Shown piece after piece: positions 1 through 64,000 of a stretch of DNA of 64,000 nt. The notes below the pieces were generated by a model. That model was not told the DNA's origin. It saw only the letters and a program-made list of their open reading frames with translations, and searched no databases. A program made the position numbers and the translations under genes. Origin of the DNA: Podarcis muralis (Eukaryota); contig NC_135661.1 of the NCBI RefSeq assembly GCF_964188315.1, positions 45,632,001 through 45,696,000 on the forward strand, in the 5' to 3' direction. Each line of letters opens with the position of its first letter. Within the stretch, counting starts at the first letter, position 1.

Positions 1-429
1 AATGGGCCACTCTGGTACTCTTGCAGCAGAGAGTCTATTATAGCATTTTAGGCTGGGCGGTGTACGTTTGTGTCTCCACAAATTTTGATTGCATGACTTA
101 AAATCCTGAGAATCTCCTCTCCCTTTTTCTTTAAATGCCTGTTTCCAGCCCTCAAGGCAGCAAAGAGAAGCTTGAAAGTATGTGGGCAATGCCTGTATAC
201 TATCAAAAGAAATTGTGGGGAGCAAATGGAAGAGGATTTGCTGTCAGCAGGGTTTCTGTGGCCTACATAACTTCTTGCCTTTCCCCATGACTAGCTGAAT
301 AACTTCTATAAATCTTCTAAATTTGCATAGTCTATGCATATTGCAGTATCCAGTATTTCTTGGTGTTGAATTTGATCTACCTTAGACAAGAATTATACCT
401 GCTTTTGGGTTAGTATAACCATGGGTCCT

Positions 430-570
430 TCTAGCTCAGTTTTGTCAATGCTGGCTGGCAGAGGCTCTCCAGGGTTTCACAGTTTTCCAGCCTTATCTGG
501 AGACATCGGGTATTGAATCCTATGGCACTCAAAGCCAGTGCTCTGCCACTGATCTACAGCCCTTCAAGAG
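430..570 (-). mobile_element. tRNA-derived SINE fragment
   Basis: ctagctcag...gctggcagaggctctccagggtt...ccagccttatctggagacatcgggtattgaatcc...tgctctgccactga is the reverse complement of the SINE type seen at 40855-41035. Confidence 0.5.
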
Positions 571-3254
571 TACAGGGCTGCCATCTGTTTCTGTACTCCT
601 GTGTTGTTAAGAAACGCAAGTAACCCGGGCAGTACAAAATAAGTGTGGTGCCTGTTGAGGATTGTACCCACCGAAGATGCAGCAATTGTTTATGGCGGCT
701 TTACTTTTTCATTTGAGCAGTGTTTTACAGGGTTTCTGGCTGCTTGGCTTGCTCAGGCTTTTGCTGACTACCACTAACTGCCTGGCAATCTGTTTCTCAG
801 GATTCATTAACTTCTTTTCTCTGGTGTGTAGGAAAAAAGTATTTCTTGCTTGAGTGGGTTGATGCATTTAAGCTTGCCTAGTGCTTGGTCTTAAATGTGG
901 CTGCCTTTAGTTGTGCATAGTGTATGCCTGTGTCTTAAGACTCGGTTTCTTAGGATGATGTGTGTCTGTTGCATGTTATCCAATGACCTCTTTTTAACAA
1001 GGTGTTTGTGCAAGGGAGACCACGTTGGCTATTTTCATTTGAGAAAACTAGGTTATAGGAGATGATGGCACCAGATGGCCGCATATCCTTAGAGTGCTGT
1101 GGATTATTAAAGGGTTTGTCATGCTCTTATCCTTTTTTCCTCCCTCCCGATACTGTCAAGTGCCCATTGCTTAAGATCTGTCATGAGTTGTGTCATCTAA
1201 GAGCAGGGGTGGGCCTAATTTCAAAAGCTCTCTGGAAGAGATCAGATCTCTGGCAAGAGTGATCCTATAGGAGAAAAGAAGAAGGAGTGGCAGAAATTAA
1301 AAAGCCCAACTCTACCATGTGTGCCTGGACGGATTATTCCCAAGCGAATGCAACTTTCAACAGAAAACAGGTTCCCCATTCCTGTTTTAGAGGCTGTACA
1401 GTTCAGGACCTCAACACACCCTGGTCTGACTTAAGAACTCCTAGGTACCCATACTTTCCTGTTAGATGTTGGTAGGCCCATCATCAATGGCACAAGAATC
1501 TATTGGAAGGTGTACTGGCAATTCTTCTCAATGTCTTATTCATCTTGCTATGTATACAGCTGATCCCAGAGTTTTGGTGAGGAAGGCTTATAATTGTGGA
1601 AGGGAAAAACCTCTACATTGCTGTCCCTGTCGAAAGCCTGGAGCAATCATCATCATAAGATGATAGAATTGTGCTTCTTCTAGGCTGGGAGATGCCTGTT
1701 GTTGCACAGGCAGTCCTGATTCATCTAGCCGATCAGCTCCTGATCCCAGTTTTATTCTTCTTGTTCAGGAATTAGAAGCATGTCCTTGGAAGCCTGCCCT
1801 AAGGTCATTGTTGTTGGGGGCTGACACTGTGAGGCCAGAAGTACTGTGATATAATTCTTTCCAGCCCAGATTACATCTGAAAGAATTTTTAAGCTGAACA
1901 TTAAAACAAGCAATACTTCTGAGTATGGGGATGGGTCAGAGAGGGGCAGTGGTAGTTTCTACTTTTTTCTCTTAAGAGGCCCAGATAAAGGATAAAGTAT
2001 TCAAGCTTCTCCTGCTATTAGTGCTGGCTACAGGGAAAATATTGTCCTAGTTCACACAGGAGCCTGTAAACAAGGCTCTGGGTGACTGTAGCAGCAACTA
2101 AGGATTCCAACAGCTACTACAGCCAGTTGCAGAGAGCCCCCCTCAGTCCTGTCTCATTGTGGCTGCTCACCCTTCCTGTGGCAGTAATGCTTGCTTTCTT
2201 GCTTCTGCTGGTCCAAGAGGGTGAAGGAAGTAATTGCTTGCTGCAATTTATTGGGAATCCAGTAGCGCTATTTTTATTTTTGCTTCTTTGAATTCTTTGC
2301 TTGGAAACCTTTAAGGTGCATCACAGACAGAAGTCACCTGGATCCCCAACTCTTTAATGGATCTCCTCATCTCAGATCAAAATACCACATACCCACTCCA
2401 GATGTCTGCCCTTGCCATGAGAAGAGCTTATGAGGAAGTGTGGGCCATTTCTTTTGACTTGGGGTTTTGGACTAACACCCCTAAACTGCACTAAAATGCA
2501 AATGTCAGCACAGTTTGCAGTGCCCATTTTGTCACCTACGTTGAAAAGGCCGACAGCCGTATGCCTAGCTCTGATTTGTGATTGAGATGAACATTCTAGA
2601 TAATTTTCTTTTTGTGAGTAAAGTTCAGATTTTAATTTATCTTATATTAGGTTGCTGGTCAGCCCATCACGTGCACAGTAGCTATGTATTGAAATGGCCT
2701 CTATGATTTATTTATTTTTAAGCATGGAGAGTAACTGCTTGCTTGGCGCTGAAAGCTCCTTATGGACCAAGAACCTTTGGTCATGTTTTTAAGCTAGATG
2801 AGTGGTTCAGATTTTATTTAATCTTTCTTAATGTAAGATTAAAAACAAGATTAGAAAGTTCTGGTGGCAAGACCAGCTCCTTGGAAGCTTATTGCAGGAT
2901 TAGAAGTGTATTTCTTCTTGCTATCCAGAAAGCTCCCTTGTGCTACAACAGACATTAACTCATTTGTCTCACTGTGGAAGATTATAATCCACTTTCCAGT
3001 AAAGTAACCCTAGCATTTAGTTCACAGCAGGGCTTAGTGATGAATCGAACTGCCTCCTCAAGAAATCCGAGAGAGTGTGGCATTACAAAAGTTTCCTTCC
3101 TCACAAGCTTTCACTCTATACTAGGCTGTGGTTCTGTCTGCACTACAGACTTGGTGTTGCACAATAAAGCCTTTAATACTGAGCCAAAGGAAATAGACAT
3201 GTTTCACAACAGCATACAATTAAACTATGGGATTCACTCCAACAAAGGCAGTGA

Positions 3255-3630
3255 TGGCCACCAACTTGGATAGCTCCAAAAGAGGATTAGACAAATACGC
3301 AGAGGATAAGGCTACCAATGGCTACTAACCACAATGGCTTTGTTGGGGGACAGTATGCTTCTGAATTCCAGTTGCTAGAAACTGCAGGAGGGGAGAATAT
3401 TCTTGTGCTGAGGTCATTCATGTAGGCTTCCCATTGGCATCTGATTGGCCACTGTAACAGAGGCGGTTTTAGGGTAACGAGACTGGTGCAGCCACACTGG
3501 GTACCATGCTGGAGGGGGCACCACAACAATGTTGTAGAGCAGAGCATGAGAGGCAGGGTGCCACTGAAATTGGAGAGCCCAATTAGATGGCCTGTTGGTA
3601 TGATCCAGCAGGCTCTTCTTTTGTTCTTAC
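3255..3630 (+). mobile_element. Decayed CR1-type LINE 3' end
   Basis: gatggccaccaacttggatagctccaaaagaggattagacaaa...gaggataaggctaccaatggctact resembles the CR1 ORF2 end/3'UTR; a related piece is at ~24140-24230. Confidence 0.5.
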
Positions 3631-3861
3631 TTCAATAGTTATCAGCAACTAAAAAACTTGTAGTTCAGTCTAGCTCAGGGTAGCTTGCTGTTGGACTTAT
3701 AAAGAGTATGGCCCCAAATAAAAATGTATTATAGGAGAAAGGAAATACAGGAGAAAGACACAGACTGGCTTTGTTCAATGAAATGCAGATACGCAGAATC
3801 CATGTGCTCATCTAAACATGTACTTGAGGGCAGCTTTGAGCTGTCATAGGAACATAGGATA

Positions 3862-4122
3862 CAGTAATACCTCCACGAACGTCCGTCTCGTCTAGCGTCC
3901 ATTCCGGTGAACGTCCACAGCAAACCCGGAAGTACCGGAACAAGTTACTTCTGGGCTTGCCGCATGCGCAGAAGCGTTAAATTGCTCTTTGCACATGCGC
4001 AGAATCACAAACCGCTCCGCTTGCGTGCATGCGTGCGCAGACATGGCGCTTTGCCCTGCGTCCTTTTCAGCTAGCGGCCAGGGCTCCAGAACAGATCCCG
4101 ATCACAAAACAAGTTACAACTG
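3862..4122. mobile_element. Tc1/mariner-type MITE (degenerate TIRs)
   Basis: TA|CAGTAATACCTC ... AAGTTACAACTG|TA; CpG-rich interior with cccggaagta motifs like the element at 43452. Confidence 0.5.
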
Positions 4123-4726
4123 TACATCTAGCTCAGTATCAGCTAGACCAGGAGTTGTCTTATGTAGATTTTTCAATTTCGTTGTTCTCTATGGGACAAT
4201 GACAATAAAGATGTATTGTATTGTATCGTATCGTCAGCCTGGTCCCTACCTCCCACTAGTGGGCGTTTCAGGATTCTAGGTGAGCGGTAGGGGGTTCTAT
4301 GGCACAAGCTCCTTCCATTGAGCACTGGTGGGCGGTAGGAAAAGTTTACCATCAAGAAAGATGTATTAGTGGGCAGTAGGTATAAAAAGGTTGACTACCC
4401 TTGAGCTAGACTGACTAGTAACAAGTAGCTCTTTGCAGTTTCAGGCAAGAGTCTTTCCCCAGCTCTCCCTGGAGATGTTAGGGGATGAATCTCAGAATTT
4501 CAGCATGCCAAGCTTATGCTTTCCATTTGAGCTATAGTCCTTCCCTTAATACTGGTTTACCTATAAGAAGGACTCACGTGATTAGCTCTTAAGGTGAGCA
4601 TAAGAAAGCATGTCATACAGCCTTGTTACTTGCACAAAATAAATAAATACCAAGTGGCTAGTAGAATTTGCAGACTGGAAGCATTTCCCCACCACCACCC
4701 TCCAGCAGCATAGAAAAGGGGTCCAT

Positions 4727-5686
4727 TTCATAGAATCATAGAGTTGGAATAGACCACAAGGGCCATCGAGTCCAACCCCCTGCCAAGCAGGAAACACCAT
4801 CAGAGCACTCCTGACATATGGTTGTCAAGCCTCTGCTTAAAGACCTCCAAAGAAGGAGACTCCACCACACTCCTTGGCAGCAAATTCCACTGTCGAACAG
4901 CTCTTACTGTCAGGAAGTTCTTCCTAATGTTTAGGTGGAATCTTCTTTCTTGTAGTTTGGATCCATTGCTCCGTGTCCGCTTCTCTGGAGCAGCAGAAAA
5001 CAACCTTTCTCCCTCCTCTATATGACATCCTTTTATATATTTGAACATGGCTATCATATCACCCCTTAACCTCCTCTTCTCCAGGCTAAACATGCCCAGC
5101 TCCCTTAGCCGTTCCTCATAAGGCATCGTTTCCAGACCTTTGACCATTTTGGTTGCCCTCCTCTGGACACGTTCCAGTTTGTCAGTGTCCTTCTTGAACT
5201 GTGGTGCCCAGAACTGGACACAGTACTCCAGGTGAGGTCTGACCAGAGCAGAATACAATGGCACTATTACTTCCCTTGATCTAGATGCTATACTCCTATT
5301 GATGCAGCCCAGAATTGCATTGGCTTTTTTAGCTGCCGCGTCACACTGTTGGCTCATGTCAAGTTTGTGGTCAACCAAGACTCCTAGATCCTTTTCACAT
5401 GTACTGGTCTCAAGCCAGGTGTCCCCCATCTTGTATTTGTGCCTCTCATTTTTTTTGCCCAAGTGCACTACTTTACATTTCTCCCTGTTAAAGTTCATCT
5501 TGTTTGTTTTGGCCCAGTTTTCTAATCTGTCAAGGTCATTTTGAAGTGTGATCCTGTCCTCTGGGGTGTTAGCCGCACCCCCCGCACCCCAGTTTGGTGT
5601 CATCTGCAAATTTGATCAGGATGCCCTTGAGTCCATCATCCAAGTCGTTGATAAAGATGTTGAATAAGACTGGGCCCAAGACAGAA
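4727..5686 (-). mobile_element. Young 5'-truncated CR1 LINE (reverse transcriptase C-terminal part plus 3' tail)
   Basis: Minus strand encodes [25 protein letters not shown], then after a 7-nt duplication frameshift (~5575-5590) LQNDLDRLENWAKTNKMNFNREKCKV..RPHLEYCVQFW..LERVQRRATKMVKGLE..LPRSVVESPSLEVFKQRLD; ends in (ATTCTATG)n at 4727-4745. Confidence 0.95.
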
Positions 5687-5809
5687 TATGATATTGAAAT
5701 ATGACTTTCTTCTATAAGCATAACATGTCCTAGTTGATCATTTGAAATTTGGAAGGAAAAAAATATTATTTGAATTCTCTGCTTGGGATTTTCCTTTCAT
5801 ATACTGTAA

Positions 5810-6170
5810 TTACAGAATTGGAGGGATTTCCAAGGGTAAACTAGTCCAACCCTCTGCAAAGTGCCCAACCAACCTTTGCTTAAAAACCTCCAATGAAAGG
5901 AAGTCCACCACATTCCGAGCTAGTCTGCCTCTCTGCCAAACAACTTTTACCATCAGAAAGTTCTTCCTAATGTTTAGTTGGAATCTCCTTGCTTGTAATT
6001 TGAATCCATTGAGGGCCTACCCTTTGGAGCAACAGAAAACAAGCTTGCACTATCTTCTTTGTGACAGCCCTTAAGATATTTGAAAATGGCTGTCTTATCT
6101 CCTCCCAGTCTCCTCTACTCCGGACTAAACATACCCAACAGCACCCTCAATCATTCCTCATAAGGTCTGC
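5810..6170 (-). mobile_element. Older CR1 LINE 3' fragment
   Basis: Degenerate homolog of 4760-5120 (agtccaaccctctgc...ctttgcttaaaaacctccaatgaagg...aagttcttcctaatgtttagttggaatctcc). Confidence 0.8.
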
Positions 6171-7947
6171 AGAACAGCAAGAGTCTTGATCCAGGTTGGG
6201 ACTTTGGTTGGGGGAGGATTACCTTAACATTTTATCCATCACTGTTTTGTGTTGAAAATCCCTCACACACCCCTCAGAATCTGCTATTTACTGTTTTGAT
6301 TTATTTATTTTTTAAGTGGCAGAGAATCCCAATCATAGGGCTTCAAAGATGTGGTGAATATCATGTATACTTTGACCCTCTTTGGGCAAGTTACTTTAAG
6401 GCTCAATTTCTATTAATCTGAAAGGGAGAAGTGAAAGATTATACTGTAAAAATGATTTCTCCCCTACCCCCCCCCACTTCCATTGATGTCGTTCTTCCAT
6501 CAAAGTTCAACCCTGCTGATGTGGTACTGTGAAATGGATCAGCTTTGTCAGGAACTTGACAAAGAAGCTGGTAAACTCATCTTGGCTATAACCTCAGCAG
6601 GATATACTCTTTTTTTCCTTTTTTCTTCAGGAGGGTAGCTTAATTAAATCAAGCCAAAGATACATACAGTACAGCAGGTGAAACCTGCAGCAGCATAAAC
6701 AGATCAATAAACCGATTTGTGTTTGCTGACCAGAAGAGATTTCTAATTACTAGTGCTCTGTACTCCCCATTTCTGATGGCGTGGGAGTAATTGAAAGCAT
6801 AAGAAATCCAATTCCCTCTTGTTTGGGAGTTTGTTTCTGTTTAGCTCCACTTAACTGGACTGGTAATGCTGACTCGTCTGTCGAGGCTGAAGGTGGTAAT
6901 TTATTTCCAGTTGTCTACTTGGGATCCTAGTTCCTTATTCAAGAGTTGCTTAAATTTTTTAGTAGGAGTTTATTTTTAGAGGTTTCAATACACTGTGCAC
7001 TAGCACATTAAAGTATATATATGTGTGTGTATTTATTTATATCTGCCTAAAAGTACACATGTGCCCCAGACTTCCTGCTTCCTGTATCAAAAAGAGAACG
7101 AAAGCTAAATAATAAATAAATAACTGTAAGCAGCACCGAAGGGGAAATTATCCTCCAATTTGTGAACCTATGGAAATACTGTATATTCTGTATTGTTGTA
7201 TAATATCTAGGATTTATTGCATGGAGAATCAAATAATATTATTATTACTGTTGTTTTTTTTGTTGTTATTTAATCTACCGTATATGCTGCTTACATGCCA
7301 AAATGGCTTCTAAGTGGTTTGCAACTATAAAATCAGAATCAAAATACACAATAACATTAAAAGATCCATAATTAAAATATACAATAAAACAAACAATTAA
7401 AAAAGCATAATGAAAACAGTGAAAACCCATTTCAGGAGATATGGGAGATAATCCAGCAAGATTCTTAATTTGGTGTTCACACACACCAAAACTGATTTTT
7501 AAAACTATTGATGTAGCATGTTTAGAACTTTTCTGAAGTTCTGTCAGAGTGCAAATACTGAAAACCCAAGTATTAGTAAATGCCTTTTGACTTTTCACAC
7601 AAAACTTAATTAAGAGATGTAGCAGTATGGTTGCTCATTAATCATACGTTTGCTGCCCCTGTAGTTCTGCTGCCCTGAAATCCATTAGTCTCCAGCCATG
7701 TACCTGCCAATGTACATCAGCATCTGTGGCTTCTTACACTGCTCTGGGTGAAGGAATAACAAGGGCAAGGCAAGTGATGTGGTTCCTTCCACTTGCCAGA
7801 GCAAGTGTGGTAGGAATGCACACTTATTTAAAACAAGACTGCTTGCACATTGTCACTCTTACTCCAATGTGGGATGGTCTGTTTGTTACCAACATTAGAA
7901 TTAATGCTTTCTTCTCTCCCCGCCCCCTGTTTCTTTATCATTTTCAG

Positions 7948-8265
7948 CCATGGCCCAGCGTGTCCAATCTTGCTAAGGATTTCATTGACCGTCTGCTCAC
8001 AGTGGATCCTAGTGACCGGATGACAGCTCTTCAAGCCTTAAAGCACCCCTGGGTGGTCAGCATGGCTGCCTCTTCTTCCATGAAGAACCTGCACCGCTCC
8101 ATATCTCAGAACCTCCTCAAGAGGGCATCATCTCGTTGCCAAAGCACCAAGTCAGCCCAGTCCACCCGCTCCAGCCGCTCCACTAAATCCAATAAGTCCC
8201 GGCGGGTACGGGAGCGGGAACTGCGAGAGCTGAACTTGCGCTACCAGCAGCAGTACAATGGCTGA
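7948..8265 (+). CDS. PSKH1: Terminal coding exon of serine/threonine kinase PSKH1 (upstream exons lie before the window; 1-7947 is intron)
   Basis: Acceptor ttttcag|CCA at 7947/7948; reads [78 protein letters not shown]...[16 protein letters not shown], matching the kinase C-lobe and tail of PSKH1. Confidence 0.95.
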
Positions 8266-11200
8266 CAACTCAGCAGGAGGCTGCCTGGCTTGTTCTTTCT
8301 TTGTCATTGGGACATGTTCTGCACTGCGTTCACTAAGTGAGGGGGCCCCAAACTCCAGCCCTCTTCTCTCCAAGCCCAACTTCCTATGTCCATCTTCCTG
8401 CCTTGGGAGATGGAGCTTTAGGGATGCTGCTGCCCCTGGGAGCACATCTCACCTGTGTAGGGTCAGGGGATTAGAAAATCCTGCTTCTTGGCCCAGCCCT
8501 GGAAAAAAAGTCTACAGTTAGTTGCCTGAAATACTGGAGCCACGCAGAAGAGTCCTTCCCTAGCCAAGAATCTTTGCTACTCCTATTTATTGACTCCCAA
8601 GTTTTATCTAGCCAGCCTCTGTTGCTACAGGGTCTGGGAGGGGATGATTTAGGCCAGGGTAGCTAACATGGTACCACCCAAATGTTGTACTACAGCTCGT
8701 CATCTCTGTTGACTGGCCATGCTGACTGGGGCTTATGGGAGTTGGAGTCCAGCAAAAACTGAAAGGCACCACATTGGCTATTGCCGACTTAGGCTGTTGG
8801 TTAAAATCAGGATCATGGAACCCCATGGGTCCACAGGTGCAGAAGGAGATTACTGAGTTCCTCTTCTGGCTGCAGCCTTTTGCACTGCATCAGACATTGC
8901 CCCAGAAGTTTTTGTGACATCAGTTGGGGGTTTTCTGCACCCAAGAGAGGGGGAAGGGGAGCCTATAAGTCCCAGTGCATGTGTGCAACACCTTGCACAG
9001 CTCTCTGAATCTTGGGCTATGCACTTTCACAGTTTCAGTTTTCACTTGGTTTTGCACTTAAATGGCTGCTTTCCATCCATACAGCTGTGAAATGGGGACC
9101 AAATTCTCCTTTGATACTTGTTGGAGGAAATCAGAATTAGTGCTGCTCCTCTCACTGTCCTGTGTGTTGAAGGCCGGAGAAATGGTTGTGCCTTAACTAC
9201 ACTAATTTTGGCTGGGAATGGCTTTTCCTCCCACTATTTTGGAGCCTTATCTTGCTCTCTGTTGTATCTTTCCACTTAACGCTGGAATGAATTATAGGAA
9301 ACCCGGTCATCATTCTGACTCAATCAGTGCTTAGATGTGTGACTCAGTACTGCAACATTGCAAGTGACTGAGGAGACATCAGACAGCTTTCTTCCCTCTT
9401 CTGACCTCCTGTACACACACCAGGGGGGGTCTCTCATCACAGGGGTGACATCAAAAGTCTGTTTCTCTCATTAAAGGCTTGAGTGGGTTCAAACAACTGC
9501 TGTGCTTGCCTCTACAGCTGGCACACTGGGGTGCAGGCAATGCAGCTTAGAATCATAAAATCACATAGCTTAAAGGGACCCAAAGATAATCTACGCTGCA
9601 TGCCCCCCCCCCCCCGGATTAACCCACTTTCCCTTGGTTTTAGTGTGCTGCAAATAAAGAGCCAGAGAGCAAATCAGGTGCTCACACCAGAGCTGCCTCT
9701 TGAATTAAGTAATATGAAAAAAATCTAGACAGCAAGCTTGGTGCTTATTACAGCAGCAAATTGCCAGAGTCAGTAGCCAGTCTGAGCAGAGAGACAACGT
9801 GTTTCTGTAGGGATTTTCTGTCTCCAGTTAGACTTTTATCTAAAAGTGCAGCAAAATGATGTAATGAGGTACCAGAGTCCTGAAATAATAGGATGGCCTG
9901 GGGGTGGGATAAATTTATTCGGGATATAGGAGCAAGTCTTGTTGTTCTGGCCTTTCATTCACCCCAGTAGATAAGGTCAAGAAAAAAGGGCAGCTATTGG
10001 AGTTTCCAACCTTAAATCAATATTTCTCTGTCCTGTTCATGATTGGCATTGTGCCCTCACATCAGCTGCTCTGTTTCACAGAAACCAGCTACTTCCAGCC
10101 TCTGGTGGCACATCCTGTTTCTGAGAGCAACTCTCTTGTGCTGGTTAATGTGTCAGGATACATTGTCAGACATCAGCTTAAGGACATTGCGTCAGTCATG
10201 GTAGGCAGGTGGCCATATCATTTTGGGCAGTTAAATTTTATTGACGTCTACAAAGGCACTTCCTGTCCCAATGAACAGTGACTCAGTGGAGGTGTTAAGA
10301 GTAAAGGTGTACAAAGTGTCTGGGAGTGATACCATTGCAGTGGGGTAGCCCTTGGGTGCTCCCAAGTGTGCATTTCCCCATGACAGAGAGGGAGGGAGTG
10401 ATGGTGCTACAGTAGCTGTGATGTTGAATCGCTCATTAGTAAGGATGTGAGTCTGCCTTGTCCTCACCTTGTTGAGACATCAGCATTACATAGGAAAAGT
10501 AATGTAACACACAGCTTGTGTGCTTAAGAAGCTTTAATCCACTACAGTGGGATTGATTCATGTCCATGTGTTCCTGCAGTAGTTCTAGAGGTACATTATG
10601 CAGAACCAGTTTCTCAGCCCAGGGTGACATCTAGTGGTCCAACATACTCTCTCTGTCAGTAACCAGGCTCCTATTGATGCTTGGCTTTTATCTCATACAG
10701 TGGTTTCACTTAGGTTACTTTGCAGTTGGAGATGCACCTGCTATTTATGTGTCACCAGTGAGTATTGCCCACTACTGCTGGCACACTGTGCTTTCCATTG
10801 ACTTTTGTGGTGTGTATGTGACTGCTTCAGGAGACACCCCAGCATGGGTGGTAGCGGTAAAGGTCTCTGCCTTGTCTCTCTATTTCCAGTTTTCTATTCT
10901 GGATAGGACACCAATTTCATAGAGGGTTATTCCTTTAGACTCACTCACACTTTCCCCCACAGTTATTTCTGTTACGCGATGGGGAAATTGCCAAATGTGA
11001 GGTGCCTATGTTCAATAGCCCTGGCAGTGAGAAATTTCTGTGTTAAGGAATTATTAAGTTTGTAGGTCAAAAGAAAATGACAGCATGACCTCACTGTTGT
11101 TCCGTCCTGGATTGCAGAACTCCTAGGCCATGCTTTTGCTTCTCCTGCTCAGAGTTCATGCCAGTGAACTGGATTCATTGTGTGCATTTGCTTAAAAACA

Positions 11201-12381
11201 AAAAGCAACAAGGTGGCAACACTTGGGTACTGAATTGTCTCTAGATGTTGACGTTGGTCTCTATCTTATACCACCCCTTCCCTCCCTGTTGGAACAGTAA
11301 ATATTGTAAATATATTGGAACTTAGCAATACTGTGTGAAAAACAAACCAACCCATACAGCATCTCGGATCTAGTGGTGCAAAACCCACCTATCCACTGTG
11401 GAATGGGATAAGGTCAATGATTGCCACTTCAGAGAATGCCTGCTTCAGATTATGTGACGTTTTTGTTGATAAGAGAGGACTCACCCCAGAGACATAACTG
11501 GGAATGGGGATAGGGGTATCATGGACAAGAGGCAGCTTCTAACTGGGTTGTGCCATTTGAAATGTCTCACGTTTTTGAGCCTGGAGATTCTTCATGATTA
11601 CTTCCTCCTACTGGTTTCCAAGTACTCCGTGTACAGGAGTTTCCCTTCTGTATCAGCAGATTCTTCATGATGACTTCCTCCTACTGGTTTCCAAAATCCC
11701 CCTTGCCCCTTTGGATAGTACCTTGAAGTGTCATTGTGCCTTAACACCAGCCAGCAGGGATAAGGAGGTGTATTCTGCTGGGACAAAGGGCCTTGGGGTA
11801 GTTTAATCAGAAAGGGGAGAGGCTAGCATCTGCTATGTCTCTTCTCTTAGTGTTGGGAAAGTTAGTTTCTGTTGCAATAAAGGCCATTAATTCCTAGTGC
11901 TTTGAAGTCCCCCACTCCATATGGGACCAAGCCCACACTCACAGTGGATAGAGGCTTCCTTGCCCTCATAGCCTTACTAAGCAAACTCTGATGGCCAGCT
12001 GTAACAATCTGGAAGAGCTGGGTCTTCCAAAGGAACCTTTTGGCTTGGTCCTTCTAAGCTACGGTGCTTCTGTTTTGAGGTGCATTGGGATGCTTCCAAA
12101 TGGAGTTTTTTCCTTTTCTTTTTCTGGACTCATGTATGCTCCTACATGAGTGGGATTCAAGAGGTCCTTAGGCTTACAAAACCATTTCCACATGCATGTC
12201 AGATGGTGTTCCCTCCATCTTCAACTTTTCCTGTGTCTTCCACTCCTTGTACAGCATTGAAGACTATCCCCAAGAATTTTGGGGAGTAGTTTGTTGAGCC
12301 AGCACAGAGGTCTTCAGTCATAAAGGAGAGCCTCCCAAAGTTCGCACGATAATTCATTGCATGGTCATTTTGGGTCCTAGG

Positions 12382-12616
12382 CAGTGCTCTTTTTTTTCCT
12401 TAAAAAATGTTTGGGGGTATTCTCATTCTGTCTGAGACTCAGGAAACACCATGACAGGAAATGAGGCCACTATCAGGGGTAGCAACGGAACTGACGATTC
12501 ACCGTGCTAGAGAAGAAACTAAAAAAATATTATTATTTTTAGTTCCTTCTCCCGTTTGATTCACAAAATGTTTAGGAGTATGCATACCCGTACATCCCCC
12601 CAGAAAAAAACCACTG
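12382..12616. mobile_element. hAT-type MITE
   Basis: TIRs CAGTGCTCTTTTTTT ... AAAAAAACCACTG; flanks gtcctagg / gtcctggc resemble an 8-bp TSD; same family at 26289-26436. Confidence 0.6.
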
Positions 12617-15430
12617 GTCCTGGCCATGGAGCATGCCTGAAACTGGTAAGCCAGATGGAAGATATGCCAACCCTGTGATGATACCAGGTTGGGGAGACAG
12701 CAACATGTGTAATGCAGCCACTTTGAGGGTTTTTTCCCTACAATTGAGTGATATATAAATTTTATGAAATAATAATGGAGTTGCTACAGATAGCACAATC
12801 TGCAGGAATAAATCCCCCCCCCCCCATTCCACGTCCTCCTTTCTTCCTTCTCTGATGCTGTGGAGCAGTTTTAAACCCCCATCTGGAAGCTCCCTTGGTC
12901 TTTATTTCTGATGTGCTGATTACTTTATTCATCTTTTGAAGAGTTATATGGTCCCTTTCTTAGAGTGCAGATGCCACTGCTACTGAAATATACTGTGACT
13001 GAAGCACAGACTTCTGCATGAGCTGTCCTTTGTCCTCATCTAATTCCTACCTTATAAGGAAAGAAGTCTGATGGGGAAGTCCCTGATGTGATGGCATGTG
13101 AGGGAGATAGTGAAGGCAACATGGCACTTTTTAGCTGCCATAATGTGTATTTTGGCCCTCAGCTAACCAGACAGACAGCTGAACCTGCCATTACATGAAT
13201 CTCTGGTTTGGTGGCCAAGCAGTGGCCTGGGATGCCCTGGCTGAGGCTGCATTCTTCTCTGACACACACCAACACCAAAAGTATGGGATTGTCTTCATTG
13301 CAGTTGAGTGAAACGTGTTTGTGAACCATGTTGTTTAATCCAAATATGAATGAGACAGCTGAGATGGTCCTCTGAAAATCTGTCAGTAGCAAATGCCCGG
13401 GGGAGCACTAGAAAAAGGTGTGTGTGGAGAGAGGAAGGAAGGAGGGGGGCTCGGTTGCATCATTCTGCCTATGCAGCTTTTCCATGTCTTTTGAAAAGTT
13501 GCCTGTTCTGAATGACTTATACAATTTTCATGCTGCATTTGCCAACCAGTGCCTTATTTATCTAAAGCAATCAGTCTCTGCCCTCAGAAATCCAGGGTTC
13601 ACTTGCAGCCCTGAGTCAAGATCCAAAGAACTGCACAATTAGTAATGCACATCAACTAGTCTTCCATGTTTGTGTTTGTTGTACTTCTGTTTCCCCCTTT
13701 CCCCCATGCTCTGCTACAGACAGTTTTTGAACTTGGGAGTCTGCTATGACACAAGGGCCTCCGGTTCAAAGGGAGGAGCAATAAAATAAAAAACTCTCCC
13801 ACTGGGCACTTTCTAGCCTGGCACTGTTCTGTGGATCTCAGCTGTAGCATTTGTCCCCCACTAACAGAGACATAGCAAAGAATGTGAAGTGCATTAATTG
13901 ACTGAGGGTGGCTATCCGAAATAACCAGGTTTCTGGTTGGGCAGCCCCTGTGTTGAAAAATCCATTTGTCTCTGCTTTTCCATCACTCGGTCTTCTCTTC
14001 TGCTTCATCTTTGCTCGTCTGCCTCTGTGGCATGTAATGAAAGGTTGTTTATAAAGTTGGGGATTTCAAGCTTTCCACTTGCAGTGTACATTCTAGCCCA
14101 ACTCGTCTGCAAAGGAACCCTTCCCTGCTTGCCCACCAGAGAACCCCAGCACACTGCAGAGGATTCTGGGGCTTGTAGGGCATGCCCTGAGCAATGGCTG
14201 CTGGTTAGGCCTTGTTGGGTGTTGCCATTTAACCTGTACTAAAGTAGAATGCCTTAGAACACAACACACCTACTACTGGCTATGCATTGCTGGGAAAGAT
14301 TGGTAGTGACGGGCAAGCTGCCTATTGGGAAAGCTCGTTTGCCGCTACTGATTTTTCTCACTAATAAGTATTCAAAGAACCTCTGGGTTCTTGGAGTACA
14401 GTTTGAAAACCACTGTTTTAAATAAACAAGGCTGCAGTTCTATAGCCACTTACCTGGGAGTCAGCACCATTGAACTCAGTGGGACTTATTTCTGAGTAGA
14501 CATGCACAGGACTGCACTGTGTAAGACACACTGTCTCTGGCTAGTAGCAGGCTACTTTCCAAGCCGCCTGCGGTCTGGTGGCCTTTGGACTGGGGGGCGC
14601 CACCTCTTGGCCTCCACCTGCCCTTCTCTTCTCCCCTGTCCTGTGAATGGTTCACTTTTGACCCTGCAGTGCTTCTTGGAAGTCCTCCACTGCAGGTCTT
14701 AAGGACCTCGCTTTCACATTTCAGACATTCTCCCCCACCCCCTGCTCATCACACTCAAGTTGCCAAAAAAGATTGTTCCTAATCTCTCTCCCTGTTCTCC
14801 ATGGGACAGTGAGATTTTACTTTTTGTCTCAAGTATTCATGTCTGTGATTTTTGCCTTAGGTGCCTCTTTTATTTTTTACACTATGGAATCTCTACTTTT
14901 TTAGAGTGTGATTTGATACATGGCAATTAACCTGTAATGTTGAAATTAGTGTATAGAATTATTTATTTTGTGTATTCAGTCTGTTTTTAAATTTGTAAAA
15001 GTATTCTGTTTATTCAGTAAAGTGTTGATCCTCACTTAGTGGTCAGTGTATTTCATTTGGGGTGTGTGGTGTGGTGACTGCTTTATTGAATACATTGTCA
15101 ATGTCGTCATATTGGTTCCTTTATGTGCATTTTAGTGGATGCTCAGGCATGCTTTATGAAGGGAGCCCTCTCAGGATAGCAAACGTTCCTAATCTTTCCT
15201 CTGCTTTTCTTCTACCTGCATCTGTTTGATATTTCTCTTGGGATATCAATTACTTGCTGAGCACAGGATGGAGTACTGTATGTGCCCCCCCCCCCGGATG
15301 GAGACTGGAGCAAAGTGGTTTGTATGATGTGTATTTCAAAGGTATTTTTAATGACAATGAAAGACTGGAGAGTTATTATTACTATTATTATTTATTAAAT
15401 TGGTTAGCTTCCCAGCGGCATCTACCTAAC

Positions 15431-16444
15431 TCATTGTTGAAAATGGAACCTTGGTTCAATCCAGCAGAAATCACATGAGCTTTCCACTCCCCAGTAGAGT
15501 TCCAATACACAGCCACAAACTGAAAGTGTGAGGAGTTATGCCTGAGAAAATAGATGTTGTAATCCAAGTTTTCTTGTGTCCTCATCACATTTGCATGTGA
15601 ATCTATACCACCAGAGTTCAGACTGTTGTATTCTGTATCTGCACATGGAGGCAATTGGGATCTTCGTAGATGCTGTGTGGCGTGAGAAGCTAAGCTACAT
15701 GGATGGGTGCTTCATCTGAAAAAAAATGCTTAACACATGCTTTTGGAGAAAGATACTTTCAGCATAGTGCTTCCTCAGTATATCAGACTCTCTTTGAGTT
15801 AGCACTCTTACCTGGCAGGAGGAGGCGCCAGTCCCTGCAGCATATAGATCATAGATGTGGTGATACGGTTGCCCCAGTATTGCTGGCACTAGCTTACTGT
15901 CACCAGGGGTAGGTCCACCTGCTGTAGATTGGCAGCTGAGCCACTTGCTACTGAAACAAATCAACCTCAGGTAGGGAAAGGCTAGGCAAAGTGGTGCCTG
16001 GTGCCCATTCAGACTGATAGGGTGGAGGGCAGGAAGACTCAACCATAGGTGGAGCCAGAGCTAATGGCAAGGAGAGACAACTAACTTTGGCTTTGTCCAT
16101 ATTCTCCTGCCTGCTGAATTCTACAAGAACAACACAAAGAGTGCCATCCACTCTTATGTAGGGTGGGGCTCACCCCCCCCCCATTTTATTCATGTTGGCA
16201 CCCCTGGAAGCAGGGCCATTCCACTGGCTCTGCTGCAATACAAGCTCCCTCAGGCACCTTTCTCAACTGTGACCTGACTGCAGCTGCTTATCTTGTCTCT
16301 CCATCAGTCACTACCCAAGGAGAGGAAGGAAGCAGAAACCACGGGTGGTACAGACCTGATTTGGTGATAGGTACACTGGCATTACTCACCACAGATAGTG
16401 CCAAGCAGGTCTAGGTAGGCAGCAGCTGTCCACAGGAAAGCCAT
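15431..16444 (-). pseudogene. CTRL: Chymotrypsin-like protease (CTRL) pseudogene: exon 1 (16444-16390), exon 6 (15947-15812), probable decayed exon 7 (~15541-15431); exons 2-5 not recognisable
   Basis: Exon 1: ATG...MAFLWTAAAYLDLLGTICG|gtgagt, a chymotrypsinogen-type signal peptide (human CTRB1 MAFLWLLSCWALLGTTFG). Exon 6: tag|..SGSAANLQQVDLPLVTVS*CQQYWGNRITTSMI[+2 nt]YAAGTGASSCQ|gtaag versus human CTRL [38 protein letters not shown]; TAG at 15891-15889 and a 2-nt frameshift. Position tail-to-tail with PSKH1 matches CTRL synteny. Confidence 0.85.
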
Positions 16445-17388
16445 TTCAGTTAGTGCCCCAAGGGAACATCAGATCTCCTGGTACCCCTCATTCTATATGG
16501 GCTCCTCATCTGCACTAAGCAGCTTATTGGCAGCTGCACTTCTCTGTGTGTCCTTGAGCTGATAATAGCAGAAGGCCCAATTTAGCCTTGTGTTAGGTGC
16601 AGGTGCTGGACCAAAACACTTCCTCACCAGGACCCACAAAGCCTCCAACAGTATCTGTTCCCCATAACTTTCTCTTTATGAATGAGAAACACAACATTCA
16701 GAATTAGGTGTGTGGTTTTTAATTCCCGTGCTTATTGGCTCAGCTATAGAACTATCTGAATAAAAGTGGTGTTCTGTGCTCCACACATGTCCAAGTGGTG
16801 AGAGCTTGCCAGCACTGGGAAGAGAGATTGATTATTAAAACACTTTTAAGACTGCAGTTAAGTGAAAAGAAAGGGTTCTAACAAGTCAGTACCCTTAACA
16901 AATGACAGTTCCCAGGAGTTTTTGCTGAGAGCCATGGCTGTTAAGTGATATATCACTGCTTTAAATGTAAGGTGAAGGTGTAGCCAAAGGTGTCACTCCA
17001 AAGCAGCTCTTTTCACCCTAAAAAGCCATTGCATGTAATAGTGCAGTGCGACCACGACCAGGACATCAAAGCATACTGTAGTTCCTTCTCAACACTTTAG
17101 CAATTGAGTGTAATAGGCATGCATTCTCTGTTGGCGTGTGACTTGGAATAACAGAGTTTTTCCATATTTGTCTATTGCAAAACAGTTGGGAAGTCCTAGT
17201 TTGAGCAAAAGAGAGAGAAAAGAGGAAGCCACTTCAAAAGAAATGTTGGGTTCTTACCATTTTTGAAAATGTGGTAATTTATGTACAAACTGCATCAGTT
17301 TCAGTCATTTCCCTTTTGCACTAGAGCTCTACTTACACTCGTTCTCCGACACCTATTTGCAAAGGCTGAGCTCTGCAGGAGGCACAGG

Positions 17389-18387
17389 ATGGCTCTTCTC
17401 AACATCACAGACACACACTCGAGCAGCACGGTGGAAGAGGTGTCATGGGTAAAAGCCAGCTTGCTTCCAAGCCTCTTCCTTGGGGCTTGCTTCCTGGTTG
17501 GCATGCCTGGGAATTGTCTTGTAGTCTGGACGGTTCTTACTAAGTTCCCCCAGCGTTCCTTCACCATTATGCTCATCTTGAACTTGGCCTTGGCTGACTT
17601 AATGGTCATGTTGACAGCACCATTCTGGATCTACTATTTTCTCAACAGCTGGGTCTTTGGAAATGTCATGTGCAGACTTCTCCTCTACCTTGTCTACTTA
17701 ACTGTGTATGCCAGCATCTTCTTCATCACCCTGATGAGCCTGCACCGCTTTGCTGTTGTGGTCTTTCCATTCACTTCCCAAATGTGGCGGAGGCAACGTG
17801 TGATGTGCAGGACTTTGCTGGCCGTTTGGTTGCTGGCAGGTGTGTTTGCATGCCCAACTTTGATATCTGCATCAAGCCTGAACAAGGTTGGAGAGTGTAC
17901 AGATGAAATATATTTCTCAGATGAGCATCGCCTTGTGGTCAACATTCTGGAGACCTTATTTGCCTTCATCATCCCGTTTTCTATTCTCTCCATCTGCTAC
18001 TCCTGCATGATGAGAAGGATTCGGACACTGAGACGCTGCAAGGAAATGAAAACTGGGAAGCTGGTTGCAGCTGTGGTGGGTGCCTTCTTTGTGTGCTGTC
18101 TTCCTTACCACATCTTAAATCTCGTCATAATCTCTGCATTGTTGCTGAAATATGCTCAGCCGGAGAAGGCAAAGGCCTTGCTAGAGACAGCTGAAGCTCT
18201 AACAAACCTTCATGGGTCTGTAGCTTTTTTAAGCAGCTGCCTGAACCCCATCCTCTATGCTTTTGCTGCCCGGAGCTTCCGTGGGGGACTACGAGAGACC
18301 AATTTTGCCAAGTTATTTGCCAAAATGCATGAAGACACAGAGGAGAAATCTTCTAAGGACAATACTGTTTCAATGCAGGTTCTGTAA
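17389..18387 (+). CDS. Leukotriene B4 receptor-like class A GPCR, copy 1 (single coding exon, 332 aa; in-frame upstream ATG at 17281 would give 368 aa)
   Basis: 7 hydrophobic segments; GMPGNCLVVW, LNLALADLMVMLTAPF, YASIFFITLMSLHRF, YFSDEHR, LPYHILNL, AFLSSCLNPILYA, NFAKLF parallel BLT1 motifs (GLPGNSFVVW, LNLALADLAVLLTAPF, MYASVLLITAMSLDR, YPSEGHR, WLPYHVVNL, AFLSSSVNPVLYA, FVAKLL). N-glycosylation sequon NIT near the start. Confidence 0.9.
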   Translation: MALLNITDTHSSSTVEEVSWVKASLLPSLFLGACFLVGMPGNCLVVWTVLTKFPQRSFTIMLILNLALADLMVMLTAPFWIYYFLNSWVFGNVMCRLLLYLVYLTVYASIFFITLMSLHRFAVVVFPFTSQMWRRQRVMCRTLLAVWLLAGVFACPTLISASSLNKVGECTDEIYFSDEHRLVVNILETLFAFIIPFSILSICYSCMMRRIRTLRRCKEMKTGKLVAAVVGAFFVCCLPYHILNLVIISALLLKYAQPEKAKALLETAEALTNLHGSVAFLSSCLNPILYAFAARSFRGGLRETNFAKLFAKMHEDTEEKSSKDNTVSMQVL

Positions 18388-18964
18388 CTCCAGGGGAGAA
18401 AGGAGTAACTTTAGAATAAAATATTCCTCGTCTGATATGAGCATTTTCTGTAGATATTAATAAGCTAAGGAAGAACCTCAGAGGTTGCTTGGGTAAAATA
18501 AATGGATGTGAGACCCAAGGCAATGCTGTTGTGGCACCTGGCAATCTGAGGGAGTCCCAGATAGTTTTTGTGTGCAGCAACAACCTTATCTGTGGTTCAT
18601 TAGCTACTTTCCAATGTGGAGAACTCTTTATGTCTATCCTAGCCAAGCAATTTTCCTCCCTGTACCCAGGTCAACATATTCCGGGGGCATGTAGGTTGCA
18701 ATGACAGAGCTTCCGTACTTAGCATAAACATATGTTGCAAACCAGTTGAGTAGTCCTAGTTTGAGTACAAGAACAGAAAGGGGAAGCTCCCCTTCAAAAG
18801 CAATGTTTGGCTTTTACCAACATTTTGAGAAAATGTGGTAATGTACCTACATCATCTGCATCAGCCCCAGTCATTTCCTTTCTGCACTGGTGTTGTTATT
18901 TCACTCATTTTCTGACACCTATTTGCAAAGGCTGAGCTCTGCATTGGCTCCCCCCAATATTACA

Positions 18965-19942
18965 ATGATGTATGGGAACAACACGGTGACAGAGGTGTCA
19001 TGGGTGAAGGCCAGCTTGCTTCCAAGCCTCTTCCTTGGGGCTTGCTTCCTGGTTGGCATGCCTGGGAATGGTCTTGTGGTCTGGACGGTTCTTACCAAGT
19101 TCCCCCAGCGCTCCTTCACCATTAATGTCATCTTGAACTTGGCCTTGGCTGACTTAATGGTCATGTTGACAGCGCCATTCTGGATCTACTATTTTCTCAA
19201 CAGCTGGGTCTTTGGAAATGTCATGTGCAGACTTCTCATCTACCTCGTCTACTTAACTGTGTATGCCAGCATCTTCTTCATCACCCTCATGAGCCTGCAC
19301 CGCTTTGCTGTTGTGGTCTTTCCGTTCGCCTCCCAAATGTGGCGGAGGCCACATGTGGTGTGCAGGATGTTGCTGGCTGTTTGGTTGCTGGCAGGTGTCT
19401 TTGCATGCCCAACTCTGGTATCGGCATCGACCAAGAACAAGGCTGGAGAGTGTACAGATGATATGTATTTCTCGGATGAGCACCGCCTTGCAGTCAATGT
19501 TCTGGAGACCTTGTTTGCCTTCGTGATCCCGTTTTCTATTCTCTCCATCTGCTACTCCTGCATGATGAGGAGGATTCGGACACTGAGACGCCACAAGGAA
19601 ATGAAAACTGGGAAGCTGGTTGCAGCTGTGGTGGGTGCCTTCTTTGTGTGCTGGCTGCCTTACCACATCTTAAATCTCGTCATAATCTCTGCATTGTTGC
19701 TGAAATATGCTCAACCGGAGAAGGCAAAGGCCTTGCTAGAGACAACTGAAGCGCTAAACAACCTTCATGGGTCCGTATGCTTTTTAAGCAGCTGCCTGAA
19801 CCCCATCCTCTATGCTTTTGCTGCCCGGAGCTTCCGTGGGGGACTACGAGAGACCAATTTTGCCAAGTTATTTGCCAAAATGCAGGAAGACACAGAGCAG
19901 AAACTTACTAGAGAAGGTACTGCTTCAGTGCAGGCTCTGTAA
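18965..19942 (+). CDS. Leukotriene B4 receptor-like GPCR, copy 2 (325 aa from first ATG; about 90% identical to copy 1)
   Basis: Open frame 18890-19942; first ATG at 18965 (MMYGNNT...). About 33 substitutions against copy 1 over ~318 aligned residues by hand count; same motifs, with CWLPYH intact. Confidence 0.88.
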   Translation: MMYGNNTVTEVSWVKASLLPSLFLGACFLVGMPGNGLVVWTVLTKFPQRSFTINVILNLALADLMVMLTAPFWIYYFLNSWVFGNVMCRLLIYLVYLTVYASIFFITLMSLHRFAVVVFPFASQMWRRPHVVCRMLLAVWLLAGVFACPTLVSASTKNKAGECTDDMYFSDEHRLAVNVLETLFAFVIPFSILSICYSCMMRRIRTLRRHKEMKTGKLVAAVVGAFFVCWLPYHILNLVIISALLLKYAQPEKAKALLETTEALNNLHGSVCFLSSCLNPILYAFAARSFRGGLRETNFAKLFAKMQEDTEQKLTREGTASVQAL

Positions 19943-20334
19943 CTCCAGGGGAGTAAGGGGGTAACTTTAGACTAAAATATTCCTCCTCTGATACGAGCAT
20001 TTTCTGTATATATTAATAAACAAAGGAAGAACCTCAGAGGTTGCTGGGGTAAAATAATGGATGTGAGACCAAGGCAATGCTATTGTGGCACCTGGCAATC
20101 TGAGGGAGACCCAGAGAGTTTTTGTGTGCAGCAACAACCTTATCTGTGGTTCATTAGCAACTTTGGAATGTGAAGAACTCTTGACGTCTATTCTATCCAA
20201 AAAACTTTCCTACCTGTATCCAGGCTATTACCTGCTTACATTTTTGCTCTGCGCAGGACACCTCACAATATCTCCATGAAAGAACCGTGAGCCCTGGCTG
20301 CATTAAGATGTGCTACCTCTACTCAGTCCTTCTT

Positions 20335-20775
20335 AGGGATGGACAAATCTATCAATTTCAGTTTCTCCCACTTTCCCATTTTTTCAATCTTAAGTTCAGT
20401 TCTTCACATTTCCACATCAGTTATATATTTTTTTAAGTCCTCATGAATATTCATCAGCATTTTAGCGTGGATTTCTTTTAGTAACTACATTTTTGTATGC
20501 ATTTTAACCTGATATACACATTTTTGCAAAGCTATTTTCACCAATAAAATGCAGACTGGTGTTTTATTTTCACAAATATAAGCAATGATATGCACATTTT
20601 CATCTAGCACTTGCATTTTTGTACCTATTACATGGCTGAGGAACTGCATTGCAAAACTGGAAGAAGTGCAGATTTAAATGGCTGTGTTTCACTTCATGTA
20701 TTTTTTAAGAAAAATACAAATTAGGTAGGTTCATCTTTAAATATGAATGAATTGAATTTACCCCCCATCCCTAGT
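20335..20775. mobile_element. Non-autonomous DNA element, AT-rich family repeated in the window
   Basis: TAGGGATGG ... CCATCCCTA ends; internal ttaagttcagtt..cacatttccacatcagtt..catgaaaattca..cagcattttag shared with ~29220-29470 and (reverse) ~22800-23170, ~32460-32730. Confidence 0.55.
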
Positions 20776-21819
20776 TCTGCTGGCTACTTGGGTACCCAAG
20801 ATAGAAGATGCTCATGGCAGGTTCTTTCCCGAAGTTTTCCAGTGCTTACAATAATCAAGTCAACCTTCTGCTGGCAGAAATTGCTGCAGAACTGAAACTG
20901 CTGACCAGAGATATCACCTTGAAATATTATTGTGTCTACTGGGAATCTGTTTTGGCTATCCTGCTATCCCAGCATTCCTTTGCTAAAGCCCAAACTTTGA
21001 AAGTATTTTGAATAAGGGCACAGCTAGCAGCAATACTCTTACAATACTTAGGTTGAGTTAATTCATATATATATATATTTGTTTTTAAAATTTATTTTCA
21101 AACTGTGAAAATGCAAACATCAACTTTCTGGTTATCGTGCAAATTTATCACTGTTGATTGCAACAAGAATTTGAATGCCCCAACGGGGGTGGGGATGGAA
21201 TGGGAACTAATGCATGATAAAGTTATCATTCAGAAGTTAAATGGTTGGTGTTAAAAGGTTTGCAGTTTGTGCCTATCTATCTATATGTCACATAGATACA
21301 CAAACACATGGTACAGGGAGAGCAGCATGGGGCACCTAGTTATAACTAACTAATTATGTGACCCCTGAGCATCAAAGGCTTCTGCTGCTGCCGAAAATCC
21401 TCCAGATGGGGTATTATTGCTTGGTGATTTTTGCTAGGGTCAAGATTTAATTTTGGAGATGTATTATTCTGGGTGTTATTAGTCCTTATTAAAAATTATC
21501 AGTGGATTGTTTCATCTTATTGTATATTTATTAATAAGAGATGTTTTCATTAGCCTATATAACGATTTACATGTTGTTCTCTCTTGTAAATGCTCGTGAA
21601 TTATGTAAACTTTTTGAAGTTGTAAGCTGCTTTGAGCATGATCTATGATGAAAAAACAGCATACAAATAAACAATGATGACACATAGGAATGGCTGACAA
21701 CTTATTTTCTCTTCTTGGGTAGACCTCTGGGTATAGGGTGGTATATAAATTATAATGATGATGATGATAATAATAGCAGCTGAGATGATATGATGCCATC
21801 TTCAGGTAAATTCCACTTT

Positions 21820-22145
21820 ATTTTGCACTAGCTGGGCCCCACCTGGAATACTATGTCTAGTTTTGGATACTTTAAGAAGTATTTGTTTAAAAAACAGAAT
21901 AGGTTTAGAGGAGGGCAGTGCAGATGATCTATGAGACAGGAAACAAGTTGCTTGAGTAAAAGTTGAAGGAACTTGGTAAGTTTAGCATGGAAAAGACCTA
22001 CCAGCAGTGCTTTCCCCCCTGAAGGTTCTCAAGGGTACACAGTACTGGCACTTTTTTTTCTAGAAGAAAAGCACTGCCTACCAGGGACATATTAGCCGTC
22101 TTAAAATACCTGAAGATCTGACATTTCTTTGCTACCCCAGATTAG
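21820..22145 (+). mobile_element. Decayed CR1 fragment interrupted by a 72-bp hAT MITE (22005-22076)
   Basis: gggccccacctggaatactatgtctagttttgg...tttagaggagggca...gaaggaacttggtaagtttagcatggaaaag are CR1 RT-domain motifs; insert CAGTGCTTT...AAAAGCACTG flanked by exact 8-bp TSD cctaccag. Confidence 0.75.
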
Positions 22146-22578
22146 GGCTATGTACACATTAGTGCCTTAAAGTGCAGCAAGGGCATTTCCTCCCCCCCCC
22201 CCCCGCTGTGTTTCAAGTTGCATTTGTACTTGCTGTACCCACCAGAAAGTAAGTGGGGTGTCTTCACCCAATGTGCTTTACCTGCTTTGTTTCCCCATCC
22301 CTGAAACCCCTACAACTCCTATTCAAGGAAGCTGTTATCTGTGCATGCTGCACTTGGGGGCACTTTTCCTTATCGTTTTTCATGAGGCTGGTAGTGCTAA
22401 ATCCCTGAAGAGAAGGGACCACATGGAGATAACTAAGGGAACACTTTGGCCGAAAAAGGCACTGTGAGGAAGTGTGGTTTGTGTGGCAATTTTTGGAAAT
22501 GCAAGTTCCTGTTTTTGTGAAGCTGGCGAAAGAGCATAATTTCCTCTTACATTTTCAGACATGGAATCAGGGTGGTTG

Positions 22579-22580
<2 letters not shown>

Positions 22581-22611
<31 letters not shown>
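22581..22611. repeat. (GT)n microsatellite
   Basis: Direct reading. Confidence 0.95.
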
Positions 22612-22615
<4 letters not shown>

Positions 22616-24495
22616 AGGGAAGACTTCCAGTTGTGTATGATATTTGTAATGAATTTGGAATGAATTGTTATGTTTCCTATCCCTCCTTCTGAAAATAAAA
22701 CAAAACTAAGTTTAGGATTTGCACAGCAAATCCTGAACCAAGGAGCTGAGGTATTTCCAGTGTCACCAAAGTATTTACACTTTTGACATTTCCTCACCTC
22801 AGGGTAGAAATTAGTTCAATTCATAATTCAAACCTACAAAATTTGCACTTCTAAAACCTATACAAACTAAAACAGATCTCTTTCAAATGTCACACTTCTC
22901 CTTATTTTGCAATGCAATTTTGCAACCCCAGAATGCATACAAAAATGTGTATATTGGTCAAAACAACATACAAAAATGTGTTCTATTAGGACAAAATAAC
23001 TTGCAAAAATGCATATATTTGGCACAACTGTATTTAAGTTTGTTTACTGGGAGAAATGCACATAAAAATACCTAATAAATTTCCTGCAGACTTGCTTTTT
23101 AAAAACGTTATAGACATATCTGGAAATGAAGCAAATAGCCTCAAGTTCAGAGACTGGAAACAAACTTCATGTGATGTGATTGGCTGCTGCAGCCTTCCCA
23201 CAATGAGGAGAGCATGACTCTAAGCTCTACCTGGGTGAAATTAGGTTGCTTTGGTTCCTGAGCACATGTTTGCTTAAATAGGGCCCTCTCACTTCATCTG
23301 TGTTAGGTAAGAAGAGAGTGGCCTCAGCCAAACAGAACCTTCAACTGTGGTTTAATGTTATAGGAACATTAAACCACAGTTATAGGAACAAAGTAGTGAG
23401 GTTATGTGGTTTCTTTCCCCCTTCCCTCCTCCACTGCTTCTGCTCTTGATTTGTCATTCCATCTGAACATGACAAACTGGTCAGTGTTAACTATGGGTAA
23501 GTGAATGTTGTAACACCATTATGACTTCGAACCATTGCTTGTTACATGCAAGTTCCTGCCTATTTATCATTTTGTTTACTCTGACGAGTTTGAAGTTGAA
23601 GGGACATAGCCCTAGTTAGAAATGCCCTAGTTAGACATAGCCCTAGTTAGAAATGGCTTTCTGTATGTTTCTGAATCATGAGTTTACTCCTAGAATAAGA
23701 TTTTATTGTACAGAGTCTGAAGCTTTCTTACAGGAATTGATAATTGAAATTTGCTGGTAACACATGATTAGTATGCTGATCTTTGCATGAAGTAATAGGA
23801 AGTCAGGATATTTACTCATCCCTTCCAGGACCAGTTTGTCATCAAGAGATGGAGGAGTACACCTTTGGGAGTGGAGTCTATGGGGTGCAAGCCTGGGCAG
23901 TGTGTGTGGAGGTCCTGGGCTGCCCAGACAACAAGAACCACCCTGCTCTTGGCCCCACTGATGTGGTCTAGAGGAAAGGAAAGCAAGACAAGACATTTGG
24001 CATCAGCTTGGCAGCAGGAGTTGCCGGAAGGAGGCATACAAGATGCCTTAGAAACTCCACTCTGGATTTGTGGAGGAAGAGTTTAATTATGTGATGTGTG
24101 AAAGAAGTACTTCCTTTTGTCTGACTTCACTACCACTGAATGTGGTGATGGCCATTAGCTTGGAAGGCTTTAAAAGGAGATTAGATAGATTTGCAGAGGA
24201 TAAAGCTATCAAAGGCAGTAACTAATCATTATTTAAATAACTAGGTTAATAGGCATGGGAATTTGTGTATGAAAGTGAAGTTCGACATCATAAGAATTCA
24301 AGATTTGTGGTGATTGTCTTTGCATTCCAACTCTGATATTCACATAGAGCCAGTGAAAGCTGAAGGATATGATGGATTGCATGAATTTCTTGAGAAGCTG
24401 TGTTACTGCATCACCCCAGGCCATTTCCTCTGCATTTACCATGAACCTCTATATAAGATGGTGCTCACTCACTCTTTGCAACTGCTAATCACCGA

Positions 24496-25497
24496 ATGAG
24501 ATCCACAATGGCTCTCAATAGTTCTGTAGAGACTGGATTGAACAACACAGGGATGGACACTTTGTGGGTGCAGCACACTTTGCTTCCAAACCTGATTCTT
24601 AGTGCTTGCTTCCTGACTGGCATACCTGGGAATAGCTTTGTGCTCTGGATCATCCTAACCAAGTTTCCCCGGAGATCATTCACCATTGCACTCATCCTGA
24701 ACTTAGCCATGGCTGACTTAATGGCATTGCTCACAGTGCCATTTTGGATTTATGACTTTGCGACCAGCTGGAACTTGGGAGAGGCTTCTTGCAAGCTCCT
24801 TGTGTACTTTAACTATTTAACTATGTACGCCAGTATCTTTTTAATCACCCTGATGAGCCTGCATCGCTTTGCTGTGGTGGTTCTTCCGGTCGCTTCCAAA
24901 AGGTGGCAGAGACCACATGTGGTATACATCACTTTCGTGGCAGTTTGGTTGTTAGCAGTTGCCTTTGCGTCTCCAACTCTGATATTCACATCGAGCCAGA
25001 ATGTGGAAGGAGATTGCTCAGATGATGTGTATGGGGCCCAATGGCAGCAGATTGTGGATAACGTGGTGGAGACTTTGTTCAGCTTTGTGATCCCCTTTGC
25101 TGTGATCGCCATCTGCTATTCCTGTGTGGCAAGGAAGGTTGGGACTCTGAAATTCCATCAGAAGATGAAGACCAAGAAGCTGATTCTTGCTGTGGTTGGG
25201 GGCTTCTTTGTGTGCTGGCTCCCTTACCACATCTTCAGCCTCCTCACCGTCTGTGCACTGTTGCTGCAAAGCACCTTCCCAGGTGTGGCAAAAACTCTGG
25301 ATCATGCCGACAAGGTTGTCTCAAACATTCACTGGGCTGTAGCCTTTTTAAGCAGCACTGTCAACCCCATCCTGTATGCCTTTGCTGCACAGAGTTTCCG
25401 TGGGGAACTACAGGGGACCGGTTTTGCCAAGTTATTTTTCAAGCTGCATGAAGACACTGCTGAAACATCTGCTAACACTACAACCACCAAGAGGTAG
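24496..25497 (+). CDS. Leukotriene B4 receptor-like GPCR, copy 3 (divergent paralog, 333 aa; alternative ATG at 24508)
   Basis: Intact ORF with GIPGNSFVLW, LNLAMADL, MYASIFLITLMSLHRF, CWLPYH, AFLSSTVNPILYA, GFAKLF; N-terminal sequons NSS and NNT. Confidence 0.9.
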   Translation: MRSTMALNSSVETGLNNTGMDTLWVQHTLLPNLILSACFLTGIPGNSFVLWIILTKFPRRSFTIALILNLAMADLMALLTVPFWIYDFATSWNLGEASCKLLVYFNYLTMYASIFLITLMSLHRFAVVVLPVASKRWQRPHVVYITFVAVWLLAVAFASPTLIFTSSQNVEGDCSDDVYGAQWQQIVDNVVETLFSFVIPFAVIAICYSCVARKVGTLKFHQKMKTKKLILAVVGGFFVCWLPYHIFSLLTVCALLLQSTFPGVAKTLDHADKVVSNIHWAVAFLSSTVNPILYAFAAQSFRGELQGTGFAKLFFKLHEDTAETSANTTTTKR

Positions 25498-25891
25498 GGC
25501 AGAGTCATAACTAAAACTTATTGGTTTGAACGGAGTTTCATCCATGTAAGCACATGATCATGGATTTCAACAGTTCTGAGCAAAATGGAAGCCTCTAGTT
25601 TCCAACGGTTGTGATATTCATTTCCAGTGACAAGGGTATAGCTGAAGCTAAATAGAGTAGCAGCAGGGAAAGATTCCCTCAGGGTCTTCTCTTGAACCTG
25701 ACAAGTTTCTATGTGCATAGCAACCACATTTCTGGTTTGCTTGCAACTATCCCATGTGGAGAACTCCGTCTGTCTACTGCAGCCCATAAACTCTCCTGCC
25801 TGCCCCCAGTCTGTTACCTGCTTCTTATCAAAGTCTGTAAAATATTCATTTTATCCCTGTCCCTTCCAGGCCTTCCAGTGACAACAGTATA

Positions 25892-26243
25892 GATGAAGCT
25901 AAACTGCCTCAGCCCAATATACTTGAAGGAGCGTCTCCACTCCCATTGTTCAGCCTGGACACTGAGGTCCAGCGCCAAGGGCCTTCTGGTGATTCCCTCT
26001 CTGCAAGAAGTGAGGTTACAGGGAACCAGGCAGAGGGCCTTCTCAGTAGTGGCGCCTGCTCTGTGGAATGCCCTCCCATCAGATGTCAAGGAAATAAACA
26101 ACTATCTGACTTTTAGAAGACACCTGAAGGCAGCCCTGTTTAGGGAAGTTTTTAATCTTTGATGTTTTATTGTATTTTTAATATTCTGTTGGGAGCCGCC
26201 CAGAGTGTCTGGGGAAACCCAGCCAGGTGGGGTATAAATAAAC

Positions 26244-26284
<41 letters not shown>
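25892..26284 (+). mobile_element. L2 LINE 3' end with (ATT)n tail
   Basis: Encodes LKERL..RTLRSS..LQGTRQRAFSVVAPALWNALPSDVKEINNYLTFRRHLKAALFREVF; 3'UTR gccgcccagag..ggggaaacccagccag..gggtataaataa then (att)n. Confidence 0.85.
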
Positions 26285-26287
<3 letters not shown>

Positions 26288-26288
26288 C

Positions 26289-26436
26289 CAGTGCTTTTTT
26301 CAGGGCAGGACAAGGAGGGGTACGCCTACCCCTAAACATTTTGTGAATCTAAGCTTGGCCTCATTGAAGGGCAGTATTTCAATATGAGTAGGAAAATGAG
26401 AGTACCACTAAACTTTTTTTTTTAATAAAAGCACTG
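26289..26436. mobile_element. hAT-type MITE
   Basis: CAGTGCTTTTTT ... AAAAGCACTG; interior homologous to 12382-12616. Confidence 0.6.
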
Positions 26437-27849
26437 ATTATTATTATTACTACTTAAAGAGCAGGTGGGTGGGGGATGGAACCTGGTATAATATAATACT
26501 GTATTTTATAAGATATCTAACATAATAAGAATATAAGATATTAAAAGCCCTTGTTTTGATATTAGCTTTATGACATTGGTTTGATGTATTATTGTTGAGA
26601 TCAGCACTTATTAAACTATCTGATGTAGTCATCCAGCAATTCCCGCCCACCCAATGTGCCAGGCATCAGTACATTTGATCTCTGAAGTGTCCCACCCAAC
26701 CTGGGCTGTGGTGGAGTTCAGCATGGACTAGCAATGGCTTATGGACGGCACCAGTCTGTGGACCACCACTTTGAGATAGCACTAGTCTAAGATGTTGCTG
26801 CTAAGATACCCTGCCCCTCTGCCTGGGTTGCCCCAGTCACTCTGGGTGGCTTCTTGCAGGCTTGCTTATAAATAGTCTATTTATTGTTCACTCATTGTGA
26901 GGCTTTTAAATGTTATAAACCGCTTTCAATAGGCTTCTCCCATATTTTATGCCTTTAAAATATCGTGAAATAAAATAAATGGACCCAGTCTCTGCTGTGT
27001 GGTGTTATGTTTGCAGGTGGAACATCCCAGCTGGGGAAACTCCTGTTGAATGTAGGCATGAAGTCACCCAAGATGAAACATGAAGCAGCATTGCCTTGTG
27101 CATGAACTCTCATCATTTGCATACGGCATATAAAATGAAGGTGGGAATAACTAGTGCTTGTGGTTGCTTGGTATTCAGTGAAGTATACTCTGTGCATGTT
27201 CAGGGGCAAACTTTTCTTTCTTATAGCTTCTCTTAAGCCTGGCAGTGCTACATTCCTGGAAGAAGAAAACAGTAGTTGTCATGAGGGGGCAACTGCCACC
27301 AAGCCCATTTGGGGGAATAACTTTTTGGCAGGATTGTTTCTGAAGTTCCAGGCCAGAGTTTGATATTTATTCTGCTGCCAGGTATGTTCCAGAGGACAGG
27401 TGCTCTCAAAAGCAGGCTTTGTCAGCCAGAGACCAAGCTTTAAATCAATTTTTTTGTTAGCCACCTTGCACTATATAATCCGCTCAGAACTTTTAATTGA
27501 ACAACATCATACTAAGAATGCATAAACAGATGTTAACTCACTTTAAGGGAACATAGGAAATAAAAGTCAACAGTAAACTTATTGAAAGCTGGACATATCT
27601 TTCAAGAATTAAAACATAAGAAGATGATCCTCGATGGATATGAAGAAATAACATCATTTGAATCACATTTTTTGAGAAAGTTACACCATTTTCTTTTTTC
27701 TCTTTTGGGACTTGGGTTTGTTCCTTTTGCATCTGTCCAGTGTAAATAAAACTATGTATTGTGTATGATAAAAAAAAACTTATTAAAAATACAACAGGTT
27801 ATTAAATGACATAACATAAGAAACATTTCTGGTTGAAAAAGTCCCCAAT

Positions 27850-28078
27850 ATGAATATGCGATGTTTTCTAGAAAGAAAATCCAAAGGCTTTGGATTAGGC
27901 TTAGAAATCAGTGTGCTTATAACAGACATTCAAGGGACTGTAGCCTTTTTAAGTTGCTCTCTGAAGTACTATATGACACTTCCATGGGGGACTACAAAAG
28001 CCCAATTTTGCCAAGTTATTTGTGGATGATAAATCTGCTAAGGATACTACTGGTGCAATGTAGCATTTGTAATTCCAG
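27850..28078 (+). pseudogene. Relic of a fourth LTB4R-like gene (TM7 to stop region)
   Basis: cattcaagggactgtagcctttttaagttgc...cttccatgggggactacaaaagcccaattttgccaagttattt...aaatctgctaaggatactactggtgcaatgtagcatttgtaattccag aligns with copy 1 ccttcatgggtctgtagcttttttaagcagc...cttccgtgggggactacgagagaccaattttgccaagttattt...aaatcttctaaggacaatactgtttcaatgcaggttctgtaactccag, with deletions and frameshifts. Confidence 0.8.
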
Positions 28079-28109
28079 ATTTAGGCACCATATGTGCAAT
28101 ATATTTGAA

Positions 28110-28440
28110 GTGGCATTATGCCACTTTTTAACAGTCACGTCATCCCCCAAAGAATCCTGGGAACTGTGATTTGTTAAGAAAGTTGTTAAGAGAGCCCTAT
28201 TCTCCTCACAGAGCTACTGTTTCCAGAGTGGTTGAACAATCAATACTTTTTCTCAGGGAACTCTAGGAATTGTAGCTTTGTGACAGGAATAGTGGGCCTC
28301 TTAACAATCCTTAGCACCCACAGAGTCATGGGACCTATTTAAGGGTGCTGGGAGTTGTGAGGAGACCCTTAACAAACTACAGGTACCCAGTTTTTTTAGG
28401 AGAAGTCATGTGTGTATTTGGGAGCTTTAAATGAATGGTG
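28110..28440. mobile_element. Palindromic non-autonomous DNA element (aactacagttcccag / ctgggaactgtagtt family)
   Basis: Internally inverted cccaaagaatcctgggaactgt..ttgttaag..cctattcccctcacagagctac; further copies at ~35245-35450, ~38920-39225, ~42900-43060, ~53670-53985. Confidence 0.55.
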
Positions 28441-30445
28441 TGACTATAATTTAAAGCAACACATCAGCTCTATTTTCTTCTTGACAGCCCTTAAGGAATT
28501 TGAAGACAACTATCATGTCACCCTGTCATCTTTTATTCTCCAATCTAAACGCGCTTATCTCCTTCAAACATTTCTTATAGGATTTGGTTTCCAGATCCCT
28601 CACCATACTGGTCATGTACCAGTGGTGAAAGGAGAAAGGGGTCGACCAAGGATGGAGCTTTCATTTTGCTGCATTCTATTGTTTTTGGAGTGGCATTGTT
28701 CTGTGAAGTTCACATGGTGCACATGGAACATGGCAGGCAATTGTGGTTAGCTGGGGTTAAGGGAAATGCACTCTGTAGATGCTCAGAGGCAAACCTTTAT
28801 TTCTTATTATTTCTCATGAATCTGGTAGTGGTAAATCCCTGAAGAGCAGGTGTTGTGAGCAGGTAGCTGGTGAAATCCTTTGCTTGAAAAAGGCCCCATG
28901 AGAAAGTGTGTTTTTGAGAAAAGAAATGCAAGTTTATATTTTATACCTGTTAAAGGAGGGGAAAGAACATCACTTCCTGTTGTAGTTTTCAAAATGTGTG
29001 GCTTGTGGTGGGGGGAAGAACTTCTGTTTTTCTCTGCAGGGACAGCAGAAATGATTTCTAGATGTGTACTTAACAGATTTTGAAATGAATTGTTTTGCAT
29101 CCACACTTACGCCACTATGTAACCAGCCCTTACACCAGGGTTGGGTTGGGTAACCATATGTACTACCTTACAGAGGACAGTCCTCTATTTGAAGAAAGCC
29201 TCTATCTCTGTCCTTGCAGGGGACTAGAGATGGGCGAATCTGTTAATTTTGGTTTCCCCCAGTTTTGCATTCCAGTCTTAAGTTCAGTTGTCCACATTTC
29301 CACATCAGTTTTGCAAGTTAGAAAGATAAAAAAGGTTCTCATGAAAATTCACCAGCATTTTAGTGTGAATTTCTCTTGCATGAAGTTTTGCCAATTTTTT
29401 TGCAAAGCAATTTCCCCTAATATATTGCACTTTGGTATGCTATTTTCACCAACATGCAAAGAGATGGCGGCTTATCTCTTCCTTTCCTGATTGGCCAGGA
29501 GTTTAGGGCCCAAGATATGCTGGAGTGGTTGGTTCCCATTGCACTAGGAAAAAAAAAAGGATAAGCCTGTCTTCCCTAAGTGCCGTGTTCACCATAAGGG
29601 CTACATGCCTTTAATTTAGAAAAGAAAAACTGAATGCTATTTATCTAGAAAACATTATCTAGCAAGCATATTCGGTTCTTAAGCATGAATTGATAAATAT
29701 GTTGCTCTTGTGCTCCATGATTGTGCCCCATGATTTGCATAGTTCTAGGATAAAGCACATTACGCTGTCTGCATAATTTGTAATGACAATGCAATAAGCA
29801 GTGCTCTTTTGGGAGTAGAGGCCAGTACTGGCTTTGGTGCCATTTGCCAATCATATTAATCTTTTCTAAATGCTACAAGAGATGGGCTTCAGTGTACTAG
29901 TTGGTCTGCACAAGTGTTACACTCATATACTGTGTAGAATTCATAAGTGGGTTTGGGTGTGGATGTGATCTGAGCATATATTAACACCCAAAACCACACA
30001 ACCCACAGAAAACTAGTGCAACTGGTGCGTAATAGACAACCATTCCTGCGTATACTCTTGCATAGAATATAGAGCAGGTGTGGAGAGCCTTTGGCCCGGC
30101 AGATGCTGCTGAACTCCCAACAGTCATAGCAAACATGGCCACTGGCTAGGGATGATGGAAATTGTAGTTCAGCAACACCTGGAGGGCCAAAGGTTCCTCA
30201 CACATGGTAAGGAGACTGCATGTGGCTGTGCATGGCTGTGAATATGGGAGAGAGAACATAAAACTGACTAAATTTAGCCCCGCCCCCACAAAATGGCACC
30301 ATGTGTTTTGGATTGCTGGAATGTAAAAAACAACCCACCACCAACAGGCTCAATCCCCACTCAAGTTCCATCTTCCCAGGTCACCAGCTACCGTCCTGGC
30401 AAAGTTAGCAATGCAGCTGTAGACGTATCAGCATCTGTGGACGTA

Positions 30446-33400
30446 TCAGGCACATTTGGACTTCCCAAGGCAGAAGGGTGGCTCCGGAGCTGGAACAAAA
30501 ATGTTGCTAAAAACTGGGCGATAGTTCTCAGGCAGTACTTGAGGATTCTGCACCATGATCTCCAGCACGTTGTTGTGGATTTCTTTAGAGATGTCGCCAC
30601 GCAAGTGGAGGAGCATGGAAACGTGGTCTTCGCTGGTGAAACAACAGGCACAAAACGTGTTACCTCTCCCTTGGCCTCCTGCTGCCAACCAGGACTGGCC
30701 CTACCTTTAGAAAGAGTGAGGCAGCCACTCCACAAGGGGATGCTAGTGGGTGGAGAGTTGGAGAAGAGAGCTGTATGTTCTCCATTGTGGCCTACCCTCC
30801 AAACCCTTAGCTAGGCTGCTGTTCTCAGGTACACTGGAGGAAAGGTACCTGATACCAGTGCTGAAGGAAGATTGCTTTGGTGGAAATGGCCTTGTGGGCC
30901 AACGTGGACCCCCTGGCAGGCCAAGATTAGACTGCAGGTTGGAGAGTTATTACCCTTGCGTTATTGCTGGGGCGACTGCCAGAAAATGTTTTCGGCCTTG
31001 AATTTGGAGAACGGAAGGGATGCCTAAGGCCTCAGATCCAAGACCTGGCATCTCCAAGCAAAAGAATTCCAGCTCTCACAGTGCTGGAAAAGAACAATGA
31101 TTCTCTCTGTGTTGTATTTCCTGTGCTTCCTGTTTAGGGGCAAAATGCAAATCCTGTGCTTGGGGAAGCAGTGGTGGAAGATGGGAAAGTGTATTTGCTT
31201 TGAGTGCCCTACCTGATATCAGGATATTTTGTCACAAATCCCAGTACTTCCAGGCTCAGCATGGAGGGGTCCTTGAGACTGACGAGCTCCTGCAGGTCAG
31301 CAATCACTCTGAGAGTCTGTTCATTCTCCTCCAGGCCCTGGGAAAGGAAGCAGGAGACAAACTATACTATACCAGGAGGACAGAGCGGATGGACCGATGT
31401 GGAGGCTGCAAGATGAGTTATGATTGTCGAGTGACTATTACTACTGTTAGCAGTTGCAGTTATACTGCATGTGGGTTTTGCATTTTTATATATTGATTTT
31501 TGTTGAGATGGGTAAACCTCTCGGAGATTTTTAAAAAATAAATATAACATGGTATACAAGTTCAATAGATAAAGAATACCGTATCATACTGTACCATAAT
31601 AAAAATAAATAAAAAATTATCTAGTAGCATCTTATAGACCAACTAAGTTTGTTCTGGTATAAGCTTTTGTGTGCATGCAAGCTTCTTCAGATACCTGCAC
31701 CCAAAAGCTTATACCAGAACAAACTTAGTTGGTCTATAAGGTGCTGCTAGACAATTTTTTATTTTTTTTATTTCTACTGCATCAGAGCAACACAGCTACC
31801 TACCTGATATTGTACCATAGACATTAAAGCAGAGAGCAGCCCAGTCATCACTAGACCAGTGTTTCCCAACCTTGTGCCTCCAGCTGTTTTTGAACTACAA
31901 CTCCCATCATCCCTGACTAGCAAGACCAGTGGCAAGGGATGATGGAAATTGTAGTCCAAAAACAGCTGGAGGCACAAGGTTGGGAAACAGTTTCCCAACC
32001 TTGTGCCTCCAGCTGTTTTTGGACTACAATTCCCATCATCCCTTGCCACTGGTCTTGCTAGTCAGGGATGATGGGAGTTGTAGTTCAAAAACAGCTGGAG
32101 GCACAAGGTTGGGAAACACTGCACTAGACTACCTTCCACAGCATCCTTGAACGAAGTTCAACTAGGGAACAGCTAGCAGCTGTTGGCAGAGCCAGCCTCA
32201 TGACCAGGTGTTCTGCACAGTTGTTTATTCCCCAACCCCAACCCCAACCTGGCTTGGGTTGCCACCTCCTGACCAAAAGGATGATTGCCTGATGTGACTT
32301 TTTCATGCAGGTACTGAAATGCAAAGACACCTCAGGAGTAAGCAGCAACTCTAGCTTGGTATTATCGGCCAGACTTGCTAGGCAACAAAGTTGATCTCCC
32401 AACAGTTCGGCCCTAGGAGAAACCTGCACAGGTTTCTTTGGAAGCTGGAAGTCGTGCAACTAGATGCTAGGGATGTTGAAAATTTTGCTCAGTTCACATT
32501 TTAAGTGAATTTATTCCATTCTTACTTCCCAGACTAATACAGGAACTGGAATGCAGTTATCCTTCAGTTGTTGAACATCTTAAAATTTTGCAATATAGTT
32601 CATGGCTCAAAAATATAAAAAATGTGTACTTCAGGTCAAACTGCATATGAATTTCCCCCCAGTTTAAAACAAACAAATAGCTGATTGATGTGAAAATAGG
32701 AAATAACTAACTTTTGAATGAACACGTGCAAAACTGACACAATCTGGAAATAGAATGACCCATTCATCCCTATTGGATGCATATTTGATCTTTGCTGGCC
32801 ACGCACACAACTCTGTATTCAGCTTGGTGAGCAAAGTCAATCTCCCTTTCCTCTGTGATCACCAGCAGCTGCCAGCCCCATCCTTGGAACGTGTCTGGCA
32901 AAACATGATAGCTGTTAGCTGTTCCTTTCTCTCACCAGGCTGCAAAAGAGCTCCGTCAGCTGAGAGGCGTCTTGCACCATCTGCCTGGCCGTCCGGCTTC
33001 TCTCCTCAGCGTTCCGGCAGACTAGCCTTTTCTGCAAGAGAGCCCTCACGTACTGGCTCATGACCAAGCGCTCAGTCTCTGACAGGAGGTGCTGGACATC
33101 AAGGGGGGAAAATTGCCATGGTCATTCTAGTTAATGGGAGCTGCACTGAGACAAAAGGCAGAAACGCAGTGTGTGTGTGTTTCCTGCAGTGGTGGCTGGT
33201 GTCCACTGGGCCTGGTAGGGCAGGAGGCAGGGAGGTCAATAGTAGGAGCCAGAGCCAATGGCAGGCAGAGATAACTAATTCTAGGTTTGTCCCCATCTTG
33301 CTGGTGATGGGTGGCGCTGAAGCTGGCAATGGGCATGGCCAGAGCAAAAAGTGGGAAGGACCTCCCTTTGACACACACTCTCTCTCTTTCTCTCTCCCCT

Positions 33401-33863
33401 CTCCCCCGTCTCTTTCTTCCACCCCATTTTCTTTCTCTTTCTGATAAGTTTGCAGAGAGCTTACCCTCGCTTTCTGTCATTCCACCAGTCTTGGCTCCCT
33501 GCCCCTTTCTTGCCAGGCCCCCCTCACCCACTTGAAATCCAAAGCCCAAAGGCCACGTGTAAACCTCAGGCTGCAGACCCCCCACTTCTAGAATCTAGAG
33601 GCAATACTCAAATGGTAGACCACCCTCCCTGAAGCTAGCCAACCAGCAGTGCACAGATCTTCCCACCGCTGTCAGCCCCCAGCTATGGAGGGATCTTACC
33701 ATGCTCATTGGCTTGTGAGTTCTGCAGAAGAATTTCATGTGCATTTCTACCACCTCGCATATGCTGCTCAGCACCTGGGATTCACCAGACAGCCATTGAC
33801 GGGAGGGCATCTGAGCAAACGGAGGCTGGGACAGAACAAGGGACGTATTAAGTTGTTTTAAAA

Positions 33864-33937
<74 letters not shown>

Positions 33938-36900
33938 ACCTTCCAGAAGGAACTCCAGAATGGCTTACAGCAACAACAACAAATACAGGCAAACCTACAA
34001 AATGGCATAGAGCTCCTCTGCAAATACTACATGTTATGTTGCCTTTAAAAGACCCGCTCAAGGAAGTATGTTTTGGTTTGCCTCTTGCAGGGTCAAGATA
34101 TGGTGAGCAGAAGATCTATAGCTGTGAAGGCAGAGCAGATAGTTAGCCTGCCTTCCACCAATTCACCCTCATCAGGAGCTTGGCTGCTGCAAACTAGGGC
34201 TCCACAAGCTTCTTTGGGCTTGCTTGCAAGCACAGGCACTCAGGACCCCTCCAGACATCTTTTTTTAAAACTGCATTCATCATTATTTGTGCTCATGGTG
34301 GTATTAGGGCACTTGTAAGTGGGAATCTCTAATCCGTTTACTATGTGTCAGAGACGGGGAACCTTTTTCAGTCCGAGGGCCACATTCCCTTCTGAGCAAG
34401 CTTTTGAGGGCCACATGCCACTGGTGGGCGGGGCCAGAGGCAAAAGTGGGCAGAGCAATGCATATTGACTTTACCTTCATACCGTAGGTTAGTTTTGACA
34501 ATCTCACACAACGCTCTCTTATCTTTCATCCAGGCAAGCAGGAAGCATTGTCAAAGTTCAGGGGTATATTCTAGCTTGGGAAAAACTCATGTGTGGGTGT
34601 GAAACAGGGTCAGCAAGGGACATGGCCTTGGGAGAGTTCCAAGGGCCAGACAGAGAGGCCTGCAGGGCCACATTTGGCCCCTAGGGCTGCGGATCCCCAC
34701 CTCTACCATAGGCTTTCTTAATAACAATGGGTACCTGCAGATCTTTCAGCATCTCCTCCAGCAGCAGCTGGCATGCCTTCTTCTGGGCTTTCTCCAGGGC
34801 AACATGAAGGCTTGATGACATCTTGCTGGCCTCTGAGGATGTTGATCTGCCTTCACACAGGGCTGCAATGGAGGTGCTACCAGTGGAGGGAAGAGGAATA
34901 GCTGGGAAGCGGGCTTGCATGTAGGCTGCTAGCAAGAGAAGCCCAGATACAGAAGGCATATGGGAGGAATCAATCACAGGAGTTGGGAATACCTGAGAGC
35001 CTGGCAGTTGTTGAGGGTTGACAGCAAGTAAGGCACATAGCACTTGGAGGTCGCAGGTTCTCGTTGATGCTCCTTGCCAAATCCCACCAGGTCTTCATAC
35101 AGGCTGCAGAGAGCACAGCAGTTGTCATGACATCTTGCACACCAGTAGCCACTCGCCCATCCCATGTGTCTTGAGAGCGAAACAGTGCAGAGTTCCACGT
35201 ATGATGAAGAATAAGCAGACCTATGCCCCATCTTCAGTAGACATTTAAAGCACTTTTGCTACTTTAACAGTTCTGGTTTCTCCCAAAGAATCCTGGGAAC
35301 TGTAGTTTGTTAAGGGTGCTGAGAGTTGTTAGGAAATTGTTATTCCCCTCACAGAGCTACAATTCTCAGCATGGCTTAACAGTCAGTGCCTCTTCACAGG
35401 AATCATAGATCTGTAAGGAAAACGTGTCTTTAACAAACTACAGTTTGGGATGAATGAATGTGTAATCTTGAAGCGCCCTCTGATGGCTTTAGAAGAATGA
35501 GACAAATTCATGAAGGGACAATGGCTATTAACCACTATTGTTAAATTCTGCCTCCAGGATCGGAGGCAGACAACTTGTTTACTGAGCTTATGAGGAGGTT
35601 AGACCACATCTGGTCTTTATTGAGCTTTTTTCTGATTTGTTTGCGGGGTGATTATACAACAATGAGGATTCATCCTGATTTGCTTGCGAGTTGATTTTAC
35701 CTCTTTCTATTAGTTATTTGCCCATTCTACACTTTTTAGTGCATTTCTCTATCACTTTCCTAACTGCAAAAAGTCAGGATTTTGCTTTAAACTGGATTTG
35801 TTTTGCTAGGTCAACAGAGAGCTTTCATCCACCTTCATTTCTGGTATGGGCTTAAATTCTTTTTGCATAATACTGACAGATCTGGAAGTAATGCCTCTTC
35901 TGGGGAAGAGCAGAGGGAGAGAGAGAGAGCTATTGCACTCATGTCCTGTTTGCAGGATCCCCACAGAGCTATGTATGGGAAGCAAGATGCTGGACTAGAC
36001 AGGCCTTTGGTTTGATCCTTCAGGGGTGTTCTTATGGCGCAGAAATAACATACCTCATTTCAAGCCCACTAAAGGTTTTCTGTAAGGAAAATGGAGCCTC
36101 AGTTGGAGCAGGATTAGGGAAACGAGCCTCCACAGCCTCCAGTGAAAGAAAGGGGAAAGGAGCAAGGATCCTTAGCAGGAATGATAACCAAATTCAAGTA
36201 AGAACCCAAGATGTCTCCTTGGGCTGTGCCTGAAGGTCCTACTGCTGGTGAATTAATGTTAGGGACATGGGAAGCTGCCTTATACTGAGTCAGATCATTG
36301 GTCCATCAATGTATTGCCATCACTGATGGGCAGCAATTCTCAGGGGTTTAAGACAGCAGTCTCTCCCAGTCCTACCTGCAGATGCCCTACTTGGGACCTT
36401 TGGCATGCAAAGCAGGTGATTTACTGCTGAGTTATGGTGGTTTCCCCACTGAGCTGTGCTGTGCTGAGCATCCTTTTCTTGCCTCTCAGTCCCTACTCTG
36501 CATCAGCAGCATGGAGAGAGAACTGACCTGCCCAGAAAGACCTCAAGCTCCTCCAGGGCCATGCTGCACAACTTCTGCTGCAGAGTATCTGAGATGAGGG
36601 ATGCCACTCGGATATTTTCATCCAGCATCTGGGGCAGGCAAAGAAAGAGAGGAAGGTGATTGGATGAGTAGGGATCAAACACATGGCTTTGCTTCCACAG
36701 CCAATAGGACACCCTGTATAGGAATCAGGCAGGCTTCCCTGCAGTGCATTGCCTTCTTCTCTGACCTTCATGACAATCATGGGAAGGCTGGTCTGGAAGC
36801 AGCCTTGATAGTCTGATTCGGGCTCCTCTTCACTGAACCACTCTTTAAACTCCATCTCCAGCGTCTTCTGCATCCACTGAGCAAAGCTGGCCTAGAAGAA

Positions 36901-39900
36901 CAAGCAGAGATCGTTTATGGCAACAGAGGTTGGGGAACCTTATTCACCCCGAGGGCCGCATTTTTGTCTGGACAACCTTCTGAGGGCCATGTGCCTATGG
37001 TGGGTGTGGCTGGAGACAAAAGCAGGCAGAGCAACAAATGTGAATGTCACCTTTGCATATGGGCTAATTTCTCCACATGAAGCTCTCTATCTTCCATCCA
37101 GACAAACAGCAAGCACGTTCTGAATTCAACGACACATTCCAGCCAAGAAAAAGCACTCATGGGTATAGCCTGGGGAAAGTTCCCAGGGCCAGAAAGAGAG
37201 GCCTGGGTGGGGCGGGGTGAACAAATTTGGCTCTCAGACCTGAGTAACTATTCTCTTTTTAAGTGAAGACCAGGGACCCTCCACTGCACACAAGCCACTC
37301 ACAACCCCAGCAGTGTTCATATTCATTTGCCTAGCTCCTTTCTCCTGTGGATGAGAAACATCTCTTTAGTGGGGCAGCTGATATACAGTACATACGGCTC
37401 AGATCCACATCACACATTCACAGTACATTTAATGCACATTGCTTCCCCCAAAGAATTCAAGAGCTACAGTTTGTTAAGGGTGCTGGGAAATATAGCTGTG
37501 TGTGGATATGACCTGCAGTATGTGTTCTACCTCCACCTCTGGTCTTCCTGAAAACCTCCCACCTCTATCCCTATTTCTCTCCACTGCTGTGAAACAATGG
37601 ATGCTTCCAGACTGTCACTATTTTCAGGTGGAATTCAGCCACAAGCCAGCAGATTCAGGTTTGCTCAATTATAGTTGATTAGGAGGTCTTGCACAACAAA
37701 CCTGTTTCCCTGAAAGGTAGCACTTTCTGTGCTATTTTTGGGTGGGATTCGATCTCGTGCAGCAAACCTGTCTCCCAAATCAGGATGAATGTTCATTAAA
37801 TAGCCAACACCTTCTAAGCTCCCCAGCAAACAAATCAGGATGAATGCTCAATAAACAGGTGATCTGGAAGTGCCTGATGAAAACTCCAGAGACTAGAGGG
37901 GCTTAAGAGGCAAACTGCGCAGAAGTAACACGTTTTGGCTGAAGGCTGCTTATTCTGAATAAAAGTAGTTTGGGGTAGTGACCTATTTTGAACAGAGAAA
38001 TAGCAGACGGAGGAGGAATGCTTAGCCCTTTCTTTACCAGCCATTTTCCCCATCTGCTCCAAATCGCCCTCTTGACCCTCAGAGTCCCAAGTGTGTGGTT
38101 GCCTGAGTTTGGAACCCTGGGCAGGGCCAAATCAGTTGGGGAGACAACCTTTGGAAACCTTGGGAAAAGGGTGAAGCACCGCTGCCTCATCTACCCCCTA
38201 TCTGTTAAAAATGGGCATCTCCTGAAGGTGCTTTTCTTCAGAAAGAGGAGACAAGGACTTTACACAACTTTATAGCATAGCACGGCATCCAGTAATATGC
38301 CATTTGTCCCTTATTCACAGGAATATGCTGGATACTGAGTTAGACAATTGGTTCCTCTAGCTCAGTAGTGGTCCCTCCAGCCCACAGCAGCTCTCTAGAC
38401 TTTCAGACGGAATATTTCCACATTCACTGGTAAGAAAAGATCTCTGCCTGAATATTTGGAGAACTTCCTATTAACACTCTCCAGCACCCAGGTTTCTAGG
38501 CCAACCAGCAAATCTGAATATATGAGTGCTTCAGTATCCACGATCATTTTGTTCCCCATGGTCTCCACGACTCACCTGTACTTTCCCCACATAGGTCTCC
38601 TCCAAATAGTCTACTGTATCCACAGGAAGCAGAGGACCCAAGACTGTGATGTCCACTTCAGGTAGAAGGCTTGGGTGGGTCATCATTTCTGAGCTGTGGA
38701 ACAACAAGAAGGGTCAGGAGCAAAAGGTACCTAAGTTCAACTGTCCACTGCAAGGCTGTTCAGTACACCTGAAGCAGGATTATATGTGCATATTTCTAGT
38801 ATTCTTGTACGGGGAAATGCAGCCCATTGCCAAATCTGCTTCTTTGCAAATTCCACCCGACAGTTGCCTGCTGGTACAACAGAGAACATGATTGGATAAA
38901 CACCCATGTGTTTAAAGCATTATCCTACCACTTTAACAGTCACAGCTTCCCCCAAGCATCCTGGGAATTCTACTTCGTCAAGAGTGGTGAGAGTTCTCAG
39001 TAGACCAGTGGTGGCCAAACCTGGCCCTCCAGCTGTTTTGGGACTAAAATTCCCATCATCCCTGACCACTGGGCCTGTTAGCTAGGGATTATGGGACTTG
39101 TAGTCCAAAAACAGCTGGAGGGCCAAGTTTGGCCACCACTGCAGTAGACCTTTCACAAACAACAGTTCCCAGAATTCTTTGGGGGGAGCCATGACTGTTA
39201 AAGTAGCCTACGAGTGCTTCAGATGGATGGTGTTTGGGATTCCAAGTCAGAGTTATGGGTGGTAGGCAAATGTAAGCCCCAGCACTTCTTTTTCTAAAAA
39301 AAATAATGACCCCCACTTCTCCTATGAACCCCAACACCTGCCATTAGGAGCACTGACCTTGGGTAGACATGGAGTGCCCACTGGAGAAGAGTAAAGACCT
39401 CCTGCTTCTCCAGCTCCCGAGTGAGGATGTGATGCAGGTGTTTGGCAAGGCCTTGATGATACATGGCAGCAAAGGCTGCGACGATATTGTAGTGAGGTGG
39501 GCAGCACTGGGCCATCAGGTCTTTCACAACACACAATTCAGCCAGGATGTTGTTCTGCAAGATCGCCAAATGCTGAGCAAGGTGCTGGCCTTGGGCATTG
39601 CTTGGCATGGCCTGGAAGTGGGAAGCGACTATGGTGTCCTGTATAACCTGGAAGAACTTCTGCCTCCAGCACTTGGGGCGCCCTGGTGGGAGGAAGCCAG
39701 AAGGAAGCTGAGATCTCAGCAGCAGGGCAGCATCAATGCTCTCCTCACGCTCAATAATGCGTAGCGTGGAGACAAAGAGGGAGGGGTCCTCAGACACCAG
39801 TCTTGTGCTGTGGGCCACAATGTGCCACAGGTGCTGGGCAAGGGCATCGTTCAGTTCCAGGAGGCCCCTGAAGTAGGACTCTACACTGGCCAGGTGCGAG

Positions 39901-42900
39901 GAGCTGAGCAGGTTGTGGTGATGCAGCTGGAACAGGATGCTGTCCCGTAAACTCTCTAGGTCCATGAATCCTGCGTGGGCTTCCAGCAGATGGTGACTCT
40001 GCAGGAGGTCAAAGGTCTCGGAAAGGAGTTTGTGTACTGTGTGGGAAAGAAGAAAGGGAGAAAGGGCTTCAAAAGCATAACCTGGGGAAGAAAGAGGAAT
40101 GATATCCAGTGTGGTTAGAGCAGTGGTTAGAGCAGGGGTGTGGAACCCTCTGTCCAAGGGCACTCAGCTGGCTGGGCAGATGAGGGGGAAAGGGGTGCTG
40201 TACAAAGTATGCAGCTGATCTACAAGATTATCTGCTGCAAGACGATCAAGCCAGAGAGGGAAATGTCTCAGCTGAAAGGTAGGCACGCTGCTTGCAGATA
40301 TTTAGAAGGTTGTTCCATGTGTTTTGGAATTGCATGCATGCAGTTTTCAGGATGCAATGGCATTTAGGTATTTGAGGTTTTGAATAGCCTCTTTACTCAA
40401 GCCCTTGGCTGAGTGCTCTGGGCTGGTGTTTTGTTATTCTGATATGATTGTTTTGCAGTTTAATTTCATAATTTTAGTTGTTCATTGCACTCATTCTAAT
40501 AGTGTGGTTTTTGTAACCCACTCTGGTTACAAGGGGATATAATAATAAATAACACATATACAAACTGAGGCTCACCTGAGAAAAGTTGGGGCAATGTCTG
40601 GGCAACTGAACCCAGCTGGGCATGTTCCACTGCCACCTCCCGTAGTCGCTGCAGGCTCTGAAAAGAGTCGGTGCTGGATGCCAAGGACTGGCATATGTTT
40701 CTCAATGCTTGCTGCACATGTTGAACATCTGCAGTGGCTGAGTGCAACTGCTCCAGGCCTGTGCTCACACCCTCTAGGTAGGACTGCACAGTTGACTAGG
40801 GACAAAGAGAATCAAGTGGCAAAGAGGACACAGAGACTTCACAGGCAGGACAAAGGGTCTTGGCTCAGTGATAAAACATCTGCTTTCCATGCCGAAAGTC
40901 CTAAATTCAATCCCCAGCATCTCCAACTAAGGCTGGGATGGAGCCCTACTTGAAACCTGGAGAGCCGCTGCCAGTCAGTGTAAACAATACTGTGCTAGCT
41001 AGCTCTGACTCAGTATAATGCGGCTTCCTATGTGAAAAGCTCATATCTGGATCTCCAAACCCTTGTTCTATTAAATTCATAATCAAGGCTGCTTAAACCA
41101 GTGAGATTTCAGGATCAAGCTGCATTAATACTTGAAAGAGTGGCTCTCCTTGTATATGCCAACCCGATAAATAAAGTTTTGGGCAATGCCCAACAGACAA
41201 TGACCTGATATAGGGTCTTTTCTGTTGTGTTGTCCTGGATGTGGTATCACTTGCCTCTGTAGGTGTGCCAGGCATCATTAGTATATCAGTTGTCATAAAG
41301 CCACACCTCTCCACTTGGACCTTTGGGACCCCACTGGCATTGGTGTTGGGTGATTTTGGATTTAAATCCTTTTTTGCCAAGGTTATTCAAGGCTGCTAGT
41401 GTTAGCCTAGTTTTATCCTGGGACAGAGCAACGGGAGCTCACCCTGTCGTGGGAATTCAAACCACAGACCTTACGATCGGCAAGCCCAAGAGGCTCAGTG
41501 GTTTAGACCACAGCACCACCCGTGTCCCTAGAACCTTTGTTATTGGGTGGTTTATAAATAAACCTAGGCATAGCCAAGGCCTGGCATCTGGGATTGCTAC
41601 TGATGGGCACTTGCCAAGGCCCATAACTCAGCATCAAGCCCTGAAACCCCCTGATCCTGCTGGTTCTCTTTTTTACAAACAACAACAGCCCTTGCCCGCT
41701 TTGAGCACGCCGCAAGTGATAGGGGTAGGGAGAAGGTGCAGCTGCCTTTGGTCACATGACCCTTCTGGTGAACCCATCCAATGGCCATCCAAAAGCTGGA
41801 AGAGCCAACCCAGGTGTTCAGGGAACAGCCAGTGGAGGCTGGTACATTAGGGCCAGTGGGGCACTGCCCCACCAGCCTCAGTCTGCTGTCACCCATCCCC
41901 CAACTGCCTGTCTCCATACTTACAATGGGTTCAGGAGATGGCATTGCCTGTCCCCTTCCTCTTCCTTACTCAGTGTGGCCAGTGCAGAACTCAACAGGGA
42001 GGAGGATAGAGACAGAGCTAGAATCAGTTGTGTCTGTCATTGGCATTGGCGTTTGGCTGCACTTCATATTGGGTTCCCTGACTTTCGCCCTCCCAATCCC
42101 AATGGGCACCAGCCAGCACTGGTTTCAGCACTGCAACCACCAACCTTTATGCGGGATTGGATGGAACTGTTGCGTTGTATCTCTCGGATCCGATACTCCT
42201 CAAGGCCCTCCAATTTGTCAGGTCGGTAAAAGACCCCAGATGCCCATTTTAAGGCAGCTCCTCTGGCTAATTTTTCAGCCTTCTCCACTTCTGGCCATTC
42301 CTGGTCTAAAACAGAGAAGGAAGAGGGAGAAGAAGGAAAACCACACATACAGCTGTGAGTCTTTGCAAGACAGGAATTGCTCTTCCATCCCCAGCTGCTT
42401 CCCTGGAATGCAGGAAGGAAACAGGATGTGACCGCCTACCCACAGTCTGGATAGCCTAGGGGGAGAGGTGGAATATCTGTGGAGGGGAAGCTTCTGGGGC
42501 TTGGAAACACAATGACCTGGGAAAGGAGGCACACTTGTATTGTCAGACGTCTGGCTTCAGAGGCAAGGCGGGAGAGGGGGTGTTAGAAGGGCGTCTGGAA
42601 TCTGATAACTAATTCCCTCTACTGTATCTGAAGAAGTGTGCATGCACACGAAAGCTCATACCAGTAACAAATTTAGTTGGTCTCCAAGGTGCTACTGGAA
42701 GGATTTTTTTTTATTTTGTTCCCTCTACTAAAGAATAGCTGTTCTATTTCTAATAGGCATAAGGGCAATTATGAGGCTGCTAGCATGCTACCAGTTAGTT
42801 CAAGCTTTTGCTTTTAGCATTCAAAGCCCTGTACAACTTGGGTCAGGTTACCTGAGGGATCATCCAGCAACTTTGTAGTGGAGTCTGGAAGATAGGAAAT

Positions 42901-45077
42901 TTTGCAAAGGCAAATGGATTATTCCACTATAAACAGCCACAGCTTCCCCCAAAGAATTCTGGGAGCTGTAGTTTGCTAAGGGTGCTGAGAGTTGTTAGGA
43001 ATGCTCTATTGCCCTCACAGTTGTGCAATTCCCCGAGTTCCAATAGCCAGGGCCACCCCTTGAACTGGTTATTAGTAAGGAGTTGGCAGGTGGCTGCGGG
43101 GAGATCTAACTTGGTGGGGCAGTGCCCCATTTGCCCTAATGAACCAGCCTCCACTGCAATTGTGTTCCTCGGGGGGGGGGGGCATTGTTAAGAGTTCTGC
43201 ATGCTGCAGATGTATGCATGAGGTCAACTAAAACCCAGGACTTAAGTGTTGTTGTGGCTTCAGTTCTATGGAATCTGCTCCCTGGTGAAATTAGACAAGC
43301 ACTAGGGCTTTTAGGCAGCTATTGAAAGCTTTCAAAGAGGACTACCCTGAGGAGTGACTCAGCCGTTTTATACTCAGGAGTGACTCAGCCATTTTTTAAT
43401 GGCATCTTGTAATTTAAGACTTTTAAGATTTGCTTTTTTAAATGTTACATACAGTGGTACCTCGGTTTATGAACTTAATCTATTCCAGAAGCCCGTTCTT
43501 AAACTGAAGCGCTTTCCCTAATGAGGCCTCTTGCCACCGATGCCCTTCTACCATTTGGCTTCCGTTCCTAGACTGAGGTAAAGTTCGCAAACCGGGACAC
43601 TACTTCTGGTTTTGCGGAGTTCGTAAACCAAATAGTTCGTAAACAGGGCTGTTCTTAAACCGAGGTACCACGTAATTCTGTTGTACACTGCTTTGGAAAC
43701 TTTAGTTTGGAAGTGGTTTGAAACTCATTAAAGAAATAAATAAAGGGTGAATTCAAATGACTGGGCAAATCTGTACAATGTAGGCTCAACCTTCCCCAAT
43801 GTGATGCCCTCCAGATGTTTTGAAATACACTGCCCATTAGTTGTGCTGGGTGGGTCCACTGGGAGTTGCAATCCAAAACGTCTGGAAGGCTGATATAAAG
43901 ATATAAATTGCCACTCCTCTCCATCCAAAGAATGAAGGTGTTGTAACACCAGGCTTCACCTTGTGATAAGAGGCCTACAGACCAGAAGTAGCCCACTGTG
44001 TCCCCTCCAGATATTGTTGGACTACAACTCCTATTATCCTTGACTATTACCCATGCTGGCTTGTGGCTGATGGGAGTTGGAGTCCAACAACATCTAGAGG
44101 CACCATGTTGTCTAATCCTGCACTACTTTATTTATTTCATTTATATCCCACCTTTTTCTCCAAGGAGCTTAAGCTGACATACATGGTTCTTCCACACCCC
44201 ACATGTAATGCCAACAATAACCCTGTGAGGTTGATTAGGCTGAGAGCCAGTGATTGGTCCAAGGTTACCCAGTAAACATCATGGTTGAGTGGGATTTGTA
44301 CCCTGGCCCCCCAGAGCCTACTCTGACACTCTAACTACTGCTCCACATTGACTCTAGACAGACAGCACCCGACATAGCAGCATACACTAGAGTGGCCATG
44401 TGTCCTGCTTTCAGAGGACACTTCTCTACTCGAAGGGCTGCCAGGGGCCAGTCCTTTATTTAAAAGTGTCCTCTATCAGAGCACTACACAGTAAAGTTTT
44501 AAAGCATCTATGGTATTGCTCCCAGTGAGGACAGACAGTAAACAGACAAACCAATCTCTGGCTCTGATTTTTCTAGCCCATTTATTTCCAAAAAGGACAG
44601 TTACTATGACATGTAAGTCTCTCTCTGAGACCTCTCCCTTCCTGCATGACCCCAAGAATGCAATATTATCTAGGAAAAAGTATCTGTGACATCTCACAGC
44701 CCAGGTGGATAAAGTTTAAGTGCTTTTCTTAAAGTGGAAGGTGCCTGGTACCCATATACTAAAATTGTCTGGCACCTTCCTCCTTAAGGAAAGCACTTTA
44801 AAATCATAACCTCATTCATTGTATGTGTGCTGAGATGTCAGGTACAGTATTTTTTCCCTCATCAATTGCAAGAACAGGGAGTTCTTTCTCAAGTAGGGAG
44901 AAAGAAAGAAATCAACACAGCTAGGAGACTTGCTTTACCCAAAGCCCATCTAGGAAGGGCCCCATATGCCTCACCCCACCCCACCCCACTGAATGGTACG
45001 GTCACTGGGATCCTGTAGCTGCATTTCGCGTTACCTTTGAATCTGGTGGAATCGTCCTCCTCTGCAGACATGCCCAT
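30446..45077 (-). CDS. EXOC3L1: Exocyst complex component 3-like 1, 13 coding exons, 2295 nt, 764 aa
   Basis: Exons: 45077-45035, 42305-42145, 40795-40576, 40036-39358, 38693-38576, 36891-36766, 36628-36528, 35103-34993, 34876-34735, 33825-33700, 33091-32936, 31337-31213, 30632-30446. All GT-AG, phases chain without stops. Peptides EWPEVEKAEKLARGAALKWASGVFYRP, VQSYLEGV, CCPPHYN, MLDENIRVASLIS, YVPYLL, MPSRQWLS, EDHVSMLLHLRGD match EXOC3L1; head-to-head with E2F4 as in human. Confidence 0.92.
31607..31765. mobile_element. Penelope-like hairpin insertion (two inverted partial terminal repeats)
   Basis: Arms ~31607-31668 and ~31703-31765 are near-exact reverse complements; same family as 42615-42720; contains a mutated hammerhead motif on the minus strand. 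Confidence 0.65.
31857..32121. mobile_element. 265-bp near-perfect palindrome: head-to-head dimer of a hAT MITE
   Basis: CAGTGTTTCCCAACC ... GGTTGGGAAACACTG, centre at 31989, one mismatch between arms; exact 8-bp TSD cactagac at 31849-31856 and 32122-32129. Confidence 0.9.
33867..33936. repeat. Compound (TC)n(AC)n microsatellite
   Basis: Direct reading; ~40 bp upstream of an EXOC3L1 acceptor. Confidence 0.95.
34349..34705. mobile_element. hAT-type non-autonomous transposon
   Basis: CAGAGACGGGGAACC ... GGATCCCCACCTCTA ends with gagggccac motifs; a second copy at ~36920-37230. Confidence 0.6.
39006..39141. mobile_element. hAT MITE monomer (hairpin type)
   Basis: CAGTGGTGGCCAAAC ... GTTTGGCCACCACTG with exact 8-bp TSD cagtagac on both sides. 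Confidence 0.85.
40855..41035 (+). mobile_element. tRNA-derived squamate SINE
   Basis: A-box-like tggctcagtgataaa, B-box-like ctaaattcaatccc, body cctggagagccgctgccagtcagtgt..actcagtataa..gcttcctatg; related copies at ~36250-36460 (-), ~50320-50470 (+), ~55260-55400 (+). Confidence 0.65.
41418..41528 (-). mobile_element. Sauria-type SINE 5' fragment
   Basis: Minus strand gggacacgggtggtgctgtggtctaaaccactgagcctcttgggcttgccgatcgtaaggtc..ggtttgaattcccacgacagggtgagctcccgttgctc. Confidence 0.65.
42615..42720 (+). mobile_element. Penelope-like element terminal fragment
   Basis: gtatctgaagaagtgtgcatgcacacgaaagctcataccag..aacaaatttagttggtctc.aaggtgctactggaagg; homologous to arms at 31607-31765. Confidence 0.6.
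42621..42665 (+). ncRNA. Minimal type I hammerhead ribozyme motif
   Basis: GUAU-CUGAAGA-A-GUGUG(CAUG)CACAC-GAA-AGCU-C^AUAC: core boxes present, 5-bp helix II, palindromic AGCU helix III, 4-bp helix I extendable with a bulge; one extra A after the CUGANGA box. Confidence 0.65.
43452..43672. mobile_element. Tc1/mariner-type MITE
   Basis: TA|CAGTGGTACCTCGGTTTA ... TAAACCGAGGTACCACG|TA; TA target duplication. Confidence 0.85.
44130..44360 (-). mobile_element. MIR-like (CORE) SINE
   Basis: tttatatcccacctttttctccaaggagct..acaataaccctgtgaggttgattaggctgagag..tggtccaaggttacccag; near-identical family copies at ~52360-52580 and ~51080-51235. Confidence 0.6.
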
Positions 45078-47254
45078 AGATTCAGCTGCAGTGCACAGGT
45101 CCAGAGCTTAGGGCTGGGCTGAGCAGAGGAAGCAGAGCCAGCAATAGCAGTTTCCGTCAGTGATACTACTTCCAGCTCCTCAGGGGCTTGTTCTGTAACA
45201 CTGCAGATAGACTCAGGATGTAGGAACAGGAGGGCGGAGGAAACAGAAAATGCACTCAAAAGTTTAATTCTTAGGGAATGCAGATTAAGCAGCACAGAAC
45301 AACTCTGGTATATATGCATGCCTGGGTTGTGGCCGCCAGGATTCCTGCATGTCCCTCTGCCTTCAGCGGTAGCTACTGCTCTTTGGGACTAGTAAGGCAG
45401 AAGGCAGGGAGACCAGCAATAGGTGCAGACAGGCAGGCAGAATGACAAGCAGAATCAACCTCTAGCTTGTTGTAAGTAAGGAGGAAGATAGGTCCACAAG
45501 CTTCATCTAGTCCAACCCCCGCCATGCAGGAATCTTTTGCCCAATGTGAGACTCGAACCCACAACCCTAAGATTAAGACTCTCGTGTTCTACCAAATGAG
45601 GACATGTTCTTTCAGATATTTGGGGCCCAAGTCATATATGGATTTAAACACTAATGCACCTTGAATTGGGGCCATAAATAAACTGACAACCAATATACTG
45701 AGTTCCTTTTTTGGAACCTAACACAGCATGTTAACACACACACATATAATGTGTCTGAATAGACAAATAATATGAAGTGCTTCTTTTCTCAATGAAAGGA
45801 TTATCTAATCAATTGCTCAAGTTAGTCAGTGTGCCCCACCCTGGATAGTTATTGCTTATTTGTTTATTTTACATGATCTCCTTTCCTCTGAAAGGGCTCA
45901 AGGTGGCTTACAGGTAAAAGAAGAACCACTAGAAACAGAGAAAAATCAATCATTAAAATACAATGAAACATTGATAAAATTAAAAATATATATAATATAT
46001 ACAATATGTTAAAAACATACCAATAATTACAATAAAAACAGCACAGCACCAGGTCACATGACTGAAATGAATGGAGATAGTATTCGGCTTAAGTCCTGCC
46101 CTGCAGCCCCAGCAAGCTTTGGCTCATCCAGCTGAGCCCTGGGTGAGCTGGGGTGAGCCAACTATGCCAGCGTATTCCTAGCTGAACTTGCATTCAGACT
46201 TACACTGGTGTAGCTGAGCTCAGTTAGAGTTAAATAACACGGAGGAAAACTTTTGCCTGACAGCTATTAGTATGGTTTCCACTGGGTGTGCATTAATGTG
46301 GTGGCACAGCTTATAGGGGGATCTCAAGCTGCAAGAAATCCAGTTCCCACCCCTGCACTGCAAGACCAGATATTTCTAAAGTGGGTTGCTACACCCACCA
46401 TTCAGCTGCGATCTACATGCCAAAGAAGTATTTCAATTAAGTGTTATCTGGTAAGATAACCCATCCATCCAACCAGTTGCAACCATAGATTATCAAATCA
46501 GCAGGAAACAGTTTGTGCCTGAGGACAGTGATAACTGGGACACACAACAAGGGCTAAGAGAGACGAGAAGGACATATATACAGATGTTGAGATAGGTGAA
46601 AAGAAAGAGACTTTGGAATAGGGGGGTGTCATAAGTGCATTATTGCAGTAAGGTCCTAGATTTGTAAGTTATTGCTGTACTTTATAAATCTTTTTGGGAC
46701 AAAGATGACTATTGTGGAATAACACTTTGTGCATAATTCTTATTTTGTTTGCGCTCACAACTACCCTGAGATAGATTATCACCGTTTACACTTTGCAAAT
46801 GGGAAAGGAATGACTTATTTCAAGCTTAGGTGCCAGGAGCTGAAGATCAACTCTCTACCCATTATGGGGCAGTGGCTCCCGCATGAAAGGTGTTGTATGG
46901 ATTTGGCTCCTGAAAATTAAGGATTAAATCTCTAAACACAAGTCCCTAATTGGATGTTTCTAGTCATGTGATTTATTTCAGTTCTGCAAAAGATTTGATT
47001 TAAATTAAAAAAAAGTTTCTGCCCTGTAGTAGCAAACTCGGCAGTCTACAAGTGGAACCCACAACAAAATGTTGCATTATTGAGTGTGCACTGATTTAAG
47101 CATTTGGCAACAGAGGTCCACCACTCATAAATAGATCATAACAAGCCCACCCGACAGAGCTATATTCTGCTCTTATGGACAAGAAGACAACTGAGAGTGG
47201 GGGAGGAACGTTCATTTTCCGAACACCCCACAGGCGCAACCCTTTGGAATCCTC

Positions 47255-47720
47255 AAGGCGCCACCAGTGTTTACACGCCACTGGCCAGCAGGGGTCGCTA
47301 CAACGGCAGGAGAGGGGAAGCCGGTGGTAGTGGTGGTGGGCGGAGCCGAGCAGAAGGAGGCGGGAGGGAGCGTGGCGGCGCTCCGCCCTCTCTCCCAAGA
47401 TGGAGCCTTCCCTCCGCCTCCCTCCTCCCGTCATGCCCTGCGGCGGCCGGAAGCGGCAGAGGGGTCAGCGCGCGGGGGCCGTACCGGAGACCCGGGATCT
47501 GCACCGGCCTCGGCGGCGGAGGGCCTGAGGCGGACGTGGATGGCGGAGTCCGCGGCGCAGCCACCGGGGGGCGCCCCGAGCCGGCACGAGAAGAGCCTGG
47601 GGCTGCTCACGACCAAGTTCGTATCTCTGCTGCAGGAGGCCAAGGACGGCGTGCTCGACCTCAAGCTGGTGAGGAGGAGAGAGCGGGGGAAACGGGGTGC
47701 CGGGGGGGGGGTCCTGCTTC
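47255..47720. promoter_or_regulatory. CpG island / E2F4 promoter, between divergent EXOC3L1 and E2F4
   Basis: Locally very GC- and CpG-rich against a CpG-poor background; contains GGGCGG boxes, GGCGGGA (E2F-like) near 47358-47364 and CCGGAAG (ETS-like) near 47447-47453; covers E2F4 exon 1. Confidence 0.75.
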
Positions 47721-50700
47721 CACAACATGGCTGGGGGTGGGCTATGGCTGGCTCCCATCAGGGCAAGAAGCATTCCGGCTGGGCAGACTTAGGGCTTCTT
47801 GGATCTACTTTGTTCCCCCTCCTCCCCCCCAAATCCCCCCCATTCACCAGCCAGAGGCAGCTGAACACACACACACACACGTGTCACTCAGGTAGTAAGA
47901 ACAAGGTGCCAGGATCTGGGATGGGTTCCCAGTACCACAACGGTATTGATATCACATCCCTTTCACGCTAAGATTAGCTTTCTTCATTTCAACAACAGCC
48001 CCATTAGTGTGGGTTTTTTTGGGGGGGCGTTGTGTTGCTGCTATGAAAACAGTTAAGAAACCCTTACCGATAGATCCCAATTGCTTTGTGCCCACCCGAT
48101 GGTATAGACAAGAGAAAGGAGGCAGCGTGGAGTGGCGGTGGCAGGATTTGCCTCTTGGGGCCGGATCGGGCTCACGGAAAGTAAGGATCGGGCCCTATTA
48201 GGTATCTGTTCCGACCACCTCCTTTTATCTGGAGCTTTGGTCTGTTGCTGTGTGTCCACATTTGGGATCTCTTGACTCCGTTCCATCTTCCCATGCAGGG
48301 TTGGATGTGTGTGTGTGTGTGTGTTAGTAAAAATCCCAGTTAATAGATCCTGCCTTGAATTGGGCTTCTCTCTCTCGGTCCTCAGACCAAATGAGCAAAC
48401 TCTAGGGGCAAACTGCTTCCCCACCTGTTTGCTAGCTCTTCCTCTGACCTCCCTCACCTCATATCAAGGAAGCATGACCGTTAAGGTGCAGCATCCGCCA
48501 AATGGGGAGATAATGCTGAGTTGCATGTTGGGTATGAACTGCAGGAGTGCATGGAGGGATCTCTGTGGGTGGGGGTGTTACACTGAGCTGGTTGCATATG
48601 TATAACTTAGTCACAGGTGTGACCAGTTTGTTGCCAGTGCAGAACTCCAGCAGTTGCAGGAGCTTCTGCTTTACCGCAACAGTAGCTTCTGTGTGAAAGG
48701 GACTGCAGGTGTTCGCAACCTTGCCTGAAGTGCTTAACCTTAACTGAAATCTGCTTTTGGTTCCACTGCAATGCAGGCAGATGGGGAAACAGGCAGACGC
48801 CTCTGCAGTTCAAAACGGTTTAGGACCAAACATGGGAAATCTAGAGTAGAAAAAGTGGGCAGGAAGAAGCTTTTAATGCTATGAACCACAAACTGTTTAA
48901 ACAACAACAAAAAGCATTAGTATAGTGTTACTGAATCCAGATGTGGCTTCTTATGTGAACTAGGCCAGTCAGCTGCAGGGCCATCTAAGGGCCTTTGGTT
49001 TGGAAGGGAACAGCAGTGGGAAGGAGCCCTGCTGGAGCCCTGTCTAAGGTGATTGATGATGGCTTTGACAGCATAGGTCTGTGTATCTTTGCACCAAAGC
49101 AAACCCCCCTCTGTTCAGGTGGTGCTTACTCCTACGGAAGTGCAAGGAGGGTTGCAGCTTGAGACTTTTCATCAAGGCAGCTCTTGTATTTTGCTAACTC
49201 CAGAGGAGCAGACATAAGAAGCTGCCTTGTTCCCCCTAGCTCAATATTATCTAAACTTTAAATTACTGGCAAAAGCTTGCCGGGGTTTAAGATCAGAGGG
49301 TTGTATAGAGTTTAGCGCCACTCAGAGTAGATCCATTGAAATTAATGGGCATTATTAATATAGGTCCATTAATTTCAGTGGGTCTACTCTGAGTAGAACT
49401 TGTGTACAATCCAGGGTCTTTCCTATCCCTACTTGGAGATGCTAAGGATTGAACTTGACTTCTTTTTCATGCAGGGTCTGTTAGCAGCAACATATGTCCA
49501 TGGACACTTTAAAGGCTTACTTACTGTGTTAGAAGCTTTTCTGAGTCAGAGTCTATTAGAAGTATGAAATAGTCAGGTAAATGGGTGGATATGCATACCC
49601 TGAGTAAGGAGATAACAATGTTTCAATGAAGTTGAGAAATGGAAGAGATTGTGGTAAGTGTCATAATTTGCACAACACAAGTGAAAACAGGCTCTAGTCA
49701 ACAAAGATCAGGTACAAGAAGCATCCGTGTGACCCACTCTTAGCTAGAAGTTACTTGTGATGAATAGGCATAGCTGAATTGATAGTCTCGGTAAACACTG
49801 AAAGGGACAGTGGCTTTCTCTTCCCAGGTGGTTTATTGATGCCAAGTTCCCTAGTGTCAAGTTTGGCAGTGAAATCTAATTTCGCAACTTCATGCCAGAG
49901 TCATCCGTTCCAACTTCTTGAAGGCTTTAAGGTCTGCAGAATGTATGGGAAGATTTAGCTGGACTTGTAATCCAGATGGTTAAGCAAGATGGATACCCTG
50001 GGGAAGTTCATAAGAAAGGTGTAATGATTATATCTGTCTCTGGCTTATTCCTGGCATGTACCAATCAATGGCTATTAGTCATGATGGATTTGTACTACCT
50101 CCAGTATTGAAGAATTGTATCTCTCTGAATATCAGTTGCTGGGGAACAGAGTGTTATTGCACTCATGGCCTCCCTGCAGGCTTTCCGTGACCTGGCTGGC
50201 TGCTGTGAGAACAGGATGGTGGGCTTTTGGTCTTACCCAGCAGGGTTGTTCTTATGTAGCAGTCATACTGTTCTTGCGAATGACAAAGTTGCACTTATAT
50301 ATCTAACAAACATGAACTGTGCTGCATGTTGCTCAGTGGTAGAGCACATGTTTTGTGTGCAGAAGGTTCAGAGTTCAATCGCTGGCATTTGAAGATTAAA
50401 ATAAAATCTAACGGCAGGTAATGTGAGCTGCCGCCAATGAGAGCAGACAATACCAGATTACATGGACACATAGCATAAGCTGCTCTTACACAACTCCCTT
50501 TGATCCATTTGTGCTCCCAGCATTGTGTGACTGAAAGACATCTGAATATTTTTATATCTGGGTGAAGTTACGAGTCCTCTTAATTTCTCTAGAACCTGCT
50601 TTCTAATAGTAAGCGCTCTAATCTACCTACCTTTTCACCTTTACCTTGAGAAAAGGGCATCTTGGTATCTACAAAATCTTTGTTAACACATCAGGCATTT

Positions 50701-53244
50701 GTTAACACATTGCATTTTATGCAACAATAATATGGGGGATTTTGATTTTTCCCCTCTATTGCATCTTACTGCTGGATATGCTTCCAGGCATTACCTGCTT
50801 ATGCATGCTATACATTTGGTGAAGCTGAGGATCCAGAAAAGTCACAGAATACAACCCAGCTGCCCTGCAGCGATACTGCCTAAACAGGATGTAGAGAGTT
50901 TGGTTCTTACACTGGGTACTGATAATCCACATCACTGTTCATTGATGTTCTGAACAGTGGATATATATAGACCCTTTCATGTAATAAATAGGAAATCATC
51001 TTTTATATGTTACAGATTTTGGGTTTGCAATATTATTATCATGGTGATGATGATATTACATTATTCTGTTCTTCCTGCAGGGAGCCCAAGACAATTTACA
51101 TGTTTCCCTCTCCCGTCTCCCATTCACAATAACTTGGCTAGATAGGATTAGGTTGAGAGAGTGACTGCTCCAAGCAAGGCTTTATGGCTGAGTGCAGATT
51201 TGGATTCCTCACCCAGTTCTCTAGCCACTACACCATGTTGTCTCTCTGTGTGGCAGTGTATCAGAGAAAGCAATGCCACACATATACGCTTCTCTGCCAT
51301 GAAAGGTGGGATTTGTTCCCTCGGATGTGCCATGACATCAGGCAGTCTTTGGGGCCACTTGGAAGGAGCCCCAGGATGGCAGATGCGTTGCAGCTTCTCA
51401 TGCTGAACTTCTGTTTTGTTTATAAACTAACCCCCTGAAATGGAGCATGTGGGAGGCAAAGAGATTTAATTAATGGTTCCTCTCCCAAACCCAAGACAGA
51501 AAAAACTGAGTCCATGCATGTTCCTTTGTATAACTGACAAAGTGGCTGGAGGTTTTCTTTGTTTTGTCAGCTTCCTGCTATTCTCTGAGTGGCTCAGGCC
51601 TTCGTGAACAGGGCATGATAATGTTTTGGGTTTCCTACACAGGCAGCAGATACCTTGGCAGTGCGGCAGAAGCGGCGCATTTATGACATCACAAATGTCC
51701 TTGAGGGCATAGGGCTGATTGAGAAGAAGTCCAAGAACAGCATACAGTGGAAGTAAGTGCCCGTGAATTGGAGCAAGGATTGGTGAAACTAGGCTCTGTT
51801 CTCAGTGATGCGTGGGGGGCAGTTGCATTTGAGGAGTGTGGCACAGTCACAGCTTGCATTTGAGTAGTTGACTGTGTCCTGAGTGCAGCATTTAAGGCAG
51901 TTTTGAATAAGCTTCACCAATGGTCATGCTGTTCTCCTGTTTGCTGAGTGGTCACAAATAGCAGGGAAATAGCTTATGAAATTGAGTTGTAAGGGGAGTT
52001 GCAGGCACCCACAGTATTGGGATTTAGGTGCCTGCTTAAACTCATCTGTTTGCATTTGCTTTTCCTGAGCAATGATCCAGTTATGTTTGATGTATTAAGC
52101 AGATACACTAATTTGGGATGTGTTTTATAATTGTTTTATGAATATAAATTTATTTTATGCTGTTTGCTGCCATGATATTTTCCCCTTGATGTTGGCAGTA
52201 TAGCATTTATAGGTTCAAACTTATAAAAATGTACCTCACCTAAAACCTAATGACATGATATACTATTTGGGAATAAAAACATGACTGAAGTTTGGAGGAA
52301 CTCTCTTTCAAGGGAACTGTGTTGGTGGAAGGAGATCTTTGAATATTTTATTTTTATTATTTATTGCATTTATAGCCCATCTTTTTCTCCAAGGAGCTGA
52401 AGATGGTGCACAAGGTTTCTCCCCATTCTTCATTTAATCCCCACAACAACCCTGTGAGGTTGGTTAGGCTGAGAGGCAGTGACTGGCCCCAGGTCACACA
52501 GTGAGATTCATGTCCCGGAGGCGATTTGAACCCTGGTCTCCCAGATCCTAGTCCTGCACACTAACCACCGCACCATACTGGATAGTGACATAATATCTAA
52601 AGGGCTGTCAATTCATCTCTGGAAGGTTTGGGCTTGGAAACAAAGGGAGGAATAGTTTGTGCTCAGTGCGACTGAACAATCCTGTGGGTTTGGGGAGGTA
52701 TTTTGCGGTTGCGATGGCAATGTCTCTGATAGCTCATGCCCTCTAGGGAAGCTCTGCAAGAGGTGGCCTCTCTCATTTTTCTTGCTTCCAATTCTCCTTC
52801 CCTCCAGAGGAGTAGGTCCTGGCTGCAACACCCGTGAAATTGCCCACAAGCTGATAGAGCTGAAGGCAGAGATTGAGGACCTGGAGCAGCGGGAGCGGGA
52901 GCTGGAGCAGCAAAAGATGTGGGTGCAGCAAAGCATCAAAAATGTGACGGACGATGTACAAAACAGCCGATATCCTTCTGAGTGCACCGTGGTCCTTTTT
53001 CCTCCTTCCCCTTCCCCCTTTCACTTCGAGTTTCCAATGCTCGTTCCAAGATGATCCTTCTAGGATGGCGGAAGGAAAACATTACTTTCCAGGGCTTGAA
53101 GGCAGTGACACCGATCCTGTAGTGCTGGCACAACTCTTTAATTTCAAATCACTTGCCACCCTGTGCAGGATACAGAAATTTCAGTCTTCTTGCTGGGTCA
53201 TGTCCACAACATTGGCCAGCGAGACATCTATGGTGAGATAGTGA

Positions 53245-53291
<47 letters not shown>

Positions 53292-56200
53292 CGCGCGCGC
53301 ATCTATCTGTCCCTGGATGAAATGCTAAGAATACCAAAACAGCACCAACAACTCAACTGCCTTATCCCAGATCTCTTTTTGAGAAAATGGAAATAATTTC
53401 TCTCTCCGCATCATTCATCCCCACTCCCCTGCCATCATCGCGTTGATGTCACTTTTCTTTAATCTGTCATATTCCTTTCTTGGGAGTGGGTTTTGTTTTG
53501 TTCTTTTTGCAGAAATACAGCTGCAAAAGCAACAGAATCTTTTGGCTCCTTGAAACTTATTGTGTCATAAGCTTTCGTGAAGTCCACTTAATGAAGTAGA
53601 CTGTGGTCCTCAAAGGCTCATGTGCCACAGTTCATTTGTTAAGTCTTTAAGCTGCCACAGGACTCTACTAAGGCTCCACCTGCACTACACATTTAAAGCA
53701 GTTTCATACCCCTTCTAACAGTTACGGGTTTCCCAAAAGAATCTTGGAACTGTATTTTGTAAAGGGTGCTGAGAATTATTAAGAGACCTCTTTCCCCCCT
53801 ACAGAGCTATAATTTCCAGAGTGGTTTAGTCCCTCTTCCCTGGGACCTCTGGGAACTGTAGCTGTGTGAAGGGAATATGGGTTTCCTTGCAGTTCTAATC
53901 ACCCTTAACAAACTACAGTTCCCCGGATTCTTCGGGGGAAAGCCATAACTATTCACTGTTGTGTGAAACTACTTTATAATACAGATGGTTGGGTGGAGCT
54001 TAAAAAGTGTTAAGTAAACGTATCGGATCCAAAATGTCCTCCTCTGCTGCTGCTTTTGTAGAGATGCACCCAGTAGGTGGGGCACATAGGACACATTCTG
54101 ACCAGCGTTTTCTGCAGCACCGACTGATCACTAGATCTGTTGTTCACTTGTTTCTTCCAATTCCCCTAAACATCTTGAAGTGTTCCTTTGTCCAATGATC
54201 TCATTGTTTCTGGATGCATCTGGTTTTTCCCCTTAACTTCAGGAACGTTAGCCTATGTGACTGATGAGGACCTCTGCAAATGCTTTCCAGGTGAGGATGT
54301 GGTGGTGTATCATAGCTAGATTCCCCTCCTGTACGGCGTACCTTTTCCTTGGCATGGTGCCCTCCAAGTGTTATTAGGCTACAACTCCGATCATCTATGA
54401 TCATTGACTATGCCGGTGGGTGGGGGAGCTCAGCAACGTTGGGGACCCCACTCCTTGCTCTAGGAACAAATGAACTGAGCTGGGCAAGAGTTCCAGAGTT
54501 TAGAGCCTGTTTTTCTTAGAAATCAGGCAAACCCTCCAATTCTTCACAGCTCTCAGAAAGTGCAGTAGCCCTTGTCTTGCTATCCAGGCTGGATTCCCTT
54601 CATGTATACTCTGTTTTGCCATCACCTTGCTTTAGTCACTTAGGTCTACTAGCATTAGCCAGATAAATATTGTGAATGAAATGGCCTTTTGCTGTGAAAA
54701 AATACAAGCAGCCTTAAAAAAAACAAACCACAAAAATATTCGCACTGCCCTTCTGTATCTGAGAACTGTACACAAGTCTGGGAGATGTCCTTTTTTCCTG
54801 CCAATGTTACTGGCCGCGTTAAAAGTTTGCAGACCAGGTAAAGCATGGATGGGGAAGTGTTGTCCCTGCTGATGTGGCTGAACTATGACTTCCATCAACC
54901 CTGGCCATTGGCCAACCTTGTGAGGCTGATGGGAGTTGGCATCTAGCAACATCTGGAGGGCCACAGGTCTCCCATCTCTTCGGGAAAGAGATGAAAAAGA
55001 AGGAAGGAGAAAAAAAGAGTATGCGTCTTGGCTTGCAACGGCCTGCTGCTCCATTCTTCACCTAGATCAGATTAGTAAATGCTGCGTTTGCTCTCTTGTT
55101 CCAGGTGACACACTGCTAGCCATCCGAGCCCCATCGGGTACTCAGTTAGAGGTTCCTGTCCCGGAGGTAGGTGGCACGTGGGTAACAAAGGAATGGTCCC
55201 TGGTTGCAAAGAGGCAACGGTGGAAGCCTTATATGAGGGATCACTAGCCTTTGGCCCTCCTGGTGTTGTTGGGCTCCTGTTGGTGCCACCGCAGCTCATG
55301 TTTTGCTTGCAGGAGGTCCCAGGTTTAATCCCGAGCACTTCCAGTTAAAATGTGGTTGGGCAGGGGAAAACCTGTGGCTGAAACCTCAAGGAGCTGGTGG
55401 CCCTTGGAACAGTCAGCAGCATCTCACATTGCAGGTTGATGCTGGCTGCAAGTTGTGAAGGCGCTTTCATTTCGCATTTTCTTGCACAACAACATTCATC
55501 TGGCACAAAACATTTTACCAGTGGAACAAGTATCCCACTAAGATTGTTGAGATTCCTGCGCTGCAGGGGATTGAACTAGATGACCCCCGGAGTCCCTTCC
55601 ACCTACAGTTCTATGAGTCTAAGTAACTTAATGCTATATTGGATACAGTCCTTTACACACATAGATGCATCACTGCGCTGGCTTGGGTGCCTTACCTTGC
55701 AGCAATCTCTCTCCCATTCTTTAGGGCTTAAATGGTCAGAAGAAATACCAGATCCACCTGAAAAGCACAAGCGGTCCAATTGATGTCCTGCTCGTAAATA
55801 AAGACGCTTGGAGCTCTCCTCCAGTGGTACTACCTGTGCCTCCCCCGGAAGACCTCATTCAGTGTCAGCCAGTCACACTCTCTAAGGCACAGAGACCACC
55901 TGTTGCCCACTTCCAAGAAGCATCTCTTCCCAGTGGTACACACCCTTCTGCGCCCGTTCCCAACAGCACACAGGACCAGGTCTCTGCTGTACAGAAAGCA
56001 GCCAGCGCCACAGGTGAGTCGCAGAGGAGCTTTCCCTTCCTGTAACCTCTCTCGAATATGACACTGAAGTCGAGTCACTTGGCCTTGCTGTCAGCCTCTT
56101 CCAGATGAAAGGAGTGGGCAGACCTGGCCAGAGGCCTGCCTTCTTCAGCAGCCACCTGAGAACTTTGGAACCTGGCCTTGGCAAGGTTAGGAAGCCTCCA

Positions 56201-59200
56201 ACATCACTGTCCCTTTTCAAAACGGCACCCAAACTGGACTGGGGATCCTGTAGCCCTCCAGATATAGTCAGGCTGCAGCTCTCATCTTCCCTAACCATGG
56301 GCCACACTGGTTGGAGCTGATAGGAGCTGGAGTTCAGCAACATTTGGAGGGCCACAGGTTTCCCACAAATGCTGTAAAACCTTCCTATTTCATCAAACCT
56401 TAAAGGAGAATTTAAATTTTCTGAGTCTTTTCCGTCGTATGTATAGCCTCCTTGTGATTTTATAATTGTTTGGCTTTTTGTTTACTTGCTTTAGTGTAAA
56501 TTAGTTTGAACTCTGGAAAGCAGTACAGCCAGTCAGCTGCAAAGTGCTTGGGTCTCAAACTGGAATAATATATTTACAGTGGACTGTACCAGCTTTTCCC
56601 ATCTTGTTTAAAAATTATAGTTGTATATAAATTATCTTACATAATTTTCAGTACATACAATTATTGTAAGCCAATAACACATACATTCCTTTTTTCTAGT
56701 TCTGAAACAGCAGATTCTTTCATATATGTAGTTATTATATTTCTTATCCCAAATTAAGATATGGAAAGCACATAACATCCATTCGTTGTTTTCATCACTA
56801 GTCTTAATGTATTTATTTCTTTAAACACATTATTAAATAGGCCACCATCAAAGTGGTGTACACTGAGAATGAAACACAGAAACACAAGCTCAAAGAACAG
56901 GAAAAATCAATTCAGCAAACTCAAACAATAAAACTATCCATACAGACTCTTAAAAACAACAGTACTATTTTATCAAATATAAAATTGATCTTCCATAAAC
57001 GTCTGGCTTACACCTTGGGGTAAGATTTCCTTTTAAAAAAAACATATTCAGTAGGCGACTAAACATCCTCATGTTAGGTGCCTGGCTCGTAATTGGTTCA
57101 AGAGAACTGGAGCTACAATACTTCTTACACATTCAGAAACCCAATCAAGTATTGACAGCTGTTTTCTCTACTATTCCATTGTTGGGAGAGAGAAAAAATA
57201 AGTCCTTCCACCACACTCCCAAGTTTCCCTTCTACACATCCTTCCTTCCTTAAACTTGATATTGTACCTGTACTAACATACTCCATATATCAGGGATGGG
57301 AAACCTGTGGCTCTCCAAAAGAGAAGTTGTTGGACACAGCCACAGCCAGCATGCCCAATAGTACAACAAAAACACCTGAAAGGCCACAGGTTCCCCATAT
57401 ATGGCTTACATACCAGTTTAACAATCTGCCTGCTGCAAGTGCATCAGAAAAGGGCAAGTTTTTTCTGTGGCAGGTCTGCCTGAGACAAATATTTGCTTTG
57501 CCTTGTGCATTTGCTTCTGTGTATGTGTGTTCTCTCTCGAGGATTAAATTGTGGTCTACCACTCCTCACTCCTGGAATGTGTGTTGAATTGTTAAGGCAG
57601 TGGCTTGGTTTTTTTTTTTTTTGTCTAAAATTCTAACCTCGCACCTAACTTTGATAACTGTTTACAGGTTGACTCTTTGGGAAAGCTGTATCTTCCCAGT
57701 TGTTAGGTTTTAATAAAAAGTATAGCTGTTTTGTTTTTTAAAAAAGTTGCATAATAGGTTGTTACTGTGGTAAGAATTTACTTCTACACCACCTTGCTCT
57801 CAGCCAGGCGAGGGTAAATAAAACATGGAACCAAGGAAATAATTCAAGTCCAGCACCCAGTTAGGAGGTCAGCATTTACTGTAGTAATAAGACAGAGCTC
57901 AACTTAAGTGGTTGTTCTCTAGCTGAACCACTAGTTAAGAAGTCACCTGCCACTAAGAGAATTAGAACAAGGGTTTTATACACACAAGACACAAAAGAGT
58001 CATAAAACATCTAAACGTTCTTAAACCATCAACATCCTTCTACATACATCAGGAAAAGTTACAGGTCATGAGAAGCAAAACACGCATGGCTCCATACTGG
58101 TACCTTGACCCCCACAATCAGCTTGGGGTGCCCCAAGAGTGCCCAGGCCATATGGTCTCAAATGTAGCATTTCTGTCACTGTTCCCCTGGCAAGCAGCCC
58201 TTCATCAGGTTGTTGACATTCCTTCCTTTATCTCACTTTCCTTGGGGAAGCTTCAAGGATAGCTGACATTACACTCTGGTCCTAACTCATGATAGATTTA
58301 GAATAACATCCTGGAGGGCCATTTGTGCCACTTTCAGGGTCAGATAGAAAAGGAATGCAGCATGGGAGTCATAAAATGCAAACACTGAGAATCAAGTCTA
58401 ATACATGCTAGCCAAAGCTTCAATACAATTAATATTGGAATGTTTTAAAAATCTACACCCTGGGCCTCTAATTCTTACATCATTGCGATACCGTTCATGT
58501 TGGCTAAGTTGCATCTGGCCTGTGGTGCATCTGTCTGGAGAATGGTGGATGGCATAACAGAAAGCTTTTGGATCTATGAAAATTCATCCCCTTCATGTGG
58601 GAAAAGGCATGTTGAGGAGAAAAGTTCTAATCAATGACCTATGAAGGCTAGTAACTTTTCTGTGGCGTATTTATAAGGCTTAGGGGATGCCTGCGGGCAT
58701 TTAATGCAACACCGTACTGCCCTGGAGTTTGGTGGATGAGTGTCATGTCCTATTCAGTGTGCAATCCATGAAATGTTGCAAAATTGTCGCCATCTATGTC
58801 TTACACCTTTGCAGATAGTGGCGTCTCAACGGCAGAATCGAGAAGCAGCGGGGAGCTGGACCCACTTGCCCCCTCGACAGCATCAGCCAGCCCACCTGCT
58901 GGGCTGGACACGCAGCCCCTCCAATCCTCCGCCTTGCTGGACAGCAGCTCCATCCTGCCCAGTCCCTCCACTTCCTTTGAGCCAATCAAGCCAGACCCCA
59001 CAGAAAGTGAGAATTCTTTGGTTGCTGCCTTTTGGGTTGGGGGTTCCTGTGTTCCCAAATGGGCATGGCACCGAGTCCTGCTTTTTCCAGAAACTGGAGC
59101 TGCTTTGTAATGGTTGCTATGGTTAAAAGTCTGCCGTGGAGCAATGTTTGTGTGCCTGTGGTTTGTTTTGGGGTTTTTTGAATAGCAAAGCATCTGCTTT

Positions 59201-62091
59201 GCCATGTGCAACAAGGGTGGAGAACTGGATGTGGTCAGTAGATTGGCCTCACCTCCCCCTGTCACAGGCCACTTTTGCAAGGTGGGTGGAGCTCCTCACC
59301 TTTCAATCAGCTGATGCCACAAGTCTCTCTTTGGGGGCATGCAGTGCATATTAAAGAAAACCCCAACGTAATGCTGTATCGGAGCGGGCAATGAAATGGG
59401 ATTTCTAAAATACCGGTAGGCAGGGTTGTGGGCAGGATATTTATGTTGGTTTTTGTTCTTTTTTCATGTTTGTGGCTTCCTACAAGGAATCCTAGGATCT
59501 TTAGTTGTGTGGGAATGAGTGTTTCCAGACATTGCTAGCTACTCTCAGAACTACAGTTCCCATGATTCTTTGAGGCCTGGTTCACAGACAACGCTCAACT
59601 GTAGCTTTTTGGAGTGGTTGCGAAGGGCAAATGGGAAGCATCAGTTTTCTGGCTGAAGCTAACTTTCAGTTGCTGCGTCCAGCAAGGACAAACTGTGGCT
59701 GGTTTAAAATATTGTTTATTTAAATGAGCAAAGCTAAAGCCCTAGCTTCTGATCCTGGCTTGTACTGTACAAATAAAACCATAGCTTAAATTAACATTTG
59801 TTCCTGGGTTGTAAGTAGCAACATACTCTGGACAAGTAAGACCTGGTGCTTCTGAGCCCCTCTTCCTGGTGTGTGTTGCAGGAGATCATGAGCCTGAGGC
59901 TGGAGCAGATGGATTTGCATAGGCAGCCCTTTAGCATTGCTTCCAAACTGAGCCCTCCTTAAGCCCACAGTGTAGATGTACCATCAAGTTTCACAACCAT
60001 CTATAGCGGAACTGTCTAGCAACAGTGGGCTTCCACCAAATATTATGGCAGGTGTTGGTAGTGTGTGTGTGTGGGGGGGGGACTCTGCTTGTGAACAGAG
60101 GCTATCAAACAGGGGAGAGCACCCTGTATAGGTTACTGCACTTTGGACATTACTGGAGCAGCATGGAAACCAGAGCCGTCTCTTCTGTTTTTCAGTACCG
60201 GAACTTCCCAAAGAGCTTTCGGAGATGTTTGATCCAACAAGAGGTGCGTTGCTTCAGCAGAACCATATTTGTTTCACTTTTCTGGGGCAACGTGAGGGGC
60301 CTTTGAACCTGCTTGATCTCGCATTTTCTCCCATGTTTTCAGAGGCCCTTACTATACTCAGTTTGGAGAAAGCAAATATCATGGCACAGTGGCCCTCTGC
60401 TGGATACATGTGAGATAACAGCTAGCTCAGGGATATTCATGCTGTGGTAGTGACACTGCCCTTGCTGTGAAACTAGGGTGCCTGTGGCTATTGCTTTATC
60501 TTGTACAGCATTACTTGCTGCAGCGCAAGCTGGCATCTGTTCATAAGCAGTTCCTTTAGGCCTCATTGATCTGTTTGGGTCATCTGGAATATAACATTTC
60601 TCCCTGGGCATCCAACACTTACCCCAAGAATAATGGGAATTGTAGATCTGTAGGGGTGAACTATAGTTCCCATGGTTCTTTGGGGGAAAGTCATGTGTTG
60701 AATGTATTATAAATACACAGTTGGGGTGTGCAACTGACTGCTTCTTTTTACAGTTAACATCCAGGTAGTTAACATCCATCAAAGGCAAAGCTGGCTTCTT
60801 TATCATGGGAGTGTATTCGAAACTAACATACCTGAGCCTTTGTTTGAAATGATACAGAATATTCTACTGTAGAATCCCAAAGCAGAGTGTGTGGTTGTAA
60901 TGCAACTCTTTCTTCACACAGAATGCATGAATTCTGAGCTGCTCGAAGAACTAATGTCATCTGATGGTAAGGATTAAGCCTTTTGCTATTTCCCAGTTTT
61001 GGGGTGGAGATGGGTTTGGGTAAGGCTAGAAAGTTAGGGTATAGGAAATTGAGTTGGTCCAGTTGAACTGTAAGCAAATGGTAAAGCTCAGCTGAACTGT
61101 AATCAACTGAGTAGGCTAATGCACACTGGTCTCAAACTAACACAGGTGTGGGTCTGTTTACAAGCAGGACATCATTTGGACCCCTTGTACTCCTGATGTT
61201 GCTGAATTACAACTCCCATCATCACTGGCCATTGGCCATGCTTACTGGGGCTGATGGGAGTTGTAGTACAACAACATCTAGAGGGCCAAAGGTTCTCCGT
61301 ATCTGGACTAACTGGTTAGGATCCACAAGCTAAGTGGTTGGGATCCACAAGAAGTGACCTAAAGTTGCACTTCTTATTTTTGTTTTAACTGTCCCCTCCA
61401 CCCGCCACAAAACATAAAGCATATGTTTATCTTTGCTGCCCCCTTTTTTAAAAATAACAACAACAACACACATGTTGGTTCTGTAGTAGTTTAATTGCCA
61501 TGGTTGTTCCTACACCCCCCAAAATCCGGGGATTGATGGTTGAAGATACTAAGCACTTCCTGTTGTGGGTCCTTAACCCCACCAGTTGCTCTTCTTTCCT
61601 CACCCTGCAGCTACACTTCCTCAGAGAGAAGGAGTAAATGTGGCATTGGTATATCTGCAGTTTTTGTGTGTGTCCTAAAAGAGGCATAGAAGAGCAAAGG
61701 AGCTTATAGGTTCTAAAGTTAAAGCAGGGTCCCATGTTTCAAGGTTGGGTTTAATGGTGAGTCCTGAGGGTCATGCTACAAGTTGACATGGGCAATCTGT
61801 TCCTTGGGTCTTCTAAGGTCTTCTACTTTTGGTAAAGCATGCAGGGCAGGGAGGCATGTGGGTTGGGTGTTGCAGCATGTGGGAGGGGCCTTACCCTGGT
61901 TTTTGTTGCCAAAGGGCCAGCATACAGGCACAGTGAGCCAGACACAGCCTGACTCCACTCCTTTCCCTTCAACAGTATTTGCTCCTTTGCTCCGTCTCTC
62001 CCCGCCTCCTGGTGACCACGACTACATCTACAACCTGGATGAGAGCGAAGGGGTGTGCGACCTTTTCGATGTGCCTATCCTCAACCTCTGA
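47540..62091 (+). CDS. E2F4: Transcription factor E2F4, 10 coding exons, 1197 nt, 398 aa
   Basis: Exons: 47540-47668, 51643-51752, 52808-52969, 54247-54290, 55105-55166, 55725-56013, 58815-59006, 60196-60243, 60922-60966, 61976-62091. Peptides [89 protein letters not shown], and the pocket-protein-binding [23 protein letters not shown]. Confidence 0.97.
52970..54246 (+). other. E2F4: U12-type (minor spliceosome) AT-AC intron 3 of E2F4
   Basis: 5' site ATATCCTT at 52970; branch-like TTTTCCCCTTAAC ending at 54237, a few nt before a terminal AC at 54245-54246; joining CG|G restores frame ([17 protein letters not shown]). Confidence 0.92.
53247..53300. repeat. (CT)n followed by (CG)n microsatellite
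   Basis: Direct reading. Confidence 0.95.
57766..58479 (-). mobile_element. Probable solo LTR in E2F4 intron 6, antisense
   Basis: Ends TGTAAGAATT ... AATTCTTACCACA (TG..CA with short inverted repeat); on minus strand TATAAAA at 57980-57974 followed by AGTAAA at 57880-57875, the U3-R-U5 order. No clear TSD found. Confidence 0.55.
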
Positions 62092-64000
62092 CTCCTGGCA
62101 TATGGATGGACTTTAGGATACATGTTTTTTAAAAAACAAACAAACCAGTCCTTGGAAAAACCTGGTGTTTTTTTGGATTCCTTTTCTGCTCTAGTGCTTG
62201 AGTGACACACTTGGCTGCTCTGGTCTTGACTGAAGATCAACAGGGATGGACTTGCGGACCAAGCAGCAGCAGGAGCAGCAGCTCCCTTTCCTGGCTTCTT
62301 TTCTTCCTTTCCTATGTTGCACAAGGCAGTCCCCTGGTTTCCCTCTTGCTCCATTTTTGGCTGTCCTTTCACTAGATCTGAGGCCTCCTTCCCAGCGGCC
62401 TGCGGTCAATTCTTCCTGAACAGCAGAAGAGCTTCCTTGGGTCTGCAAGCCTGGCTTGGCTCCCCTACACTCCTGGTGGCACTTTCTGGAGAGAATAGGA
62501 GGGCTGAACAACAGGGGCAGGGAAGGCTCATGCTGTCTTGTCTTTATAGCTTGTCTCTATGTATTTCAGAGGTGCTCATTTCCTTTTCTCTCTCTGGCAA
62601 CTACACACTTTGACACAAGGAACGAGGGGGAGAGGGGGAAGCGACGCCTCGTCAACCCTGCCTTGGATCCATTTTATGTATGGAAGGTGCTCAGAAACTT
62701 CTTCCCGAGTTTCAGCTGCTTCTGTTTCACTTTGAGAGCACGACGATCACTCGGTCTTGCAAGCCGAAACATGTCCAGTTCTTCTCCTTTAGCCGTGTAG
62801 AGGTGCCAGTTTTGCACAGTCACTTTTCCTCCAAAGAGTCAGGATGGAGAAACAAATTGCCCCCTCCCCAACAGCCAAGTTGTTTAGGGATGGGGAAGCT
62901 TGGCTGGGATTGCCTGCAATGCAAGGCCCTGAGCTCGACAGTGAGAGCCCAAGAGGAGGGGCTTGGATTGAGGGAAGGGGCCAAGTCTGGGTGATTTATT
63001 TCCATATCCTCGGTCAATGCTGAAGGTGGGCTTTTTTTGAGTGCATTCGAGCTACTGCATTTTTCCCTTTCCAAATTGCTGCTTTCATTTGGATGCCCAT
63101 CCGTGCAGCTTATCTTCTCTCCCAGAGTCTGTATGCGACACATCTTCCCCACCTTCCAACACTGAGTATTGCTCACCTCCCCACCTGCACCCGTGAACCT
63201 CCTCCTATGACTCCTTTGCACTTCTCGACCTCTTTCCCGTAACCGCAGTGTTGCTCTCCAGTCTGCAGTTGTGCTTTCACCAGATGCCAGCCCCTAACTC
63301 ACGCTCCCTGGCCCGTAACCTTTGCACAGTTCTTGGCCGCAGGCACTGAATATGAAGGTGGTGCTGCCTTGCACCCTAACCTTAAAAACTGCTGCTTGGG
63401 TGAAGAGTTTGATTTCAGTGGGATTTAGACCTGCAGCCCTAAGCACACTCACCACTAAGCCGCCCATATTAAATCAGGGAATGTTTGTGTTGTCATGTGG
63501 TAGCTTTTGGCCAGCAAGAGCTAGTTTAAGCTGGCTGCCCTGTCCTGCTTCCTAAGAGTGGCCACAAGGGTGTAAGTTGTGCAGCCGATACTTCCCTCTG
63601 TATGGAATATACAGCCCTACAATTCCTCGGCATCCTTTCCAGAGTGGGAACTTGTTAATACTCTGCTTCCAGATGCTTAGTGTTTAGAGAAGCCTCTGGT
63701 GTCCTGTTTAGCAGGGATGGGCAACGTGGTGTCCTCCAGATGTTGTACTCCAACTCCCATCAGCCCCAGCCCACATGGTCAGGGAGCTTTGGGAGTTCTA
63801 GTCTAGCCACACCTGGAGGGCTACCCATGTGCTTAGGCACCTGTGAGGACACCTTCCTGGCCTGCATGTGTCTGTTTCCAGAGCAGTTCCTGCATTGCAC
63901 AGATGCTCTAGGAAGCCCAGAGGTGTGTCCCATTTCTTCCTCCCCAATAGGCTCAGGGGCTTCTCTGTGTCTTTGGGAGGGATCTGTTTAGCAGCTGAAC

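What the first reader, a model, noticed from the sequence alone, without database searches (positions are those of the whole stretch)
15431..16444. Hidden unprocessed pseudogene of the pancreatic protease CTRL, invisible in the ORF track
Seen: on the minus strand an intact signal-peptide exon (MAFLWTAAAYLDLLGTICG, GT donor) and a 136-nt exon with intact splice sites that reads LQQVDLPLVTVS*CQQYWGNRITTSMI/YAAGTGASSCQ, carrying a TAG, a 2-nt insertion and a Cys to Tyr change. Only 442 nt separate exon 1 and exon 6. Established: chymotrypsinogen exons 2-5 need about 444 coding nt plus introns and carry the catalytic His and Asp; LPLVTV..QYWG and SSCQ fit CTRL better than CTRB; CTRL lies tail-to-tail with PSKH1 in human. 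Inference: the syntenic CTRL was lost here by internal deletion plus point lesions; a weak WLCIG..WG..WI(N)Q trace at ~15541-15431 may be exon 7, with the GDSGGP serine motif gone. This may be an undescribed digestive-enzyme gene loss in this lizard lineage.
Basis: partly seen in the sequence, partly recalled or inferred. Interest (0 to 1): 0.8.

Follow-up and report, generated by a model that had tools for sequence, protein, structure and literature searches.

The report
Dead CTRL chymotrypsin gene in lacertids
This wall lizard keeps only two broken pieces (exon 1 and exon 6) of the pancreatic digestive enzyme gene CTRL at its ancestral position, and the sand lizard Lacerta agilis has the same wreck, so the gene died before the two lineages split; this is a clean but unsurprising gene loss.

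Summary
On the minus strand lie a 55-nt signal-peptide exon (16444-16390, GT donor) and a 136-nt exon-6 block (15947-15812) with an in-frame TAG, a 2-nt insertion and a Cys-to-Tyr change, 442 nt apart.

- **Identity.** Exon 6 is 80% identical to Anolis CTRL but about 50% to chymotrypsin A/B types. It matches bovine chymotrypsinogen at E=2e-6.
- **Position.** In Tiliqua and Python an intact 7-exon CTRL (55/104/80/82/181/134/162 nt) occupies this slot, between a CAMK-family kinase (PSKH1-like) and an LTB4R1-like receptor.
- **Missing parts.** Exons 2-5 and 7, carrying His57, Asp102 and Ser195, leave no trace anywhere in the 64 kb. A surviving piece of intron 3 shows at least two internal deletions, and a third removed exon 7. 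The proposed exon-7 trace is indistinguishable from background.
- **Not an artefact.** Lacerta agilis, an independent assembly, shares the junction, the TAG and the insertion.
- **No other copy seen.** No lacertid CTRL protein appears among database hits, although both lacertid proteomes are present.

Verdict: a genuine unprocessed unitary CTRL pseudogene in Lacertidae, not found in the searched literature. CTRL loss is already known in vampire bats. The scan had not noted it elsewhere.

The parts
16390..16444 (-). CTRL exon 1 relic (55 nt): ATG, signal peptide, ends in phase 1. It carries a lineage-specific Ala-to-Asp change in the hydrophobic core (YLDLL, where Lacerta, Anolis, Python and Rhineura have YLALL).
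   Evidence: DNA is 76-78% identical to exon 1 and its flanks in Tiliqua and Python. Exon length comes from the Python gene map.
15948..16389 (-). 442-nt 'fusion intron' with an intact GT donor and AG acceptor. It is a mosaic: 16389-16290 is the head of intron 1; 16282-16206 is a surviving piece of intron 3; about 16125-15990 is a dispersed repeat; 15981-15948 is the tail of intron 5.
   Evidence: Intron 1 head is 78% identical to Rhineura L003 8410-8311. The intron 3 piece aligns to Rhineura intron 3 with score 65 against a shuffle mean of 19 and sd 2.3, 794 nt before exon 4. Repeat copies lie at 33188-33292 and 41983-42120. The Tiliqua alignment runs 37 nt into intron 5.
15812..15947 (-). 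CTRL exon 6 relic: 136 nt, which is 134 plus a 2-nt insertion. It enters in phase 1.
15889..15891 (-). In-frame TAG where CTRL orthologues have Gln (CAG), one codon before Cys168 in chymotrypsin numbering.
   Evidence: Residue position comes from the PDB alignment. The same TAG is present in Lacerta agilis.
15842..15846 (-). TATAT: a Tyr codon in place of Cys182 (partner of Cys168) plus 2 extra nucleotides that shift the frame.
   Evidence: The identical sequence is present in Lacerta agilis.
15044..15811 (-). Interval where intron 6, exon 7 (GDSGGP, Ser195) and the 3' flank should lie. It is 768 nt here, against 1507 nt in Python and 2065 nt in Tiliqua. No exon 7 is detectable, so it was deleted.
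15431..15541 (-). It is not distinguishable from background.
   Evidence: DNA tiles rank 135-268 of 1064. The exon-7 profile scores 0.7 bits, rank about 1000. No tblastn hit at E<5.
14761..15043 (.). Context: a conserved non-coding element that anchors collinearity. It lies 655-838 nt beyond the CTRL stop codon in Tiliqua and Python.
   Evidence: 84% identity over 288 nt to Tiliqua and 88% over 220 nt to Python. No Rfam match.
7939..8265 (+). Context: last coding exon of the CAMK-family kinase (412-aa product; PSKH1-like, name not verified here), tail-to-tail with the CTRL relic.
   Evidence: Pkinase C-terminal match, CaMK hits in the PDB, gene calls.
17281..18387 (+). Context: LTB4R1-like GPCR, head-to-head with the CTRL relic. 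It was used as the anchor to fetch orthologous loci.
   Evidence: 7tm_1 at E=2e-48; named orthologues; gene calls.

Best explanation
This is an unprocessed unitary pseudogene: the original CTRL (chymotrypsin-like protease) gene of lacertid lizards, decayed at its ancestral position between a PSKH1-like kinase and an LTB4R1-like receptor.

Of the seven ancestral exons only exon 1 and exon 6 remain. At least two deletions removed exons 2-3 and exons 4-5, and with them His57 and Asp102. A further deletion removed exon 7 with Ser195. The surviving exon 6 carries a CAG-to-TAG nonsense change, a 2-nt insertion and the loss of Cys182.

No protease can be made. Because Lacerta agilis carries the identical structure and lesions, inactivation predates the split between the window's Podarcis-type species and Lacerta.

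Shown: the anatomy, the orthology, the shared lesions, and the absence of the other exons from the window. Inferred: that no working copy exists elsewhere, that other chymotrypsins (CTRB, CTRC) cover the function, and the order of the lesions.
For: - Exon 1 and exon 6 are present with the stated lesions.
- There is significant chymotrypsin homology: E=2e-6 against the PDB, E=9e-12 against Anolis CTRL, 31.2 bits against a CTRL profile.
- The relic is CTRL-type and not A/B-type.
- Tiliqua and Python have the gene order GPCR, CTRL, kinase, with 7 exons of 55/104/80/82/181/134/162 nt.
- The flank is collinear with both species all the way to the kinase.
- Exons 2-5 and 7 are not found in the window by tblastx, tblastn, DNA tiles or profile searches.
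- A piece of intron 3 is retained.
- Lacerta agilis is 92.6% identical across the region and has the same junction, TAG and insertion.
- Divergence from L. agilis in the relic exons (2.9-3.6%) matches that of the intron (3.2%), so nothing suggests constraint on the exons themselves.
- No gene is called here in either lacertid assembly.
- No lacertid CTRL appears among the best 120 hits of two CTRL queries, although the L. agilis and P. muralis proteomes are in the database.
Against: - The rest of the genome could not be searched, so a relocated functional copy is excluded only through annotated proteomes.
- Only two lacertid genera were compared.
- In the nearest outgroup, Rhineura, only exons 1-4 were seen to be uninterrupted. 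Its annotated product is a short 227 aa, so the age of the loss is bracketed loosely.
- Exon 1, both splice sites and about 300 nt of promoter are still well preserved, which leaves room for residual transcription.
Confidence: 0.9

Rival explanations
1. Dead duplicate: the relic is real, but a functional CTRL copy survives elsewhere in lacertid genomes, so there is no loss of function.
For: Only 64 kb of this genome was examined. The protein searches list only the best 120 cluster representatives.
Against: - The relic occupies the ancestral orthologous slot, so any other copy would have to be a derived duplicate.
- A lacertid CTRL would be at least about 75% identical to Tiliqua and would rank in the top ten. 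None appears, although L. agilis (NCBI) and P. muralis (UniRef) proteins are in the same database.
Confidence: 0.06
2. Assembly artefact or rare haplotype: exons 2-5 and 7 exist in the animal but were collapsed out of this assembly.
For: None found.
Against: - The independent Lacerta agilis assembly (GCA_009819535.1) has the same exon 1 to exon 6 junction, the same TAG and the same 2-nt insertion. It differs only by substitutions, small indels and a 312-bp SINE-like insertion.
- The window has no N runs.
Confidence: 0.02
3. Residual function: the preserved promoter, exon 1 donor and exon 6 acceptor still yield a spliced transcript. Introns 1 and 5 are both phase 1, so exon 1 joins exon 6 in frame. 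That would encode a 38-residue signal-peptide-bearing product ending at the TAG, or act as a non-coding RNA. This reading is not exclusive of the pseudogene reading.
For: - The splice sites are intact.
- The phases were derived from Python.
- The promoter and exon 1 region is 76% identical to Rhineura over 465 nt.
- The relic exons and intron diverge less from L. agilis (about 3%) than the flanks do (about 6%).
Against: - The exons are no more conserved than the intron between them.
- The signal peptide has gained an Asp in its hydrophobic core.
- There is no terminal exon or identifiable poly(A) site.
- The promoter conservation may belong to the GPCR 840 bp away.
Confidence: 0.05
4. Chance resemblance, or a fragment of a different S1 protease and not CTRL.
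For: The separate short pieces alone gave no Pfam or PDB hit.
Against: - Those pieces are only 11-20 real residues, too short for the filters.
- Joined with X at the breaks they reach E=2e-6.
- DNA-level alignments to Tiliqua and Python exon 6 reach E=6e-38 and E=1e-28.
- Synteny is exact.
Confidence: 0.01

Closest known systems
CTRL (chymotrypsin-like protease CTRL-1) of other squamates, e.g. Tiliqua scincoides, Python bivittatus, Anolis sagrei
   Same: - Same genomic slot and orientation.
- Orthologous exon 1 and exon 6.
- Exon 6 is 35/44 identical to Anolis.
- Same exon length (134 nt) and the same intron phases.
   Different: Five of the seven exons are gone, the whole catalytic triad is missing, and exon 6 carries a nonsense change and a frameshift. 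The relic cannot encode an enzyme.
CTRL loss in the common vampire bat (Blumer et al. 2022, PMC8956264)
   Same: A lineage-specific inactivation of the same minor pancreatic chymotrypsin, found as a broken gene at the conserved locus.
   Different: - A different clade (squamates, not bats).
- No extreme diet that would explain it.
- Much heavier erosion, by large deletions and not only point lesions.
- Shared by at least two genera.
Chymotrypsinogen A/B (CTRB-type), e.g. bovine chymotrypsinogen A, rat chymotrypsin B
   Same: The same S1 fold family and the same seven-exon gene family. The exon 6 region aligns to residues 154-191.
   Different: Identity is only about 47-56% against 77-80% to CTRL, and these genes sit at a different locus. 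The relic is not a CTRB copy.
Other unitary pseudogenes noted in this genome
   Same: The same kind of event: a single-copy gene decayed at its ancestral position in lacertids.
   Different: It is a different gene and pathway, and that note's claims were not re-tested here.

Membership tests
CTRL orthologue (S1 serine protease, chymotrypsin subfamily) | Sequence homology to the S1 chymotrypsin domain | tested here: met
   Met for exon 6 only: PDB chymotrypsinogen A at E=2e-6, CTRL profile 31.2 bits, and tblastn E=9e-12.
CTRL orthologue (S1 serine protease, chymotrypsin subfamily) | Closer to CTRL than to CTRB, CTRC or elastase | tested here: met
   Identity is 35/44 to Anolis CTRL and 34/44 to Python and turtle CTRL, against 19-24 of 36-43 to A/B-like sequences. 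Elastase scores E=0.05. No formal tree was built because the fragment is too short.
CTRL orthologue (S1 serine protease, chymotrypsin subfamily) | Conserved position between the PSKH1-like kinase (tail-to-tail) and the LTB4R1-like GPCR | tested here: met
   The gene order is the same in Tiliqua and Python. Rhineura and Elgaria carry CTRL exons 1-4 beside the orthologous GPCR. Flanking blocks are collinear.
CTRL orthologue (S1 serine protease, chymotrypsin subfamily) | Catalytic triad His57, Asp102, Ser195 and an open reading frame of about 264 aa | tested here: not met
   Exons 3, 5 and 7, which carry the triad, are absent from the whole window. Exon 6 has a TAG and a frameshift. It is therefore a relic of the gene and not a functional member.
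Unprocessed unitary pseudogene (gene loss) | Retains intron/exon structure at the ancestral locus (not a retrocopy) | tested here: met
   GT and AG sites are present, and pieces of introns 1, 3 and 5 lie between the exons.
Unprocessed unitary pseudogene (gene loss) | Disabling lesions are real and inherited (shared with a related species) | tested here: met
   Lacerta agilis has the same junction, TAG and 2-nt insertion.
Unprocessed unitary pseudogene (gene loss) | No functional paralogue of the same gene elsewhere in the genome | tested here: inconclusive
   There is none in the 64-kb window, and no lacertid CTRL among the protein hits. The whole assembly could not be searched.
Unprocessed unitary pseudogene (gene loss) | Gene intact in outgroups | tested here: met
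   Exact spliced maps give complete ORFs in Tiliqua and Python. Named full-length CTRL exists in Anolis, geckos, snakes, turtles and birds. For the nearest outgroup, Rhineura, only exons 1-4 were seen to be intact.

The most novel reading that the evidence does not exclude
CTRL may be dispensable across squamates and may have been inactivated several times independently.

- Besides the lacertid wreck, the Elgaria assembly has TGG changed to TGA in exon 3.
- Eublepharis shows no CTRL within 10 kb of the orthologous GPCR and has no CTRL protein in the database.
- The annotated Rhineura product is only 227 aa.

If real, this would be a recurrent, diet-independent loss of a pancreatic protease thought to restrain trypsinogen activation.
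Probability: 0.3. Interest if true: 0.5.

Novelty: new member of a known kind. Interest (0 to 1): 0.4.

Why it matters
CTRL is one of four vertebrate chymotrypsinogen isozymes. It is a minor pancreatic form that degrades trypsinogen, and knockout mice are only mildly affected (as summarised in PMC8956264). Its loss has been linked to the vampire bat's extreme diet. An old, shared loss in ordinary insectivorous lacertid lizards shows that the gene can be lost without such a diet, which weakens simple diet-based explanations.

The relic also gives lacertid phylogenetics a set of shared lesions to use as markers. It tells annotators that the gap between the kinase and the GPCR in these assemblies is a real gene loss and not a missed gene. 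The erosion pattern, two exons left with a fused in-frame intron, is also a neat example of stepwise deletional decay.

Tried and rejected
- **Separate stop-free pieces (20, 25, 47 aa) against Pfam and the PDB.** No hits. The pieces are too short for the filters, so I read the block through with X at the stop and at the frameshift instead.
- **Exon-7 trace at 15541-15431.** Tested with tblastn, DNA tiling against Tiliqua and Python exon 7, and an exon-7 profile on six-frame tiles. It sits at background level, so I rejected it.
- **Search for exons 2-5 anywhere in the window.** I used tblastx with Rhineura and Elgaria exons and tblastn with 13 CTRL proteins. The best E-values were 0.25-0.65, which is chance level.
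- **Python exon 4 against 29066-29017 (minus strand).** This was an outlier, score 53 and z about 10. Rhineura and Tiliqua score only 31-33, within the shuffle range. The extra matches fall at snake-specific codons.
- **Exon-7 profile top tile at about 28.7 kb (plus strand).** It is a 17-residue VSWG..C motif. It lies in the repeated 3' flank of the GPCR duplication unit.
- I judged both of these weak hits to be chance.
- **Naming the kinase as PSKH1.** The Atlas search and the PDB show only a CAMK-family kinase, so the name stays unverified.
- **Rfam over 8200-17300.** No match.
- **Exons 5-7 of Rhineura and Elgaria.** I could not fetch them because they lie beyond the 10-kb flank of the loci.

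Full report
**What is in the sequence.**
Read on the minus strand, 16444-16390 is ATG plus 18 codons and one base (MAFLWTAAAYLDLLGTIC, then a split Gly), followed by GTGAGT.

After 442 nt comes an acceptor (tAG at 15949-15948) and a 136-nt block, 15947-15812, followed by GTAAGA. In one frame this block reads (A)SGSAANLQQVDLPLVTVS, then TAG (15891-15889), then CQQYWGNRITTSMI. After TATAT (15846-15842) the sense continues in another frame as AAGTGASSCQ.

The window has no N runs.

**Is it more than chance?**
The stop-free pieces alone are too short for Pfam or PDB searches and gave nothing. Four tests on the whole block are decisive:
- Read through with X at the stop and X at the frameshift, the 41-residue block matches bovine chymotrypsinogen A residues 154-191 at E=2e-6. 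Rat chymotrypsin B scores 8e-5 and elastase only 0.05.
- That alignment places the TAG one residue before Cys168 and the Tyr at Cys182.
- tblastn of 13 vertebrate CTRL proteins against the whole window gives 79% identity and E=9e-12 for Anolis sagrei.
- A profile built from 114 CTRL proteins scores the block 31.2 bits. Nothing else in the six reading frames scores above zero.

**Which genome, and how I obtained references.**
The neighbouring intact GPCR ORF (17281-18387) is found exactly in GCA_964188315.1, record OZ076960.1. Another GPCR ORF in the window is 98.5% identical to a Podarcis muralis protein.

Orthologues of the GPCR served as anchors to fetch the same locus from Lacerta agilis, Rhineura, Elgaria and Eublepharis. 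A Rhineura exon translated from its locus was used for the representative search. That search led to named squamate CTRL proteins and to the complete CTRL loci of Tiliqua and Python.

**Orthology.**
In Tiliqua and Python the order is LTB4R1-like GPCR, then CTRL, then a 412-416-aa CAMK-family kinase lying tail-to-tail with CTRL. Python also has EXOC3L1 (a Sec6-domain gene) beyond the GPCR. This is the same order and orientation as in the window.

An exact spliced map gives seven exons of 55/104/80/82/181/134/162 nt in Python and 52/104/80/82/185/130/162 nt in Tiliqua.
- The window's exon 1 is 55 nt.
- Its exon 6 is 134 nt plus the 2-nt insertion.
- Python exon 6 aligns base for base from 15947.

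Downstream, conserved blocks are collinear with both species all the way to the kinase's last exon. The exon-6 relic is 35/44 identical to Anolis CTRL and 34/44 to Python and turtle CTRL. It is only 19-24 of 36-43 identical to chymotrypsin A/B-like sequences. The relic is therefore the CTRL orthologue and not a CTRB copy.

**What is missing, and how it went.**
Exons 2-5 total 447 nt in Python. They carry His57 in exon 3 (TAAHC) and Asp102 in exon 5 (NNDITLL). Exon 7 carries GDSGGP with Ser195. None of these exons leaves a detectable trace in the 64 kb, whether by tblastx, tblastn, DNA tiling or profile search.

The 442-nt spacer is a mosaic of four parts:
- 16389-16290 is the head of intron 1, 78% identical to Rhineura.
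- 16282-16206 aligns to Rhineura intron 3, about 0.8 kb before exon 4. The score is 65 against a shuffle mean of 19 and sd 2.3, and Elgaria has a 17-nt core at the equivalent place.
- About 16125-15990 is a dispersed repeat with two other copies in the window.
- 15981-15948 is the tail of intron 5.

So there were at least two internal deletions, one taking exons 2-3 and one taking exons 4-5, and not a single event.

Between exon 6 and a strongly conserved element at 15043-14761 there are 768 nt. Python has 1507 nt there and Tiliqua 2065 nt. Exon 6 is still 78% identical at the DNA level to Tiliqua, so simple decay cannot explain the disappearance of the more conserved exon 7. It was deleted.

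It ranks 135-268 of 1064 DNA tiles, and about 1000th among profile tiles at 0.7 bits.

**Not an artefact, and older than this species.**
The Lacerta agilis locus is 92.6% identical and collinear over 8000-17300. A base-level alignment shows the same exon 1 to exon 6 junction, the same TAG and the same TATAT. The only large difference is a 312-bp SINE-like insertion in L. agilis at window position 16371/16372. Two independent assemblies of two genera cannot share an assembly collapse, so the lesions were inherited.

Divergence between the two species is 3.6% in exon 1, 3.2% in the spacer and 2.9% in exon 6, so the exons are not under separate constraint. The window's lineage has also put an Asp into the hydrophobic core of the signal peptide (YLDLL instead of YLALL), which fits with drift. 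Neither assembly has a gene called here.

**Is there a working copy elsewhere?**
I could not search the whole genome. There is indirect evidence. With a rattlesnake CTRL and then the intact Tiliqua CTRL as queries, the best 120 cluster representatives include CTRL from Anolis, Python, other snakes, geckos, Varanus, turtles, birds and mammals. None comes from a lacertid. L. agilis and P. muralis proteins are in the same database. A lacertid orthologue would be expected among the top ten.

**Outgroups.**
Rhineura (Amphisbaenia) has uninterrupted exons 1-4 and an annotated 227-aa Trypsin-domain product. Its exons 5-7 lie outside the fetched locus. The loss is therefore bracketed as older than the split between the window's Podarcis-type species and Lacerta, and possibly younger than the lacertid-amphisbaenian split.

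In passing:
- Elgaria exon 3 reads TGA where Trp is expected.
- The Eublepharis locus shows no CTRL at all.

These hint at other, independent losses but were not followed up.

**Mechanism and function.**
The best-supported reading is that this is inert DNA, an unprocessed unitary pseudogene. No product with a catalytic residue can be made.

One curiosity follows from the gene structure. Introns 1 and 5 are both phase 1. The preserved donor and acceptor would therefore join exon 1 to exon 6 in frame, giving a 38-residue product ending at the TAG. I have no evidence that this is made. The lack of a terminal exon and the Asp in the signal peptide argue against any role.

**Comparison with what is known.**
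CTRL loss is documented in the common vampire bat, where it was linked to the protein-rich blood diet. The same paper summarises that CTRL makes up about 10% of mouse chymotrypsinogen, degrades trypsinogen, and gives a mild knockout phenotype (PMC8956264). Other papers treat CTRL as under relaxed or positive selection in birds and river dolphins. Three full-text searches found no report of CTRL loss in lizards.

The finding is thus a new instance of a known kind of event. It is solid, but of moderate interest.

Noticed in passing
window 14761-15043: A roughly 200-280-nt A/T-rich non-coding element. It is 84% identical to Tiliqua, 88% to Python and nearly identical to Lacerta agilis, so it is better conserved than the CTRL exon-6 relic. 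In intact species it lies 0.65-0.84 kb beyond the CTRL stop codon. It has no Rfam match. It could be an enhancer or part of a long 3' UTR.
   Followed up: partly
L004 (Elgaria multicarinata) about 3250-3260, minus strand: CTRL exon 3 reads ...LINAN TGA VVTAAHC, with a stop where Trp is conserved, while exons 1, 2 and 4 look intact. This is either an independent CTRL inactivation or an assembly error.
   Followed up: partly
L005 (Eublepharis macularius), whole 21-kb locus: No CTRL exon or kinase lies within 10 kb upstream of the orthologous GPCR, and no Eublepharis CTRL protein appears among the database hits. Two other geckos, Heteronotia and Sphaerodactylus, do have CTRL.
   Followed up: partly
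L002 (Lacerta agilis) 8665-8976, corresponding to window 16371/16372: A 312-bp tRNA-SINE-like insertion is present in L. agilis but absent from the window, just inside the relic of intron 1. It could serve as a lineage marker.
   Followed up: no
window 29017-29066 (minus strand) and about 28727-28780 (plus strand): Two weak CTRL-like matches about 240 bp apart on opposite strands. One resembles Python exon 4 at the DNA level (score 53, z about 10, but only 31-33 for Rhineura and Tiliqua). The other is a VSWG..C motif (8-10 bits). The region belongs to the repeated flank of the GPCR duplication unit. I judged both to be chance, though the co-location is odd.
   Followed up: yes
window 15990-16125, 33188-33292, 41983-42120: A dispersed repeat of about 110-140 nt, 71-75% identical between copies. 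One copy sits inside the CTRL fusion intron.
   Followed up: no
P0085 against P0216 (Crotalus adamanteus and C. tigris CTRL): The annotated C. adamanteus CTRL has an N-terminal extension and a C-terminus that goes out of frame right after ...TSSMI, the same spot as the lacertid frameshift. C. tigris is intact there. This is probably an annotation or assembly problem in C. adamanteus.
   Followed up: no
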